Source of the DNA: an uncultured Nitrospina sp.
Lineage (GTDB): Bacteria; Nitrospinota; Nitrospinia; Nitrospinales; VA-1
Assembly (NCBI GenBank): GCA_964510965.1
Contig: CAZECX010000004.1
Span: 1 to 60,369, forward strand
Direction of reading: 5' to 3'
DNA length: 60,369 bases
A program made the position numbers and the translations under genes. A model generated the notes under the pieces. The model had not been told where the DNA came from. It saw nothing but the letters and a program-made list of their open reading frames with translations, and did not search any database. Below, piece after piece: positions 1 to 60,369 of the stretch (its first letter is position 1; the number at the start of each line of letters is the position of its first letter).

Positions 1-1
1 G

Positions 2-472
2 CTATTCCTTGAGTCGGATGAACCAGATCAAGATATTTATCTTTATATTAATAGCCCGGGCGGTCAGGTCAGTTCGGGAATGGCCATTTACGATACAATG
101 CAATACATCAAACCCGATGTTCAAACAATATGCATAGGTCAGGCGGCCAGCATGGGCGCGTTGCTTTTGACGGCGGGCGCTCCCAAAAAACGTTTTGCTC
201 TGCCGCATGCGCGAATAATGATCCATCAGCCCAGCGGCGGATTTCAGGGACAACATACTGACATTGAAATCCAGGCAAAAGAGATTTCTCGCATCCGCTC
301 CATTCTGGACGGCATTATGGCGCAGCATTCTGGGAAAGACGTAGCCCAGGTTAATAAAGACACCGAGCGCGATCATTATATGACCGGCGAAGAAGCAAAA
401 ACATATGGTCTGATAGACAGTGTTATCAGTAATCGAGAAGAAGTTAAAAAAGACGATAAAGATAAAAAATAA
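2..472 (+). CDS. clpP: ATP-dependent Clp protease proteolytic subunit (5'-truncated by window edge)
   Basis: Frame is open from base 2: [21 protein letters not shown]..., then QAASMGA (catalytic Ser), RIMIHQP (His) and DIEIQAKE; directly upstream of clpX. Confidence 0.97.
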
Positions 473-527
473 AACTGATTCTAACTGAGCCGAGTTGAAA
501 TCAGAGTCACCTTAAAGTGAGGGCTTT

Positions 528-1775
528 ATGGCGAAGAAAAGCACAACCACTGGGAACTACCGCTGCTCTTTTTGTGGTAAGAGTCAAGAAGAGGTCAAGA
601 AACTCATTGCCGGACCCAGCGTTTACATCTGTGACGAGTGCATCGAGCTATGCAACGAGATCATGGTGGAGGAATGGGCTCAGGAGAAGGGTGAAGACTT
701 CCAGCATTTATTGAAGCCAAAGGAAATTTACAGCCATCTGGATCAATATATTATTAATCAAGAGCGTTGCAAAAAAATCCTTTCCGTTGCGGTTCACAAT
801 CATTTCAAACGGGTTGACTCCAATCTTGAGATGGATGATGTCGAATTGCAAAAAAGTAATGTTCTCTTGGTTGGACCAACAGGTTCCGGGAAAACCCTCA
901 TGGCGCAAACGTTGGCGCGGATTCTCGATGTCCCGTTCACCATTGTGGATGCTACCACCCTGACCGAAGCGGGTTATGTCGGAGAGGATGTCGAGAATAT
1001 TATCCTCAAGCTTTTGCAGAGCGCAGAATATGATGTTGAAAAAGCGGAAAGAGGGATTATTTATATCGATGAGGTCGACAAGATTTCTCGAAAATCTGAA
1101 AATCCTTCCATCACTCGTGATGTTTCCGGAGAAGGTGTTCAGCAGGCGTTGTTGAAAATTATTGAAGGAACCACTGCCAGTGTTCCGCCGCAAGGTGGAC
1201 GCAAACATCCTCATCAGGAATTTTTGCAAGTGGATACGACCAATATTTTGTTTGTGTGTGGTGGCGCATTTGTGGGGCTGAGCGAAATTGTTCGCAATCG
1301 TATCGGCAAAAAAAGTCTTGGGTTTGGACAAAAAATCGTTTCCAAAAGTGAGTTGGAAGAAGAAGATTTTCTTGAAAAAATTCAACCCGAAGACCTGCTC
1401 AAGTATGGCTTGATCCCTGAGTTTGTAGGGCGGTTTTCAGCGGTTGCCACGCTAAAAGAGTTAGACATCGAAGCGCTTATAAAAGTTATGACCGAGCCAA
1501 AAAATGCTCTGGTCAAACAATACAAAAAGCTGTTTGAGTTTGAAGACATCAAGTTAAAGTTCACGGATTCTGCCGTTAAAGCGATCGCTGAAAAAGCGAT
1601 TGAGCGTAAAACCGGAGCAAGGGGTTTGCGTGCCGTGATGGAAGAAACCATGCTCGATATAATGTACGAGCTTCCTTCGCAAAAGGATGTCGAAGAAGTT
1701 GTTATTAACGAAGAAGTCGTTGCCAAAGGTGAAAAGCCCATGATGGTTTACGCAAAAAAGAAACAGGCCAGTTAG
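528..1775 (+). CDS. clpX: ATP-dependent Clp protease ATP-binding subunit ClpX
   Basis: N-terminal Zn finger CSFCGK...ICDECIELC, Walker [37 protein letters not shown]. Confidence 0.98.
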
Positions 1776-1779
1776 CATT

Positions 1780-4185
1780 ATGGGTTCAGATAAAATTGTT
1801 TTACCGCTTCTCCCCCTGCGGGATATTATAGTTTTCCCTTTCATGGTTTTGCCCCTGTTCGTGGGCAGAGATAAGTCTGTGCTTGCTTTGGAAAAATCCA
1901 TGGCAGAACAGAAAAGTATCTTCCTTTCAGCTCAGCGCAACCCCAACAATAACGACCCGCAGCCGGCAGATATTTTCGAAATCGGAACGATTGCCAATAT
2001 CCTGCAAATCCTGAAGTTGACAGATGGGACCATGAAAGTGTTGGTCGAAGGTCTGCACAGGGGACGCATTGAAAATTTCAAAAAAAATCCCGACTATTTT
2101 GAAGTTGAAGTCAATCGTATCCATGAAAACGACCAGCTCACTCCCGATGTAAAAGCCATGATGCGAAGTGTTGGGAATGTGTTCGAGCAATATGTCAAGC
2201 TCAACCAGAAGATTCCTCTGGAAGCCGTTGCCGCGAGCGCTAATATTCTTGAGCCGCACCGTTACGCAGATACCATCGCCTCCTATATGGTTTTCCAAAC
2301 TCAGGAAAAGCAAGAACTCCTGGAAACATTGAATCCTGCTGACCGGTTGAACAAGTTGCTGGGAATCCTTAAGTCGGAAATGGAAGTTCTCAAAATCGAG
2401 AAGAGGGTTCATGGGCGGGTACGGAAACAAATGGAGCGTAGCCAGAAAGAGTTCTACCTTAATGAGCAGATGAAGGCTATCCAGAAAGAACTTGGCAAGC
2501 GTGATGAATTCAAAAGCGATTTCGATGAGTTAAAGCAAAAAATTAAAAAAGCAAAAATGCCGAAAGAGGTAAACGAGAAAGCCAAGAAAGAATTGAAGCG
2601 GTTGGAACTCATGCAACCCATGTCGGCAGAAGCCACGGTCGCGCGAACCTATATCGAATGGCTCACAGATTTGCCGTGGGAAAAAGCAGCCGGCACTGAA
2701 AAAATAAAAATTCCTGAAGCCCAAAAAGTTTTAGATACAGATCATTACGGTCTGGAAAAAGTCAAAGAGCGTATTACCGAGCACCTTGCAGTTTTAAAAC
2801 TGGTGAAAAAAATAAAGGGGCCCATCATTTGTCTGGTTGGTCCTCCGGGTGTTGGTAAAACTTCTCTTGGTAAATCCATTGGCAGGGCAATGGGCCGGGA
2901 ATTTGTCCGCATATCGCTTGGTGGAGTTCGTGATGAAGCCGAGATTCGAGGTCATCGCCGAACTTATATTGGTGCCTTGCCGGGAAAAATTGTTCAAGGA
3001 ATGAAGAAAGCCGGGGTGCACAATCCCGTATTCATGCTCGATGAAGTCGATAAGATGAATGCTGATTTTCGTGGTGATCCTTCTTCTGCATTGCTGGAGG
3101 TGCTCGACCCGGAACAAAATGCAAACTTCAACGATCATTATCTGGAGATTGATTACGACCTGTCAAATGTTCTGTTTATCTGTACCGCGAATGTGCTTCA
3201 TTCCATTCCGCGACCCTTGCTGGACAGAATGGAAGTGCTGCATCTTCCCGGTTACACCGATCAGGAAAAGCTTGGAATAGCTCAAAGGTTTCTGGTGCCC
3301 AAGAAAATAGCCGAACATGGTTTGACGAAAAAGAATATTGAAATTTCAGAAAAAGCAATCCAGCGAATTATTCAGGATTTTACCCGCGAAGCGGGAGTGA
3401 GAAGCCTGGAAAGAGAAATTGCGACCCTCTGCCGAAAAGTTGTAAAGACCGTAGTGGAAAAAGGCAAGAAGACAAATGTGAAAATTACTCCAGCCAGCCT
3501 GGAAAAATATCTTGGCATTCCCAAATACAAACGTTCTGATAATGAAGGTCCCCTTGATATAGGTTCGGCGATCGGCTTGGCGTGGACGGAACTTGGCGGC
3601 GAAATTCTGTCGATTGAAGTCACCGTTTTGCCTGGAACCGGGAAACTCGTTCCCACAGGACAATTGGGCGATGTTATGAAAGAGTCTGCACAGGCTGCTA
3701 TGACTTACGTTCGGTCAAGAGCTTCCAAGCTTGGGTTGCCGAAAAACTTTTACCAGAAAAATGATTTTCATATCCATATTCCTGAAGGTGCTGTCCCTAA
3801 AGATGGTCCTTCAGCAGGCATTACCATGGCAGTTGCTTTGGTTTCGGCTCTCACTAAAACTTCGTTGCGACACGATATCGCAATGACGGGAGAGTTGACG
3901 TTGACGGGAAAAGTTTTACCTATCGGTGGATTGAAAGAAAAGGTTCTCGCCGCGCATCGACATGGCATACACAATCTGATCATACCCATTGAGAACGAAA
4001 AAGACATTCCCGATATTCCAGAAAACATTAGGAAGAATATCGAATTTTTTCCTGTCAAGACAATGGATGATGTGATCAAGCACTCCTTTGGAAAAAAGAA
4101 GAGAACCAAAAAGAAATCTGCCTCGCAAAAAACCAAGAGGGCATCCAAAACTTCAACCAAGCAACCTACCCTCCGCCTCAATTAG
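1780..4185 (+). CDS. lon: Lon protease (endopeptidase La)
   Basis: LPLRD N-domain, Walker [20 protein letters not shown], catalytic PKDGPSAG Ser and GGLKEK Lys; conserved clpP-clpX-lon order. Confidence 0.98.
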
Positions 4186-4488
4186 CCCTCTAGCGAGGGA
4201 TGCAATTGCCACTTCCTGGAAAGTTGAATTTTCTAATCCAAGGAGGCTCTACAGTTTTTTATTTCGACAAAACCGCCGCCAATCATATATTTGGGCTACG
4301 AGAAATGGTAATCCTGTTTTACTGTGCGCACGACGATTTTAAAACCGCCATTTTGACCCTCAATTTACTATGAAAAACAGGGTGAAATCGCCTCTCCGAA
4401 ACCATAAAAACACTCAGATTTTATTAGACTTATGGGTTTTCCCGTTGTATTATGATTCGATGTAAATTTGTTTAAATTTATGATAATA

Positions 4489-6351
4489 ATGCGAATTTCA
4501 AAAACATTGATTTTTCGAGCCTTAGGAATTCTACTTTTGGGCTTTATTTTGGCTTCCTGTAGTTCCTTTGGGAGTTCCAAAAAGGAAGCTCCAAAGGAGT
4601 TGCAGGCTAAGATGCCGGAGAGACGGGAAATCTCCATTCCTCTTGAAAAAGCAAGATCCGAAAAAAATAACCTGCCCGATTCGATCACCGAAATTCAACC
4701 CAATCTCGACCTGAAGGAGCAAGAGACCAAGGGGTTTCGTTTTACTATGTCGGCACGTGGGGTTGATATACGAAACGTGTTGTTTGCTCTCTCTCAGGAA
4801 ATTGAGCAAAATATTATTATCGATCCAAATGTTGTAGACAAAGCAGCTACGGTCGATTTGAAAAACGTTACCCTGGAGCAAGCATTGGAAAACTTGTTAA
4901 TCCCTCTTCACTTGGAATATGAAATAGAAAAGGACTTTATTCGCGTTCGCAAAGAAAAAATGCAGACACGAAATTTTACCTTGAACTATATTATTTCGAA
5001 GCGAAGGGGTGGTAGCAATCTGTCTTCCAAAAGTGGTGGAGGTACTACTTCAGGAGGCAGTTCCGGTAGTAGTACAAGCTCCTCAACGACTACAGCTTCT
5101 ACAAGCGCTAGCCTGGGGTCTACACAGACTGGGTCCACCAGCACCATACAATCCTCTGAGGAAACTGATTTATGGACGGAGATAGTATCTGGGCTAAATA
5201 ATATTGTCACACCTTCTGCATCGTCAACCTCCGGAAGTTCAACAGAAGATAGTTCCAGTACCGATTTGACCGGCGGGGGTTCAGCTGTGGCTTCCACAGA
5301 TGGCGGTTCTTCCGATTTAGTATCAAGCTTGTTGGGTGGCGGGGCGGGGGCTTCAACCGGGTCGGGGACTGATGATTCTGGTGCTTCCACAGGTTCCTCG
5401 ACTGCCGTCGCTGTGGAACAGGAGAGAGCTTTTATAAGTGTTAATAAGCAGGCTGGGCTCATTGTTGTAAAGGATTATCCTGATGTTTTATTACAAGTTG
5501 CCGAATTCATTGAGGCTGTAGAGGGATCTGTTCAGCGGCAGGTTTATATTCAAGCAAAAATCATTGAAGTTACCCTTAATGACGATTACAAACTGGGAAT
5601 AGATTGGTCGCAAGTCAGCCCATTTACAGTGGCTAAAACGGCAGGCTCGATCCTTAGGAATACCACTACCATTACAGGTGCTGCGAACTTTGTTTATGGT
5701 CCCTCATCTTCTGCATTTAATGTTGTAGTGGATGCATTGGCCCAGCAAGGTCAGGTGAGTGTTCTTTCCAGCCCAAAAATTGCAACCCTGAATAATCAAA
5801 GGGCCGTCATCAAAGTAGGTACCGCAGACATATTTTTTATTCCAGAAATCACTCCCGCGACTACGACATCGGCAGCTGTCACGCAGTATATTCCTTCAAC
5901 TATTACGATTGGTATTGTTCTCGATGTGGTCCCGCAAATCAATCCAAATGGTGAAATAATGATGAGCATCAATACCAGCATCACCGAGAAGTCAGGGGAA
6001 AGAACATCCCCAGACGGGGTCAATGTTGTTCCCATTCTTGATGTGCGAGAGGCTAACAATGTGGTTTTAGCGCAGCATGGACAGACAATTGTCATTGGAG
6101 GATTGATGAAAACGAAAAAGGAAGTGGATGATAATTCCGTGCCACTTCTTGGTTCTCTTCCCGGTATCGGTCGGCTTTTTCACTGGGACCAGGAAAACAC
6201 ATTAAAGTCAGAGTTGGTCATTATGCTGTCTCCCGAAATAATGGCTGGCAGGGCAGTGGATGATCGCTTCATCAAAGAAAGAGACCGGTTGAGAAATACC
6301 GGCTATGATGTATATTCAGATACTATTGTTAACCCTTCCTTTAAAAGGTAG
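4489..6351 (+). CDS. Lipoprotein secretin, MshL/GspD-like (STN + Ser/Gly-rich N-domain + secretin C-domain)
   Basis: Lipobox LASC, STN-like domain, QVYIQAKIIEV, VLSSPKIATLNNQRAVIKVG, GQTIVIGGL, VPLLGSLPGIGRLF. Start could also be 4468 or 4480. Confidence 0.88.
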   Translation: MRISKTLIFRALGILLLGFILASCSSFGSSKKEAPKELQAKMPERREISIPLEKARSEKNNLPDSITEIQPNLDLKEQETKGFRFTMSARGVDIRNVLFALSQEIEQNIIIDPNVVDKAATVDLKNVTLEQALENLLIPLHLEYEIEKDFIRVRKEKMQTRNFTLNYIISKRRGGSNLSSKSGGGTTSGGSSGSSTSSSTTTASTSASLGSTQTGSTSTIQSSEETDLWTEIVSGLNNIVTPSASSTSGSSTEDSSSTDLTGGGSAVASTDGGSSDLVSSLLGGGAGASTGSGTDDSGASTGSSTAVAVEQERAFISVNKQAGLIVVKDYPDVLLQVAEFIEAVEGSVQRQVYIQAKIIEVTLNDDYKLGIDWSQVSPFTVAKTAGSILRNTTTITGAANFVYGPSSSAFNVVVDALAQQGQVSVLSSPKIATLNNQRAVIKVGTADIFFIPEITPATTTSAAVTQYIPSTITIGIVLDVVPQINPNGEIMMSINTSITEKSGERTSPDGVNVVPILDVREANNVVLAQHGQTIVIGGLMKTKKEVDDNSVPLLGSLPGIGRLFHWDQENTLKSELVIMLSPEIMAGRAVDDRFIKERDRLRNTGYDVYSDTIVNPSFKR

Positions 6352-6360
6352 GCGCCTTAC

Positions 6361-7962
6361 ATGTACGAAAATTATTTCCAGTTCAAGGAAAAACCTTTCA
6401 GTCTGACACCTGATCCTAAGTTTCTTTATCTGAGCAAACAGTATCAGGGAGCTTTGGACCATATGTTATATGGGATCAAGCAAAGGGAAGGCTTTATGGT
6501 TATTGCTGGAGATGTGGGTACGGGCAAGACTACTCTTTGCCGTTGTCTTCTTGATCGGCTGGATGAAGACGTTGAAGTAGCGCTGATACTAAATCCCATG
6601 CTTTCAGACATGGATTTACTTAGAAATGTTGTGCATGATCTGCAAATCGATCCTGTTCAAGCCCAGCAACCAGCCGGAATTATAGAAGACGATTCAACCG
6701 GAGACAGTATTGAGATCGACCTGTCACCTGAAATAATTCCTTCTGAAGATCTGCGTCGGCAGGATCATACATGGATAAATAACGCATCGAAAAAAGAACT
6801 CATCGATGCTTTAAACGTTTTTCTTCTTAACCGGCATGAACAAGGGCGAACTACCGTTCTTATCGTAGATGAAGCGCAAAACCTGTCTCTCGATGTTATG
6901 GAACAAGTTAGGATTCTCTCCAACATTGAAACTGAAAAAGACAAGCTGCTTCAAATTATTTTCGTCGGCCAATTAGAATTAAACGAAAAACTTAAGTTGC
7001 CAACTCTAAAGCAACTGAATCAACGAATATCGATCCGCTACGAAATTTCACCCCTGGACCTTGATGGAACAAAAAATTATATTGATCACCGAATCATGAT
7101 TGCAGGCGCTGCATCTCGCGTAACATTTACGCGCTCCGCATTGAAAGAAGTTTATAACTATTCCAAAGGTTATCCTCGTCTCATCAATCTGGCTTGCGAT
7201 CGAGCGTTACTTGCCGGATACAATCAACAAGTAGAAACCATTGACAAGAGTCATGTTTGTGAAGCCATTAGAAGTCTATTGGGCGAAGAAAATAAAGATT
7301 ATTTTTTAAACCGAATTATCAAAAATCAATTACCTTTAGTGGCATCCGTTTTATTTTTCATTGCAGGATTGGCGTTTTTTGTTCTTTCGAAAATGGATTC
7401 TGGAAAAGCTGAAATAGTGTCCTTGTCGGCAAATAATATGGCTTCTATAAAAGCTCCACCTGCGCCAACGCCAGTTGCTACAGTGAATCAAATGGGATCT
7501 GTTTCTGCAGCTCCTGTTTCAAATACCGCTACTACACCCGTTCAAGAATTTATCGCGGATCTCGAAAAAACCTCCCCCGTTGCAAATTATGAAGAGCCCG
7601 AGGTTCCTTCTGCACAAGTTCCTTTAGAAGTACCTGCAGAAGAGGTGACAGCTTCGGCAGCTATAGAAGATGCCGCGCCTGAGCCAGCAAATCCACCGGC
7701 TGCCGTAAGCGCATTGAACCCGGGGAATTACCGTATTCAGGTTTATTCATTAAAAGATAGAGCAGCGGCAGAACGACATAAGGAAGAATTACTTCAAGGC
7801 GGGTTTGATGCTTTCTTGAAAAAGGCAGTTTCTGCCGGACAAGACTGGTACATTGTTTATGTAGGACCCTTTGCCAATATTAATTCTGCCAAAGTTAACT
7901 TGAAGGCATTAAAGTTTTCCGGCCGGGAGCCCATTCTGCTTTCCGTCACTACGACCAGTTGA
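6361..7962 (+). CDS. ExeA/MshM-like AAA ATPase with TM segment and C-terminal SPOR domain
   Basis: KPFSLTPDPKFLY, Walker A GDVGTGKT, LIVDEAQNL, QIIFVGQLEL, GYPRLINLACDRAL; C-terminal YRIQV...WYIVYVGPF SPOR-like fold. Confidence 0.9.
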   Translation: MYENYFQFKEKPFSLTPDPKFLYLSKQYQGALDHMLYGIKQREGFMVIAGDVGTGKTTLCRCLLDRLDEDVEVALILNPMLSDMDLLRNVVHDLQIDPVQAQQPAGIIEDDSTGDSIEIDLSPEIIPSEDLRRQDHTWINNASKKELIDALNVFLLNRHEQGRTTVLIVDEAQNLSLDVMEQVRILSNIETEKDKLLQIIFVGQLELNEKLKLPTLKQLNQRISIRYEISPLDLDGTKNYIDHRIMIAGAASRVTFTRSALKEVYNYSKGYPRLINLACDRALLAGYNQQVETIDKSHVCEAIRSLLGEENKDYFLNRIIKNQLPLVASVLFFIAGLAFFVLSKMDSGKAEIVSLSANNMASIKAPPAPTPVATVNQMGSVSAAPVSNTATTPVQEFIADLEKTSPVANYEEPEVPSAQVPLEVPAEEVTASAAIEDAAPEPANPPAAVSALNPGNYRIQVYSLKDRAAAERHKEELLQGGFDAFLKKAVSAGQDWYIVYVGPFANINSAKVNLKALKFSGREPILLSVTTTS

Positions 7963-7975
7963 GAGAGGGCGGAGC

Positions 7976-9316
7976 GTGAGCCTGATCGCAGACAGCCTGA
8001 AAAAGGCACTCAAAGAAAAAACCTTTAAAGTAAGCCCGGGAATTAATCTTCTTAAAAACCTGGGGCAGAAATCGAAACCGCAGCGCTTCGATCAGAAAGA
8101 AGTAAAACGATTCGTTTTACTGATTGTGATTCCAGCTGGGATCCTGATTTTCTTACTTGTAGCCAATCCCTTTGCCTCGAAAGTTAAGGTGATACCACCG
8201 GCGCCGGTGGTAGCGAAAATCCCTCCTCAACCGGCTCCAGCACCACCCCCTAAACAGGAAGTTATAAAACCGCCGCCGGTTGCACCGGCTCAACCAGTTG
8301 CATCGAAACCCGCTCCTCCTGTGGTGAAAAAGCCTGTGCAACGAAAGCCGGCAGCTAGAAAATCAGTACCCAGAAAACCGGCGCCAGTAAAATCAGATAA
8401 TATTCCCATCATAGAGCCCGGGATGAAAGAGGTGTCTATTGAAGAGCTTACTTCTCCGATAAAAAAGCCTGTTGCTCAAAACCCCAAACCCGTGGCCCGG
8501 GTGGAATTAAGGGAGCCGCCGGATTCACCTCCTGTTCCAATAAAGCTGGAACCGAAACCTCATGAAGTGGAGATGGAAAAAAAACCGGTTCCTCCAAAGC
8601 TGACGGAGGAAACTCTTCCACTAGTTGAAGAAGTAATAGAAAAATCAGTTATAACTCCAAAACCAAAAAAAAATGAAAGTCGGGTTGCGGCCCTGGTTCC
8701 ACAGCAACAGGATGTAACATTCCCAAACTTACCAGAACCGGACATTTTTAAAAATGGAGACTATTATTTTAACCGTGCGATTTTTTATCAGCAGTCAAGA
8801 GACTGGGAAAAAGCTTTATCAAACTATGCTCAAGCCGCAAAACTTAGTCCGGGTAATCCTGATATTTACAATAACATGGGTGTCATTCACAAGGAGTTGC
8901 GGCAATATAATCGAGCAATTGAAGAGTTCCTAAGAGCCGTATATTTAAAGCCAGATTATGCAAAACCCTACAATAATATTGGTGTGGTATACTTTGCGAA
9001 AGAAGACTATTTGACCGCTATCCAGAATTATAAGAAAGCCATCTCGATTGACCCAAAAAACCTTGAGGCTTTAAATAATTTGTCTGTGGCTTTTAAAAAA
9101 ATGGGGCAGCTTGAAAAAGCCAAATCTGTTTTAAATCAGGCTCTGAAGTTGGGATCAAACCATGCGGGGACTCACTATAATCTAGCGGTTTTGCATGAAG
9201 AAACGGGAAACATGGAAGCAGCCATTCATTTTTACCAAAAATTTTCCAAGTTAGGTTTGAGCAGCCATCCCGCTCTCGTACGAAAAGTAGAAAAGCATAT
9301 TAAAACATTAAAATAA
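7976..9316 (+). CDS. Membrane-anchored TPR protein with Pro/Lys-rich linker (MshN-like)
   Basis: GTG start; MSLIADSLKK N-terminus typical of ExeB/MshN-like partners, one TM helix, Pro-rich stalk, several TPRs (YNNMGV, YNNIGV, LNNLSV, HYNLAV). Confidence 0.75.
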   Translation: MSLIADSLKKALKEKTFKVSPGINLLKNLGQKSKPQRFDQKEVKRFVLLIVIPAGILIFLLVANPFASKVKVIPPAPVVAKIPPQPAPAPPPKQEVIKPPPVAPAQPVASKPAPPVVKKPVQRKPAARKSVPRKPAPVKSDNIPIIEPGMKEVSIEELTSPIKKPVAQNPKPVARVELREPPDSPPVPIKLEPKPHEVEMEKKPVPPKLTEETLPLVEEVIEKSVITPKPKKNESRVAALVPQQQDVTFPNLPEPDIFKNGDYYFNRAIFYQQSRDWEKALSNYAQAAKLSPGNPDIYNNMGVIHKELRQYNRAIEEFLRAVYLKPDYAKPYNNIGVVYFAKEDYLTAIQNYKKAISIDPKNLEALNNLSVAFKKMGQLEKAKSVLNQALKLGSNHAGTHYNLAVLHEETGNMEAAIHFYQKFSKLGLSSHPALVRKVEKHIKTLK

Positions 9317-9356
9317 TTTTAGAAACTTCCGGTAGTCAAAAATAATATAAGCAGCT

Positions 9357-9995
9357 ATGTTTAAAAAAGCGCTAAAGAAAAATCTGATTGCGGGATTATT
9401 GGTCACCATCCCCGCAGCGTTGACCTATATGATTCTGTCGTTTGTCATTACACGTGTTGACAAGGCGATGAAGCCAGTTATTACAGGGGTTTTAGGGCCT
9501 GAATATATAAAATTAATGGAAGACTGGCATATTCCCGGGACGGGTTTCTTATTTCTAGCCATTTTCGTAATTGCAGTTGGCTTGGTTGGAACTAATTTTA
9601 TTGGAAAAAAAGTGGTGGCGATGGGTGAAAAGATACTCCATAACATCCCGGTCGTCCGCGTTATTTATACCAGTATCAAAAAAGTAGTCGACACGGTATC
9701 ATTGACAGAAACACCCAGTTTTCAAAAGATGGTTCTTATCACTTATCCAAGGGAACCCTTAAAAACTTTGGGAATAGTTTGTTGTGATACTCCGGATGGG
9801 ATCTCTGAGGGTGAAAAAATGTTAAATATTTTTGTGCCTACATCGCCTAACCCTACAACGGGATTTCTTTTTATGCTACCAGAAAAAGACACCCAACCTT
9901 TAAAAATGTCTGTCGAGGAAGGTTTGAAAATGATTATTTCTTTTGGGATGACACATCCTGATGCTCCGGAAGAAACTTTACACATAAAAAATTAG
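9357..9995 (+). CDS. DUF502 family membrane protein
   Basis: AGLLVTIP, IPVVRVIYTSIKKVV, VLITYPR, FVPTSPNPTTGFL, MSVEEGLKMIISFG. Confidence 0.92.
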   Translation: MFKKALKKNLIAGLLVTIPAALTYMILSFVITRVDKAMKPVITGVLGPEYIKLMEDWHIPGTGFLFLAIFVIAVGLVGTNFIGKKVVAMGEKILHNIPVVRVIYTSIKKVVDTVSLTETPSFQKMVLITYPREPLKTLGIVCCDTPDGISEGEKMLNIFVPTSPNPTTGFLFMLPEKDTQPLKMSVEEGLKMIISFGMTHPDAPEETLHIKN

Positions 9996-10001
9996 TATTC
10001 T

Positions 10002-10667
10002 TTATTTTTTATTCTCGGTGGTCATTTTATCTTTCATTTTTTTTCCAGCTAGAGTTTCGCTAATTCGCTTAGCGACCTTAACATCCAATTGACTGAGTAC
10101 CTTGCCGGCGATCTTGCTTTTCATTCCTGAAACGATCTTGAGGGCCAGGTCATCGTCAATTGCTTCAATTAAGGTAGCAGCCTCTTCAGGTTTCATGCTG
10201 GAATAAACTTTGATCAGGGCCTCTACATTTTCCTTTGTTTTTTCATTCTGAATCCCAAGTTGTTGTTTGGATTCAGAAAGCCCTTTCTCAATTTTTTCCA
10301 GGTCTTTGCTGACCTTTGCTTCAATGGCTTTAATTCTAAGTTCTTTTATACGTAGTTCTTCTTCCCGACGTTTTAGCTCCCGGTTTTTCTTCTCGATGGT
10401 TTCAATCATTCGAAATGTTTCAGGGTTTACAGCAGGCATTTTTGTTGGAAGGGCTACCTTTTTATCCTTAGCGGCTTCACCTTCTTCATTACCTTCCAGG
10501 ATAGGCTTGTCTGTATTAGTACGTTTTTCCTCGGTTTTTCCATCAAGCATTTTGACCTGAGCGTAGGCTACACCCATTTGCGAATGAGGGCTTTCAACCC
10601 ACAGGTATTTGCCGAAAAGAAAAGAAGCTGCTGTCGCAATAAAAATAAATAATATTTTATTCTTCAT
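10002..10667 (-). CDS. MotE/YlxF/FlbB-like flagellar protein (TM, coiled coil, MgtE-N-like C-terminus)
   Basis: LIKVYSSMKPEEAATLI...MKSKIAGKVLSQLD motif; usual position after fliJ. Confidence 0.78.
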   Translation of the reverse strand: MKNKILFIFIATAASFLFGKYLWVESPHSQMGVAYAQVKMLDGKTEEKRTNTDKPILEGNEEGEAAKDKKVALPTKMPAVNPETFRMIETIEKKNRELKRREEELRIKELRIKAIEAKVSKDLEKIEKGLSESKQQLGIQNEKTKENVEALIKVYSSMKPEEAATLIEAIDDDLALKIVSGMKSKIAGKVLSQLDVKVAKRISETLAGKKMKDKMTTENKK

Positions 10668-10676
10668 ATCGGTTTC

Positions 10677-11111
10677 CTAAAATTTCCTTCCCCACAGGTT
10701 CGAGGAGTTTTCATCCTGAATGGCAAGTTCCTTTTTCTCTCTGAGTTTTCTTTCTTTCAACATATCGCGATCTTTCAATATTTCCAAAGTTCTCCGTTTT
10801 CTCATTGCGTCAACGACTTCCTTGCGTTTCTCTTCAAGTTTAACCGTGATTTCAGAGATGATTGTGTCTTGCCGTTGTTTATGAACCTTGGTGCCACGAA
10901 AAAAATTGTCATACAGGATCATTGTTTGGACATCAATGGTTTGTCTCTTTTTTTTATTTAATTCCTCTTTTTTGTTCTCCGTGAGTTCTTTCATGAAGTC
11001 TTGGCTGTCCTGCTGTTTTTGGATCAGGGCATTGATCTGCCCCATATCCTTTTGTAGCAGGTCTTCCTTATTCTTGTTTAGTTTGAGAATTGTTTCAAAT
11101 CGAAAGCTCAC
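10677..11111 (-). CDS. fliJ: Flagellar export protein FliJ
   Basis: GTG start; FRFETILKL N-terminus, ~145 aa coiled coil, ENSSNLW end; follows fliI. Confidence 0.85.
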   Translation of the reverse strand: MSFRFETILKLNKNKEDLLQKDMGQINALIQKQQDSQDFMKELTENKKEELNKKKRQTIDVQTMILYDNFFRGTKVHKQRQDTIISEITVKLEEKRKEVVDAMRKRRTLEILKDRDMLKERKLREKKELAIQDENSSNLWGRKF

Positions 11112-11114
11112 CTT

Positions 11115-12443
11115 TTAAATCTCCATAATCCGTTTCAAATCGTCCAAACTGGATCGCCAGTCAAAATTCTCATGCATCCCTTGCCTGAGGTATGGAATCA
11201 TTAAATCATATTTTTGGATGGCCATATCAATTTTTGGGTTGCTCCCTTTAATGTAAGCGCCAATATTGATCAAATCCTCTGCGGATTTATAAGTGGCAAG
11301 AAAATCTTTAAATTTCATGGAAAGCTCTTGATGCTCTTTTGTCACCACATCAATCATTAATCGGCTCACACTGTTGAGTATATCAATTGCGGGATAATGA
11401 TTATGTGCAGCTAATTCACGGCTTAGCACAATATGTCCATCCAGAATTGCGCGAACCGCATCAGAGATTGGTTCGTTGAGATCATCCCCTTCAACAAGAA
11501 CTGTGTAAAGCCCCGTGATGGAACCTTTACTGGATGATGTCCCTGCACGTTCCAGTAGCTTTGGTAGCATAGAAAAAACCGAGGGTGTGAAACCGCGAGT
11601 GGTTGGTGGTTCTCCAACCGACAAACCAATTTCTCTTTGAGCAAGGGCAAAGCGGGTGACAGAATCCATCATCAACATCACGTCCTGACCTTTATCTCTG
11701 AAATATTCCGCTATTGTGGTAGCAATGAATGCTCCGCGCAACCTTACCAGAGGGGGTTCATCAGAAGCTGCTGCTATTATGATCGAGCGTTTTAATCCTT
11801 CTTCTCCTAGATTTTCGTCGATGAACTCTCGGACTTCTCTTCCCCTTTCACCGATCAGCGCGATGACATTAATATCGGCGTTGGTGTTTCTTGCAATCAT
11901 TCCCATTAAAACCGATTTTCCCACACCGGTACCTGCCAGAATTCCTACTCGTTGCCCCTTGGCAAATGAAAGGAGGCCATTGAGAGAGCGAATTCCAACA
12001 TCCAAAGGTTCTTTTAAACGTTTACGTTCCAATGGATTGATTGGACTTCCCATTAATGGATATTCTGTGGTTGCCGGAATAGGGCCTTTACCATCAATGG
12101 GTAGCCCGTTTCCATCAATTATTCGACCGATCAGCGCATTGCCTACTTTATAAGTGGGGTATTCTTCCGTCGATTCGATAACGCTGCCAGGTTCGATGCC
12201 AATAATATCGCCTAGAGGCATTAACAAAGTATTTTTTTCACGAAACCCAACAACCTGAGCCTGAATTGAGGGTCTATTGTTGGGATATATCGTACAAATA
12301 CTTCCGACGGATACAGCGGGGCCATCTCCTTCGAGAATTAAACCGATGATGCGGTTGACACGACCGGTCTTTTTTACAAAGTCTGTTTTTTCAATGAAGT
12401 TGCTGTATTTTTTTAAATCGATAGTTGCTTCCATTTTCCTCAC
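11115..12443 (-). CDS. fliI: Flagellum-specific ATP synthase FliI
   Basis: AGTGVGKS, IALIGERGREV, MMDSVTRFA, RAILDGHIVLSR, HYPAIDILNSVSR; GTGA overlap with the fliH stop. Confidence 0.96.
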   Translation of the reverse strand: MRKMEATIDLKKYSNFIEKTDFVKKTGRVNRIIGLILEGDGPAVSVGSICTIYPNNRPSIQAQVVGFREKNTLLMPLGDIIGIEPGSVIESTEEYPTYKVGNALIGRIIDGNGLPIDGKGPIPATTEYPLMGSPINPLERKRLKEPLDVGIRSLNGLLSFAKGQRVGILAGTGVGKSVLMGMIARNTNADINVIALIGERGREVREFIDENLGEEGLKRSIIIAAASDEPPLVRLRGAFIATTIAEYFRDKGQDVMLMMDSVTRFALAQREIGLSVGEPPTTRGFTPSVFSMLPKLLERAGTSSSKGSITGLYTVLVEGDDLNEPISDAVRAILDGHIVLSRELAAHNHYPAIDILNSVSRLMIDVVTKEHQELSMKFKDFLATYKSAEDLINIGAYIKGSNPKIDMAIQKYDLMIPYLRQGMHENFDWRSSLDDLKRIMEI

Positions 12444-13348
12444 ACCTGCTTATCTTCTGGATTGGGGTCGCTCGACTCGGAATTGTCATCCTCTGTTTCA
12501 TTTTCGGAGGGTTGCTGTACTTCTGGTGTTTCTTCATCCACCGAAATCTCGGAAGCGGCAATCATTTTTTCAGGCGGTGCTGGGGAAAGATTAAGGATGC
12601 GGTCTATCTGTTCTTCCAGTTTTTCAATCCTTGCATCGATCACACCAAAATTCGTTTCGACAACACAACCCCCGCGAGCGATGCCAGAGTGTGCTTCAAA
12701 AGTAATATTTTTTATTTCACTGAACATATGGTGCAATTCCGGGCGAAAACTTTCAGCGTATTCTTTATCGGTGGGATGGATTTTTATAACCATAGACTCC
12801 CTATCTAATACGGACTGAACAGCCAGCCGAATCATATCTTGAACGGCATCTTCACGGGTAGAAAACTCAAAGTGAATGACTTTTTTCGTAAGGCTGATAA
12901 CCATTTCAACCATTTCTCTTTCAACCTTGTCATACATTTCTTTTCTGAATCCTGATAGTTCTTCAATCAATTGCTGAGTGGTTTCCAGGAAAGGACTGAA
13001 CTCTTCTTTTGCGGATTCCTCCCCCTTTTTGAATCCACCTTGGAAGCCCGTATCGTATCCCTCTTTTCTAGCATTTGATTTTAGTTCGTTGACCTGTTTT
13101 TTTGCCTTGTCCATGGCATCTTTTAGAAGTTCCATTACACCCTGTTTAGCCTTATCCACATTGGACTGGTCGAAGTTGCGGGCTTTATCCGAGTCGTAGG
13201 AAAAGCCGCGGCGAATGGATGGATTCTGAACGGTTAATTCATCAAACTGAAAGGAACGCTCTTCAGAAGTTGTTTCAGGGGTATCGACCTCATTCATTTG
13301 CAGGTTGCTGGATTCAAAATTTTGGCGTAAATCAGACAAGGGCTTCAC
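12440..13348 (-). CDS. fliH: Flagellar assembly protein FliH
   Basis: GYxxGFxxGFxxG repeats, IKIHPTD, GGCVVETNFGVIDARIE; lies between fliG and fliI. Confidence 0.9.
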   Translation of the reverse strand: MKPLSDLRQNFESSNLQMNEVDTPETTSEERSFQFDELTVQNPSIRRGFSYDSDKARNFDQSNVDKAKQGVMELLKDAMDKAKKQVNELKSNARKEGYDTGFQGGFKKGEESAKEEFSPFLETTQQLIEELSGFRKEMYDKVEREMVEMVISLTKKVIHFEFSTREDAVQDMIRLAVQSVLDRESMVIKIHPTDKEYAESFRPELHHMFSEIKNITFEAHSGIARGGCVVETNFGVIDARIEKLEEQIDRILNLSPAPPEKMIAASEISVDEETPEVQQPSENETEDDNSESSDPNPEDKQV

Positions 13349-14336
13349 CTCGACCCATCACGATAGCTCCTGACTCTTCAAGATGCTTGCAGATGGAAAC
13401 AATTTTTTGTTGTCCTTTTTCGACCTCGCTTATTTTGGTAGGACCCAGCAATTCAAGATCTTCTCGCAGCATATCTGCAGCGCGATCAGACATATTAGAA
13501 AATATTTTGATTTTCACTTCATCCGATGCAGTCTTAAGAGCGACCAACAAATCTTCACTTGTGACATCTCTTAAAAGTAATCGGATACCTTCATCATCAA
13601 TCTTCTGAATATCTTCAAACGTAAATCTCAGCTCGCGAATTTCATTTGCCATATCCGGGTCGATTTCTTCCATTGAAGAGAGAATCATCGATTCAGTTGC
13701 TCTGTCCATAGATCCCATCAATCTGGCGGCGACGGCTTTTCCGCCTAATTTATTTCCAGTAAAAGTTCCAGAATATTGAAATTCAGTTTTCAGGGCAGCG
13801 TCCAAATCTTTAAGGACTTGCGGAGATACCCTCTCCAGAGTAGCAAGTCGGTGGACAATTTCCATACGTTTATTTTCAGAAATTTCTTTTACAGTTTGGC
13901 TTGCTACATCCGGTTCTAAATGCGCCAGAATGATGGCTGCAGTTTGTGGATGCTCATTTTCAATAAAGCCAGCAATTACACTAGGTTCAAGAAGGCGAAT
14001 GGTTTCCAATCCTCCGCCAAGCTCTTGATCAGGTGAGGTGATGTTATTCAAAATTTCATTTGCTTTGGCAGGGTTCATGGCTTGGTGGAGAGCCGATTTA
14101 AGAAATTCAGTTCCCGATCTTCCCAGTCCAGAGGCTCCCGTTTCCAGATGACTGTAAAAATCTTTATTAACCTTGTCCATGACCTTCATGTCAACATTCC
14201 CAAGGGATGACATATAATTGCCGAGGGTTTGAATTTCCCGCTCATCCATATTTGCAAGAACCTGGGCAGCTTTTTCTTCACCGAGGTCCATCAATAGTAT
14301 AGCGGCTTTTTCCGGTCCTAAAATTTTTCTACTCAT
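13332..14336 (-). CDS. fliG: Flagellar motor switch protein FliG
   Basis: EKAAILL, EHPQTAAIILAHL, FTFEDI, NMSDRAADMLREDLELLGP. Confidence 0.96.
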   Translation of the reverse strand: MSRKILGPEKAAILLMDLGEEKAAQVLANMDEREIQTLGNYMSSLGNVDMKVMDKVNKDFYSHLETGASGLGRSGTEFLKSALHQAMNPAKANEILNNITSPDQELGGGLETIRLLEPSVIAGFIENEHPQTAAIILAHLEPDVASQTVKEISENKRMEIVHRLATLERVSPQVLKDLDAALKTEFQYSGTFTGNKLGGKAVAARLMGSMDRATESMILSSMEEIDPDMANEIRELRFTFEDIQKIDDEGIRLLLRDVTSEDLLVALKTASDEVKIKIFSNMSDRAADMLREDLELLGPTKISEVEKGQQKIVSICKHLEESGAIVMGRGEALV

Positions 14337-14356
14337 AATTCTCCAAGCCTTTATTA

Positions 14357-15949
14357 TTATTTAGCAGTAGGATCTTTTTCTCGCATCCATTTTCTGATTA
14401 CGCCAGCAGTATATTTTGGATCGTTACCAACAAACTCTGATACAGACTCTCTAATATGAGCTGCCTCTGAAGCCATTTCATTGAGTCGTCTTTTCTCTTC
14501 ATCCACCGCATCAATGTCAGCTGTTCCCAATTGTTCCATTTCGGGAACGACTTCAACAGAAGTGGTCATCCAGGTAATGATGGGTCGAATTATTCGGGTA
14601 AAGAACATGATGAGGAATATCAAGCCAACAACCAATTTACCAACTTCCATGGCCATATCAATTTGTTCTGCTCGCTCAAGCGCAGCTTTTTCTTGATCCA
14701 TTTGAGAGCGATCAAATTGAATGTTCTCAACTTGAATGACATCGCCTCGTTCCTGGTCAAATCCAACAGCCGATTGAACAATTTGCAGATATTTCGCCAT
14801 TTCTTCTTGAGTGCGAGGTTTATATTCCGCTGGATCACCTTCCAGGGTTCCATCAATCATGACCGCAACACTGAGCTTGGCAATTTCGCCAACTGGTTTG
14901 GAAACCCTTCGGACGACCTTATTAATTTCGTAGTTAAATACCGCGTTAGATTTATTTCTCTGTGCCGCCTGACCGACTGAACCACCGGCACCTTCGCCAT
15001 CAGGAACCAGTGCTTGAACACCCGGAATGCCTCCAGGTGGAATGGCACCTTTAGAGTTTTCAGTAATCTGGTTTTCGCTTCGGACCACCTGAGAATCTGG
15101 ATCAAAAATTTCTTCCGTTCTTTCTACTTGTTCAAAATCCAAGTCCGTGGAAACTTTGGCGATCACGTTGCCAGATCCTAATGCGTCTTCGAGCATTTTA
15201 ATAATTTTTGCCTGTAATTCTTTTTCAACGCGTAATTTATGTTTAAAATTTGAGGCAGACATCATGGCTTCCTTTGAAGGTTCTTTGCCGCCTGACAAAA
15301 GATTTCCCTTCAAGTCGACTACGACAACATCAGAAGCCTGAATGCTGCCAACACTGGACGACACCAAATGCACGATTCCCTGAATCTGACCTTCTGTAAG
15401 AGACTTGCCAGATTTTACTTTCAAAGTTACAGAAGCCTTTCCTTTTGGTTTTTCCTTGCGGAATAGATTGTCTTTGGGGATAACCAGATGAACCCGTACC
15501 TGGGAAACTGCATCAAGTGTTTTAATTGTGCGAGTCAACTCGCCTTGCAGGGCGCGCTGAAAATTTAGTTTTTGAATAAAGTCAGTCATTCCCAGAGGAG
15601 TGTCTTCAAAAATTTCAAGACCGACATCAGAACCTTCGGGAAGACCTTCGCTGGCAAGTTGCAATCGGATTTCATGAATCATATCTGAAGCTACACGAAT
15701 AGTACGTCCACCATTCGTTACTTCATAAGGAACTTTCTGAGTTTTCAATTTTTCAACAATCGCGCCAGCATCTTCCTGTGAAAGGTTCGCATATAAGAGC
15801 TGAAAATCGGGTGCCTTTAGCCATAAAGACATGACAAGCAAAGAGGCTAAAGCTAGAGCGACTAGAGAAAGTGCTGCAACTTTTTTACCTTGCGACAGTT
15901 CGTTAAACCGTTCACCGAGTTGTCCTAGAAAATCCTGAAAGTTATCCAT
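14357..15949 (-). CDS. fliF: Flagellar M-ring protein FliF
   Basis: RLQLASEGLP, VGLEIFE, NFQRALQGELTRTI, VRVHLVIPK, NYEINK, SAVGFDQERGD, C-terminal TM. Confidence 0.96.
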   Translation of the reverse strand: MDNFQDFLGQLGERFNELSQGKKVAALSLVALALASLLVMSLWLKAPDFQLLYANLSQEDAGAIVEKLKTQKVPYEVTNGGRTIRVASDMIHEIRLQLASEGLPEGSDVGLEIFEDTPLGMTDFIQKLNFQRALQGELTRTIKTLDAVSQVRVHLVIPKDNLFRKEKPKGKASVTLKVKSGKSLTEGQIQGIVHLVSSSVGSIQASDVVVVDLKGNLLSGGKEPSKEAMMSASNFKHKLRVEKELQAKIIKMLEDALGSGNVIAKVSTDLDFEQVERTEEIFDPDSQVVRSENQITENSKGAIPPGGIPGVQALVPDGEGAGGSVGQAAQRNKSNAVFNYEINKVVRRVSKPVGEIAKLSVAVMIDGTLEGDPAEYKPRTQEEMAKYLQIVQSAVGFDQERGDVIQVENIQFDRSQMDQEKAALERAEQIDMAMEVGKLVVGLIFLIMFFTRIIRPIITWMTTSVEVVPEMEQLGTADIDAVDEEKRRLNEMASEAAHIRESVSEFVGNDPKYTAGVIRKWMREKDPTAK

Positions 15950-15992
15950 GAGAGTTTAGTTTTTATTGTTAATAAAAATTTCGTTTATTTTC

Positions 15993-16430
15993 TTATCTGC
16001 CCAGGTCAATAGCTCTGGTAGCCATTGCCTTCGACGCATTGAGTGCTGTTACATTTGCTTCAAACGATCTTTGCGTGGTCACCATATTTACAACCTCTAT
16101 CATAGGATCGATATTTGGCATGGCCACATATCCTTCATCATTTGCATCCGGGTGTTTTGGGTTAAAAACCAAACGAGGTTCCGACTGGTCTTCCACAACC
16201 TCTGTAACTTGTGGTTTAGTTAGTCGATCTCCCAGTTGATTTTTAAAAATACTTCCGAATTCACTTTCCATAGGAACCGCAGTCACCAAAATATCTTTTT
16301 TGCGATAAGGTCCTCCTTCTGGAGTTCGGGTTGTTTCAAGATTAGCAAGGTTGCTGGAAATAGCTTCCATGCGTTTTCTTTGAACGTTTAACCCTGATGA
16401 ACTGATTTTCATGTTAGTAAGAAAATCCAT
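15993..16430 (-). CDS. flgC: Flagellar basal-body rod protein FlgC
   Basis: ISSSGLNVQRKRMEAISSNLAN, GGPYRKK, HPDANDEGYVAMPNID, RSFEANV. Confidence 0.95.
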   Translation of the reverse strand: MDFLTNMKISSSGLNVQRKRMEAISSNLANLETTRTPEGGPYRKKDILVTAVPMESEFGSIFKNQLGDRLTKPQVTEVVEDQSEPRLVFNPKHPDANDEGYVAMPNIDPMIEVVNMVTTQRSFEANVTALNASKAMATRAIDLGR

Positions 16431-16507
16431 ATTCCAACCCTTCCTTTGAAAGCTTTGCTTCGATTAATAATAAAACCCATAATTTGAGGAGGTTTTGATA
16501 TTAAGTT

Positions 16508-16523
16508 AGCAAGTTCCATACCA
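16508..16523 (-). promoter_or_regulatory. Putative sigma54 (-24/-12) promoter of the flgC-fliF operon
   Basis: Minus strand TGGTATGGAACTTGCT (GG-N10-GC), 78 nt upstream of the flgC ATG. Confidence 0.7.
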
Positions 16524-16642
16524 TTACCCGGTCACCTGGGTGGAAGAAAAGGGGGATTGAGAAACCCTTTTATTTAATTAGGTTTATGGTGTTAGGAGGG
16601 AGGAGAGATTTTGCCAGGCAAGGGGTTACAAAACAAAATTCC

Positions 16643-16656
16643 GTCATAATTTTGGC
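16643..16656. promoter_or_regulatory. Possible enhancer-binding-protein site (FleQ-box-like)
   Basis: GTCATAATTTTGGC, one mismatch to a GTCA-N6-TGAC palindrome, ~120 bp upstream of the sigma54 box. Confidence 0.35.
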
Positions 16657-17058
16657 TTCAAGGATGACTTTACCCGCAATATTTTTGTGAATGCTCAGCT
16701 CACATGACAAAAATTTCCAGTGAAACTGTCAAAACGAGTTTTTCGGAAAAGCGTCAAATTCGTGGTTTAGTAAGAAGGGGTTTTGATTGTTCAAATGAGG
16801 AGGCGTGATATTTTAACTCATGCCCGGTCACGGGTAATAGGGGTATAACGACACGATCGTTTAATTGTAAGGGGTTAAGGCGGAACAGGAATCGGCCATG
16901 AGCTGCTATATAATCCCGCTCTGCACATTTAAGGTTTTAACTGTAATCCATCACTATTGGAGAGGCCCCCTTGGATTTGCTAGTTCCATATCTCGAAAAA
17001 AGGAATAAGAAGTTTCATATTCATTTCGGTGTAGCAACAAAATTGCCTTCCAGAACGA

Positions 17059-17913
17059 TTATGCTGCGTAGTCGATATCGCTTTTATTCATATGAATAAT
17101 TCCCCAGGAAAGATGCTCATTCTTTCCAGCTTCTACCCAGTGTTTTAAGCCCTGAATCATTTTATCGATATATTCTTTTCCGCAGGTCTCAACCATTTCA
17201 TTATAGCGATCCTGGGTTTCCTCCATCACACGCTGGTAATGAGTGGTTAAATGTTCGGACAAGTCTTCCACTTCGGTCTTTTTCACACCGAGTTTTCTGG
17301 CTTGTTCTATATAAAAGCCGAAAGAACCCAATGAATCCAGGTGAATTCTGTCCAGGACAGGTTTTAAAATACTTTTGGGGCAATCGAAAGTCTGCATCAG
17401 ATCTGTGAAAATAAATTCACCGCTGTCGTTGAGCACCCGAACGACTTCTTGAACCACAAGCTCTCGATTAGCACTGTGAACGATGGCATCCTGAGACCAA
17501 ACTATATCGAATGAGTTTTCAGGAAAGGGGATATCTTCAAAGTTGCCTTCTACTACTGTTATAAGGTTGTCCAGGCCATGTTTTTTATTCAGGCTACGGT
17601 TTCTTTCGTTTTGAGTTTCGCTGAGGTTGAGGCATGTTACCTGAACTCCAAATTTTTTGGCCAGGTATCGGGCGGCACCGCCATAACCAGAACCCAAGTC
17701 CAGCAGTTTGGTATTGGCGTCTAAATTTAACTTGGATGCCATCACTTGCACAATCCTTGGACTGGCATCTTTGATGGGTTCTTTGGAGTGATTGTAAATT
17801 CCTACATGAATGTGGTCACCGCCCCAAATTTTAAAATAAAATTCATCAGCGGGAGTGCTATTGTAATATTCCTCGGCTTTATCAACGGCTGTTTTTTCAG
17901 TTGCATAACTCAT
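17059..17913 (-). CDS. sdmt: Sarcosine/dimethylglycine N-methyltransferase (glycine betaine synthesis)
   Basis: AEEYYNS..ADEFYFKIWGGDHIHVGIY, LLDLGSGYGGAAR, VWSQDAIVH, IFTDLMQ, RIHLDSLGS; GAGGAGG RBS supports a start at 17913. Confidence 0.9.
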   Translation of the reverse strand: MSYATEKTAVDKAEEYYNSTPADEFYFKIWGGDHIHVGIYNHSKEPIKDASPRIVQVMASKLNLDANTKLLDLGSGYGGAARYLAKKFGVQVTCLNLSETQNERNRSLNKKHGLDNLITVVEGNFEDIPFPENSFDIVWSQDAIVHSANRELVVQEVVRVLNDSGEFIFTDLMQTFDCPKSILKPVLDRIHLDSLGSFGFYIEQARKLGVKKTEVEDLSEHLTTHYQRVMEETQDRYNEMVETCGKEYIDKMIQGLKHWVEAGKNEHLSWGIIHMNKSDIDYAA

Positions 17914-18012
17914 GAATGCCTCCTCATTAAAGCAAATTTTAGGAATAGCATTCAGACGCAATCATTCCTCCTGTAATTAGAAACAATAACAAACGCCCAA
18001 ATAAACTATTTG

Positions 18013-18068
18013 GATTTATATAATAAGGTCTGACCCTTTAGATTTATATAATAAGGTCTGACCCTTTA
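18013..18068. repeat. Perfect 28-bp tandem repeat (2 copies)
   Basis: GATTTATATAATAAGGTCTGACCCTTTA at 18013-18040 and 18041-18068, no spacer. Confidence 0.95.
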
Positions 18069-18302
18069 GGAATTTCAACGTAGGACTGTAGTATACAGTA
18101 AAATAGCGGGGTTGGCAAGACGTTCCTTTTTAATAAAATAAAATTAACATGCTTTGCGAAAAAAAAATCAGCATACCGGTTTTATTTTTAGATGCTTAAG
18201 TGATACGGTAAAAAGATTGTGAGAAATTTATTTTTCCCAAAAATTTACTAATAGTATTAAAAAACTTCGTTATCAACTCAGTTTTCAATCAGAACTTCCT
18301 CT

Positions 18303-19811
18303 ATGGAATCTAAAATAAAAATCCAACCGGTTCTATTTTTTAAAAGAACCAATCCTCCAGTATTTATTATGTCGGCGATCATCATGCTGGGTTTTATTTT
18401 GGTGGCAACCTGGTTTTCCGAATCATCCAAAAAGATTATTGATAGGGTTCAGTCAATCATTGTGAACGACTTCAGTTGGGTGTTCACAATTTCCACGTTC
18501 CTGTTCCTTATTTTTATATTCTTTCTTCTCTTCAGCCGATTTGGCCGCATCCGTTTAGGGCAGCCCGATGACAAACCTGAATTCGGCTATACAACCTGGT
18601 TTGCCATGATGTTCAGCGCGGGAATGGGGATAGGACTGGTATTTTGGAGCATCGCTGAGCCTATCAAGCATTTCACACATCCGCCCAGCATCGATTCCCA
18701 GCTATCTTCTGCCAACCTGGCTATTGGAATCACTTATTTTCACTGGGGACTGCACGCCTGGGCCGTTTTCATTGTCGTCGGACTCTCCCTTGCCTACTTT
18801 TCTTATAGAAAGGGTCTGCCTTTAACCATTCGATCCTGTTTCTATCCTTTACTCGGAAATAAAATTTATGGGCCATGGGGACACGCTATCGATATATTCG
18901 CTGTAGTGGGGACGATGTTTGGCGTAGCCACCTCTTTAGGGTTGGGAGCCATGCAAGTCAATTCCGGCCTGAATTTTCTGGGTGACTGCCCTGAAACTAA
19001 AATGACACAGGTTGTATTGATTGCCCTCATCACCGCATGCGCCACAGCGTCAGTGGTGCTGGGACTTGAGAAAGGTATCAGTCGGCTCAGTCATTTCAAT
19101 ATTTGTTTGAGCATAATTCTGATAGCCTTTATATTTTTCCTGGGTCCATCAATGTATATCTTGAAAACTTTTGGAAATGGGGTGAAAGATTATGTCAGCA
19201 ATATCATTTATTTTAGCTATTGGAGCGAATGGGTTGCAAAACCGAAGTGGCAGGCGAGCTGGACTATTTTCTACTGGGGCTGGTGGATAGCCTGGGCACC
19301 GTTTGTGGGAATGTTCATCGCACGTATTTCCAAAGGAAGGACCCTCCGCGAATTTATTATAGGAGGATTCTTCGCTCCAGTGTTTGCGACATTTGTCTGG
19401 TTGAGCGTTTTTGGCGGCACCGCTCTCCATTTGGAAATATTTGAAGGCGCCCCCATTTCCCAAGCCGTTTCTGCAAACGTCAGTACCGCCCTGTTTGAAA
19501 CTTTGGCCTACCTCCCAATGGAGAAAATTACTGCGGCCTTGTCCACATTAGTCATCGTAACTTTTTTTGTGACATCGTCAGATTCAGGTAGTTTGGTGAT
19601 CGACATATTGACTGCAGGAGGCGATCAGGACCCCCCTAGGAATCAGAGAGTTTTCTGGGCAGTGACCGAAGGTGTGATTGCATCCGTATTGCTATTGGCC
19701 GGTGGCTTGCAAGCCTTGCAAACTGCTGCCATCGCTTCTGGACTCCCCTTCGCCCTAATAATGATAGGGATGTGCGTTGCCTTGTATAAGGAATTGCGAA
19801 AGGAGCTTTAA
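18303..19811 (+). CDS. BCCT family transporter (glycine betaine/choline/carnitine)
   Basis: WFAMMFSAGMGIGLVFW, HWGLHAWAVF, Trp box WTIFYWGWWIAWAPFVGMFIARISKGRT, FFVTSSDSGSLV. Confidence 0.95.
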   Translation: MESKIKIQPVLFFKRTNPPVFIMSAIIMLGFILVATWFSESSKKIIDRVQSIIVNDFSWVFTISTFLFLIFIFFLLFSRFGRIRLGQPDDKPEFGYTTWFAMMFSAGMGIGLVFWSIAEPIKHFTHPPSIDSQLSSANLAIGITYFHWGLHAWAVFIVVGLSLAYFSYRKGLPLTIRSCFYPLLGNKIYGPWGHAIDIFAVVGTMFGVATSLGLGAMQVNSGLNFLGDCPETKMTQVVLIALITACATASVVLGLEKGISRLSHFNICLSIILIAFIFFLGPSMYILKTFGNGVKDYVSNIIYFSYWSEWVAKPKWQASWTIFYWGWWIAWAPFVGMFIARISKGRTLREFIIGGFFAPVFATFVWLSVFGGTALHLEIFEGAPISQAVSANVSTALFETLAYLPMEKITAALSTLVIVTFFVTSSDSGSLVIDILTAGGDQDPPRNQRVFWAVTEGVIASVLLLAGGLQALQTAAIASGLPFALIMIGMCVALYKELRKEL

Positions 19812-19972
19812 TAGCATATTGGCCTTTATCCCAACTGTAGTTCAGGAAGAAAGCTAGTCCGAGAAATAGCACCCGATCTTAAAGCGATGGGTGTTAAAAA
19901 AAGCCTGGGCGATTTAGCTGACAAACCAGTATGATAAGGAAGGCATTCAAAAAATTTTAGAGAAAATCCAGC

Positions 19973-21091
19973 ATGGAAAATTTTGGTTTTGATATGACAG
20001 GTATGACGGTTCTTATTGTAGATGATACGCCTGCGAACCTTGATTTATTGCAAAAAATTCTTGCCAACAAAGGTCTTTCCATTTCAGTCGCACCTAATGG
20101 AGAGGTGGCTCTAAAAATAGTATCCAGTATAATGCCGGATTTAATATTGCTGGATATCATGATGCCGGGAATCGATGGCTTTGAAACTTGCAAAAAATTA
20201 AAAAGCGATCCGATCACTAAAGATATTCCGGTTATTTTCCTTTCCGCAAAAAGCGAAACAGCTGATATTGTCCAGGGGTTCTTAGTTGGAGGATTGGACT
20301 ACATCACAAAGCCTATAAAAGTTGAGGAAGTTTTAGCCCGAGTAAAAACACAGCTGGAGCTTCGAATAAAAACCAAAAAATTAATAGAGACTCAAAGAAA
20401 TTTAGAAAGAAGCAATCAAGATTTACTTGAATTCGCGTCCTTTGTGTCCCATGACCTTAAAGCGCCTCTTAGGAATATTTCACAGCTTGGAGAATTTCTA
20501 AAACAGGACTACGGTGACCAACTGGAGGAAACAGGACAAGGTTACATTGACAAAATATCAGTCGTAACGGATCGAATGGCCCATTTGATTGACGGTCTCC
20601 TTGAATTTTCCCAAATAACCGAAGATACAAAAGCTTTCGAATCCCTCGACCTTAAAGAAATAATCCAGGGAGTCCTGGATAATTTGCAAGTGTCTATTAA
20701 GGAAATAAAAGGAATTATTCAAATAGGAGATTTGCCAACGATAAAGGGTGAACCGTCACTATTGCTGCAATTGTTTCAAAACCTGATAGCCAATTCACTA
20801 AAATTCCAAAGAAGTGAAAAACCTCCCGTTATTAATGTTTATAGTCAATCCACCAACCCTGAATTTTGTGAAATTATTGTTGAAGATAACGGAATTGGTT
20901 TTGATGAAAAATATGCTGAAGAAATTTTTCTTCCTCTAAGGCGTTTGGTGTCTAAAGGACAATACGAGGGTAGCGGTATTGGGTTGGCCACCTGTAAAAA
21001 AATAGTTGATTATCATAAAGGAAGTATCAGCTGCCGAAGCCAACCTGGAAAGGGGACCCAATTTATCATTTCTCTGCCAATCAACTTCTAA
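19973..21091 (+). CDS. Response regulator receiver + histidine kinase (REC-HisKA-HATPase)
   Basis: VLIVDDTP/PDLILLDIMMPG REC; FVSHDLKAPLR H-box; QLFQNLIANS, VEDNGIGF, GSGIGLA. Confidence 0.93.
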   Translation: MENFGFDMTGMTVLIVDDTPANLDLLQKILANKGLSISVAPNGEVALKIVSSIMPDLILLDIMMPGIDGFETCKKLKSDPITKDIPVIFLSAKSETADIVQGFLVGGLDYITKPIKVEEVLARVKTQLELRIKTKKLIETQRNLERSNQDLLEFASFVSHDLKAPLRNISQLGEFLKQDYGDQLEETGQGYIDKISVVTDRMAHLIDGLLEFSQITEDTKAFESLDLKEIIQGVLDNLQVSIKEIKGIIQIGDLPTIKGEPSLLLQLFQNLIANSLKFQRSEKPPVINVYSQSTNPEFCEIIVEDNGIGFDEKYAEEIFLPLRRLVSKGQYEGSGIGLATCKKIVDYHKGSISCRSQPGKGTQFIISLPINF

Positions 21092-21209
21092 AGTTGAGAT
21101 ACTGTAACACCACAACCCTTGATACTTTTGTTGTTTTAGCACTTATTGTTTTTTCTGAAAGTCCAGTGTGTTTGACAATATTGGAAAACTGAATTGGATT
21201 TTGTAAAGA

Positions 21210-22142
21210 TTAAATAGAGACCACCTTGTTCCTGCCCCCTTCTTTTGCGGCGTAAAGGCGCTCGTCCGCAATTTTTAAAAGTTCATCCAGTTTCATTTCT
21301 TCTCCTGTGTGGCAACTCACTCCAAAACTCATGGTGACTGAAAAATCTTTGCCATTGAATTTAAATTTTTCCCCTTGAATGGCTTTGCACATTAACTCCG
21401 AAACTTTTGTGCCACCCACCAGGTTGGTTTGAGGCAGGACGGCCAGAAACTCCTCTCCTCCCCAACGTGAGAGAAAATCCACTTTCCTTATTTCCTTTTT
21501 GAGTGTACTGGCAACTCCTTTAAGAATGAAGTCGCCTGCATCATGTCCATGCTGGTCATTAACTTTCTTAAAAAAATCAATATCCCCCATAATGATCACA
21601 AAAGTTTCTCTATACCGTTCATATCTGGATTGCTCATTATTTAAAACCTCCATTACGTCTCTACGATTAGAGAGTCCCGTTAAGGGATCAATTCTGGAAA
21701 GTGAGTCTAGTTTTTGGATCAACTGGTTTTTTTCTTTAATCAATCTTCTTAGAGATAGATGCGTTTTAATTCTCACCAAAACTTCCATCCCTTTGAAAGG
21801 TTTGACAATATAGTCGACTCCTCCCAACTCAAACCCTTTCACTAGATTTTCCGTTTCCGCCATTGCAGTGACAAATATAACAGGTATGCTTTGGGTCTCA
21901 GGGTTCGCTTTCAGCTTTTCGCATAATTCATAGCCACTGATTCCAGGCATCATGATGTCGAGTAAAATGAGATCGGGTTTGTGTTTCGAGATAACCTTCT
22001 CTGCAATTTCTGCATTCGGCGCCGCAAAGATATTGAGATCCTCCCGTTTTAAAATGCCACTAAGCACATCAATATTTTGCGGGGTATCATCGACAATCAA
22101 AACGCTCATGTCAGCGAATATATTTTTTTCAGAATCCGGCAA
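21210..22142 (-). CDS. REC-GGDEF diguanylate cyclase
   Basis: REC domain, DPLTGLSNRR, DIDFFKKVND, RKVD I-site followed by RWGGEEF. Confidence 0.94.
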   Translation of the reverse strand: MPDSEKNIFADMSVLIVDDTPQNIDVLSGILKREDLNIFAAPNAEIAEKVISKHKPDLILLDIMMPGISGYELCEKLKANPETQSIPVIFVTAMAETENLVKGFELGGVDYIVKPFKGMEVLVRIKTHLSLRRLIKEKNQLIQKLDSLSRIDPLTGLSNRRDVMEVLNNEQSRYERYRETFVIIMGDIDFFKKVNDQHGHDAGDFILKGVASTLKKEIRKVDFLSRWGGEEFLAVLPQTNLVGGTKVSELMCKAIQGEKFKFNGKDFSVTMSFGVSCHTGEEMKLDELLKIADERLYAAKEGGRNKVVSI

Positions 22143-22467
22143 ACCCTTATCTCCTATACGTTAATCAGCTTTGTCTTTAATGGTTCAGTATTAAAAACCA
22201 ATATGCAAACGATTTTCACCGATTCATTGGCAAAAAGAGCTGTTGTTTATTGGAACAGTTTGAATTTACACCCCAAATGGGGGGTAGATAATTTTTGAGG
22301 GATTTATTAGCAAAAATCACTTTTAAACAAGATTTTTATTTCAATTATTTTCCTCTCTGTTACCCTTTTATAGATAAATTCAACAATAATTTGCGTCGAA
22401 ACCGGTTTTTTTAACCAGGGCTCTCCTCTATTTAGGTAATAGCCGGAAAGTCCCCGGCAGAGAAAAA

Positions 22468-25233
22468 ATGAGAATAAATATACGAAACAAAATTATATTG
22501 GGCACTGTCATAACCCTGGCTATGGTAATTCTTCTGGCTTTTTTCTCAAACCAAAGTATTCGTTCGTTGGTTTCAACCGGCCACTGGGTGGAACATACCC
22601 ATGAGGTTCTAAAAAAGTCTTATTTAATTGAGAAGTTAGTTGTGGATCTGGAGACAGGGAAGCGGGGATATTTAATTGCAGGTAAAGAGGGGTTCCTGGA
22701 ACCGTATGAGTCTGCAAATACGGTATTGCATTCGGTTGTATCTGAAACTAAAGCTCTGGTTTCGGACAATCCGGCACAGGTAGAAAGATTAGAAGAAATA
22801 GTAAAATTGATAGAGCTTTGGAAAACAAAAGCAGGGGTACCAGCAATTAAAAAACGTAAAGAAGTTGCCGAAAATTCTAAGGCCGTTGCAGATTTTAAAT
22901 CATTGCACACTCGAACGGTGGGAAAAGAAATTTTCGACAATATTCGATATGAGTTTGAAACAATGAGCTCAGAATTCCAAGCAGCAAAAAATACGAAGGC
23001 AACCCTCCTTTCTATAGAGGCATTAAAAGCTTTGGTAGACATGGAAACGGGGCAGCGAGGATTCCTGTTAACAGGTAAGGAGATAAGTCTAGAACCTTAT
23101 ACCCATGGCCAGAAAGTTTTTGATACCAAACTAGGAGAATTAAAAGCTTTAATAAAAAAAGGCAAGGGAAAGCGCACCCTCAAACGAAGCCTTTCCCGCA
23201 TCGAGGAATTGGTGGGTCTATGGATGGCAAAAGCTGCGATTCCTGAAATTCAAGCGCGCCGGGACGTGGATTCCCTGACAGCCACTATGGAAGATGTTAC
23301 TTCCCTGATCGAAGCCGGAACGGGCAAACGGATTATGGATGATCTCCGCAAGCAACTGCTGGAATTCAGACAGGCGGAAAGGGAGTTGATGACCGTCCGG
23401 AAATTGGAAGCCGAGCGCACAGTATTCCAAACGAAAACATTGACCTCTGTTGGAACCCTGATTGTTGTTTTATTATCTTTATTTTCCTCGTTTTGGCTCG
23501 CTGGCAATATTTCCAAACCTATCAAATTGTTAAGAAATGCCAGTGAAGGTATCAGTAAGGGGGTCTACCCAGGTAAAATTTATTTCGAATCAGACGATGA
23601 GGTTTCTGACTTGGGAAATGCTTTTGAAACTATGGTTGGCCAGATACAATCGAATGAAAAAGTTATTTTAACAAAAAAAGAAGAAGCTGTTAGAGCTCAA
23701 CGTGCCGCTGAGTCTGCAAGAACCCAAGCCGAAGTAGCAAAAGAAGAAGCTGTTAGAGCTCAACGTGCCGCTGAGTCTGCAAGAACACAAGCCGAAGTAG
23801 CAAAAGAAGAAGCTGAAGTAGCCAAGGTAGATGCGGATAAAGCCAATCAATCCAAATCCATATTTTTAGCAAATATGAGCCATGAAATCAGAACGCCTTT
23901 GAACGCTGTTTTAGGTTACGCTCAAATTCTTAAACGGGATGAGTCTTTAAGTGAGGAACAATATGAAGCCATTCTTACCATTGATAAAAGCGGAAACCAT
24001 TTGCTGGGGCTGATCAATGACATTTTAGATATTTCAAAAATCGAAGCCGGAAAACAGGAGATAAATAAGGAGGACTTCGATCTGGGAGCTTTGATGAATG
24101 AATTGCGATCTGTTTTTTCTGCCCGCTGTGGTGAAAAACAGCTTGCGTTGAATATGGAAGAATACCCTGAGGACGAAAATCTCGTGAACGGAGATTTAGG
24201 GAAGCTGAGGCAGGTTTTGATAAATCTGATTGGCAATGCGGTTAAATTCACAGAATCGGGCTCTGTCGGATGCAAGTTCAGCAAACAGGAAACCAATAAC
24301 CACTACCTGTTTGAGGTGGTCGATACGGGACCGGGGATACCCAAGGATGCCGTAGAGCACATTTTTGAACCCTTTCAGCAGGATGAAGAAGGCGTGAAGA
24401 AGGGCGGGACGGGACTTGGCCTTGCCATATCCCGCAAACAAGTCGTTCAAATGGGAGGCGAATTGGATGTGGAATCAGAACCTGGAAAAGGGTCGCATTT
24501 TTTCTTTTCCTTACCCCTTGAGCGCAGAAAGGGAAGAAGACCCGGGTCCGCTAAAAAGCAGGATTCCAAGTATGATGATGTAGTAGCTATCAAGGATGGT
24601 TATAAAATCCACGCACTGGTTGTGGATGATGTAAAAGAGAACAGAGATGTGTTGGCCATGTTTTTACATAGCCTGGGAGTTGATGTTGTAAAAGCGGAAA
24701 ACGGTCAAGTGGCTTTGGAGAAAATCGAAAAGGATGAACCTGATATCATTTTCATGGACATCCGTATGCCTGTGATGGATGGGGTTGAAGCGTTCGAAGC
24801 GATTAAGGAAAAGTACCCTGAATCGGATATGAAAATTATCTGTATAACAGCATCGACGTTACGACATCATCAAGAAAAGTATATTGAAATGGGCTTTGAT
24901 TCTTATGTTCCCAAACCGTTCCATCACAATCAAGTTCTGGAGGTTCTGGAAGAAAATTTAGATATTGAATACAAATACAGAGAATCTAAAAAAGTTAAAA
25001 CAGTCCAGGAAATGAATGAAGAGGTTGATTGGGCCAAGTTGAAAATCCCTCCTGAAATTAAAACCCAGATTTTGAAAGCCGCTGACTGTTACTCCATTAC
25101 AGGTTTGGAAAATTCTATAGATCAGTTGGGTAATATGGAGAATGGCGGAAAAGAACTGGAAGGCATATTGAAGAAGTTGGTAAAAAGTTACGACATGGAG
25201 GGAATCATAGAAGTCATGCAGAAAATTTCCTGA
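22468..25233 (+). CDS. Hybrid sensor kinase: TM-2xCHASE3-TM-HAMP-coiled coil-HisKA-HATPase-REC
   Basis: Two (D)xETGxRG(Y/F)LxxG...LEPY CHASE3 motifs, [46 protein letters not shown]...IFMDIRMP. Confidence 0.93.
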   Translation: MRINIRNKIILGTVITLAMVILLAFFSNQSIRSLVSTGHWVEHTHEVLKKSYLIEKLVVDLETGKRGYLIAGKEGFLEPYESANTVLHSVVSETKALVSDNPAQVERLEEIVKLIELWKTKAGVPAIKKRKEVAENSKAVADFKSLHTRTVGKEIFDNIRYEFETMSSEFQAAKNTKATLLSIEALKALVDMETGQRGFLLTGKEISLEPYTHGQKVFDTKLGELKALIKKGKGKRTLKRSLSRIEELVGLWMAKAAIPEIQARRDVDSLTATMEDVTSLIEAGTGKRIMDDLRKQLLEFRQAERELMTVRKLEAERTVFQTKTLTSVGTLIVVLLSLFSSFWLAGNISKPIKLLRNASEGISKGVYPGKIYFESDDEVSDLGNAFETMVGQIQSNEKVILTKKEEAVRAQRAAESARTQAEVAKEEAVRAQRAAESARTQAEVAKEEAEVAKVDADKANQSKSIFLANMSHEIRTPLNAVLGYAQILKRDESLSEEQYEAILTIDKSGNHLLGLINDILDISKIEAGKQEINKEDFDLGALMNELRSVFSARCGEKQLALNMEEYPEDENLVNGDLGKLRQVLINLIGNAVKFTESGSVGCKFSKQETNNHYLFEVVDTGPGIPKDAVEHIFEPFQQDEEGVKKGGTGLGLAISRKQVVQMGGELDVESEPGKGSHFFFSLPLERRKGRRPGSAKKQDSKYDDVVAIKDGYKIHALVVDDVKENRDVLAMFLHSLGVDVVKAENGQVALEKIEKDEPDIIFMDIRMPVMDGVEAFEAIKEKYPESDMKIICITASTLRHHQEKYIEMGFDSYVPKPFHHNQVLEVLEENLDIEYKYRESKKVKTVQEMNEEVDWAKLKIPPEIKTQILKAADCYSITGLENSIDQLGNMENGGKELEGILKKLVKSYDMEGIIEVMQKIS
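23677..23802 (+). repeat. In-frame 63-bp tandem duplication (KEEAVRAQRAAESARTQAEVA x2)
   Basis: Units 23677-23739 and 23740-23802 differ at one synonymous position (ACC/ACA); followed by a partial KEEAEVA. Confidence 0.95.
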
Positions 25234-25261
25234 TTAATTTTGAACTTATGAGGGCAGAACC

Positions 25262-26095
25262 TTGAATGGATTTTATGACGGCGAATTGGCAGGAATGAAT
25301 GTCTTGATTGTTGATGACACTCCGCAAAATATCGATGTGCTGGGTCACATAATGACCCGAGGCAATTTGAATCTTTCAGTTTCTCCGAGTGGAGAAAAAG
25401 CTCTTGAAGTCATTGGAAAAAACAAACCCGATTTGATCTTGTTGGATGTGATGATGCCCGGTATGGATGGCTATGAGGTTTGTGAAAAATTAAAACAGGA
25501 TGAGAGCACTAAAGATATCCCAATCATTTTTATAACAGCTCTTTCAGAAGTAGAAAATATCGTAAAAGCCTTCAAGGTTGGTGGAATAGATTATATAACC
25601 AAACCCTTTAAGGAAGAGGAAGTGATTTGCAGGACTGCCAGCCAGCTCAAATTGAAAAAAACTCTAGATGAACTGACTAAAAGTCAGAACGATTTAATTC
25701 AAAGTGAGAAATTACACCGGTCGATAGTTGAAAAAGTGCCTGAACTTATTTTCCAATTGGATCACAATCGAAACTTCACTTTTGCCAACAATGCTTTTTT
25801 CGGATTGGGTTATGAATCTGAAGAGTTGATAGGAAAGCCTCTGGAAGAATTGATCGCATCTGAAAATAAAGAACAACTCATTGAAGAAATTGCAACCCGT
25901 TTTGTAGGCCCTCTTGCCCCCACAGACATTGATGTTGAATTGAAAGTAAATTCGGAATCTTCCATGTATGAAATAATGCAAACATCAAAGGCTCTTGTTA
26001 GCTCGGTTGGAATCTGGAATGTGCCGGATGAAGAAGTTTTTAAAAAGGAAACCGATAAAGAATTCCTGGGAACCCTTTGCATCGGGAAGCTCTGA
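25262..26095 (+). CDS. REC-PAS response regulator without a recognisable output domain
   Basis: TTG start; VLIVDDTPQN/PDLILLDVMMPG REC, then PAS (IVEKVPELIFQLD...FANNAF...GYESEELIGK). Confidence 0.85.
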   Translation: MNGFYDGELAGMNVLIVDDTPQNIDVLGHIMTRGNLNLSVSPSGEKALEVIGKNKPDLILLDVMMPGMDGYEVCEKLKQDESTKDIPIIFITALSEVENIVKAFKVGGIDYITKPFKEEEVICRTASQLKLKKTLDELTKSQNDLIQSEKLHRSIVEKVPELIFQLDHNRNFTFANNAFFGLGYESEELIGKPLEELIASENKEQLIEEIATRFVGPLAPTDIDVELKVNSESSMYEIMQTSKALVSSVGIWNVPDEEVFKKETDKEFLGTLCIGKL

Positions 26096-26257
26096 TCAAA
26101 ATCTAGAGATGAGGCCCAGATAGGGTGCAGAGCTTTTTTTAGGGAAAGTGGTTTAATTTTTTAAAACTTCTTTCGACAAGTGGGGTGACAATTTTTAACG
26201 GGTGGGGCGAATATTTGCGATAACAGTTCCAATGGGTAGGAAGTTATTTTTGCCGGG

Positions 26258-26485
26258 TTATGCGGGTGGGTTGGTTTCGCTGTATTCGTTGAGTTTGTTG
26301 CGTAGGGTACGGATGCTGATTCCTAACGAGTCGGCAGCTTTTGTTTTGTTACCGCTGACCTCTTCGAGGGTCTGCATGATGAGTTCCTTTTCCATTTCAT
26401 AGATAGTTCCCGACAATCGCGGAGTTCCTTTTTCCTTGGAGTGCAATTCTTCATCGAAGAACAAATGCGATGGCAATAACGTATG
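26258..26485 (-). pseudogene. Duplicated 3' fragment (Fis-type HTH + stop) of the sigma54 response regulator at 41175-42551
   Basis: 228-bp alignment to 41175-41402 with 14 mismatches (8 synonymous, 6 non-synonymous). An unrelated 19-codon leader opens ORF 26258-26545 but has no RBS. Confidence 0.9.
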
Positions 26486-26697
26486 ACCGCCAGCACCAGA
26501 AACAATACAGATCCCACTGGCAATTATGACTTTTGAAAACTGCATTCTAAATCTGGTATAAATAATAAGGCGGGTCTTCGGAGGAGGGCCGACTTACTGT
26601 TTTCCTTTTATTCCTCGTAAAAAAAACTTTTTAAACTTTTCTAGCACGCACAAAAAATTCTGATGTTTTACTTAATACCCGCTATGAGAGACAGAGA

Positions 26698-27819
26698 ATG
26701 AGTAATCTTATTACGATCGGAAAACGTTCATTAGAAGAAGGCAAGTTATGTGCATTGGCCTTTTATTTATTTTATGGAGTCATACTTTTTCTCGGCCTAT
26801 TGCTTTTTACGGTCCATAACCGTCCCCAAATAAATTTGGAGGGACTTGTAGATTTCTCGCTTCCTGGAATTCATAATCAACTGCTTCCACTGCTTTCTGC
26901 TACATTCCTTGGCTACTTATCAATGCGACTGGCTCGTCAGCTCTCAGTTCCTATTGTTAATTCTTTTATTTTGGGAATGGGCACCCAGATGGTGTACCTA
27001 ACTTTCCCCAATAATCTTTGGTTTTTTTGGAAAACCTATCCGGCTAGTTGGTGGATTTTCTATATGGCTGTATTTTGGACTTTAGCAGTGAATCAAAATT
27101 ATGAAGAGCAAAAGGATTATACTTTATCATGGTTGAGCATTTCAGTGCTTGCTGGAATGTATTGGGTAGATTGGATCGCCACATTTATTCTTATAATGTT
27201 TTATTGCATGGTGTCCATGCGAAGACCGACTGTGGTTTCAATGAAAGAGTATTTCTTGCAATTAGCCAAAGCTCCTCTGGTGCTGGGAGTAGGGGTCCTC
27301 GTAGTAAAATATACGTTGATTTATCTAGGTATAAGCCTGCTCACTGGAATTTCCAGCGAGTTTTTCTTGCAGGCTTACTGTGAAGAGGGTGTAAGAGGGT
27401 TGGTGTTAAGGCCATTTCCACCTCAACTTCCGAGTTGGAGTATTCTAATTGTATTAGGAGTCATCTCGACTATTGCAGTGCTTATTTTTGTGGAACGAAA
27501 AGAAAAACTTTTTTTTCATCAAGTTATTTTAATTTCGGGTGTCGCGGCTTTTCTTTTTTCAAAAAAGCTTACTCATGGGGCTTTCCATGAATATGGAGTC
27601 TATGATACTTTCCTGGCGTTCCCGCTTATTCTAGCATTATTAACTCTTGTTCCGGCCTGGCTTGAAAATTTCAATGGACATTCAGGGATATTTATTCTTG
27701 TTGCTACTCTATTGGCTTTTTGCTCTTCTTTTATTCAATTACGAAATTATGCTGTGCTTTATCCCATTCCAGGTCCAAATTTTTATAGTGCTTGCTTGTC
27801 GGGCCCCTTTTATCATTAG
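26698..27819 (+). CDS. Multi-pass membrane protein, paralog of 28294-29613
   Basis: About 10 hydrophobic segments; shares TVH(N/D)R, HxQxxPxLS, TFPxNL and PLILALxxLxPAWLE with 28294-29613. Confidence 0.75.
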   Translation: MSNLITIGKRSLEEGKLCALAFYLFYGVILFLGLLLFTVHNRPQINLEGLVDFSLPGIHNQLLPLLSATFLGYLSMRLARQLSVPIVNSFILGMGTQMVYLTFPNNLWFFWKTYPASWWIFYMAVFWTLAVNQNYEEQKDYTLSWLSISVLAGMYWVDWIATFILIMFYCMVSMRRPTVVSMKEYFLQLAKAPLVLGVGVLVVKYTLIYLGISLLTGISSEFFLQAYCEEGVRGLVLRPFPPQLPSWSILIVLGVISTIAVLIFVERKEKLFFHQVILISGVAAFLFSKKLTHGAFHEYGVYDTFLAFPLILALLTLVPAWLENFNGHSGIFILVATLLAFCSSFIQLRNYAVLYPIPGPNFYSACLSGPFYH

Positions 27820-27859
27820 CAAAACTTTAGAGCAGGAAAATTTATCCAAATCATGGATG

Positions 27860-28249
27860 TTATGGTGAGGGGGGAGGGGTTGAATTTTCTAAGTTTGGTT
27901 CTGGGTTCTGCATAGATTTGGAGCTCTCTTTCCAAATAAGTTTAAGTTCGTAAATTATGGGGCTTATCTTTTCACCAATTTGTCGAATCCGCCGAGCATA
28001 TTGTTGAACTTCTTTTTCCGGTAGCTGTATTAATTTAGCCTCCAAGGCTGGGACTACCCGCGAAGACATCTTAATAACTGTATTGCCTAAAACTACCGTG
28101 CCAATTCCTCCAATTCCTACACAAAGTAGAAGAACAATCATGGTTTTAAAAAAAAATGAAAGAAGCCCTGAAGTGCCATAACCAGGGTTTAAAGCTTCAG
28201 GTTTTAACGGTTTTTCCTTCTGTTTGTTAATTTCTGAATTATTCTCCAT
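27860..28249 (-). CDS. Small single-TM hypothetical protein
   Basis: GGAGG RBS before ATG at 28249 (MENNSE...); one TM helix then an amphipathic helix; co-oriented directly after 28294-29613. Confidence 0.65.
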   Translation of the reverse strand: MENNSEINKQKEKPLKPEALNPGYGTSGLLSFFFKTMIVLLLCVGIGGIGTVVLGNTVIKMSSRVVPALEAKLIQLPEKEVQQYARRIRQIGEKISPIIYELKLIWKESSKSMQNPEPNLENSTPPPSP

Positions 28250-28293
28250 GTTAATACCTCCATAAATTAAATTGAATGAGGCAGGTTTTAATA

Positions 28294-29613
28294 TCAAAAG
28301 TAAGGCGGCATATGGAGCCAGTAAGCAAGCATTTGCCCTCCAGCAAAAGCAAAGGCTGTCAAACCTGAAAAAAGAACAAAGACACCAGAGTTTTGATTTA
28401 AAGTTTCCAACCAAGCGGGCAAAAGTGCGAAAAGAGCCAGAATCAAAGGTAAAGCCAAGAGAGGTTCATAGATGTTAATGTGAATCACTTCATTTTGGCT
28501 AAAAACAAAAGCCATAGGAATAAATGATCCTATACCCAGCAATAAGGTCGTTTGATGGTCCAAATGTTTCTTTGTCCTTTGATTAAAGAAAATTACGGCA
28601 ATGGTTGCTGAAGTACCCAAAAATAAAAGCACCTTCCATTTTGGTAGCCAAGGAACATATTGAGAAAAAAGTAAATCCCAATGGTTGGAATAATATTGGA
28701 TATCTCCATCCAACCCCGTTCGAAAATTAAGGGAAGAGCCGTCCAGAATAATTTGTGGAAAATTTAGTTTTACCCAAAGAATTTGGCCCGTCATGATAAG
28801 TGCTGCCGGCACTGCAGCAAAAACTACCGATTTAAGAAATTTAAAAATATTGAGCTCTCTAGGGGCGATGATTAAAAAAATAAAGCCGTAGGACAACATG
28901 AAAAAAAATGTAATGTAATGATCAATATAAAACATCAAGAAAACAATTAGAATCCAAATTGTTTTACTCTTTCCATCATATCCTTTCCAGTTAAAGTGAT
29001 TGTCAATCAATAAAAAGAGTATTGCAAAAGTTAACCAAACATGAACCTGATAGAAATCGAAGACGGCCGACAGGTTCATGGGGAAAGTTTGGAAAACAGT
29101 GAGTGCACTTAATCCCAAAGCTAAGGAGTGGAAAGAGGATATTTTCATTTGAAGTGACAAGCGCATTGCTAATAATCCGAGAAGAGCAGAGGAGAGCATT
29201 GGAAAAAACTGGCTATGCAAGGCCATAAGGAAATAATTAAATTTGCCGGTGACTTTTACATGAGCTCTTTGAAGAAGATGAGCCAATTGCAAATATCCCA
29301 TTGTTAATGACTTCCAGACTACTTGTCGAGGATCTTCTTCAGCAGATTTCTTGAAAGCCAGGCCGCCATGGACAAAATAGCCATGGTTGATCCAGACTTT
29401 TATGGAATCGTAATTTAGGGGACGCCCTCTTTTTCTAAACTCCTCTTCAGTACGGTCATGTACCGTATTGAAAAGAAGAATAAAAAGGGCGAAGCTGTAT
29501 AGGAAAATTATTACCAATGGCATTCTTACGTTTGCGCAAAGGTTCTGGCGAAGTTTTTCAATTGAAATTGTCATTTTGGGAAAGCTAGAGAAAAAAACAG
29601 AATGGCTAACCAT
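28294..29613 (-). CDS. Multi-pass membrane protein, possible GT-C-type (lipid-linked sugar) transferase
   Basis: TM1, a large acidic/aromatic loop (DRTEEE...NYDS..WINHG), then many TMs and a second loop; lies beside a GtrB-like GT2. The GT-C call is inference. Confidence 0.6.
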   Translation of the reverse strand: MVSHSVFFSSFPKMTISIEKLRQNLCANVRMPLVIIFLYSFALFILLFNTVHDRTEEEFRKRGRPLNYDSIKVWINHGYFVHGGLAFKKSAEEDPRQVVWKSLTMGYLQLAHLLQRAHVKVTGKFNYFLMALHSQFFPMLSSALLGLLAMRLSLQMKISSFHSLALGLSALTVFQTFPMNLSAVFDFYQVHVWLTFAILFLLIDNHFNWKGYDGKSKTIWILIVFLMFYIDHYITFFFMLSYGFIFLIIAPRELNIFKFLKSVVFAAVPAALIMTGQILWVKLNFPQIILDGSSLNFRTGLDGDIQYYSNHWDLLFSQYVPWLPKWKVLLFLGTSATIAVIFFNQRTKKHLDHQTTLLLGIGSFIPMAFVFSQNEVIHINIYEPLLALPLILALFALLPAWLETLNQNSGVFVLFSGLTAFAFAGGQMLAYWLHMPPYF

Positions 29614-29940
29614 ATTCTAAGTTAAAACTGAGCTGAATGTAAAGTTGTGTCAATATGCCAGCCATAAGGTTCAAGTAAGGTTCAAATACTGTTGAAGATC
29701 TGCTGAATCTGGTATAGTACGAGCAGCAAGGGTGATTGCTAGAATAATGTAGTGACAGAGAGTTTCTTTCGCGCTTTCAGGGTGGGATTGATTCACGGAA
29801 AAACTGACAGTTCCCGCCAGGAAGCCAAATCAGCTATTTATCATAATAAATTAAGTTATTTACCACCTTTTCCGCAAAGGATAAGTAACTTATTCGAAAT
29901 TTAGCTACCTACAGAGGGTATTGGTAAAATAATAATCAAT

Positions 29941-30966
29941 ATGGTCAAACTATATAAGATTAGAAAATTTTTAAAGCATTTAAGCTTTATGAGAAGCCCT
30001 GTGTTGGTTAAAAGGATTTTCCAAGGCTACTACAACAGTTTAATCAAGGGAAAAGATACTCTCCGGTCTATTGAACTGGCTATTGACTATAGATGTCAGG
30101 CAACCTGCCACAAATGCTATTCTGCTAATTTGGGTACCCATTTCCCCAATGCGAATTATGTCAATAAGCCCATGATGACGGTAGATGAGATACGTCGTAC
30201 CGTTGACCAAGCGATGGACTTAGGTTTGATTCATGTAAATATTACAGGTGGAGAACCTACGCTTCGAAATGATCTTGCTGAAATTGTAGAAGCTTGCAGG
30301 CCCAGGGAAATTATGGTGTCGCTCGTTACTAATGCTCTTTCTTTATCTAGAGAAAAACTAAAGACATTAAGTGAACTTGGGCTGAACCTTTTGCAAATTA
30401 GCTTGGACTCCGCCGATGCTAAAACTCATGATGAGTTAAGGGGCGTACCTGGGTGCTACGACAAAGTAATGCAAACAGCTGCTTGGGCTAAAGAATTTGG
30501 AATAAATCTTTGCTTTACCACCGTTCTTTCTACCGAAAGCACCAGTAATGGTAGCGAAACTCGTAAATTGCTGGAAATTGCTGAGCGAGAAAATGCCTAT
30601 CTTCTTATTTGTGACTCCGCTTCAGTAGGGGGATGGGAAGATCAAGGAGAAAAGGTGATGACAAGAGAAGAAAGAGACGAAACGCTTTTTGAGCTAATGA
30701 AGCATCCTCTTACCCGGCACCATAATATGTATAATTTTAGAGGTTCAATCGGGTGTCCCGCTTCGCATGAAAAGGTCTATATCACATCCCATGGCGATGT
30801 GACCCCCTGTAATTTAGTTCATGATAGTTTTGGTAATGTTTTGAGTACGCCATTGTTTGATATTCTTGCGGAGATGCGAAAAGACCCTTTATGGTCCCAA
30901 ACCCATGATACTTGCCCGCGATACTTGGAAGAGGAGTTTGCAACTCGTGGTGGAGTTCCCATATGA
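29941..30966 (+). CDS. Radical SAM protein with SPASM/twitch-like C-terminus
   Basis: CQATCHKC, ITGGEP, LVTNA, QISLDS, C-terminal GCPASHEKVYITSHGDVTPC...C. Confidence 0.92.
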   Translation: MVKLYKIRKFLKHLSFMRSPVLVKRIFQGYYNSLIKGKDTLRSIELAIDYRCQATCHKCYSANLGTHFPNANYVNKPMMTVDEIRRTVDQAMDLGLIHVNITGGEPTLRNDLAEIVEACRPREIMVSLVTNALSLSREKLKTLSELGLNLLQISLDSADAKTHDELRGVPGCYDKVMQTAAWAKEFGINLCFTTVLSTESTSNGSETRKLLEIAERENAYLLICDSASVGGWEDQGEKVMTREERDETLFELMKHPLTRHHNMYNFRGSIGCPASHEKVYITSHGDVTPCNLVHDSFGNVLSTPLFDILAEMRKDPLWSQTHDTCPRYLEEEFATRGGVPI

Positions 30967-31709
30967 ATCAAGACGAATTCGAGGCGATGGATGCTGGCGG
31001 TCCTGGCCAGTGGTGGTACAATGCTAGAGAGAAGTTGTTAGTAAGGGAATTAAAAAAGCTCTCTTTAGATAAACCGAACCTGAGAATTCTTGACTTAGCA
31101 TCTGCATGTGGTGGTAATTTTTCTACGTGCTATAAACACGGAAAAGTTTTTGGTTTAGATATATCTTGGAAATCAATTGAAATCTGCAAAACAAAGGGCA
31201 TCCAAAATCTAGTTCAGGCAGATGCCCAAGAGCTTCCTTTTGTGAATGGATCTATGGATGTGGTTATTGCTCTGGATGTGCTGGAACATTTAGAAAATGA
31301 TTCTGGATCGATGCGTGAGGTTGCCAGAGTTTTAAATAAGGACGGAGTTTTTATATTCAATACGCCTGCCATGATGCAGCTTTTTTCCTATCATGATTTA
31401 GCATTCCACCACTTCAGAAGATACTCTGCTGTTGAATTAAAGAATAAATTAATTAATGCCAATTTGCAGGTAAGCTGGATTACTTATTGGTCTTTCTTTA
31501 TGTTTCCTGTGGTTTATTCTTTTAGGAAGCTAAAAAATTTTTTTAGCAATTCAGAGGACCAGCCATCAAGCGATTTTCAAATGAAGATTCCTGAATTCAT
31601 TGATAATATCTTTCGATTTTTTAGCCAAATAGAGATCTATCTTCTTAAGCGAAAAATGTATCTTCCAATTGGAGTTTCTCTTTTTGGTACGGCACGAAAA
31701 GTTAACTAG
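30963..31709 (+). CDS. Class I SAM-dependent methyltransferase
   Basis: RILDLASACGG motif I, GLDIS, QADAQELPF, ALDVLEHLEND; ATGA overlap with the upstream gene. Confidence 0.88.
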   Translation: MNQDEFEAMDAGGPGQWWYNAREKLLVRELKKLSLDKPNLRILDLASACGGNFSTCYKHGKVFGLDISWKSIEICKTKGIQNLVQADAQELPFVNGSMDVVIALDVLEHLENDSGSMREVARVLNKDGVFIFNTPAMMQLFSYHDLAFHHFRRYSAVELKNKLINANLQVSWITYWSFFMFPVVYSFRKLKNFFSNSEDQPSSDFQMKIPEFIDNIFRFFSQIEIYLLKRKMYLPIGVSLFGTARKVN

Positions 31710-31715
31710 TTTGTT

Positions 31716-32675
31716 ATGAAGCAATTCTCTGTGATCCTTCCTCTAATGAATGAGGAGGAGGTATTTGAAGAATTATACTCGAGAGTGAAGGAAACCATGG
31801 ACTCTTTGGGTGCTTCTTATGAAATTATTTTTGTGGATGATGGAAGTGACGATTCCACGGGCAAGTTGATTCTGGAATATAGTAAGAAAGACCACAGTAT
31901 TATAGGGGTACTGCTTTCAAGAAACTTTGGCCAGGATAATGCAATTTTGGCAGGCTTAAAGGTCGCTGAAGGACAAGATATCATATTGATGGACGGAGAT
32001 CTTCAGGACCCGCCAGAAGTAATTCTAGATCTTATTCGTGAAAAGCAAAAGGACTATGATGTAGTTTATGGAATAAAGACAGATAGGAAAGAAGGGGTAA
32101 TGATTAAAGGAATGACCTCTATGTTTTATCAGTTTATGTTTTTTTTGTCAGGAATTCGAATGCCAAGAAATGTTGGAACATTTTCGATTTTTTCCCGACA
32201 GGTTGGAAATGCAATAATACAATTTCCGGAGTCAAATAAATTTTTCAGTGGGCTCAGATTCTTTGTGGGTTTTAAGCAAGTAGGAGTTTTTTATGAAAGG
32301 GAAAGGAGAGTTCAAGGGAAATCAAAATCCTTTATTTCCTTGGCCAGGATGGCGATGAATGCAATTTTTTCGTATACCATTTTCCCGATGAGACTGGCCA
32401 TACTTTTTGCTTCAATTCTAACAATTTTAACAGGGTTTGTTTTACTGCTTTATATTTTTCAAGCCATAATAGGCTCCCAAACATTTATTGATTTATCATT
32501 GTTTTTTGAGCCTTTTACAATTTTGGTTTTAGGCATGATATTAATGATTTTGATTGTGATTGCAGAGGTTGTGGGTCGCATTGATGCTCAGGTGAAAAAG
32601 AGACCTGAATATATTGTCAAATCAATAATTCGAAATGGGGCAGTTGATATTGGAGCTCCATTTGTCTTGCATTAA
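31716..32675 (+). CDS. GT2 glycosyltransferase, GtrB/ArnC-like polyprenol-phosphate sugar transferase
   Basis: VILPLMNEEE, FVDDGSDD, LSRNFGQ, MDGDLQDPPE, two C-terminal TMs, KRPEYIV. Confidence 0.92.
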   Translation: MKQFSVILPLMNEEEVFEELYSRVKETMDSLGASYEIIFVDDGSDDSTGKLILEYSKKDHSIIGVLLSRNFGQDNAILAGLKVAEGQDIILMDGDLQDPPEVILDLIREKQKDYDVVYGIKTDRKEGVMIKGMTSMFYQFMFFLSGIRMPRNVGTFSIFSRQVGNAIIQFPESNKFFSGLRFFVGFKQVGVFYERERRVQGKSKSFISLARMAMNAIFSYTIFPMRLAILFASILTILTGFVLLLYIFQAIIGSQTFIDLSLFFEPFTILVLGMILMILIVIAEVVGRIDAQVKKRPEYIVKSIIRNGAVDIGAPFVLH

Positions 32676-32720
32676 ATGCAAACTGATTTTTAAAAAGCAA
32701 ACCATTTTATAGGCAGTCCT

Positions 32721-34325
32721 ATGAGAATTACATTTGTAATGATGGGTTGGGAAAACCTTTCCGTCCAATATATATCCTCATATTTGAAAGAACGTGGGCA
32801 TGAAGTACGGCTTGCTTATGATCAATCTCTGTTTGAGGATAAAAATTATTTATCAATGCCGTTTTTGGCTCGCATTTTTGATCAGGGAGACAATATTGTC
32901 AAACAGGTTATTGACACAGAACCGGATTTGGTATGTTTTTCTGTTATGTCTGTTACCCACCAATGGTCACTTAAGACAGCCGAGGAAATTAAGAAATACA
33001 TGAATGTCCCCATATTGTTTGGTGGCATCCACGCTATAATCTGCCCGGAAGAAATTATTGCAAAAGACCAAGTGGATATGGTTTGTCTGGGTGAAGGTGA
33101 ATATGCTCTGGCCGATTTATTGGATAGCATGGAGAAGGGGGCGATAGATAAATCATTAGATGGGTTTTATTTTAAAAAAGCAAATGGTGAAGTTATCAGG
33201 AACAAAAAGCGTGGCCTTATTGCTGACATGGACACTATGCCTTTTCCTGATAAAGAGCTTTTTGCTCCATTTATTCCGATTAAAAATTACTACCTGGCAG
33301 TGACTAATAGAGGCTGCCCTTTTTCATGTTCCTATTGTTCTGTTTCTGCGCAAGATGCTGTTGAGAAAGATTTGGAAAACTTTAAAAAAGTGAGAGAGCG
33401 CAGTGTAGATAATGTTTTGGAAGAACTTAGAATCAATAAGGCTAAATACGGCTATAAATGGATTGATTTTAGAAACCCAGTTTTTTCTCCTTCAAAAGAT
33501 TGGATATTAGAATTTTGTGAGAAATATAAGGAACAAATAAATGTTCCCTTTCGTATTTTCAGCCATCCTTTGCTTATAAGGGAAGACACCTCTATAGCTT
33601 TGAAAGAAGCAGGATGTTTTGCTATTCAAATGGGCCTTGAATCTTATGATCCTGATGTCAGAAATAAATTCTTGCATAGGATAGAGACAAATGAGCAAAT
33701 TAACAAGGCTATAGGAATAATGGAGAAAGTTGGAGTTACTTATTCCATGGATTATATCCTCAATCTTCCAGGTCAAGAAGAGCCGGAACTCATAGAAGTT
33801 GGTAAACTTTTTTCAGGGTTGAAATATCTTTACAGGGTTTCTCCATTTTTGTTGACATATCTCCCTAAATTAAAAATTAACGAATACGCAATGCAAGAAG
33901 GGGCGTTGGATCCCAAAGAAGAAAAAAATATCAACCAAGGGCTCCAGGGAAGCTATATGGATATTGGCTCCGATATGGAAAAGAATAGAAGAAAGCTAAT
34001 GCAAACGTATAAGCTATTTTTTAGATTAATGAGCTTTATGCCCAGGTGGATGAAGCAGTTAACTTTTAAAACAAAGATTTATCATATGTTTTATTATTTG
34101 CCCTTTGATTTTATTCTGAGGCTTTTTGATTTAAGCATGGTATTTCGTGATTATGATGCTAATGCTTATGCGCGTAATTATTGGTGGTGGTTTTCAAAAA
34201 GGTTCAACTCTAAGCATCCGAGCTACTTTTTCAATAACCTAAAGGCATTTAGAGGGCCCAATGATCCCCCCAAAAATAGGAATTCTATCAAGCTAAGTCT
34301 TGCCGAAGATCGTTCCCTTCTGTAA
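32721..34325 (+). CDS. Cobalamin-binding radical SAM protein
   Basis: N-terminal B12-binding domain (QYISSYLKERGHEV; LFGGIHA..CPE; GEGE), RGCPFSCSYC, QMGLES. Confidence 0.92.
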   Translation: MRITFVMMGWENLSVQYISSYLKERGHEVRLAYDQSLFEDKNYLSMPFLARIFDQGDNIVKQVIDTEPDLVCFSVMSVTHQWSLKTAEEIKKYMNVPILFGGIHAIICPEEIIAKDQVDMVCLGEGEYALADLLDSMEKGAIDKSLDGFYFKKANGEVIRNKKRGLIADMDTMPFPDKELFAPFIPIKNYYLAVTNRGCPFSCSYCSVSAQDAVEKDLENFKKVRERSVDNVLEELRINKAKYGYKWIDFRNPVFSPSKDWILEFCEKYKEQINVPFRIFSHPLLIREDTSIALKEAGCFAIQMGLESYDPDVRNKFLHRIETNEQINKAIGIMEKVGVTYSMDYILNLPGQEEPELIEVGKLFSGLKYLYRVSPFLLTYLPKLKINEYAMQEGALDPKEEKNINQGLQGSYMDIGSDMEKNRRKLMQTYKLFFRLMSFMPRWMKQLTFKTKIYHMFYYLPFDFILRLFDLSMVFRDYDANAYARNYWWWFSKRFNSKHPSYFFNNLKAFRGPNDPPKNRNSIKLSLAEDRSLL

Positions 34326-34466
34326 CTGAGGAAAGGAAAGTTTGGCAGTTAGACTGCACGTTTACCGCCTTAGGTTTTTATAAGGATATAACCCTATTCA
34401 ATAGGGTTTATGACTGATCAAATCAACGGTTTTTTCAAGCTCTGCTTTTATAGGAGTAATTAAGGC

Positions 34467-35528
34467 ATGTCTTCCGTTTTTAAGACCCTGTATAACGGGC
34501 GAAAATCCCTGGCAAAACTTATAAAGGCCAAAGTTACGGGGCAACGAATCCCAGTAAGGGTTTGTTTACTTGTAACTAAGTATTGCAATTTAACCTGTTT
34601 CTTTTGTTATGCAGAAGACATTCTGAATTCAAAAGCCGTTCAGGAATATTCTTTAGACAATATCAAGAATATTGTTGACCAGTTGTATGAAGCTGGATGC
34701 CGCCAGATTACTATTGTTGGAGGCGAACCCCTTATTCGGGATGATATTGGAGATATCATAGATTACATCCATAACAAAGGAATGTTTGTTGAGATGACCA
34801 CGAACGGCTATTTTGTAAAAAAAAGAATCAAAGCCCTTAAAAAAGTGGACCACTTATGCATTAGCCTAGATGGCAATAAAGAATCGAATGATGCAAGTCG
34901 CGGTGAAGGTTCATTTGAAAAAATTATAGAAGGAATCATTTGTGCATCAGAGAATGGAATAGCCGTTAGAGTGCACGCTACGCTTTCAAAGATAACTAAC
35001 AATGAAGAATCTCTTAAATTCTTATTGGAATTTTGTAAAAGAATGGATGTCAAGCTGAATATCTCAGAGATCAGTCTGCCAGGCATCGAACAAAAAGATT
35101 CTAAGTACCTTCTTTCAAAGGAGGAAAGCAGAAATTTTTATGAAGTTTATAGAGGATTTAAAAAGTCTGGATACCCTATAGCCAGCTCGTACATGGCCAT
35201 GGATTATGTCGAAAAATGGCCTTTGGGTGATGAGACTACCCTGTATAAAAAGGACCTTGATAAAGTTTCCAAGGATAGTTACTTTCCATGCACGTTTGGC
35301 AGAACTCAGGCCTTTGTCAGTGCTGATGGAAATGTGTATTCCTGCACTAAAAAGTGGGGAGACGGTAAGAACATGCTTGAAGTCGGATTCGACAAAGCTT
35401 GGGAATATTTTGAGGATTTGGATTGTGTGGCCTGTAAAGAGTTGGGTTGCATTGAGCAAAGTGCTATTACCAATCTTGCATTCCGGACCTTATTTAATAC
35501 GTTGAAGAATTTTGCTATGATGAAATAG
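34467..35528 (+). CDS. Radical SAM protein with twitch-like C-terminus
   Basis: CNLTCFFC, VGGEPL, MTTNG, CISLDG, C-terminal PCTFG...DGNVYSC...CVAC. Confidence 0.92.
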   Translation: MSSVFKTLYNGRKSLAKLIKAKVTGQRIPVRVCLLVTKYCNLTCFFCYAEDILNSKAVQEYSLDNIKNIVDQLYEAGCRQITIVGGEPLIRDDIGDIIDYIHNKGMFVEMTTNGYFVKKRIKALKKVDHLCISLDGNKESNDASRGEGSFEKIIEGIICASENGIAVRVHATLSKITNNEESLKFLLEFCKRMDVKLNISEISLPGIEQKDSKYLLSKEESRNFYEVYRGFKKSGYPIASSYMAMDYVEKWPLGDETTLYKKDLDKVSKDSYFPCTFGRTQAFVSADGNVYSCTKKWGDGKNMLEVGFDKAWEYFEDLDCVACKELGCIEQSAITNLAFRTLFNTLKNFAMMK

Positions 35529-35638
35529 CAAAAAAATATTGTATTTCCTGCCATTGCCTGAAGTTTTCTCACGCATGGAAACCTCACTATAGTCCCTAAT
35601 CTGTATGAACTTTTTCACATTAACTTAAAGAATGCTGA

Positions 35639-36451
35639 ATGAATTCCTTACAATCATGTCTTAAGGGAAAGTCAATTTTGATTACAGGGGCTTCAGAAGG
35701 CATTGGTCTTGCGATAACTGAAACACTTAGTAGTTTTGGAATGAAAATGGGATTGTTGGCTCGTTCCGAAGAAAAACTTATAAAAATAGCCGCTCGGGTA
35801 AATTCGGTTGGAAGTGAGGCTTTTATTCTAAAGGCAGACTTGAGCGATCGCAAAGAAGTGGAAGATGCTGCACGAAAATTCGAAGAGGTACACGGTGTCC
35901 CCGATTTTTTAATAAATAATGCGGGTATCGGTCTCAGGGGATTTTGGAAGGATATAGATTTGGATGCAGAGCTAAAAGTTTTATCCGTTAATTTTACTGC
36001 CCCATTAATTCTAATTCGCTACTTTCTACCAGCAATGTTGCAAAGAAACAGCGGTCATATAATAAACATCAATGCCTTTGGAGGGATGTTCTCGAACCCC
36101 TATCAAGGCGCCTACGGCGCAAGTAAATCAGCTCTCCTTTTTTACGCCTCAAGCCTTGCGTATGAACTTGAAAATACAAATGTGCAAATCTCCTCGATTA
36201 TTCCTGGCGCTATAAATACAGATTTTCTCAACCAGGCAAACTACGAAGTATTCAAAAACCGTTCCGATATTGTATCCCCAAAAGTGGTAGCAGAAAAAGT
36301 GTTGGAGACAATCAAAAAACCTAGAGAAATAGCTTACGTGGGGCCAGCATGGAAAAAAATCGCAATAAAAGTCATTAACTTGTATCCCGAATTCTTTCGA
36401 AAAATTGTAGAAAAGGGGAATATTCCTCCCTCGTCAACTTCAAAAAACTAA
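35639..36451 (+). CDS. Short-chain dehydrogenase/reductase
   Basis: ITGASEGIG, LINNAGIG, YGASK catalytic YxxxK, IPGAINT. Confidence 0.93.
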   Translation: MNSLQSCLKGKSILITGASEGIGLAITETLSSFGMKMGLLARSEEKLIKIAARVNSVGSEAFILKADLSDRKEVEDAARKFEEVHGVPDFLINNAGIGLRGFWKDIDLDAELKVLSVNFTAPLILIRYFLPAMLQRNSGHIININAFGGMFSNPYQGAYGASKSALLFYASSLAYELENTNVQISSIIPGAINTDFLNQANYEVFKNRSDIVSPKVVAEKVLETIKKPREIAYVGPAWKKIAIKVINLYPEFFRKIVEKGNIPPSSTSKN

Positions 36452-36551
36452 ACCGGGTAAAAATAATCAAGCTCCAGAGGTTACCTATCACAGGCCACCT
36501 TTTTCTATTTTATCCAGAGGGAGACTAAATTATAATCCGGTTTTTTGGTTT

Positions 36552-38120
36552 TTAATGCCGGCAAAACCCTCTAAATTGCTTGGGAACATAGCACATGCTA
36601 ATAGCATTTTTGCTAAAAATTTTTTTGATCTCTTCCTCTTTTTTACCTCCTTGGGGTACTAGTCCGAGATTGCAACCGGCTTCTAATAGTACTTGTGGCC
36701 CGTCGATGAAAGGAAAAAACGCATCCGCGGCAAAAACAGAAGACTCCATTGAATGGCCTTGTTCCTGAGCCCGGCACACAGCATTCCGGATAGCGATGAT
36801 CGTTGATGGTCCTCCCCCCAAGCCAACCAATTGTCTACCCTTTACAAGAGCCACCTCGTTACCACCTAAATTAGAACTCCAAACCGTCGCCCATGCCAGA
36901 ATCAGAGATTCGATTTGTTCTTTAGAAGGATCTTCTCCTACCCAATAAGAACTTTTCAAATCCAAAATATAATTTGCTGGAGGCTGGCGGATCATTCCAC
37001 CGCGAACCCACCGTAAACCCCAAGGTTGGTTTGGCAGCATTGGATCGACCAAAGTCTTATTTCTAAAAATTTTCCTGTTTTTCCGTTGTGAAAGAGTTTC
37101 GACTGCATACGGAGAAAAGGAAGGTGCCACTACTACATCCAGCATCCAATTCCTTGTGCCAAGCATTTCTTGTCTAACAGAGCTGTCAATAAGCAAATTA
37201 ACTAGGTCATCGGTTATGGGAAAGTTACAAATGAACTCCCCTCCCCAAACTGCCTGAGGATTTCCAAATAGAGCATTTTCCAAGGCAACTGCAGGGTCTT
37301 TCCAGTCGATGGCAAAACCACAAGGGTTGCCATGCTTGGAGGCGATAGCCAGAAAAGGGGATTGCCTAAATTCCTTTTTAAATGCCTCATGAGCCAGGCA
37401 CAACGTCTGGAGAATGCTATCTAAATCGGCCAAATTGGTAAAACAGGGTGCCTCCTTTCCCAACAATTCAAACTTGTGAAGGGATAGCGGATCGTTGTCA
37501 CCAAAATCCGAAAAAAGATGACAGGGGCTCTGATAAGGGTTTTCCCCACTTGATAGTTCTAGGTTTTTAATGCTAACGATACCTTCACCAAAAGAATCTT
37601 GCTGCTGTAAAAGTTTTACGTAATGAGCGGCAATATGAACAAGGGTTTTGTTTGTAAATTCCGCCTTCAGGGAATCAGAGACTTTTCCATTCACTTTAAA
37701 TTCCCCGATGCATCGTTCCATATCGGTATAGGACATAATGGGAATCCTATTACCCTTTACCGCAAGAGCCAAAAGCGTATGTCCACCTACATCATTGCCC
37801 TGGTCAAGCGAATATGGGATATCGAAAAGCAAATCAATTCTCTTGTCAGTCTGTTCTAAGGTCAGTGCTGATTCAATCTTGGGGTGCAGAGTTGGTGGAA
37901 ACCCGTAATCTTCAGATATGCCAACAAACGATTCAATGTCAATGCAGGGAATTTGAATTTCTTTTAACAATGGGGTGGTTTCTTTTGTAGATATGATCTC
38001 CCAACCCAATTGATGTAAACTCCGTGCAAATTCCTTAACCTGGGTGGTGTTGGATAAAGAAAATAATGCTCTCAATAAATCCCTCCGGTCATCCCTCAAA
38101 TGTCCCTTCTGATAGACCAT
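36552..38120 (-). CDS. Divergent PurH-like protein (degenerate MGS/IMPCH domain + AICAR-transformylase-like domain)
   Basis: RALFSLS, TLHPKI, SGENPYQ, KHGNPCG, DVVVAPSF, AADAFFPFIDG retained; canonical STGGT and GRVKTLHP replaced by STKET and GFPPTLHP. Confidence 0.82.
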   Translation of the reverse strand: MVYQKGHLRDDRRDLLRALFSLSNTTQVKEFARSLHQLGWEIISTKETTPLLKEIQIPCIDIESFVGISEDYGFPPTLHPKIESALTLEQTDKRIDLLFDIPYSLDQGNDVGGHTLLALAVKGNRIPIMSYTDMERCIGEFKVNGKVSDSLKAEFTNKTLVHIAAHYVKLLQQQDSFGEGIVSIKNLELSSGENPYQSPCHLFSDFGDNDPLSLHKFELLGKEAPCFTNLADLDSILQTLCLAHEAFKKEFRQSPFLAIASKHGNPCGFAIDWKDPAVALENALFGNPQAVWGGEFICNFPITDDLVNLLIDSSVRQEMLGTRNWMLDVVVAPSFSPYAVETLSQRKNRKIFRNKTLVDPMLPNQPWGLRWVRGGMIRQPPANYILDLKSSYWVGEDPSKEQIESLILAWATVWSSNLGGNEVALVKGRQLVGLGGGPSTIIAIRNAVCRAQEQGHSMESSVFAADAFFPFIDGPQVLLEAGCNLGLVPQGGKKEEEIKKIFSKNAISMCYVPKQFRGFCRH

Positions 38121-39406
38121 TCCGTTCCATGGTCTCCGTTAATGGAGGCGATTTCGACTTCCGAGGATGGCCCAGAGTCATCACTGAACGACTCCATCTT
38201 TTTTATGACCGTGTAGATCTCATACAGCCCTCGGTAAAAAGGCAGGGCCTTGTCAAAATTACTCATTATAACTTCATCGTTTAAGCCTATACCTCTGGGG
38301 CAATCCTGATGAGTTTTTATGCATTTGTACTTGTACGTTCCTTGGTCGTCTTGCATTACATTGTATTGAACCGCAAAGGAAGTATTGGGGCAACACACGC
38401 CGGCGGTTTGTCGATCAGGGGATAGAAAAGCCAGTTGCCCGCCGTGGTAAAGGACATAAAAATATGGATAAGCGACATGAAATGAAGTATAGCAAGGAAT
38501 TCCCGATGCTTTAATCAACTCGTCAACGGAATACCATTGATCAATTTGGACGGGAAAATCAAAATCCCCCATGGTGCGCTTCAATTTGACTTGGGTGCTA
38601 TATTTATCGCAAAGTTTATCATTGATATGCTTGGCATCAGTAGGCTTGTCTAAAATAGAAAAAGTGACTTGTGTTCTGTAGTCTGGACACCCAGCGACAA
38701 AATTATTATTTTCAATATCCAGGTAAGGGTAAATGGAGGTAAATGCTGCTGGGCAGAGTTCATCTCTCTTGTCCAGGTTAAAATAAAAATCATGGTCTCG
38801 AGTGATTCCAATAAGGCAACCCTTGCCTTCATCCACGGCCTTAATATGAATATCCTTGTCAGGAATTTCAACAGGCATTATAAAATTTAGGATCCATCTA
38901 AGAATATTCTTAAAGTATACCCAGGGGTTGAATTTTCTTTTTGAGGAGTAAATCCTGAAGCTCACTCCATCGGACCCTAGAGGGCAGGAAATTATTTCCC
39001 CGGCAGGATTCATTTTCAGTTTTGACTTATTCTGATTGCAATGCAGGGCCAACAGTGTCGGATAAAGATTCAAAAAAGCTGCGGGGCACATGCCTTGGCT
39101 GAGAAGGCTGACTTGCTTGTTATCTGAATTCAATGGATGGTAACGGCACCTGTTGTCGGTAGCATCGTATACAAGTTTCAGTCCCTTCTCCTTTTCTTCG
39201 GCCATCCTTGCACATAAGGGGTGACTTGAAACTTCTTTGTTGGTTATTGTCGACATATTACTGAAGAAATGCTCATAAAAGAGTAGTAAGCAATTTTTTA
39301 AATTATCACAAATATTTGTTATCAATTCAAGGACAACAGGTTTTTGATCCAAATCCCGACATAGCAACTGGATGCTGCAGGTCAGCGTTTTATATTCATA
39401 GGGCAC
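38096..39406 (-). CDS. Cys-rich protein with three tandem TIGR04076-like domains
   Basis: Repeats MCPAAFLNLYP...SCPLGSDGVSF, LCPAAFTSIYP...GCPDYRTQVTF and PCYTSFHVAYP...CCPNTSFAVQY. Family assigned from memory of the motif. Confidence 0.68.
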   Translation of the reverse strand: MPYEYKTLTCSIQLLCRDLDQKPVVLELITNICDNLKNCLLLFYEHFFSNMSTITNKEVSSHPLCARMAEEKEKGLKLVYDATDNRCRYHPLNSDNKQVSLLSQGMCPAAFLNLYPTLLALHCNQNKSKLKMNPAGEIISCPLGSDGVSFRIYSSKRKFNPWVYFKNILRWILNFIMPVEIPDKDIHIKAVDEGKGCLIGITRDHDFYFNLDKRDELCPAAFTSIYPYLDIENNNFVAGCPDYRTQVTFSILDKPTDAKHINDKLCDKYSTQVKLKRTMGDFDFPVQIDQWYSVDELIKASGIPCYTSFHVAYPYFYVLYHGGQLAFLSPDRQTAGVCCPNTSFAVQYNVMQDDQGTYKYKCIKTHQDCPRGIGLNDEVIMSNFDKALPFYRGLYEIYTVIKKMESFSDDSGPSSEVEIASINGDHGTEWSIRRDI

Positions 39407-39451
39407 TCATAAATTTACGAAGAAAAGACATGCAATCTAATTTTTTAAGGC

Positions 39452-40807
39452 CTATTTTAAAAAAAAATATATTTTTTTCGCGATTCCATATGCTGGATGC
39501 TCGTAATTATATGGTAATAACCTTTTCGCAAAATTTTTAGAAGTTGTTAAGAACATTTCGTAAAACCGTTCTTTGCCAATTCTTTTATTATATATCTTAA
39601 AGTACTCCTCAAGTTCTTCAATGGATTCTGCTCTTCCATTATCAGCATACTTTGTAACATAATAATCAAAATCTCCTTCGTAAAGGGATCTCATGTTGTG
39701 CAAAGTAGTTTTCATAAAGTTTCCAATTAACAAGTCATCAAAAATTTCATAATTTACTGCTTTCATCAAACTATTTCGGGGAGCTTCGAATGTAATCCCT
39801 TTATTTTTTTCTCCCTTTAGTTTGATAAAATTATCCTTATTTCCCACTCGGAAATTTATGAATGAAATAAACTGATTGACTTTTTCTTTTCTAGAAAAAT
39901 AGTCACTAATCCTGTTTAAGTCCTTTTGATTTAATTCTTCGGTCCAATCGTCGCCAAAAGTTTTAGAGTCCAATTGCTCTATCAAATTTTTTTCGACCTC
40001 AATCTGATGGATTTCACCATTCGAACAATTTACAATTGCGAATGGCGGAATATATTCTAAATCTTCATGGAATTTAATAGAATAGGCATCTATTGGGGTT
40101 GTGTATTTGTTTGTCCAAATGGAATCGTTTCTTTGGTATATATGGAAGGAACTAAAGGGAATTACACTATTTAAACCGAGAGATTTAGCATATAAAGACA
40201 AATCATTTCCAACATGGGTATTTTTTAATGCAATAGGTTCAATGAAATCTCCATTTTCATCATAAAAATTGATCATATCTGCGTCACCATATCCTGATAG
40301 CGTCAGCAAAAATTTTTTCCGATAATTCTTGGATATTTTCTTGATAATTCCAGTGCAACCTTTATCCCCAGCATCATTAAGATTTACAAATAAGTACCCA
40401 TTTATATCAACTAAAAGAATTGCGTTTTGAGTTACTGTGGTGATGCAAAACACCTTTATCTTTCCTGAAAGGTTTACCCACTTTCTGTCAGGAAGTATTC
40501 CTACATCAAAACCTTTTTGTTCAAGCCCGTCTTTTATTCTACTCCCTACGTGGTCCGGCAAAAGAATTTTATTGCTTTTGAAGCGTTCAATGCTGGAAGG
40601 ATTTAAATGATCTGGGTGTCCATGAGAAAACCAGATAAATTCTGCATTATGGATATCATTCTTTATTGGAGTAGGTATTTTATGAGACAGGTTCCAACTC
40701 CCAAAATACGCATCATCTTCCTCTCCAAACCAAGGATCTGTTGCCAAGATGCATTTCTTTTCATAAGCTACCAAAGTTGCATTTCCTATTGTTTTAAGGT
40801 GTGGCAT
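39452..40807 (-). CDS. MBL-fold metallo-hydrolase/oxygenase (UlaG / CMP-Neu5Ac-hydroxylase-like core)
   Basis: LATDPWF...YFGSWNLSH, FSHGHPDH metal motif, NLNDAG, IPFSSFH. Confidence 0.78.
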   Translation of the reverse strand: MPHLKTIGNATLVAYEKKCILATDPWFGEEDDAYFGSWNLSHKIPTPIKNDIHNAEFIWFSHGHPDHLNPSSIERFKSNKILLPDHVGSRIKDGLEQKGFDVGILPDRKWVNLSGKIKVFCITTVTQNAILLVDINGYLFVNLNDAGDKGCTGIIKKISKNYRKKFLLTLSGYGDADMINFYDENGDFIEPIALKNTHVGNDLSLYAKSLGLNSVIPFSSFHIYQRNDSIWTNKYTTPIDAYSIKFHEDLEYIPPFAIVNCSNGEIHQIEVEKNLIEQLDSKTFGDDWTEELNQKDLNRISDYFSRKEKVNQFISFINFRVGNKDNFIKLKGEKNKGITFEAPRNSLMKAVNYEIFDDLLIGNFMKTTLHNMRSLYEGDFDYYVTKYADNGRAESIEELEEYFKIYNKRIGKERFYEMFLTTSKNFAKRLLPYNYEHPAYGIAKKIYFFLK

Positions 40808-41174
40808 GATTCCATCTCTCCCCTGGTTCCTTTGTCGGACTGTTGGAAATTTAAAACTTGAGAATAATTTTGCCTCAAGATTTTTTGAATATCCCTTTTA
40901 CAAAAGCTCATTTGTTTTGCTTTGAAAATTTTGGTGGTCTTTTTTTTTCACAATTTACTTCAGGCTCAGACACATCTATAAATTATACCTTCATTGGCGG
41001 GGCAATGATTATTATCAAACGTTCCAAACTAAACGCAATTGTTTCTTCACTTGGAAAGCAAGTCCTTTGAACATTTATGTGTTTAAGAGTCACAGGGTAA
41101 ATATTTTCTGAGACTGAGAGCAGTTTTCTCCAATAACCTTTATCAGCAATCTCCTTAATGTGGTATGAGGGGGG

Positions 41175-41402
41175 TTAAGCAGGAGGGCTAGTTTCGCCGT
41201 ATTCGTTGAGTTTGTTACGTAGGGTGCGGATGCTGATTCCTAACGAGTCGGCAGCTTTTGTTTTGTTGCCGTTGACCTCTTCGAGGGTCTGCATGATGAG
41301 TTCCTTTTCCATTTCATAGATAGTTCCCGACAATCGCGGAGCCCCTTTTTCCTTGGAGTGCAATTCTTCATCGAAGAACAAATGCGATGGCAATATCGTA
41401 TC
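41175..41402 (-). repeat. Second copy of the 228-bp direct repeat (intact gene end)
   Basis: ~94% identical to 26258-26485, same orientation. Confidence 0.95.
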
Positions 41403-42551
41403 GTCCTGACACATCAGGCAGGATCGCTCAACAATATTCCCAAGTTCACGAATATTTCCCGGCCAACGATATTTTTTGAGCAGGGTTAGGGTTGCTGAAT
41501 CTATCTTTAAGGGAGATTTGTTATTTTCCTGACAAAACTGATGGATAAAATTATCTACGAGAACGGGAATATCATCGATTCTTTCTCTTAAAGGAATGAG
41601 GTTAATTGGAACTACGTTCAATCTGTAATAAAGGTCTTCACGAAACTGCTGATCCTGAATACGTTTTCGAATATCGCGGTTGCTGGTAGCGATGACTCGG
41701 ACATCTACCGGGATGGGCATTCGGCCGCCAATTTTATCGATTTCATGTTCCTGCAAAACGCGCAGTAGTTTGGCCTGCAATGGTAAGGACATTTCTGTTA
41801 CTTCATCAAGAAGCAATGAGCTGTTGTTTGCCATTTCAAACTTTCCTTCTTTGTTTTCAGTTGCACCGGTGAAGGAACCTTTTTCATGGCCGAACAGTTC
41901 TGATTCGAGCAAACCTTCTGGCAAGGCGGCACAGTTTACCGCCATGAAAGGTTTTTCTGAACGTGGACTGCATTGATGGATATAACGTGCGAACAGTTCT
42001 TTTCCCGTTCCAGTTTCACCCATGATGAGAACGGTTGACTTGCTGTATGAAACATTTTCGGCAAATTGCAGGAGCTTTTTCATTTCCTCATTCTGTGTAA
42101 CGATTCTTTTCATCTCTCCCAAAGTTTCCATTTGCGGGGAGGGACGAGGAACAGGAGGGGTGAAGCTGCCAGGGTCTAAAAATGCACGTTTTACTGTTGA
42201 AACCAGTACGTCTGCAGAAAAACCCGAACCTTTTATTAAATAGTCAAAGGCTCCTTCTTTCATTGCCTCAACAGCATTGTCTATTGTTCCATAGGCCGTC
42301 ATCATCACGACTTGAGTTTCGGGAGATTTTTCTTTTACTGCGCGCAACAATTCCAGTCCATTTATTTTTGGCATGCGAACATCGGTGAGAACGAGATCGA
42401 AATCATCGTCTTCCATTTTTTCTAATGCCCGTTTTCCATCCTCGGCACAGGTGAGCTGAAATCTTTCCCTTTTTAATGTGGTCTCTAATGCCACACGCAT
42501 TTCGGATTCGTCATCAACGATCAGAATTTTTTTAGATTCATTATTTTTCAT
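41175..42551 (-). CDS. Sigma54-dependent response regulator (REC-AAA-HTH), FleR/FlgR-like
   Basis: ILIVDDE, LTDVRMP, GETGTGKE, ESELFGHEKGSFTGA, FREDLYYRLNV, WPGNIREL, Fis-type HTH; start overlaps the kinase stop. Confidence 0.93.
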   Translation of the reverse strand: MKNNESKKILIVDDESEMRVALETTLKRERFQLTCAEDGKRALEKMEDDDFDLVLTDVRMPKINGLELLRAVKEKSPETQVVMMTAYGTIDNAVEAMKEGAFDYLIKGSGFSADVLVSTVKRAFLDPGSFTPPVPRPSPQMETLGEMKRIVTQNEEMKKLLQFAENVSYSKSTVLIMGETGTGKELFARYIHQCSPRSEKPFMAVNCAALPEGLLESELFGHEKGSFTGATENKEGKFEMANNSSLLLDEVTEMSLPLQAKLLRVLQEHEIDKIGGRMPIPVDVRVIATSNRDIRKRIQDQQFREDLYYRLNVVPINLIPLRERIDDIPVLVDNFIHQFCQENNKSPLKIDSATLTLLKKYRWPGNIRELGNIVERSCLMCQDDTILPSHLFFDEELHSKEKGAPRLSGTIYEMEKELIMQTLEEVNGNKTKAADSLGISIRTLRNKLNEYGETSPPA

Positions 42552-43812
42552 CGAAATCCTCATCCCAACATGGGATTTTTACTGTGAACGAAGTGCCTTT
42601 TCCCTCTTCACTGAATGCGTCTATCGTGCCTTGATGGGCCTTTATGATGTTGTGGGAAATCGCCAAACCGAGTCCGGTTCCTTTATCTTTCGTGGTGAAA
42701 AAGGGATTAAAAATTTTCGCAAGATTATCCGATGACATGCCAATGCCACTATCGGCTACTGTTACGGAAATATATTGACGTGTTGCAGAACCATTTTCCG
42801 AGCTTGAAGAAACAGAAGATTTTTCTGTGATGAGGCTCAACTCTCCACCGTCGGGCATAGCCTGGATCGCGTTATTGATAAGATTAGGGAATACCTGGCG
42901 CAATAGTTCCCGATCGCCATTAGCCAGCAAAGTTCCCTGACTGGATTTGCGTGTCACATTAACATTTTCTGGGACATGAACATTATTGATTCCCTCCAGA
43001 CATTCGGTGAGCAATAGGTTGATATCACATTGTTGGCGCGACGGCTGCGCGGATTTTGCGAATAATAGCAGGGTCGAAATGATGCGATCCATATTTTGCA
43101 CTCCGGATCGGATATGCTGAACCAGATTTTCTTTTTCAGTGTCTCCTTCAAGATCTTTTTTTAGAAGGGAGGCAAACAATTCGATGCTGCCTAAAGGATT
43201 CCTGATTTCATGTGCGATGCCTGCTGCCATTTCCCCCATCTCTCGCAGCCTTTGATTACGCTGTGCAAGTTCCTCCATCTTTCGGAACTCGGTCATATCT
43301 TGCAGGATTAAAATAGTGCCAATCTGACCTCCGTGGTTATCCCAAACGGGGGAGGCAGAGACCCGGACATGTAAAGTTCCTCCTTTTTCGTTGGGGATAT
43401 CTTTGTCCTGACTGATGGTTTCGCCGCGATTTTTCCCCAGTTTGGCGACAACGGGTTCAAATAATGGAAACACTTCTTTTAAAGTATTTCCCAGGCAGCT
43501 TTGTGGTTTGATCCCGGTTAGAGTCCCGGCAGTTTTATTATAAGTAGTAATGATTCCTGCGCGATCAACGACGATGACGCCATTGGTCTGGCTTTCGAGA
43601 ATATCGTTAAGATAATTTTTTACTCGCTCTTTCTCTGCCAGGTTTTTTTCCAGTTCTTCATTTTTATCGGATAGTTCAAGGTCAAGTTTTTTAACTCTAC
43701 CCTGAAGTTCATCGTAGGAATTTTGTAGCTGTGCGGTGACTTCGTTAAAAGCCTCCATATTCTGGATGAGGGTCTGGATTTCTTTACTTTTTTTACCGCC
43801 TGGGTTTGTCAT
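42541..43812 (-). CDS. Cytoplasmic coiled-coil-PAS histidine kinase, FleS/FlgS-like
   Basis: No TM; PAS ([13 protein letters not shown]), [40 protein letters not shown]. Confidence 0.92.
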
Positions 43813-43860
43813 AGGAAGGATAGCAGTGGGTTTCCAATCTATTTCTATTATAAATTAAAA

Positions 43861-46449
43861 TCATCCTTCTTTTAATTGTTTTTCCCATTCCTGAATATTT
43901 GCGCTGGATTGGGCAGCGCGCTTGAGAATAGGATCTGCATTTTCGGCCTTGACCAGCCTGTTTATACCATCCTTTGATTTGTTTGCTTCCCCCTGCTGTT
44001 CATAGCTTTCAATCATAAGATAATCAGCCCAGTCTTTAAGAGGATTTTCCGGAAATAGTTCCTTCGCGGAATTGAAGGCTTCAATAGCTGCCTTAAATCG
44101 ATTGATTCTAAAAAGTGAAGTACCCAGATGATAATATGATTTCTGGATGTAATCTGGAATGACGCGCTCTTTCCTATCGTATTCGGCAATAGCATTTTGA
44201 TAGGACATGGCCGCTTCTGCGTATTTTTTCATTTCGGTTTTAGTTTCTGCGATTAAATAGTGAATCTCAGCCTTGTTTTTTGATAGCCCTAGCAATTCTT
44301 CGTACATGGTTATAGCGCCGAGAAAATTTCCGTTTCCTTTATGTGCCTGCGCAAGCAGTTTTTTAGCTTCGTTCAACCTTTTACTGCGTGGAAAATTTTT
44401 GATGAAGGAACGGCCAACCATAATGGCTTCGTCAAAGCTATTCTCTTCAAGGTGAATTTGGCCCAGGTTTAGAAAAATCCTGTCACGATAGGTTTTTTCA
44501 GAATCCAGTAACTTTACCTTTTCATAAAACTTGACTGCTTCAGGATACATTCCTATTGCCTGATAGGCCTCCCCAACCTGCAAAAGGGTTTTAGCGTTTT
44601 TAATATTTTTAATAGGCAAACTGACAAAATCACTATAAGAATAAAGAATCGGTAACATTCCGTTTTGTTTGGAATATTTGTCCACAAGAGCAATTAGAGC
44701 TTGCTTTACAAACCTTTCAGCTTCTTGAGAAAAACGGGACTCTGGCCCGAGTGGAAAAAGTTTTTTAAATTCCTCTATAGCTTTCAGGTAATTCTGTTCC
44801 AATAGATAAGCGATGCCGCGACTCAAGGTTACTTCAGCCAGTATCTCGACATTTTTCGCTTCCTGGAAAATTTTCTTATAGGTCGGGAACGGTTTGTAAT
44901 AATAAGAAACATCGAAAACAATGTCGTTGACTTTTAAACGTGGGCTTCGAATTCCAATATCCGCCATACGAATTCTTCCATATTGAGTGTCGGCACTGTC
45001 TTCTCGAATTATGTTTTCTTCTTTATCTAGGACAGGCTTTCCTTTTTCATCCAGTTTAACGACCTGTTTTTTGCTGGATTCATCAAACACTGCCAAAGCA
45101 TTTTGATAATTACCTTGAAGCAAATAGGTGTCGCCAACCCGGTTTAATGCTTTATGTGCATCTTTAGAAGTGGGATCCAGGTTCAGAAGATTAAAATAAT
45201 GTTTTCGAGCTTTAATATATTTTTCCTGGGAAAAATAAATTTCCGCCATATAAAAGTTTATTTCCGGTTTTTCATTTAGTTCGCCTGGCCAGCGCTTGGC
45301 ACCGGTCTCATAAATTTCAAGGGCCTGGTCGTAATCGTTTTTATTGAAAAATCGATTGGCGATTTCAAAAATTCCTGCTTTCGCATCTATGTTTTTGGGG
45401 GATTTTTTGAGAATCAGTTGAAATGCGTCGAACGCTTCTTTAAACCTTTCCTCTTTCATCAACATGGCAGCCAGGCTATTTTTTCGTGTTTCATTATATA
45501 AACTTTTCTTTTTTGTTTTCACACCCTGGTTGTAAAGAGTTCTTGCCTCAAGCCTGTACCCGATGTCATCGTAAATCGTAGCTACTTTTAGTAAGGCATG
45601 GTCGTAGAATTTTGATTTGGGATCTATTCTCATAGCAGCTTGGTAGGCAGCCAGTGCCCTATCATAATTGGGGTTGAGCTCTTTAAAAGTTTTACGATAT
45701 TCAGCTTCTGCCCTTAAATAAAGCGCTTGCCCCAAGTACTGGCTTTGGGGGAATTTTTCTGTGAATTCTTTTAAGACTTTGGAAGCAGAAGGATAATTCT
45801 GACTTTGAAACTCTTTAAGGGCTTTTTGATAATCTTCCCATCCATTTACAACTTTTTCCTGCTCATCCTTGCTTACGAATTCTTGAACTTTTTTTGAGGT
45901 GAAGCCAGCTAAACGGACTTTCTTTTCAGTAAAAGTATCCTCTTTTGGTCTCTTTAGTCCTTCTCCTATTTTTCCTTCTCTCTTTGAAGAGGGCAAGCCA
46001 CGAATTTTTGCTTTTAAAATGGGTTTTGCGTTTCCTTTAAGATCAACAATGATCTGAGGTTTCTCAGGATTCATGGAATGGAAAAAACGAGTGTTGGAGC
46101 GTTTTAAAACAAAAGTAATTTTTACTTTTCCTTCTCGCGAACTAACCGTAAACTGCTCGAGGTTTTTGTCGTTAAATGCCTTGCTGCGAACTCGCGGGCC
46201 CTTTTGAGTGTCTGGCAGAGTCAATACGATACGTTTTCCAGCAAAATCAGCATTCACCTGATATTTGACAGATTTGTTCAAATCTACCAAAATTCTCGTA
46301 TAAATAGGGTGAGGGCCGATTTTGACCGTTTTGAGCAACGAGTTGCTTCTAAAAAGTTCCTCCTGAGCCCAAACATCAGACATTACGAATGTTTGTGCTA
46401 ATAGCAATGCAAGAATAAGAAGCTTTTTGAATTTAGGTTTTAAAAACAT
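43861..46449 (-). CDS. Large exported TPR protein with N-terminal AMIN-like domain (flagellar-regulon associated)
   Basis: Signal peptide, TRILVDLN AMIN-like segment, many TPR/YfiO-like repeats; first gene of a TPR-kinase-regulator operon. Confidence 0.8.
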   Translation of the reverse strand: MFLKPKFKKLLILALLLAQTFVMSDVWAQEELFRSNSLLKTVKIGPHPIYTRILVDLNKSVKYQVNADFAGKRIVLTLPDTQKGPRVRSKAFNDKNLEQFTVSSREGKVKITFVLKRSNTRFFHSMNPEKPQIIVDLKGNAKPILKAKIRGLPSSKREGKIGEGLKRPKEDTFTEKKVRLAGFTSKKVQEFVSKDEQEKVVNGWEDYQKALKEFQSQNYPSASKVLKEFTEKFPQSQYLGQALYLRAEAEYRKTFKELNPNYDRALAAYQAAMRIDPKSKFYDHALLKVATIYDDIGYRLEARTLYNQGVKTKKKSLYNETRKNSLAAMLMKEERFKEAFDAFQLILKKSPKNIDAKAGIFEIANRFFNKNDYDQALEIYETGAKRWPGELNEKPEINFYMAEIYFSQEKYIKARKHYFNLLNLDPTSKDAHKALNRVGDTYLLQGNYQNALAVFDESSKKQVVKLDEKGKPVLDKEENIIREDSADTQYGRIRMADIGIRSPRLKVNDIVFDVSYYYKPFPTYKKIFQEAKNVEILAEVTLSRGIAYLLEQNYLKAIEEFKKLFPLGPESRFSQEAERFVKQALIALVDKYSKQNGMLPILYSYSDFVSLPIKNIKNAKTLLQVGEAYQAIGMYPEAVKFYEKVKLLDSEKTYRDRIFLNLGQIHLEENSFDEAIMVGRSFIKNFPRSKRLNEAKKLLAQAHKGNGNFLGAITMYEELLGLSKNKAEIHYLIAETKTEMKKYAEAAMSYQNAIAEYDRKERVIPDYIQKSYYHLGTSLFRINRFKAAIEAFNSAKELFPENPLKDWADYLMIESYEQQGEANKSKDGINRLVKAENADPILKRAAQSSANIQEWEKQLKEG

Positions 46450-46481
46450 ATTCTCTTATTTTGGTTTTTTTCAATAAATAA

Positions 46482-46497
46482 AGCAAATTTGATACCA
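46482..46497 (-). promoter_or_regulatory. Putative sigma54 promoter of the TPR-HK-RR operon
   Basis: Minus strand TGGTATCAAATTTGCT, 33 nt upstream of the ATG; same TGGTAT...TTGCT variant as the flgC promoter. Confidence 0.7.
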
Positions 46498-46634
46498 AGT
46501 CCGGTTCTACTTGGAGTTCAAAAGCCTTCTGAGGTTGTCGAAGCCTAAATTTTAAAACGATTTAGCCGTAAATATAGTATAAGATCGTTTGTTACTTTTT
46601 TCGACATTTTCATCAAAAACATTATGTAATAAGA

Positions 46635-46648
46635 GTCAGAAATTTGAC
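46635..46648. promoter_or_regulatory. FleQ-box-like palindrome
   Basis: GTCAGAAATTTGAC, exact GTCA-N6-TGAC, ~140 bp upstream of the sigma54 box. Confidence 0.5.
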
Positions 46649-46700
46649 TTAATAGCCTTTTTTATCTTTTTTATATAGTCTACTCGCCTCGGAGAAGGGA

Positions 46701-47780
46701 ATGAATACACCCGAACAATTGAAATGGCAAGAGTCTGAAACAGTTCGGAATCTGTTAAAGAAGCAAAATAACCTGCTGGGGGATTCCCTGGAAGCCCTGG
46801 ATCACCTGATCTATTTACAGAAAAGCATCAACCTCCTCAGCTCAGAGGAAATCGGTAAGGTAATGGCAGAAAAATTACCTTTTATTTTATCTGTAAAGTA
46901 TTTCTCATTTTTCCTGTTTGATAAAAATCACAAAAGGCTGCAACTCATGAGCCACAATCACCCTGAGTTAAAGGATGGCTTGTCAATCTACCAGAACGAT
47001 TCTCCCATCATGAAAGAAGCCATGACATCTGGCAGGTATATTTTCGAGCAGGATTTTGCAAGTTCAAGATATTTTCGTGGCCGCAAGAATCCGTTGTTCA
47101 AATGTGATTTTTTAGTTTCTATCCCTTTAATGATTGAGAACGAAATTATCGGGGTCTTGAATCTCAATGATAACGAAAAAGGATTTTATAATGTTGGTGA
47201 CCTGGATTTTGCTTTGAACGTTTCTGAGTTTGTTGCGCTTTCCATAAGCAACGCATTACTTTTTGAAACGGTGGAAAAACTATCTGTTACAGATGGTCTA
47301 ACGGGTTTGGACAATCACCAGCAGATGCAGACTCTTTTGAAAAATGAAGTGATTCGCTGCCAAAGATACGCGTCTTCCTTATCCATAATTATGATGGATA
47401 TCGACCATTTCAAAAATGTTAATGATACCTACGGTCACCAGAAGGGGGATGATATTCTTATAGATTTTGCATCAACTATGAAAAAGTTTTGTCGTTCAAA
47501 TGATGTTGCCGCAAGATATGGCGGTGAGGAATTCATTCTGGTACTTCCTGAAACAAAGGTCGAGGGGGCCTTCTATATTGCTGAGCGAATTCGGGAAGAA
47601 ATGGCAAGCCAGTCTTTTCATTATAAGGGTAAAGATTTTAAAGTGACGGTTAGTTGTGGAATAGCTGAGTATGATTCGAGCCTTATCAAAGATCCCGTAG
47701 ATTTAATCAAGATTGCGGATCAGGCTCTTTACAAGGCCAAACATGAAGGTAGAAACCGTACCATTGTAGGGTCGCCATGA
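46701..47780 (+). CDS. GAF-GGDEF diguanylate cyclase
   Basis: GAF (LVSIPLMIENEIIGVLNL), TDGLTGL, DIDHFKNVND, RSND I-site, RYGGEEF. Confidence 0.93.
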   Translation: MNTPEQLKWQESETVRNLLKKQNNLLGDSLEALDHLIYLQKSINLLSSEEIGKVMAEKLPFILSVKYFSFFLFDKNHKRLQLMSHNHPELKDGLSIYQNDSPIMKEAMTSGRYIFEQDFASSRYFRGRKNPLFKCDFLVSIPLMIENEIIGVLNLNDNEKGFYNVGDLDFALNVSEFVALSISNALLFETVEKLSVTDGLTGLDNHQQMQTLLKNEVIRCQRYASSLSIIMMDIDHFKNVNDTYGHQKGDDILIDFASTMKKFCRSNDVAARYGGEEFILVLPETKVEGAFYIAERIREEMASQSFHYKGKDFKVTVSCGIAEYDSSLIKDPVDLIKIADQALYKAKHEGRNRTIVGSP

Positions 47781-48631
47781 TTATTTCCCTTAAGGCGTTC
47801 CGATCCATAAAAAACCTTCCTTCTCTTCCAGAACAGATAAACAGTGTGCTTGTGGCTACTGGCTCCACTTCTTCCATGGATTATAATATCGTAGAAATTA
47901 TTCAATACGATCCTTCCATGGCATTGAGCGTTTTAAAAGTCGCCAACAGTCCTGTATATGGGTATTCCGCTAAAATTTCTTCACTACAGCAGGCGGCGGG
48001 TCTTCTGGGTCCGGGTGCGATTAAAAATATTATATTGCGCACGCCTATTCTGGAAAGGCAATTGACCCACCGCCAAAAAGATAGCTCTATAAACTTTGAA
48101 AATTTATGGTTGCATAGTAGTGTTTCCGCATCTCTCTCGGGCGGATTAGGACGCTTGATCGGCGGTTTGGAATCGGATGTCTGCTTTACAGCAGGGCTAA
48201 TCCACGATGCGGGGGTTATCGCATTATCTGCATACTATCCTCAAGAACTGGCAAAAGCCTTTGAAATTTCCCGAAGTGAAAAGGTAAACCTGCTTAATGC
48301 GGAAAAAAAAGTTTTTGGATTTAATAGCTTTGAAGTAGGCATGGAGTTATTGACCGCATGGAATTTTCCTGAGTCTCTCGTAAATTTATATCGATCCGAA
48401 ATATTGAAAAGTAAGCCGGATTCTGGATCCAAACCCGTTGCTGTTGTAGCACTGGCAAAATTACTTTCCAGGGAATGGGGTTACGCCGGGTGCCCCCACC
48501 TTCAAAATGTTTCGGATCGGGAAAAACTGCTCCAATTCCTTGAAATCACCCCTGAAGATTTATCCCGTTGGGAACCCGAACTTAAAAAATATGCAGACTT
48601 GGCTGTGAGCGTTTTAAATGGGAAAAACTAG
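47777..48631 (+). CDS. HDOD domain protein
   Basis: LPSLP, IQYDPSMALSVLKVANS, LWLHS, AGLIHDAG, AWNFPE; ATGA overlap with the DGC. Confidence 0.92.
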   Translation: MIISLKAFRSIKNLPSLPEQINSVLVATGSTSSMDYNIVEIIQYDPSMALSVLKVANSPVYGYSAKISSLQQAAGLLGPGAIKNIILRTPILERQLTHRQKDSSINFENLWLHSSVSASLSGGLGRLIGGLESDVCFTAGLIHDAGVIALSAYYPQELAKAFEISRSEKVNLLNAEKKVFGFNSFEVGMELLTAWNFPESLVNLYRSEILKSKPDSGSKPVAVVALAKLLSREWGYAGCPHLQNVSDREKLLQFLEITPEDLSRWEPELKKYADLAVSVLNGKN

Positions 48632-48832
48632 CCCACCTGTTGTATGAAAAAGGGTTCTGCCAGGTTTTGCCAAACCACAAAGCTTAAATTTCCACCATTT
48701 CACATTCGGCTAAGTATAGTGTCAATTTATGCTACGCTTTGAGGGGGGAATGATTCAACCCCTGCTTTTGAGCTTTGAGGAAGTTTTGACGGTTTAAGCC
48801 TATTTAGTTTGGTCTTTAAATGGCTGTTTTAT

Positions 48833-48860
48833 TTGACAATTATGGTTGTCTGGATATAAT
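48833..48860 (+). promoter_or_regulatory. Consensus sigma70 promoter
   Basis: TTGACA (48833-38)-N16-TATAAT (48855-60), 11 nt before the ATG at 48872. Confidence 0.75.
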
Positions 48861-48871
48861 GTTCCCTGACT

Positions 48872-49921
48872 ATGAAGATAAAACTTGAATCAGACAGTTT
48901 CAGCATTATCGGCGAGAGCCAACCGATTCGCGAGATTTTTGACGTTGTAGAACGAGCCGCCGGGTCGCAAAGCACCGTCATGATTTATGGCGAAAGTGGA
49001 ACGGGGAAAGAGCTTATCGCTCGTGCTTTGCATATGAACAGTCCGCGCGCTTCTAAACCTTTCATTGCTGTTAACTGCGGTGCCATTCCTCATGAACTTC
49101 TTGAAAGTGAGTTGTTCGGTTATGAAAAAGGTGCGTTCACCGGAGCCGTCAACACGCGCGTTGGTCGAATGGAATTGGCGAACGGGGGAACTATTTTTCT
49201 TGATGAAATTGGGGATATGCCGACTTCCCTGCAGGTAAAACTGTTGCGGGTTCTTGCGGAAAGAGAAATCGACCGTATCGGTAGCACCAAACCAACCCCC
49301 ATTGATATACGAGTCATCACCGCCACGCATAGAAACCTGGAAGAGTCGATAAAAGAAGGAAACTTTCGTGAAGACCTTTATTATCGACTGAATATCATCC
49401 CAATTAACCTTCCTCCGCTGCGTGAAAGAAAAACAGATATCCCGCTTTTAGCTAACCATTTTTTAAAACAATTAAATGGCACTGCCGATTCTAAAACCAT
49501 CAATGATGAAGCGATGGGTTTTTTAGTAAATTATTCCTGGCCTGGCAACATCCGAGAGTTAGCCAATTTTGTAGAACGTATGGTGGTGTTGAGTATGGGA
49601 TCCACCATTACGCCTCGTGACTTACCAGAGAAAGTGCTTGGGGATACCCCTAGAGACAAATGGCAACCTCTGGAAGACGAGGAAGAGGGAAATCCCGCGC
49701 AGATGTTGCAGCAGTCTTTGAGGCAATCTTTTCATGTGGGAATTCCTGAAGAAGGCATCAACCTTAAAAAAACCGTGGAAGAGTTCGAAAAAGAATTGTT
49801 ACTCGAAGCCTTGGAAAAAACCGGTTGGGTGAAAAACAAAGCCGCTAACCTGCTGGGCCTCAACCGCACCACTCTCGTAGAAAAACTCAAAAAACTGAAA
49901 ATCACCAATCCCACTGGGTAG
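48872..49921 (+). CDS. Sigma54-dependent activator lacking an N-terminal regulatory domain (FleQ/FlrA-like)
   Basis: Starts at the AAA domain (IIGES), GESGTGKE, GAFTGA, FREDLYYRLN, WPGNIREL, HTH NRTTLVEKLKK. Confidence 0.88.
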   Translation: MKIKLESDSFSIIGESQPIREIFDVVERAAGSQSTVMIYGESGTGKELIARALHMNSPRASKPFIAVNCGAIPHELLESELFGYEKGAFTGAVNTRVGRMELANGGTIFLDEIGDMPTSLQVKLLRVLAEREIDRIGSTKPTPIDIRVITATHRNLEESIKEGNFREDLYYRLNIIPINLPPLRERKTDIPLLANHFLKQLNGTADSKTINDEAMGFLVNYSWPGNIRELANFVERMVVLSMGSTITPRDLPEKVLGDTPRDKWQPLEDEEEGNPAQMLQQSLRQSFHVGIPEEGINLKKTVEEFEKELLLEALEKTGWVKNKAANLLGLNRTTLVEKLKKLKITNPTG

Positions 49922-50188
49922 GCCCTGCTGGCAAAACCGGTCCTTCACCCTTCAATCAAGCACTTTAACAGTGTTCCCCCATTTGCTTTTTGCTTTCATG
50001 CTACTGCGGTTTTTAAGGTGTGATGATATTTTTTCTCTATGGGGAAAAATATCCCCAAACAGCAAAGCAGAAAATTTTGCCCTTTAGAAAAATCCTCCAA
50101 CTCTAAGATTTCCATTTAAAAAGAAATTGCTGCCTTTATAATAAAAGAAAGACATTAAATAAGCTTACTGCCATTTTGGATTCCTGAA

Positions 50189-50204
50189 AGGCAGGATACT
50201 TGCC
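50189..50204 (+). promoter_or_regulatory. Possible sigma54 promoter of the PilZ gene
   Basis: AGGCAGGATACTTGCC (GG-N10-GC), 80 nt upstream of the ATG at 50284. Confidence 0.45.
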
Positions 50205-50283
50205 AAAAACATCAGGTTAAATGGGAAAAAAATCCTTTGAAAGTAGGTTAAATAAATTTTTTTCTAAGAAGGGTAGGTGAAGC

Positions 50284-50607
50284 ATGACTGAAGAAAAAAG
50301 ATCGCGACCCCGCCTCGAACTGAAACAAACTGTCTCGGTATCCGATGAAGAAAGCCTCGCTTTGGTAGAGGTGTTAGACCTGAACCAGGAGGGAATCAGT
50401 TTCCTCGCAGAAAAAGAGTTTAAAAAAGACTCCACTGTATATTTTATTTTCCCGGGCACAGGGGGGCTCCATGAAAATGAAGCGGAGGCACGAATATGGC
50501 GAAGTGAGGCCACGGAATATCCTGCCCTGCCATACAAAATGGCTGCCGTTTTTGTGGATGCAAACATGACCTACCTTGAGGATGTTGCCAAAATGTTAAA
50601 GGTCTGA
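50284..50607 (+). CDS. Single-domain PilZ protein
   Basis: RSRPR (RxxxR) and DLNQEG (D/NxSxxG variant), ~107 aa beta-rich. Confidence 0.85.
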   Translation: MTEEKRSRPRLELKQTVSVSDEESLALVEVLDLNQEGISFLAEKEFKKDSTVYFIFPGTGGLHENEAEARIWRSEATEYPALPYKMAAVFVDANMTYLEDVAKMLKV

Positions 50608-50680
50608 TGCATCGATAAAGGCTTGAAGGTGTTTGTTTGATTAACGGGCTTTGATCTATACCCTGCAGCGGTTTCGCCGC

Positions 50681-50884
50681 TTAGCCTTCGATGCGGGCGT
50701 TGGCGAGTTCCTGGCCGACTTTGGTAAGGTCTTTAACGAATTTCTGGAAAGCCTGATCAGAATCTTTATGCTGGGTTTGTTGGCGAATATTCTCTCCATC
50801 GGCATCAATTATAAGGTCGAGAACATTAACCCCCGGGGTCACATGATGTTTTCTGATTTCTACTCTGATTTCATTGATTTCCAT
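50681..50884 (-). CDS. Small hypothetical protein
   Basis: GGAGA RBS-like sequence before MEINEIRVEI...; plausible composition; no family recognised. A longer start at 50914 is possible. Confidence 0.55.
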   Translation of the reverse strand: MEINEIRVEIRKHHVTPGVNVLDLIIDADGENIRQQTQHKDSDQAFQKFVKDLTKVGQELANARIEG

Positions 50885-51031
50885 GGATCTTTCTCCAACA
50901 GTTATTGACGACAAGCAAAACAGGGTTGCTTGTTGTAGTTAAAAATAGGAAACAAATTAATAGCATTTCGGGGGAATGGGGTCAAGACCCTTTCTGCTTA
51001 TACGCGGAGTTCCCTCCGGTCGTTAGACCGG

Positions 51032-51877
51032 CTAGACCGAAAAATCGAGTATGCGTGCTCGGGATTGCTCGTTTTGGATTTGCGATGCCAGAGCGCGTAT
51101 GGATGTTTCAAATCTCAATAACCCTTGTTGCAGGCGAGTGACCTCCTCGGCCAGATCGGTGTCTGCCAGCCCGGATTCTGCCTGGGTCAGATTCTCGATT
51201 TGCGAATTCAATCCATTAGTGGCACTAGCCAGTCGGTTTCCAATGGCACCGACTTGGCCTCTAGCCGCATTCAACGTTTGTGCTGCTTTTTCAAAATCGT
51301 CTGCGGCTTGCAAGGCGCCTTGTGAGGTCGAGATATCTGAATTGGCGATCCCCAGGGATTCAGTTGTTACACTTTCCACTACATTGAGATTGATCTGATT
51401 GGCGGCTCCGGAACCAGAACCTGCTTGAATATTTACTGGTTCGGCGTTTGGAGCAAGGGAGCCATCTAATAGTTTTTGTCCGTTAAATTCCAAAGAACCC
51501 GTCAATCGGTCAATTTCATTTTGGATTTGTGTGAACTCTTGATCCAAGGCCTGCCTTTGTGAATCGTTCAGAGTTCCGTTGCTGGATTGAATAGCCAGCT
51601 CTCTCCCACGAGCAACCAAATCAGAAACTCCGGCAAGTCCACCGTCAGCAGTACGGGCAAAATTTGCGCCTGATTCCACATTGCTGACGGCTTGGGTGAG
51701 TGCGGTGATCTCAGATCGAAGTTGACTGGAGAGTGCGCTCGCAGCGGCATCGGTTCCGGCCTTATTAAGTTTCCGGCCCGAAGAGATTCGTTCCAACGAG
51801 TTTTGCAGTCCAGACCGGTTCCGATTTATGGTGTTTAGTAACTGGCTGAATGTTCCACCACTTATTGGGTCGACCAT
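51032..51877 (-). CDS. Short flagellin-like protein with atypical termini
   Basis: SLERISSGRKLN..TDAAA, RTADGGL, RELAIQSSNGTLNDSQR, LNFNGQKLLDG-like LEFNGQKLLDG, RGQVGAIGNRL, LADTDLAEE. Confidence 0.85.
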   Translation of the reverse strand: MVDPISGGTFSQLLNTINRNRSGLQNSLERISSGRKLNKAGTDAAASALSSQLRSEITALTQAVSNVESGANFARTADGGLAGVSDLVARGRELAIQSSNGTLNDSQRQALDQEFTQIQNEIDRLTGSLEFNGQKLLDGSLAPNAEPVNIQAGSGSGAANQINLNVVESVTTESLGIANSDISTSQGALQAADDFEKAAQTLNAARGQVGAIGNRLASATNGLNSQIENLTQAESGLADTDLAEEVTRLQQGLLRFETSIRALASQIQNEQSRARILDFSV

Positions 51878-52169
51878 TTTTTTTTGTTCGAATTTGATTA
51901 CTATTTATTAATCATTTTACTGGGCTTCGAGTAAAAAGGTCAACCGGCATACATTTTAAATGGCCAAAACATTTGGAATAGCGCTTAATATTTTAAGTGA
52001 TTTCCTGTCCTGGATGGTGGTGGAATTGAATCGTTTTGTAAGAATTTAGAAGAAATGACGACTATTGGATAGCTTTATAAAATGATTATTGGCCCATCTG
52101 TAGTTTTAACAGGGTAGAATTAATGCCCAGGGTCTTCAGAATATTAAATTAAGGGAAAAAAGAGGACGT

Positions 52170-54314
52170 ATGAAAAACTTAAAACAAATATTTATTATTT
52201 TGGTTATTGCCGGTTGTCTGGGCGCATTTTTTTATCTGGATCTGGGTCAATACCTATCCCTTAAGTATATAAAAGAACAGCAAGCCAATTTTTCTGAGTT
52301 TTATAAAGAAAATACTTTATTGGCGATTGGCGCCTACATGGCAGTTTATATTGTGTCGACGGCACTTTCCCTACCCGGTGCGGCACTTCTTACTTTACTG
52401 GGTGGCGCTTTATTTGGGTTGCTGGTTGGAACGATTCTGGTTTCTTTTGCCAGTAGCATTGGTGCCACACTTGCCTTTCTTGTTTCACGTTTGTTGTTAC
52501 GCGATTGGGTTCAAGATAAATTTGGCAGTCATTTAAAATCTTTTAATGAGGGAGTGCAAAAAGATGGCGGTTTTTATCTTTTCACACTCCGTTTAATCCC
52601 TGCTGTTCCATTTTTTGTTATTAATTTGGTTATGGGGCTGACTCCCATGAAGGCCACAACCTTTTATGGGGTAAGCCAGTTAGGCATGCTGGCAGGGACC
52701 GTTGTGTTTGTGAATGCGGGAACTCAACTCGCACAATTGGATTCTTTAAGTGGCATTCTTTCTCCAGAAATTATTTTTTCATTTGTTCTATTGGGAATTT
52801 TCCCATTGCTGGCCCGAAAACTTTTAAGCTTCTACAAAGGAAGAAGGGTTCTGAGTAAATTTAAAAAACCAAAAACATTCGACTACAACATGGTAGTCAT
52901 TGGTGCGGGATCGGCTGGATTGGTTACAAGCTACATAGGGGCCGCGACAAAAGGAAAAGTTGCGTTGATAGAGAAGCATAAAATGGGAGGAGACTGTTTG
53001 AATACGGGCTGCGTTCCCAGTAAAGCTTTAATTCGTTCAGCAAAATTCATGGCCGATGTAAAAAAATGCCAGAAGTTGGGTTTTAAAAGTGCGCATGTCG
53101 ATTTTGATTTTGCAGAGGTGATGGAACGAGTCCAACGCGTTATTAGAACGGTTGAGCCGCATGACTCAATAGAACGATACACTTCTCTGGGGGTAGAATG
53201 TCACACGGGTGAAGCAAAAATAATTTCTCCCTATGAAGTATCTGTGAATGGAAAAGTTCTCACCACCCGGAATATTGTTGTAGGCACCGGAGCACGGCCA
53301 TCTATTCCTCCCATTGAAGGGATTGAAAATGTTCCATTCCTGACTTCCGATACTATTTGGAATATCCGCGAGCAACCAAAAAAAATGCTTGTGCTGGGGG
53401 GCGGGCCCATTGGTTCTGAGCTGACCCAGGCTTTTGCTCGACTGGGATGCAACGTTACCCAGGTTCAGCGTAATAAACGGTTGATACCTAAAGAAGACCC
53501 GGAAATATCACAAATGGTTTTAGAAAGTTTCCAAAACGATGGGATCAATGTTTTGGTAGGGCATACACCGAAAAAATTCTTTAAGCGCGATGGCAAAGAT
53601 TTTTTGGAATGTGAAAGTAATGGGAACTCCGTTGAAGTCGAGTTCGATACCCTGCTGATCGCTTTGGGCAGGAAAGCCAACACCACTGGGTTCGGATTGG
53701 AAGAGTTGGGAGTGGAATTAACACCACAAAAAACGATCAAAGTAGATGAATATATGAAAACCAATATTCCCAATATTTATGCGTGTGGAGATGTTGCCGG
53801 TCCCTATCAGTTTACTCATACCGCTGCTCACCAAGCCTGGTACTGTGCTGTGAACTCTATGCTAAGTCCTTTTTACGGATTCAAAGTCGATTACAGCACC
53901 GTGCCCTGGTCAACTTTTACTGATCCTGAAGTGGCGCGTTCGGGCTTGAATGAGCTGGAAGCTAAAGCGCAGGGCATTCCCTATGAAGTCACCACTTATG
54001 GAATCGATGATCTGGATCGAGCCATTGCGGATGAGGCTGCGCATGGGATTGTTAAGGTATTGACGGTGCCTGGAAAAGATAAAATTATTGGTGTGACCAT
54101 TGCAGGGTTGCACGCAGGCGATATCATTTCAGAATATGTTGCGGCGATGAAAAACGGGTTCGGCATGAACAAAATTTTGGGCACGATTCATATCTATCCC
54201 ACTTTGGCTGAAGCAAATAAATATGCAGCGGGAAATTGGAAGAAAAATAATGTCACCGAAAAAGCTCTGGTTTGGGGGGAGAGAATCAATCGTTGGAGGC
54301 GAGACTATGTTTAA
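52170..54314 (+). CDS. TVP38/VTT (DedA-like) domain fused to a pyridine nucleotide-disulfide oxidoreductase
   Basis: ALSLPGA...LRLIPAVPFFVIN VTT domain; IGAGSAG, GGDCLNTGCVPSK, GGGPIGSE, YACGDV, YPTLAE. Confidence 0.92.
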   Translation: MKNLKQIFIILVIAGCLGAFFYLDLGQYLSLKYIKEQQANFSEFYKENTLLAIGAYMAVYIVSTALSLPGAALLTLLGGALFGLLVGTILVSFASSIGATLAFLVSRLLLRDWVQDKFGSHLKSFNEGVQKDGGFYLFTLRLIPAVPFFVINLVMGLTPMKATTFYGVSQLGMLAGTVVFVNAGTQLAQLDSLSGILSPEIIFSFVLLGIFPLLARKLLSFYKGRRVLSKFKKPKTFDYNMVVIGAGSAGLVTSYIGAATKGKVALIEKHKMGGDCLNTGCVPSKALIRSAKFMADVKKCQKLGFKSAHVDFDFAEVMERVQRVIRTVEPHDSIERYTSLGVECHTGEAKIISPYEVSVNGKVLTTRNIVVGTGARPSIPPIEGIENVPFLTSDTIWNIREQPKKMLVLGGGPIGSELTQAFARLGCNVTQVQRNKRLIPKEDPEISQMVLESFQNDGINVLVGHTPKKFFKRDGKDFLECESNGNSVEVEFDTLLIALGRKANTTGFGLEELGVELTPQKTIKVDEYMKTNIPNIYACGDVAGPYQFTHTAAHQAWYCAVNSMLSPFYGFKVDYSTVPWSTFTDPEVARSGLNELEAKAQGIPYEVTTYGIDDLDRAIADEAAHGIVKVLTVPGKDKIIGVTIAGLHAGDIISEYVAAMKNGFGMNKILGTIHIYPTLAEANKYAAGNWKKNNVTEKALVWGERINRWRRDYV

Positions 54315-55158
54315 AAGGTTGATTTCCACCTTTACTTTTTCTGTTAGTTTTTTTTTATTTGGAATTGCTGGTTCTGAAGAGATAAGGCAGAAACCGGTAT
54401 TAGATGAAAAATTAATTAATGCGATCCTTGATTCAAAACAAACAGGAATGGCTTTAATTCCCAGCGGTCAATTCACGAGAGGCTCAGCCCCCAAACATGC
54501 ACAAAAGGTTTGTCTTAAGAACAATGATTATTGTAAAGAAAAATGGTTCAAAGATGAAGAACCCCTCCACTCAGTCAAGTTAAACAGCTACTACCTTGAC
54601 ATCTATGAAGTGACTCAAAAAGATTTTCAACGGGTCATGAATAAGAACCCATCTGATTTTAAAGGCTCAGATTTGCCCGTGGAGAGAGTTACCTGGTATG
54701 AAGCCGTGGAATATTGCAAGAAAGTAGGGAAACGACTTCCTACAGAAGCGGAATGGGAATGGGGTGCCAAAGGAGGAAAGCATTGGACCTTCATCTGGGG
54801 CAACAAAGCAGAATCCCATAAAGCTAACTTTTGTGATAGAAGTTGCGAAAAGCGATGGAAAGAAAAACAGTTTGAAGACGGTTATTCTCACACCGCCCCT
54901 GTGGGTAGTTTCCCTCCTAATGATTATGGTTTGTATGATATGGCCGGTAACGTATATGAATGGGTTATGGATTGGTATGAAGACGATTATTATGCCCACT
55001 CTCCCGCTGAAAATCCCAAAGGCCCGGAAAATGGCAGTCGCAAAGTGATGCGCGGTGGGTCCTGGATCAATTACTCTGTAGGTGTACGACCCTCTGACCG
55101 GACAGAAGCGAAGCCCTCCAAAAGAATAAACTTCGTAGGTTTTCGGTGCGCCCGCTAA
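54307..55158 (+). CDS. Exported FGE-sulfatase (SUMF1) domain protein without the catalytic cysteines
   Basis: Signal peptide; DEEPLH, YEVTQ, RLPTEAEWE, GLYDMAGNVYEW, RGGSW, GFRCAR; ATG overlaps the upstream stop. Confidence 0.88.
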   Translation: MFKRLISTFTFSVSFFLFGIAGSEEIRQKPVLDEKLINAILDSKQTGMALIPSGQFTRGSAPKHAQKVCLKNNDYCKEKWFKDEEPLHSVKLNSYYLDIYEVTQKDFQRVMNKNPSDFKGSDLPVERVTWYEAVEYCKKVGKRLPTEAEWEWGAKGGKHWTFIWGNKAESHKANFCDRSCEKRWKEKQFEDGYSHTAPVGSFPPNDYGLYDMAGNVYEWVMDWYEDDYYAHSPAENPKGPENGSRKVMRGGSWINYSVGVRPSDRTEAKPSKRINFVGFRCAR

Positions 55159-55356
55159 TACCCCTGCGGGGCATGAATTCTATGGAAGGGATATAACACG
55201 TGGGAGGAAATATTAACCAACCTATTGTTAAAGGCTTCACGATGTCTCTGCTTGTTGGGTATGGTCTTATTGCTACCGGCGGCTCGCCGGGGGGGTTGCA
55301 AAGGGGGTGGGGGGAGTTTAAAATTGCTGAGATTTTAAACTTGAGGAAAAAGCCAG

Positions 55357-55956
55357 ATGAAGGTTTCCATCAATGGAGCGCAGCAACAAGAGTCCGATTT
55401 TAATGGCGAAACTTTAGGGGATATTCTCGACTCTATAGTTAAGCAAACACCTGGGTCCTATATCAGGCGCATATGGCTGGATGAAAAAGAATCCTCTGCT
55501 GATGACCCGAATGCTCTGCAAAAAATCCCCTCTGATATTCAATCTCTTGAAGTCGAACTGGCAAATTTGAAAGATCTGGTAGCGACCAATCTTGCAAATG
55601 CGCTGGACTATTTGCAAAAGCTCATCCCTGGTTTTGAAAACGCGGCAGATTTGTTTCGAACCGGAAATGAGCAAGAAGCCAATAAATATTATCTTCAAAT
55701 TTTGGATGGGATTGAGTGGTTTTCCCAGGTCGTAAATATAATTATGAAGCCTGACGAAGGGGAGGTGGTGTTGCCCGGGGCTGAAAATGAAAATTTGCAA
55801 GCTCGGCAGGAAAAGCTTACGGATTTGATGAGCCAAATGTTGGAAGCAAATCAGAATCAGGATTGGGTGCTTTTGGCTGATGTGCTGGAATATGAAATGG
55901 TACCTTTTTATAAAGATTGGGAAAAAATTCTCTCCAAATTAGAAAATCCGCATTAA
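55357..55956 (+). CDS. Conserved hypothetical protein of flagellar/motility-accessory loci
   Basis: Ubiquitin-like N-terminus (MKVSING) plus helical C-domain ending DWVLLADVLEYEMVP, a motif I recall from proteins near flagellar glycosylation genes; not verified. Confidence 0.6.
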   Translation: MKVSINGAQQQESDFNGETLGDILDSIVKQTPGSYIRRIWLDEKESSADDPNALQKIPSDIQSLEVELANLKDLVATNLANALDYLQKLIPGFENAADLFRTGNEQEANKYYLQILDGIEWFSQVVNIIMKPDEGEVVLPGAENENLQARQEKLTDLMSQMLEANQNQDWVLLADVLEYEMVPFYKDWEKILSKLENPH

Positions 55957-56091
55957 TTATTTCCTCCTTCTATTTTAATTTTATTCACATAACTATCTGA
56001 ATAACAATCTATTATTTATTTTCCGGGCGGGGTTTTAATTGCAATAGCTAGTGAATATAGATATTTTTTAAAAAAAGTCCTAAATTAGCGC

Positions 56092-56118
56092 TAAAGTTTG
56101 GTTGGGTTTTGCCGATAA
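56092..56118 (+). promoter_or_regulatory. Sigma28 (FliA) promoter
   Basis: TAAA(GTTT)-N15-GCCGATAA, an exact consensus. Confidence 0.8.
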
Positions 56119-56234
56119 GCAAAGCGAAGGACTATCGTCTTCTCTGGGGTAAAGGTAATTATGGAGGAGAGAAATTTACAGGCGTTTATTTTTGGGTAGT
56201 TTTTTTCAAGAAGGATACTTGATACCTGATTATC

Positions 56235-56261
56235 TTATCGGTCAAGATTGCTAAAGCTTTA
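56235..56261 (-). promoter_or_regulatory. Second sigma28-like promoter, facing the first
   Basis: Minus strand TAAA(GCTT)-N15-ACCGATAA. Confidence 0.55.
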
Positions 56262-56366
56262 CCAGGCAATTGATTTTTTTTTGGATAAGAGTTTCAGGTA
56301 TCGGGAGGCAGCCCCAGGGACCGGGTACCAAAACCTATATAAGAAATTGTATGGAAGGGGGATGCT

Positions 56367-57344
56367 ATGGCAGAAGAAGTTGGAAATTTTCCCTTGGACC
56401 AGGGGAATAGAGGTGCATTAAGAGGCTTGGAAGAGTCTCGGGAAGAAGCTGGGCGACCTCGCCGTCTTGATGACGCAGAAGAAGAAGTTAGAGACCCAAG
56501 ACGCGCCCAGGAGTCTGCGGCAGAAGAAGAAAGAGATGTGGCTCGGCCGGAGAGAATAGAAGACCGGGTCGAACTTACTCAGGAGGCCCTGGATCAAAAT
56601 CAGGCAGCGGAAGAAACCCAAACCCAGGAAACTCAACGAAATAAATTAGCGGAACAGGACTTTGCGCAAGAGGAAGCTCAGGCACAATCTGTTGTTGAGC
56701 AACGGTCTGAATCCCAAGATGCTATTCAGAGTAACCGAAGAGAGGCTCCGCCTGCAAATACAGGCGATGCAGCCATATCCCCCGGACAGGGCGGGTCAGA
56801 TCCTGAAGAGGCCCTCAATGAAGGTTTTCAACTGGGTAATACCCAAACGAACCCCAACCGTATTCAAGAATTTGCCTCACGGAATCAGATAGACAATCCC
56901 GAGGAAGCCGCTGCAGCCACCAACGATTTGGCAGCGGACCAAGCCTCTCAAGCTAGAGCCGCGCGAGAGGAAAGCACTGAGGTTGCGGATGCTCCTGAGC
57001 AGCAAAATGTTCAACTCCAGCAAAGAGTCGAAGAAGATAATGCAGAGATTCGGGGAACTGAAGAGGTAGAGGTTCAGGAGAACAGTCTCTCTGAAACAGG
57101 GGCAAATGTACCTGAGACAAGAGCAGATCAAAGGGCTGAAGATGCGCGACAAGCAGCCCGCAATGAACCGCCTTTGGAAATTCCTGGATCAGATGTGGAA
57201 CAAATTGAGGAGGCTCCTGATCCCTTGCGGGAAGCTCAGGATAACAATCCGCTACGCGCGCCAGGGCCTTCTGCAATCAGGGATGAGCCGGATGCTACGG
57301 CAATAGAAACAGAACGTGGACAGAATGTCAGCAACTTAATTTAA
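56367..57344 (+). CDS. Acidic, low-complexity, probably disordered hypothetical protein
   Basis: Strong RBS (GGAAGGGGG), 325 aa rich in E/Q/A/D/R/N with almost no aromatic residues; EDRVELTQEA motif and C-terminal ETERGQNVSNLI. Confidence 0.78.
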   Translation: MAEEVGNFPLDQGNRGALRGLEESREEAGRPRRLDDAEEEVRDPRRAQESAAEEERDVARPERIEDRVELTQEALDQNQAAEETQTQETQRNKLAEQDFAQEEAQAQSVVEQRSESQDAIQSNRREAPPANTGDAAISPGQGGSDPEEALNEGFQLGNTQTNPNRIQEFASRNQIDNPEEAAAATNDLAADQASQARAAREESTEVADAPEQQNVQLQQRVEEDNAEIRGTEEVEVQENSLSETGANVPETRADQRAEDARQAARNEPPLEIPGSDVEQIEEAPDPLREAQDNNPLRAPGPSAIRDEPDATAIETERGQNVSNLI

Positions 57345-57355
57345 ACAACGAACCG

Positions 57356-57608
57356 CGCCCGCCAGCGGCATGCTGTGGGCCTTATTGTACAACTCATCAA
57401 GAGGAGATACGCCAGAACCGGAACACCCCATCGCTTAGAAGAGGATCTCGATTAATATTGGAATGGTTTGCGGCCTTGCCCAATATTAAACGAAGGTTCA
57501 GATTTTGACTTAAGGCCCGTCAGGGGCACCTGTCACACCGGCGTGGTCTGTCGCCTTTCGGCGGAAGTCCGTCATCGGTGTGTAAGCACGCAACTGGCGA
57601 GGCGGGCG
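57356..57608. ncRNA. Candidate structured non-coding element of unknown class (~253 nt)
   Basis: Nested complementary stems: CGCCCGCC/GGCGGGCG, GGGCCTTA/TAAGGCCC, TTAATATTGG/CCAATATTAA, CAGG/CCTG, CACACCGG/TCGGTGTG, CGCC-TTTC-GGCG; followed by T8. Confidence 0.55.
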
Positions 57609-57649
57609 TTTTTTTTCGGTAAATCTGTGCGATTCCGATCTTGATGTGT

Positions 57650-57677
57650 TTATCGACATTTTCGAATAAACACTTTA
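57650..57677 (-). promoter_or_regulatory. Possible sigma28 promoter pointing into the structured element
   Basis: Minus strand TAAA(GTGT)-N16-GTCGATAA; overlaps a GTGTTTAT/ATAAACAC inverted repeat. Confidence 0.35.
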
Positions 57678-57716
57678 TAGGCGAATCAGGTTTTTTGTCG
57701 CCAGACCGGAAAAAAC

Positions 57717-59546
57717 GTGCAGGTTCTCAATAATACCAGTCCAACCTTTTTCCCTTTCGACTCCAGCCGGACCAGCACCAATCCCACGGTTAACAGAGCC
57801 AGAAATACTATCAACCAAACTGAGGAAGATTCCTCAAATATCAGTCAATCCCTTTTTGACGAAATTTTTGTAAATAAAAGGAAAGTACCTCAATTGCAGG
57901 CCACTGGGCCTTTGGCAACATTGAGGACGGCGGATGCCATTTCACTTCTCACCCAGCGTTTCCAGTCTCAAAAAATACCTGTCATCGATGATCTGGATAA
58001 AAAAGAGTCCTTTGTTTTTGCCAGGCTGCGTCAATTGGATGACCTTTCGGATTCGCTAAAAGATTTAGAAGAAACGGTTGCAAATTTACTTTCGGCAAAT
58101 GGTCTCAATCCAAAATCAGCCTCTTCCTCTCGTTTCAGGGAAATTCTCGCTGCGGTGGGGAAAAATGCACCCTTGGATAGTATTGAGGTGAGAGCGGTTC
58201 AATTAGCCAAAACCGCTGAATTAGCTTCCGATGTGTTTGACCCTTCAACCAGACTCAATCTGAGCGGTAGTTTTTCTATCAATGGAGTCGAGGTCACAGT
58301 TGTTGCAAGCGATACCCTGGTAACTCTTAGAAATAAAATTAATTTTGGAGAAGACGTTAACCGAAACGGCGCGCTGGACCTTACAGAAGATGTTAATAAC
58401 AACGGAACTCTTGAAATTTTGCAGGTCGCAAATTCAGAATTCGGTAGTGGCGTTTTTATCAAAGAGGATGTCAATGACAATGGAGAAATAGACGCCAGCG
58501 AAGATACTAATGCAAACGATAGGCTCGATGGGGGGATCTCTGACAACAATGTTCTTGCATTGCTCAGGGACAACCGACTGGTGCTGGTCAGCCTCGCAGG
58601 AGGTAGCAACACGATTGACTTAAAAGACGACGATCACGTTCTTTTTGAATTGGGCTTTTTTGAATTAGATAGCAGGGGAGAGAAAGCTCAAAAAGAGATC
58701 CAACTAAACGATATAGCAAGACCGGATAACCTTGTTGTCCAACCCCAACAGGCAATCGCTGAGGTGGATGGAGAATTTTTCAGCAGCGATTCAAATGTTT
58801 TATCCGGCGTTATTGAAGATACTGCTCTGCTGTTGAAGCAAACTTCAGATACTTCTTCCAAGATCACCATCTTTATCGATGCCCCTACCTTTTTTGCCCA
58901 GATCAAAACCCTGTTCAGTCAATTCAATGATTCCATTTCCAAGGTCAATGACCTCCTAAACGGCAGTAGCACCTTTGAAAGTGATGGAGATATCCAGGAT
59001 ATTCGTAATGACCTGACCACCGAACCTCAAAAAAGAGCCCGGATTTTGGAGGAAAGGAATCGGATTATTGATGATTTTCGCGGTCGACCGGGGAACCCAC
59101 AGGCAACAGGTATTTCAGTAGCAAGTACAGAAAAGCAGACTCAGCAGGAAGTCGCGGTCACTTCCATTGTCCAGGCCATCCAAAGAGGGCTGACCTTTCC
59201 TTCACAAAACGGGGATGAAAACTTATTAAAAAGATTGAGCTCCATTGGAATTCGAACTTTGACTGACAACACCTTTGCTCTCGATGAAGCCGAATTCACT
59301 CGAGGACTGGAAAAAAATACTCAGGAGGTATTCGACTTGTTTACCAACACTGAAACGGGAATTCTTCCGGTGCTAGCTCAACAACTGGAAGATATTGTCC
59401 GAGACGATCGCGGTGACCTGGCCCTCAAGCAAAATAAAGTTGTTGTTCAATCGGGTGCTCCCAATGTTCTAGCGCAGAATTTTCGAAAATTTACTGAAAA
59501 CTCCAATCTGGAGGCAACGGTTCAAACCTTAATCGCGGTGGCATAA
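57717..59546 (+). CDS. fliD: Flagellar filament cap FliD-like protein with inserted Ca-binding-like repeats
   Basis: GTG start; IEVRAVQLAKT, LSGSFSING, QQAIAEVDG, QFNDSISKVN, LSSIGIRT...LDEAEF...EVFDLF FliD-C pattern. Confidence 0.8.
   Translation: MQVLNNTSPTFFPFDSSRTSTNPTVNRARNTINQTEEDSSNISQSLFDEIFVNKRKVPQLQATGPLATLRTADAISLLTQRFQSQKIPVIDDLDKKESFVFARLRQLDDLSDSLKDLEETVANLLSANGLNPKSASSSRFREILAAVGKNAPLDSIEVRAVQLAKTAELASDVFDPSTRLNLSGSFSINGVEVTVVASDTLVTLRNKINFGEDVNRNGALDLTEDVNNNGTLEILQVANSEFGSGVFIKEDVNDNGEIDASEDTNANDRLDGGISDNNVLALLRDNRLVLVSLAGGSNTIDLKDDDHVLFELGFFELDSRGEKAQKEIQLNDIARPDNLVVQPQQAIAEVDGEFFSSDSNVLSGVIEDTALLLKQTSDTSSKITIFIDAPTFFAQIKTLFSQFNDSISKVNDLLNGSSTFESDGDIQDIRNDLTTEPQKRARILEERNRIIDDFRGRPGNPQATGISVASTEKQTQQEVAVTSIVQAIQRGLTFPSQNGDENLLKRLSSIGIRTLTDNTFALDEAEFTRGLEKNTQEVFDLFTNTETGILPVLAQQLEDIVRDDRGDLALKQNKVVVQSGAPNVLAQNFRKFTENSNLEATVQTLIAVA
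58350..58530 (+). repeat. Four EDxNxNGxLD-type peptide repeats inside FliD
   Basis: EDVNRNGALD, EDVNNNGTLE, EDVNDNGEID, EDTNANDRLD in two pairs. Confidence 0.85.
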
Positions 59547-59548
59547 AA

Positions 59549-59977
59549 ATGCATGAGCAGAAAATAAAACAAAGTCTTGAAAATAAAATAACCCTTTTAG
59601 CTGAGCTTGCAGGGCAAATGAATCAGCAGATAAAAGCTATTGATGAAAACGATGAACCGTCTCTTGTTCGGATTCTCGATGCAAAGGAAAAGGTGATCGA
59701 GTCGCTGGTCAATGATGACAAGGAGTTGGATAAGCAGGTGGCTCTTCTTGATGAGAAAAACCGGGTGGCGATTGCAAAGAATCTCAAAGAGCTAGGGGTT
59801 CAGATCGAAATAGAAACAGAAAAAATTATTGAAATGGAAAACGATTGCGAGAAAAAGTTGATCAATGAAAAGCTGGAGCTTTTCGAAAAAATGAAGTCGC
59901 TGAAAAATGGGCGCACTTTATTAAAAGGATATGGAATGTCTACAAGAGTTAAACCAAAAATCAAAGGAAGTATATAG
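59549..59977 (+). CDS. FlgN/FliT-like flagellar export chaperone
   Basis: 142 aa all-helical, C-terminal LLKGY motif typical of FlgN; directly after fliD. Confidence 0.6.
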   Translation: MHEQKIKQSLENKITLLAELAGQMNQQIKAIDENDEPSLVRILDAKEKVIESLVNDDKELDKQVALLDEKNRVAIAKNLKELGVQIEIETEKIIEMENDCEKKLINEKLELFEKMKSLKNGRTLLKGYGMSTRVKPKIKGSI

Positions 59978-59992
59978 CGGAGGGAAAGGATT

Positions 59993-60253
59993 ATGGATTT
60001 TTCAATTGTACCTGTAAGTAAAGTTTTTAAAACTTATCAGGGGCAGGCACGAATTGCAGACTTGAATAAGAAAAGTTCGTTAAAAAGAGTGCAGGGGCAA
60101 GTGGATCAAGTTACCATTTCCAGCGCTGCCCGGCAGGCTTTACAGAGAAACCCCAATGGAGATAGACCTCAAGTAGCTGCTAAAGTGGCACCGGCTGCAG
60201 AAGCCAGCAAACCAGCCCCGACAACGACGAATGAGTTTGTCCCCGGCATATAA
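59993..60253 (+). CDS. Small FlgM-associated (DVU0524-like) protein
   Basis: VSKVFKTYQGQ and VDQVTISSAA motifs; AGGA RBS; position in a late flagellar operon. Family recalled, not searched. Confidence 0.5.
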   Translation: MDFSIVPVSKVFKTYQGQARIADLNKKSSLKRVQGQVDQVTISSAARQALQRNPNGDRPQVAAKVAPAAEASKPAPTTTNEFVPGI

Positions 60254-60369
60254 GTTTTCTTTTTATCTTATATGCCGGTTTTCGTTTTGATTGTGCCCCG
60301 GGTCTGTTAATATTCCTTCCTGATAAATTTTTTCCAGTATAGATTCCTTATGATTTGTGTTCCCATCGT

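Follow-up and report, generated by a model that had tools for sequence, protein, structure and literature searches.

The window, a 60,369-nt stretch of DNA from an uncultured Nitrospina sp., carries a flagellar locus in which an acidic open reading frame (ORF) is followed by a structured intergenic element and by fliD (Table 1). The acidic ORF had no match in Pfam or NCBIfam. It is conserved in position, and a C-terminal GQNVxNLI-like motif was found even in distant relatives. The element is located 100-370 nt upstream of fliD and is followed by a T-run. An earlier note on this DNA had described the segment as GC-rich and listed a set of pairings within it. The GC content is indeed raised, only modestly so, being ~0.50-0.53 compared to roughly 0.40-0.47 in the part of the profiled region towards fliD. 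The pairings were all present in the DNA: a closing pair followed by T8, an arm 1, a 10-bp stem, a CAGG/CCTG hairpin and an arm 2 with CGCC-TTTC-GGCG. Two of them were modified by the comparison between homologues. The closing helix exists, in a register different from the 8-bp one listed, which is unable to form in the second clade. For arm 1 the sequences are there, and a competing local hairpin (P3') has slightly better support.

Table 1. Features of the interval between the acidic ORF promoter and the minus-strand promoter. Positions are those of the window; paired segments are joined by "with".
Feature	Position	Strand	Sequence or remark
Sigma-28 consensus-type promoter	56092..56118	+	TAAAGTTT-N11-GCCGATAA; upstream of acidic ORF, convergent
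Acidic ORF, 325 aa	56367..57344	+	stop codon abuts element in all clades
Structured core	57347..57610	-	closed by P1, extended by P1d
P1, whole	57610-57594 with 57365-57347	-	covariation-supported register
P1 outer	57610-07 with 57350-47	-	AACG/CGUU
P1 middle	57605-03 with 57355-53	-	CCG/CGG
P1 inner	57601-594 with 57365-58	-	CUCGCCAG/CUGGCGGG
P1d	57591-87 with 57372-68	-	GCGUG/CAUGC; extends P1
Closing pair, first listed register	57356-63 with 57601-08		CGCCCGCC/GGCGGGCG
P2, long irregular hairpin	57534..57582	-	predicted in 36 of 36 sequences despite sequence turnover
Arm 2 (= P2)	57534-41 with 57575-82		CACACCGG/TCGGTGTG; CGCC-TTTC-GGCG at 57552-63
CAGG/CCTG hairpin	57521-32		
P3', local hairpin	57513..57531	-	AGG..CCC-loop-GGG-CCU; competes with arm 1
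Arm 1	57377-84 with 57511-18		GGGCCTTA/TAAGGCCC
P4, ~14-bp helix	57447..57494	-	10-bp stem extended; 7 of 14 pairs changed on both sides
10-bp stem	57452-61 with 57480-89		TTAATATTGG/CCAATATTAA
P4 loop	57462-57479	-	near-invariant core GGCCGCAAACCAU
Second CU-rich motif	57438..57450	-	CGAGAUCCUCUUC; between P4 and P5, nearly invariant
P5, small hairpin	57416..57432	-	GAU-GGG...UCC-GUU; tentative
P6, hairpin	57391..57413	-	loop UCCUCUU (57405->57399), invariant in 36 sequences
T8 tract	57609..57616	+	directly after closing stem
Predicted 5' leader	57611..57643	-	short variable hairpin, then A-rich single-stranded run
Predicted transcription start	about 57641-57643	-	
Sigma-28 (FliA)-type promoter	57650..57677	-	TAAAGTGT (57677->57670)-N12-GTCGATAA (57657->57650)

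The element was found to be confined to marine nitrite-oxidising Nitrospinaceae. When 185,579 species genomes were scanned for its pattern, it was found in Nitrospinota only; we estimate that pattern hits outside this phylum can be accounted for by chance, the pattern being short and degenerate. It was present at the same site in 27 of 32 Nitrospinota fliD loci, and diverged copies were also recognized by eye in L026 and L027. Every close Nitrospinaceae fliD locus keeps the element, with compensatory base changes. There is one copy per genome, invariably flanked by the conserved acidic ORF and fliD. The core was 87-96% identical between homologues, compared to 72-80% for the flanking coding DNA, and is the best-conserved DNA of the locus.

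Metagenome assemblies tend to break at this place, and seven of the 32 genome contigs begin inside the element or at its edge, because the sequence is near-identical between co-occurring strains. The contig ends were also tried as a proxy for transcript ends and were found scattered and uninformative.

The 271-nt segment folded better than shuffled controls on both strands, a comparison that the earlier note had suggested together with searches for known families, covariation and further copies. The folding energy was -105.3 kcal/mol on the plus strand (z -3.0; 1 of 200 shuffles equally good) and -107.6 kcal/mol on the minus strand (z -5.2; 0 of 200). For the analysis of covariation we used 36 non-redundant homologues. 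Two-sided changes were found at 23 pairs against 13.1 ± 1.8 in shuffles, with none of 500 shuffles reaching the observed number, although many of these covariations go back to few evolutionary events since the homologues fall into two main clades. A variant of the structure repeated the result (23-24 compensatory pairs overall), and in slid controls the paired fraction was at most 46%. L026 and L027 were misaligned at P4 and P6 in the MAFFT alignment, and these helices were compared by eye instead.

Rfam 15, with its families for tmRNA, RNase P, SRP, 6S, riboswitches, HEARO/omega-RNA types and known sRNAs, gave no match at gathering score, neither in the whole window nor in five homologous loci. 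In E-value mode the matches of 57100-57900 and of L027 3560-4010 were at chance level (E 0.85-7, 12-17 bits against thresholds of 38-100). No tRNA or tmRNA was found by ARAGORN, and a literature search gave no publication on regulatory or non-coding RNA in Nitrospina. To judge from these searches, the element matches no described RNA family. Protein-coding and other identities were also considered. Small ORFs of 58 aa on the plus strand and 49 aa on the minus strand are broken by 1-2-nt indels among the homologues, and the beginning of the latter lies upstream of the predicted transcription start. A guide RNA of the TnpB/IscB/TldR type was rejected, as the flanking ORFs scanned (54223-60250) lacked such domains. 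Judged by sequence comparison, the segment flagged beside fliD is a genuine, strongly conserved, folded non-coding RNA element. The suggestion of a novel ncRNA in the earlier note is supported by the lack of an Rfam match, the strong conservation and the covarying pairs.

The curated structure consists of a long closing helix (P1, extended by P1d) around a series of smaller helices, described here as they are read on the minus strand. P1 was 100% paired in 35 sequences, with pair changes CG<->UA (14 and 14 sequences) and GC<->AU, and a change between U·G and U-A in the three sequences L131, L023 and L083. The inner 8 bp of P1 are retained in L026 and L027 with two to three G·U pairs each. In P2 five of the seven basal pairs were changed on both sides, the wobble count being strand-neutral, and the apical loop of the window's clade is GNRA on the minus strand (GAAA, GUAA or GGAA). 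The outer stem of P3' was 93.5% paired, one pair being AU in 16 and GC in 15 sequences; arm 1, with which it competes, was 85.8% paired with one covarying pair. Two-sided changes in P4 are exemplified by a pair that is AU in 21 and UA in 15 sequences, and in L027 the stem becomes GAAUUGG/CCAAUUC. The P4 loop is predicted to be largely open (mean P(unpaired) 0.71). P5 was 98.6% paired on the minus strand compared to 58.9% on the plus strand, through G·U pairs and one-sided changes; two-sided covariation in P5 was looked for among the 36 homologues and none was found.

P6 carries one of two CU-rich motifs. One pair of its stem passes from A-U (five sequences) through G·U (30 sequences) to G-C in L026 and L027, where the hairpin reads GUCU-CCUCUA-AGAC; on the plus strand the same pair is an A·C mismatch in most sequences. 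The loop UCCUCUU resembles an anti-Shine-Dalgarno sequence and has a predicted P(unpaired) of 0.67 against a mean of 0.38. The predicted accessibility of the second CU-rich motif is moderate (0.46). A UCCUC core is common to all clades. Outside P1, the leader hairpin showed some compensatory changes in the alignment (AACGG/CCGUU and AAUGG/CCAUU). The A-rich run that follows it, A8 in the window and equal to the plus-strand T8 at 57609-57616, has a mean predicted P(unpaired) of 0.83; an A/T-run is found here in all clades, with varying length and composition.

The asymmetry of wobble pairs in the alignment favours the minus strand. The same helices were 92.3% paired across the 36 sequences on the minus strand and 81.4% on the plus strand, with 368 G·U against 86 A·C cells, a mirror comparison that is in part biased because P5 and P6 were picked on the minus strand. 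On the minus strand the numbers of G·U and A·C cells were 69 and 0 for P1, 41 and 5 for P1d, and 53 and 16 for P4. All 69 wobble cells of P1 fit the minus strand only, and P1 therefore pairs on this strand and not on the plus strand, where it was 86.9% paired. In 32 of 35 sequences the plus strand has an A·C mismatch at one pair of the closing helix, and in other clades as many as three of 8 bp are mismatched there, while the minus strand has G·U or compensated pairs at these positions. Series of the type U·G<->U-A, A-U<->G·U<->G-C and C-G<->U·G<->U-A were seen in P1 and P6. Single 1x1 mismatches inside folds made of Watson-Crick pairs only were G·U in 51 and A·C in 25 cases, whereas wobbles at helix ends were equal in number (98 and 98).

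Energies did not separate the strands. Single-sequence folding was better on the minus strand in just 20 of 36 sequences, P2 folded better on the plus strand in 29 of 36, and the RNAalifold energies were about equal for both. RNAalifold with G·U forbidden keeps perfect Watson-Crick pairs only and thus cannot distinguish between them. The plus-strand RNAalifold structure was rejected, since it depends on long-range pairing of invariant blocks, such as CATCAAGA/TCTTGATG, which show no covariation. An inverted repeat of 8 nt is, by our estimate, about what chance would give in 380 nt.

The minus-strand promoter, recognized by motif match, was invariant in all 36 homologues. Within the 60-kb window the motif TAAA-N15-16-GYCGATAW matched twice where 0.10 matches were expected, and none of 100 shuffles gave at least two. 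The two matches are the convergent sigma-28 motifs on either side of the acidic ORF, 1.6 kb apart, and there is no other in the 60 kb. Transcription from the minus-strand promoter is predicted, because of the typical sigma-28 spacing, to start at the position given in Table 1 and to run leftwards into the element. The spacer is also invariant and partly palindromic (57646-53/57666-73), so that the block may have another role. In the distant relatives L026 and L027 this position is occupied by TCAAGTG-N-GCCGATAA, the spacer being unrelated. L029 has a minus-strand GCCGATAA box beside fliD without the structured core; its -35 region is poor and it failed the motif scan. Both hints by which the minus strand had been suggested from the sequence of the window, a GAAA tetraloop and a sigma28-like box, held up on comparison, as a GNRA loop in the window's clade and as this invariant promoter. 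The sigma-28 promoter of the acidic ORF was kept, with a variable spacer, in seven of 14 relatives scanned (including L002, L003, L007, L009, L016 and L026).

On the plus strand, T8 is probably the intrinsic-terminator tail of the convergent acidic-gene transcript, and each of the four clades has a T-run after the stem. The stem is a long-range one, enclosing ~230 nt with its partners ~240 nt apart, and a terminator scan found no plus-strand site, that is no compact hairpin, before the T-run. On the minus strand P1 is followed by a weak U-rich tail only (UUCGUUGUUU), and L026 and L027 have none. The stretch from T8 to the start codon of fliD was inspected by eye and showed no convincing sigma-54 or sigma-70 promoter for this gene. 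The sequence TGGCATGGTTTGC inside the element was considered as a sigma-54 promoter and rejected, the GG-GC spacing being wrong.

The best predicted target lies within the window. A 12-bp duplex is predicted between the CGAGAUCCUCUUC motif and the start region (ribosome-binding site and start codon) of a response-regulator gene of the sigma-54 type at 42563. It has a ΔG of -24.4 kcal/mol and is of marginal significance (shuffle p about 0.02 with a single seed, about 0.04 with two). The site is conserved in relatives, but it overlaps a gene junction and its conservation is expected anyway.

We consider it slightly more likely than not that the element is the gene for a new sigma-28-driven structured sRNA of ~300 nt in Nitrospinaceae. 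From the above we infer its transcription, RNA ends, pairing mechanism and targets as follows. Sigma-28 RNA polymerase would initiate at ~57642 on the minus strand, divergent from fliD, and the transcript would consist of a short leader with an A-rich run and a ~265-nt multi-helix core (57610->57347) closed by the long G+C-rich helix P1. The folded RNA would bear two conserved anti-Shine-Dalgarno-like CU-rich motifs, UCCUCUU in a hairpin loop and GAUCCUCUUC in an inter-helix linker predicted to be moderately accessible. Most likely these would pair with ribosome-binding sites of target mRNAs and so add a late-stage post-transcriptional layer to flagellar control. On the plus strand, the closing helix and T8 would probably terminate the sigma-28-driven acidic-gene mRNA, and the convergent transcripts would be complementary across the element. 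A dual function is conceivable, though we hold it to be rather unlikely. In that case the minus-strand sigma-28 RNA of ~300 nt would act in feedback on the sigma-54-type regulator and/or on a protein via the P4 loop, the plus-strand terminator or attenuator would gate read-through from the acidic gene into fliD, and the two would regulate each other.

An explanation to which we give a smaller but appreciable chance is that the element acts in cis on the plus strand, as a 3' UTR or intercistronic fold of a sigma-28-dependent acidic gene-fliD operon in which the stem and T8 set the read-through. In a variant of it a protein such as CsrA might bind to the conserved (A)GGA motifs AAGAGGAG and AGAGGAUC. 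The acidic gene does have a consensus-type sigma-28 promoter on this strand, its stop codon adjoins the element and the T-run follows the stem in all clades, the G+C-rich stem GGCGGGCG stands directly before T8 (57601-57616), fliD has no plus-strand promoter that could be recognized by eye, P2 folds better on this strand, and the GGA-containing motifs, which are about 35 nt apart, are conserved. However, the closing helix is mismatched on the plus strand as described, the alternative 8-bp register is impossible in the second clade, and the T-run lacks a compact hairpin before it. Just two (A)GGA motifs are conserved across the clades, one of them partly in the stem of the plus-strand fold; a CsrA sponge of the CsrB/RsmZ type was rejected for this reason and because a search of the window and the fetched fliD loci gave no csrA-like ORF. 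The invariant minus-strand promoter is also left unexplained. An attenuator of fliD had been among the suggestions of the earlier note; the T-run after the stem agrees with it in all clades, whereas the pattern of pairing is better matched by the opposite strand. For a riboswitch or other leader of fliD the position and the T-run would be suitable, but the wobble pattern favours the other strand and no riboswitch family matched. That both strands are used and the minus-strand RNA acts mainly as a cis-antisense RNA on the acidic gene and fliD, by RNase III or transcriptional interference, seems to us unlikely. A simple antisense RNA needs neither a conserved multi-helix fold nor invariant loops. 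Such use would be in line with the two convergent sigma-28 motifs being unique in 60 kb, with constraint on each strand (G·U pairs on the minus, the T-run on the plus strand) and with the box by fliD in L029, which in the lack of a core suggests that the antisense promoter predates the fold, but its -35 region is poor and was missed by the motif scan.

We find it very unlikely that the conservation reflects protein-binding sites in DNA, such as operators or nucleoid- or replication-related sites. A 40-nt block (57640-57680) is invariant and partly palindromic, and there is the invariant 8-nt inverted repeat of CATCAAGA (57394-401) and TCTTGATG (57639-46), but compensatory changes up to 250 nt apart and strand-asymmetric wobbles are unexpected for duplex DNA sites. 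A non-autonomous, MITE-like mobile element between the two genes, also proposed from the sequence of the window, is the least plausible explanation and in our view extremely improbable. The ends of P1 do form an inverted repeat and metagenome contigs often break inside the element. Against this, a repeat search found one copy in the window, the genome scan found the element once per Nitrospinota genome with paired hits being overlapping contig ends, the syntenic site never varies, and the flanks (…AACAACGAACC/TTTTTTTTCGG…) carry no direct duplication.

The sRNA gene that we prefer can be compared with several known systems. Bidirectional intrinsic terminators are located between convergent genes and have a G+C-rich stem flanked by an A-tract and, on the opposite side, a T-tract. 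The candidate shares with them the stem with A- and T-tract flanks between convergent units, but its 'loop' is a ~230-nt covarying structured domain and its wobbles fit one strand only. OLE, ROOL, GOLLD and raiA are multi-helix RNAs with invariant loops that out-conserve their neighbours and were found by comparative analysis without a known function. These traits recur here, whereas the candidate is smaller, is limited to one family of one phylum, to one locus and to one alternative sigma factor, and none of the four matched it in Rfam.

The sigma-28 sRNAs of E. coli are short (roughly 100-260 nt) and simply structured. The sigma-28-dependent flagellar sRNAs described in E. coli are UhpU, MotR, FliX, and FlgO (Melamed et al., 2023; PMC10578931). 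The candidate resembles them in its sigma-28-type promoter and its place in a flagellar locus, beside fliD. The E. coli sRNAs are derived from mRNA UTRs and associated with Hfq, whereas the candidate is intergenic, apparently has its own promoter, and with ~300 nt and at least five helices under one long closing stem has no match in Rfam. In Campylobacter jejuni, CJnc170 (FlmR) is described as FliA-dependent and as fine-tuning the flagellar class hierarchy together with CJnc230 (FlmE), in part by repressing the mRNA of a regulator (König et al., 2024; PMC11187230). The target predicted here is likewise a regulator (sigma-54-type), although targets are predicted only, with p about 0.02-0.04; the C. 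jejuni pair belongs to a different phylum, and no Rfam family matches the candidate. FlaX of Vibrio cholerae is reported to be processed from the flaA 3' UTR, to associate with ProQ, and to block ribosome binding on a flagellar mRNA (PMC11879080). Under the plus-strand reading, the candidate too would derive from the 3' UTR of a late flagellar gene, but the strand evidence favours an independent gene in antisense orientation.

In the ocean, nitrite is considered to be oxidised mainly by Nitrospinota. The element is the most conserved stretch of the flagellar locus, shows clear compensatory pairing and has a flagellar-sigma promoter, and it would therefore be a first candidate riboregulator of the phylum and offer a concrete handle on the control of motility in Nitrospinota. 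In its size and its multi-helix fold, with a stem that may double as a terminator, the candidate exceeds the short UTR-derived sigma-28 sRNAs of E. coli and Campylobacter.

The segment between the acidic ORF and fliD was found to be a selected, folded, single-copy, lineage-specific and non-coding element with a flagellar-sigma promoter motif facing inward. Neither the acidic ORF nor the 199-aa ORF upstream of it had a Pfam or NCBIfam match. Both are also positioned upstream of fliD in L027, a distantly related fliD locus, and the position and C-terminal motif (…GQNVxNLI) of the acidic ORF were kept in all distant Nitrospinota examined. The acidic ORF sits where many flagellar loci have flaG. 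No family was found in the whole window with Rfam 15 at gathering score, Rfam in E-value mode gave chance-level matches only on the element region, and a tRNA/tmRNA scan of the window was negative.

Judged by its FliD relatives the window belongs to Nitrospinota; all but one of the 32 related loci were labelled Nitrospina, Nitrospinaceae or Nitrospinota MAGs. Of these 32 loci, 27 had the intergenic DNA (57340-57720) upstream of fliD. When 185,579 species genomes were scanned for a pattern of the element, it was seen only in Nitrospinota, and by our own estimate the matches elsewhere are consistent with chance for a short degenerate pattern. Two matches in one genome were overlapping contig ends. 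The mobile element considered in the earlier note was rejected, since there is one site per Nitrospinota genome and no further copy within the 60-kb window. Further copies came from scanning metagenomes for the invariant promoter block, which brought the total to 91 full-length instances (62 distinct); once eight unrelated chance matches had been excluded, 36 representatives at <98% identity made up the homologue set.

Within the clade of the window the core is 87-96% identical, compared to 72-80% for acidic ORF and fliD DNA. Relative to the second clade, full-length identity of the core is 73-75%, and the coding DNA, which aligned only in part, is 64-71% identical. Because this non-coding DNA is better conserved than the adjacent genes, the element must be under direct selection. 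Seven of the 32 fliD contigs have their start within the element or at its margin (L001, L004, L008, L012, L018, L020, and L021) and partner contigs L044, L065, and L067 terminate within it, overlapping by ~120 nt; these assembly breaks arise because the element is near-identical among co-occurring strains while the flanks differ.

Every stem listed in the earlier note within 57356-57608 was found. Compared to 200 dinucleotide shuffles, the 271-nt stretch 57350-57620 folded better than the controls on the plus strand (-105.3 kcal/mol, z = -3.0) and on the minus strand (-107.6 kcal/mol, z = -5.2). A curated structure of 73 pairs on alignment A3 (36 sequences, minus-strand orientation) had standard pairs in 92.3% of cells. 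Two-sided changes were observed in 23 of the 73 pairs compared to 13.1 ± 1.8 in column shuffles (0/500 as high), where the two main clades make pair-change counts exceed the number of independent evolutionary events. The covariation score was 0.162 against at most 0.063 with partners slid 1-3 columns, and such slid structures were merely 31-46% paired. The lack of an Rfam family, the strong conservation and the covarying pairs support the novel ncRNA proposed in the earlier note.

The closing helix P1, the base of P2 and P4 are the best-supported helices. The proposed closing stem exists, but its register CGCCCGCC/GGCGGGCG is unable to form in the second clade. Pair changes in P1 comprise CG to UA (14 and 14 sequences), GC to AU, and U·G to U-A (loci L131, L023, and L083). 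P2 (arm 2) was predicted as a hairpin in 36/36 sequences despite sequence turnover, with five of seven basal pairs changing on both sides. Its apical loop is GNRA on the minus strand in the clade of the window (GAAA, GUAA, GGAA), as the GAAA tetraloop of the earlier note had indicated, and this favours the minus strand. The 10-bp stem, P4, extends to about 14 bp, with two-sided changes at 7 pairs. Arm 1 (57377-84/57511-18) was 85.8% paired with one covarying pair, and the outer stem of a rival local hairpin was 93.5% paired, so that either may form at the junction.

The element was found between the same genes in L026 and L027 (Nitrospinaceae), where FliD is just 43% identical. For the inner part of P1 they have UUCGCCGG/CUGGCGGG and CUCGCCGG/CUGGCGGG, of which 2-3 pairs are G·U in the minus-strand RNA, and the extension P1d is contiguous (CGUCG/CGACG). 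The P4 stem is altered to GAAUUGG/CCAAUUC with a related loop (…AACCAU…), P6 is GUCU-CCUCUA-AGAC, and the T-run is present in both. The structured core was absent from L029 (Nitrospinales) and from L031 and L032 (deeper Nitrospinota). L029 (3700-3890), without the core, has a minus-strand GCCGATAA box ~50 nt upstream of its fliD and a T8/A8 run adjoining a GGCC…GGCC hairpin. Judging from this box, the antisense promoter may be older than the fold.

The strands were compared over identical helices: a G·U cell can pair only on the minus strand, and an A·C cell becomes G·U on the plus strand. In total 368 G·U and 86 A·C cells were found, i.e., 92.3% paired on the minus strand and 81.4% on the plus strand, part of the count being biased by the choice of P5 and P6 on the minus strand. 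P1 and P4 provide the fairest test because they are helices on both strands and independently backed by Watson-Crick covariation; G·U and A·C cells numbered 69 and 0 in P1 and 53 and 16 in P4. P1d had 41 and 5, and P2 and arm 1 were neutral. For one pair of P1, U·G is found in 32 sequences and U-A in 3, which on the plus strand would amount to a permanent A·C mismatch. One P6 stem pair is A-U in 5 sequences, G·U in 30, and G-C in L026/L027, which follows the usual route of RNA helix evolution, A-U to G·U to G-C; on the plus strand it is a mismatch in most taxa. Isolated 1x1 mismatches in Watson-Crick-only folds of each sequence were G·U in 51 cases vs A·C in 25. Helix-end wobble counts were equal between strands, RNAalifold energies were about equal, and single-sequence energies did not separate the strands, P2 being better on the plus strand in 29/36 sequences. 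We consider it likely that the minus strand is the one whose fold is under selection.

Features of the element, its flanks and the predicted target
Feature	Position	Strand	Description
Response regulator, sigma-54-type	42563..41175	-	REC, sigma-54-interaction, HTH domains; PAS histidine kinase precedes
199-aa ORF	55357-55956	+	upstream of acidic ORF
Consensus-type sigma-28 site	56092-56118	+	TAAAGTTTGGTTGGGTTTTGCCGATAA; ~250 nt upstream of acidic ORF start codon
Weaker sigma-28-like site	56235-56261	-	TAAAGCTTTAGCAATCTTGACCGATAA; faces 56092 promoter
Acidic ORF, 325 aa	56367-57344	+	stop codon adjoins element
P1 closing helix	57610-57594/57365-57347	-	15 pairs, 100% paired; AACG/CGUU + CCG/CGG + CUCGCCAG/CUGGCGGG, register backed by covariation
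Invariant 8-nt inverted repeat	57394-57401/57639-57646		CATCAAGA/TCTTGATG; P6 region to promoter-proximal block
Local hairpin rivalling arm 1	57513-57531		AU:16/GC:15 at one outer-stem pair
Imperfect palindrome	57646-53/57666-73		GTGTTTAT/ATAAACAC; overlaps -35 and -10 of minus-strand promoter
Putative sigma-28-type promoter	57677->57650	-	TAAAGTGT-N12-GTCGATAA; faces into element
Hairpin	57680-57702	+	GGCGA…TCGCC; just upstream of fliD ribosome-binding site
fliD	57717-59546	+	FliD_N and FliD_C domains

The sigma28-like box of the earlier note lies in a 40-nt block (57640-57680) that was invariant in 36/36 homologues, spacer included. The minus-strand reading of this block is close to the FliA (sigma-28) consensus, TAAAGTTT-N11-GCCGATAA, and by motif match it is a plausible putative promoter. 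The pattern TAAA-N15-16-GYCGATAW had 2 matches in the 60-kb window vs 0.10 expected (2 in 0/100 shuffles). The second match is the site upstream of the acidic ORF. Among 14 relatives scanned, 7 kept this site with a spacer that varies, and it thus behaves as a real promoter should; its distance from the start codon would mean that the 5' leader is long or that the start lies earlier. In L026/L027 the corresponding minus-strand position carries TCAAGTG-N-GCCGATAA, the spacer being of unrelated sequence, which argues for a promoter and not merely a piece of conserved block. The acidic gene and the element would hence be bracketed by two putative convergent sigma-28 promoters. The weaker site, located in the AT-rich 410 nt that separate the two ORFs, could form another convergent pair with the 56092 site or be due to chance.

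Both the imperfect palindrome and the invariance of the spacer point to an additional role of the block, perhaps as an operator or within the fliD leader (hairpin). In the hairpin preceding fliD, the two sides of the stem change together in the other clade, to GGCGTA…TACGCC, and AGACCGGAAAAAA-CGTG 3' of it is almost invariant. The 8-nt inverted repeat was paired by RNAalifold on the plus strand, its invariance making covariation impossible; by our own estimate one such repeat per 380 nt is the chance expectation.

From typical sigma-28 spacing, minus-strand transcription would start at ~57642 and give a short leader, an A-run and then P1, in an RNA of about 300 nt produced alongside late flagellar genes. 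Leaving aside the well-supported helices, conservation is highest in UCCUCUU (P6 loop, 57405-57399) and CGAGAUCCUCUUC (57450-57438), which resemble the anti-Shine-Dalgarno sequence and share the core UCCUC, kept in all clades. The P6 loop has a predicted accessibility of 0.67 vs a mean of 0.38. In the simplest mechanism the RNA would pair with ribosome-binding sites of target mRNAs. Among 103 start regions within the window, the top predicted target was the response regulator, whose Shine-Dalgarno sequence and start codon would form a 12-bp duplex (-24.4 kcal/mol) with the CGAGAUCCUCUUC motif; 2% of seed shuffles did as well, or ~4% once both seeds are taken into account. The site was conserved in 7/8 closest relatives, one genome having two uncompensated mismatches, and it overlaps the kinase stop and regulator start codons, which are conserved in any case. 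We regard this predicted target as a lead. A second copy of the 3' end of the regulator gene lies downstream of a REC-PAS gene (25262-26095, plus strand), the two forming a 230-nt direct repeat with 94% identity (26255-26484 and 41172-41401). Another repeat, two tandem 63-nt units 98% identical (23676-23801), is located within a 921-aa ORF (22468-25233).

On the plus strand the stem is followed by a T-run in all clades and would plausibly terminate the acidic-gene mRNA, the stem acting like a bidirectional terminator whose loop holds a functional RNA domain. The minus-strand 3' tail is only weakly U-rich (UUCGUUGUUU) and missing in L026 and L027, so that the predicted 3' end is tentative.

The same T-run speaks for the attenuator for fliD proposed in the earlier note. 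Such an attenuator, or a 3' UTR element, on the plus strand also agrees with the abutting acidic-ORF stop codon, the sigma-28 promoter upstream of that ORF and the fact that no promoter for fliD could be recognised. However, the P1 wobble pattern fits the other strand, a terminator scan gave no compact hairpin, and the minus-strand promoter is left unexplained, and we find this reading possible but doubtful. Its CsrA-binding form is weak, as conserved GGA motifs number two only and csrA was not found in the window or the fliD loci. A cis-antisense pair with both strands functional matches the convergent promoters, but seems rather improbable to us. An element acting only as DNA is unlikely given the long-range compensatory changes.

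We favor a minus-strand RNA: comparative support for this structured RNA candidate, which is confined to one lineage, is good, and its sigma-28 promoter is plausible. The element is genuine and, judging by the tools and libraries used, has not been described before. Nitrospinota are environmentally important; the literature searched held no relevant paper on Nitrospina and ncRNA, and no riboregulator for the phylum. The closest kind is the sigma-28-dependent flagellar sRNAs, i.e., UhpU, MotR, FliX, and FlgO of E. coli (PMC10578931) and CJnc170 of C. jejuni (PMC11187230); FlaX of V. cholerae, a flagellin 3' UTR sRNA (PMC11879080), is close as well. The candidate is like these RNAs in promoter class, genomic setting and proposed mode of action, and it had no match among Rfam models. 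It differs from them in being apparently a free-standing gene, in having a predicted length of about 300 nt with at least five helices within one closing stem, and in that it would lie antisense to the end of a convergent sigma-28 transcript. The candidate is no new kind of biology, but a flagellar RNA that is unusually well conserved and elaborate.
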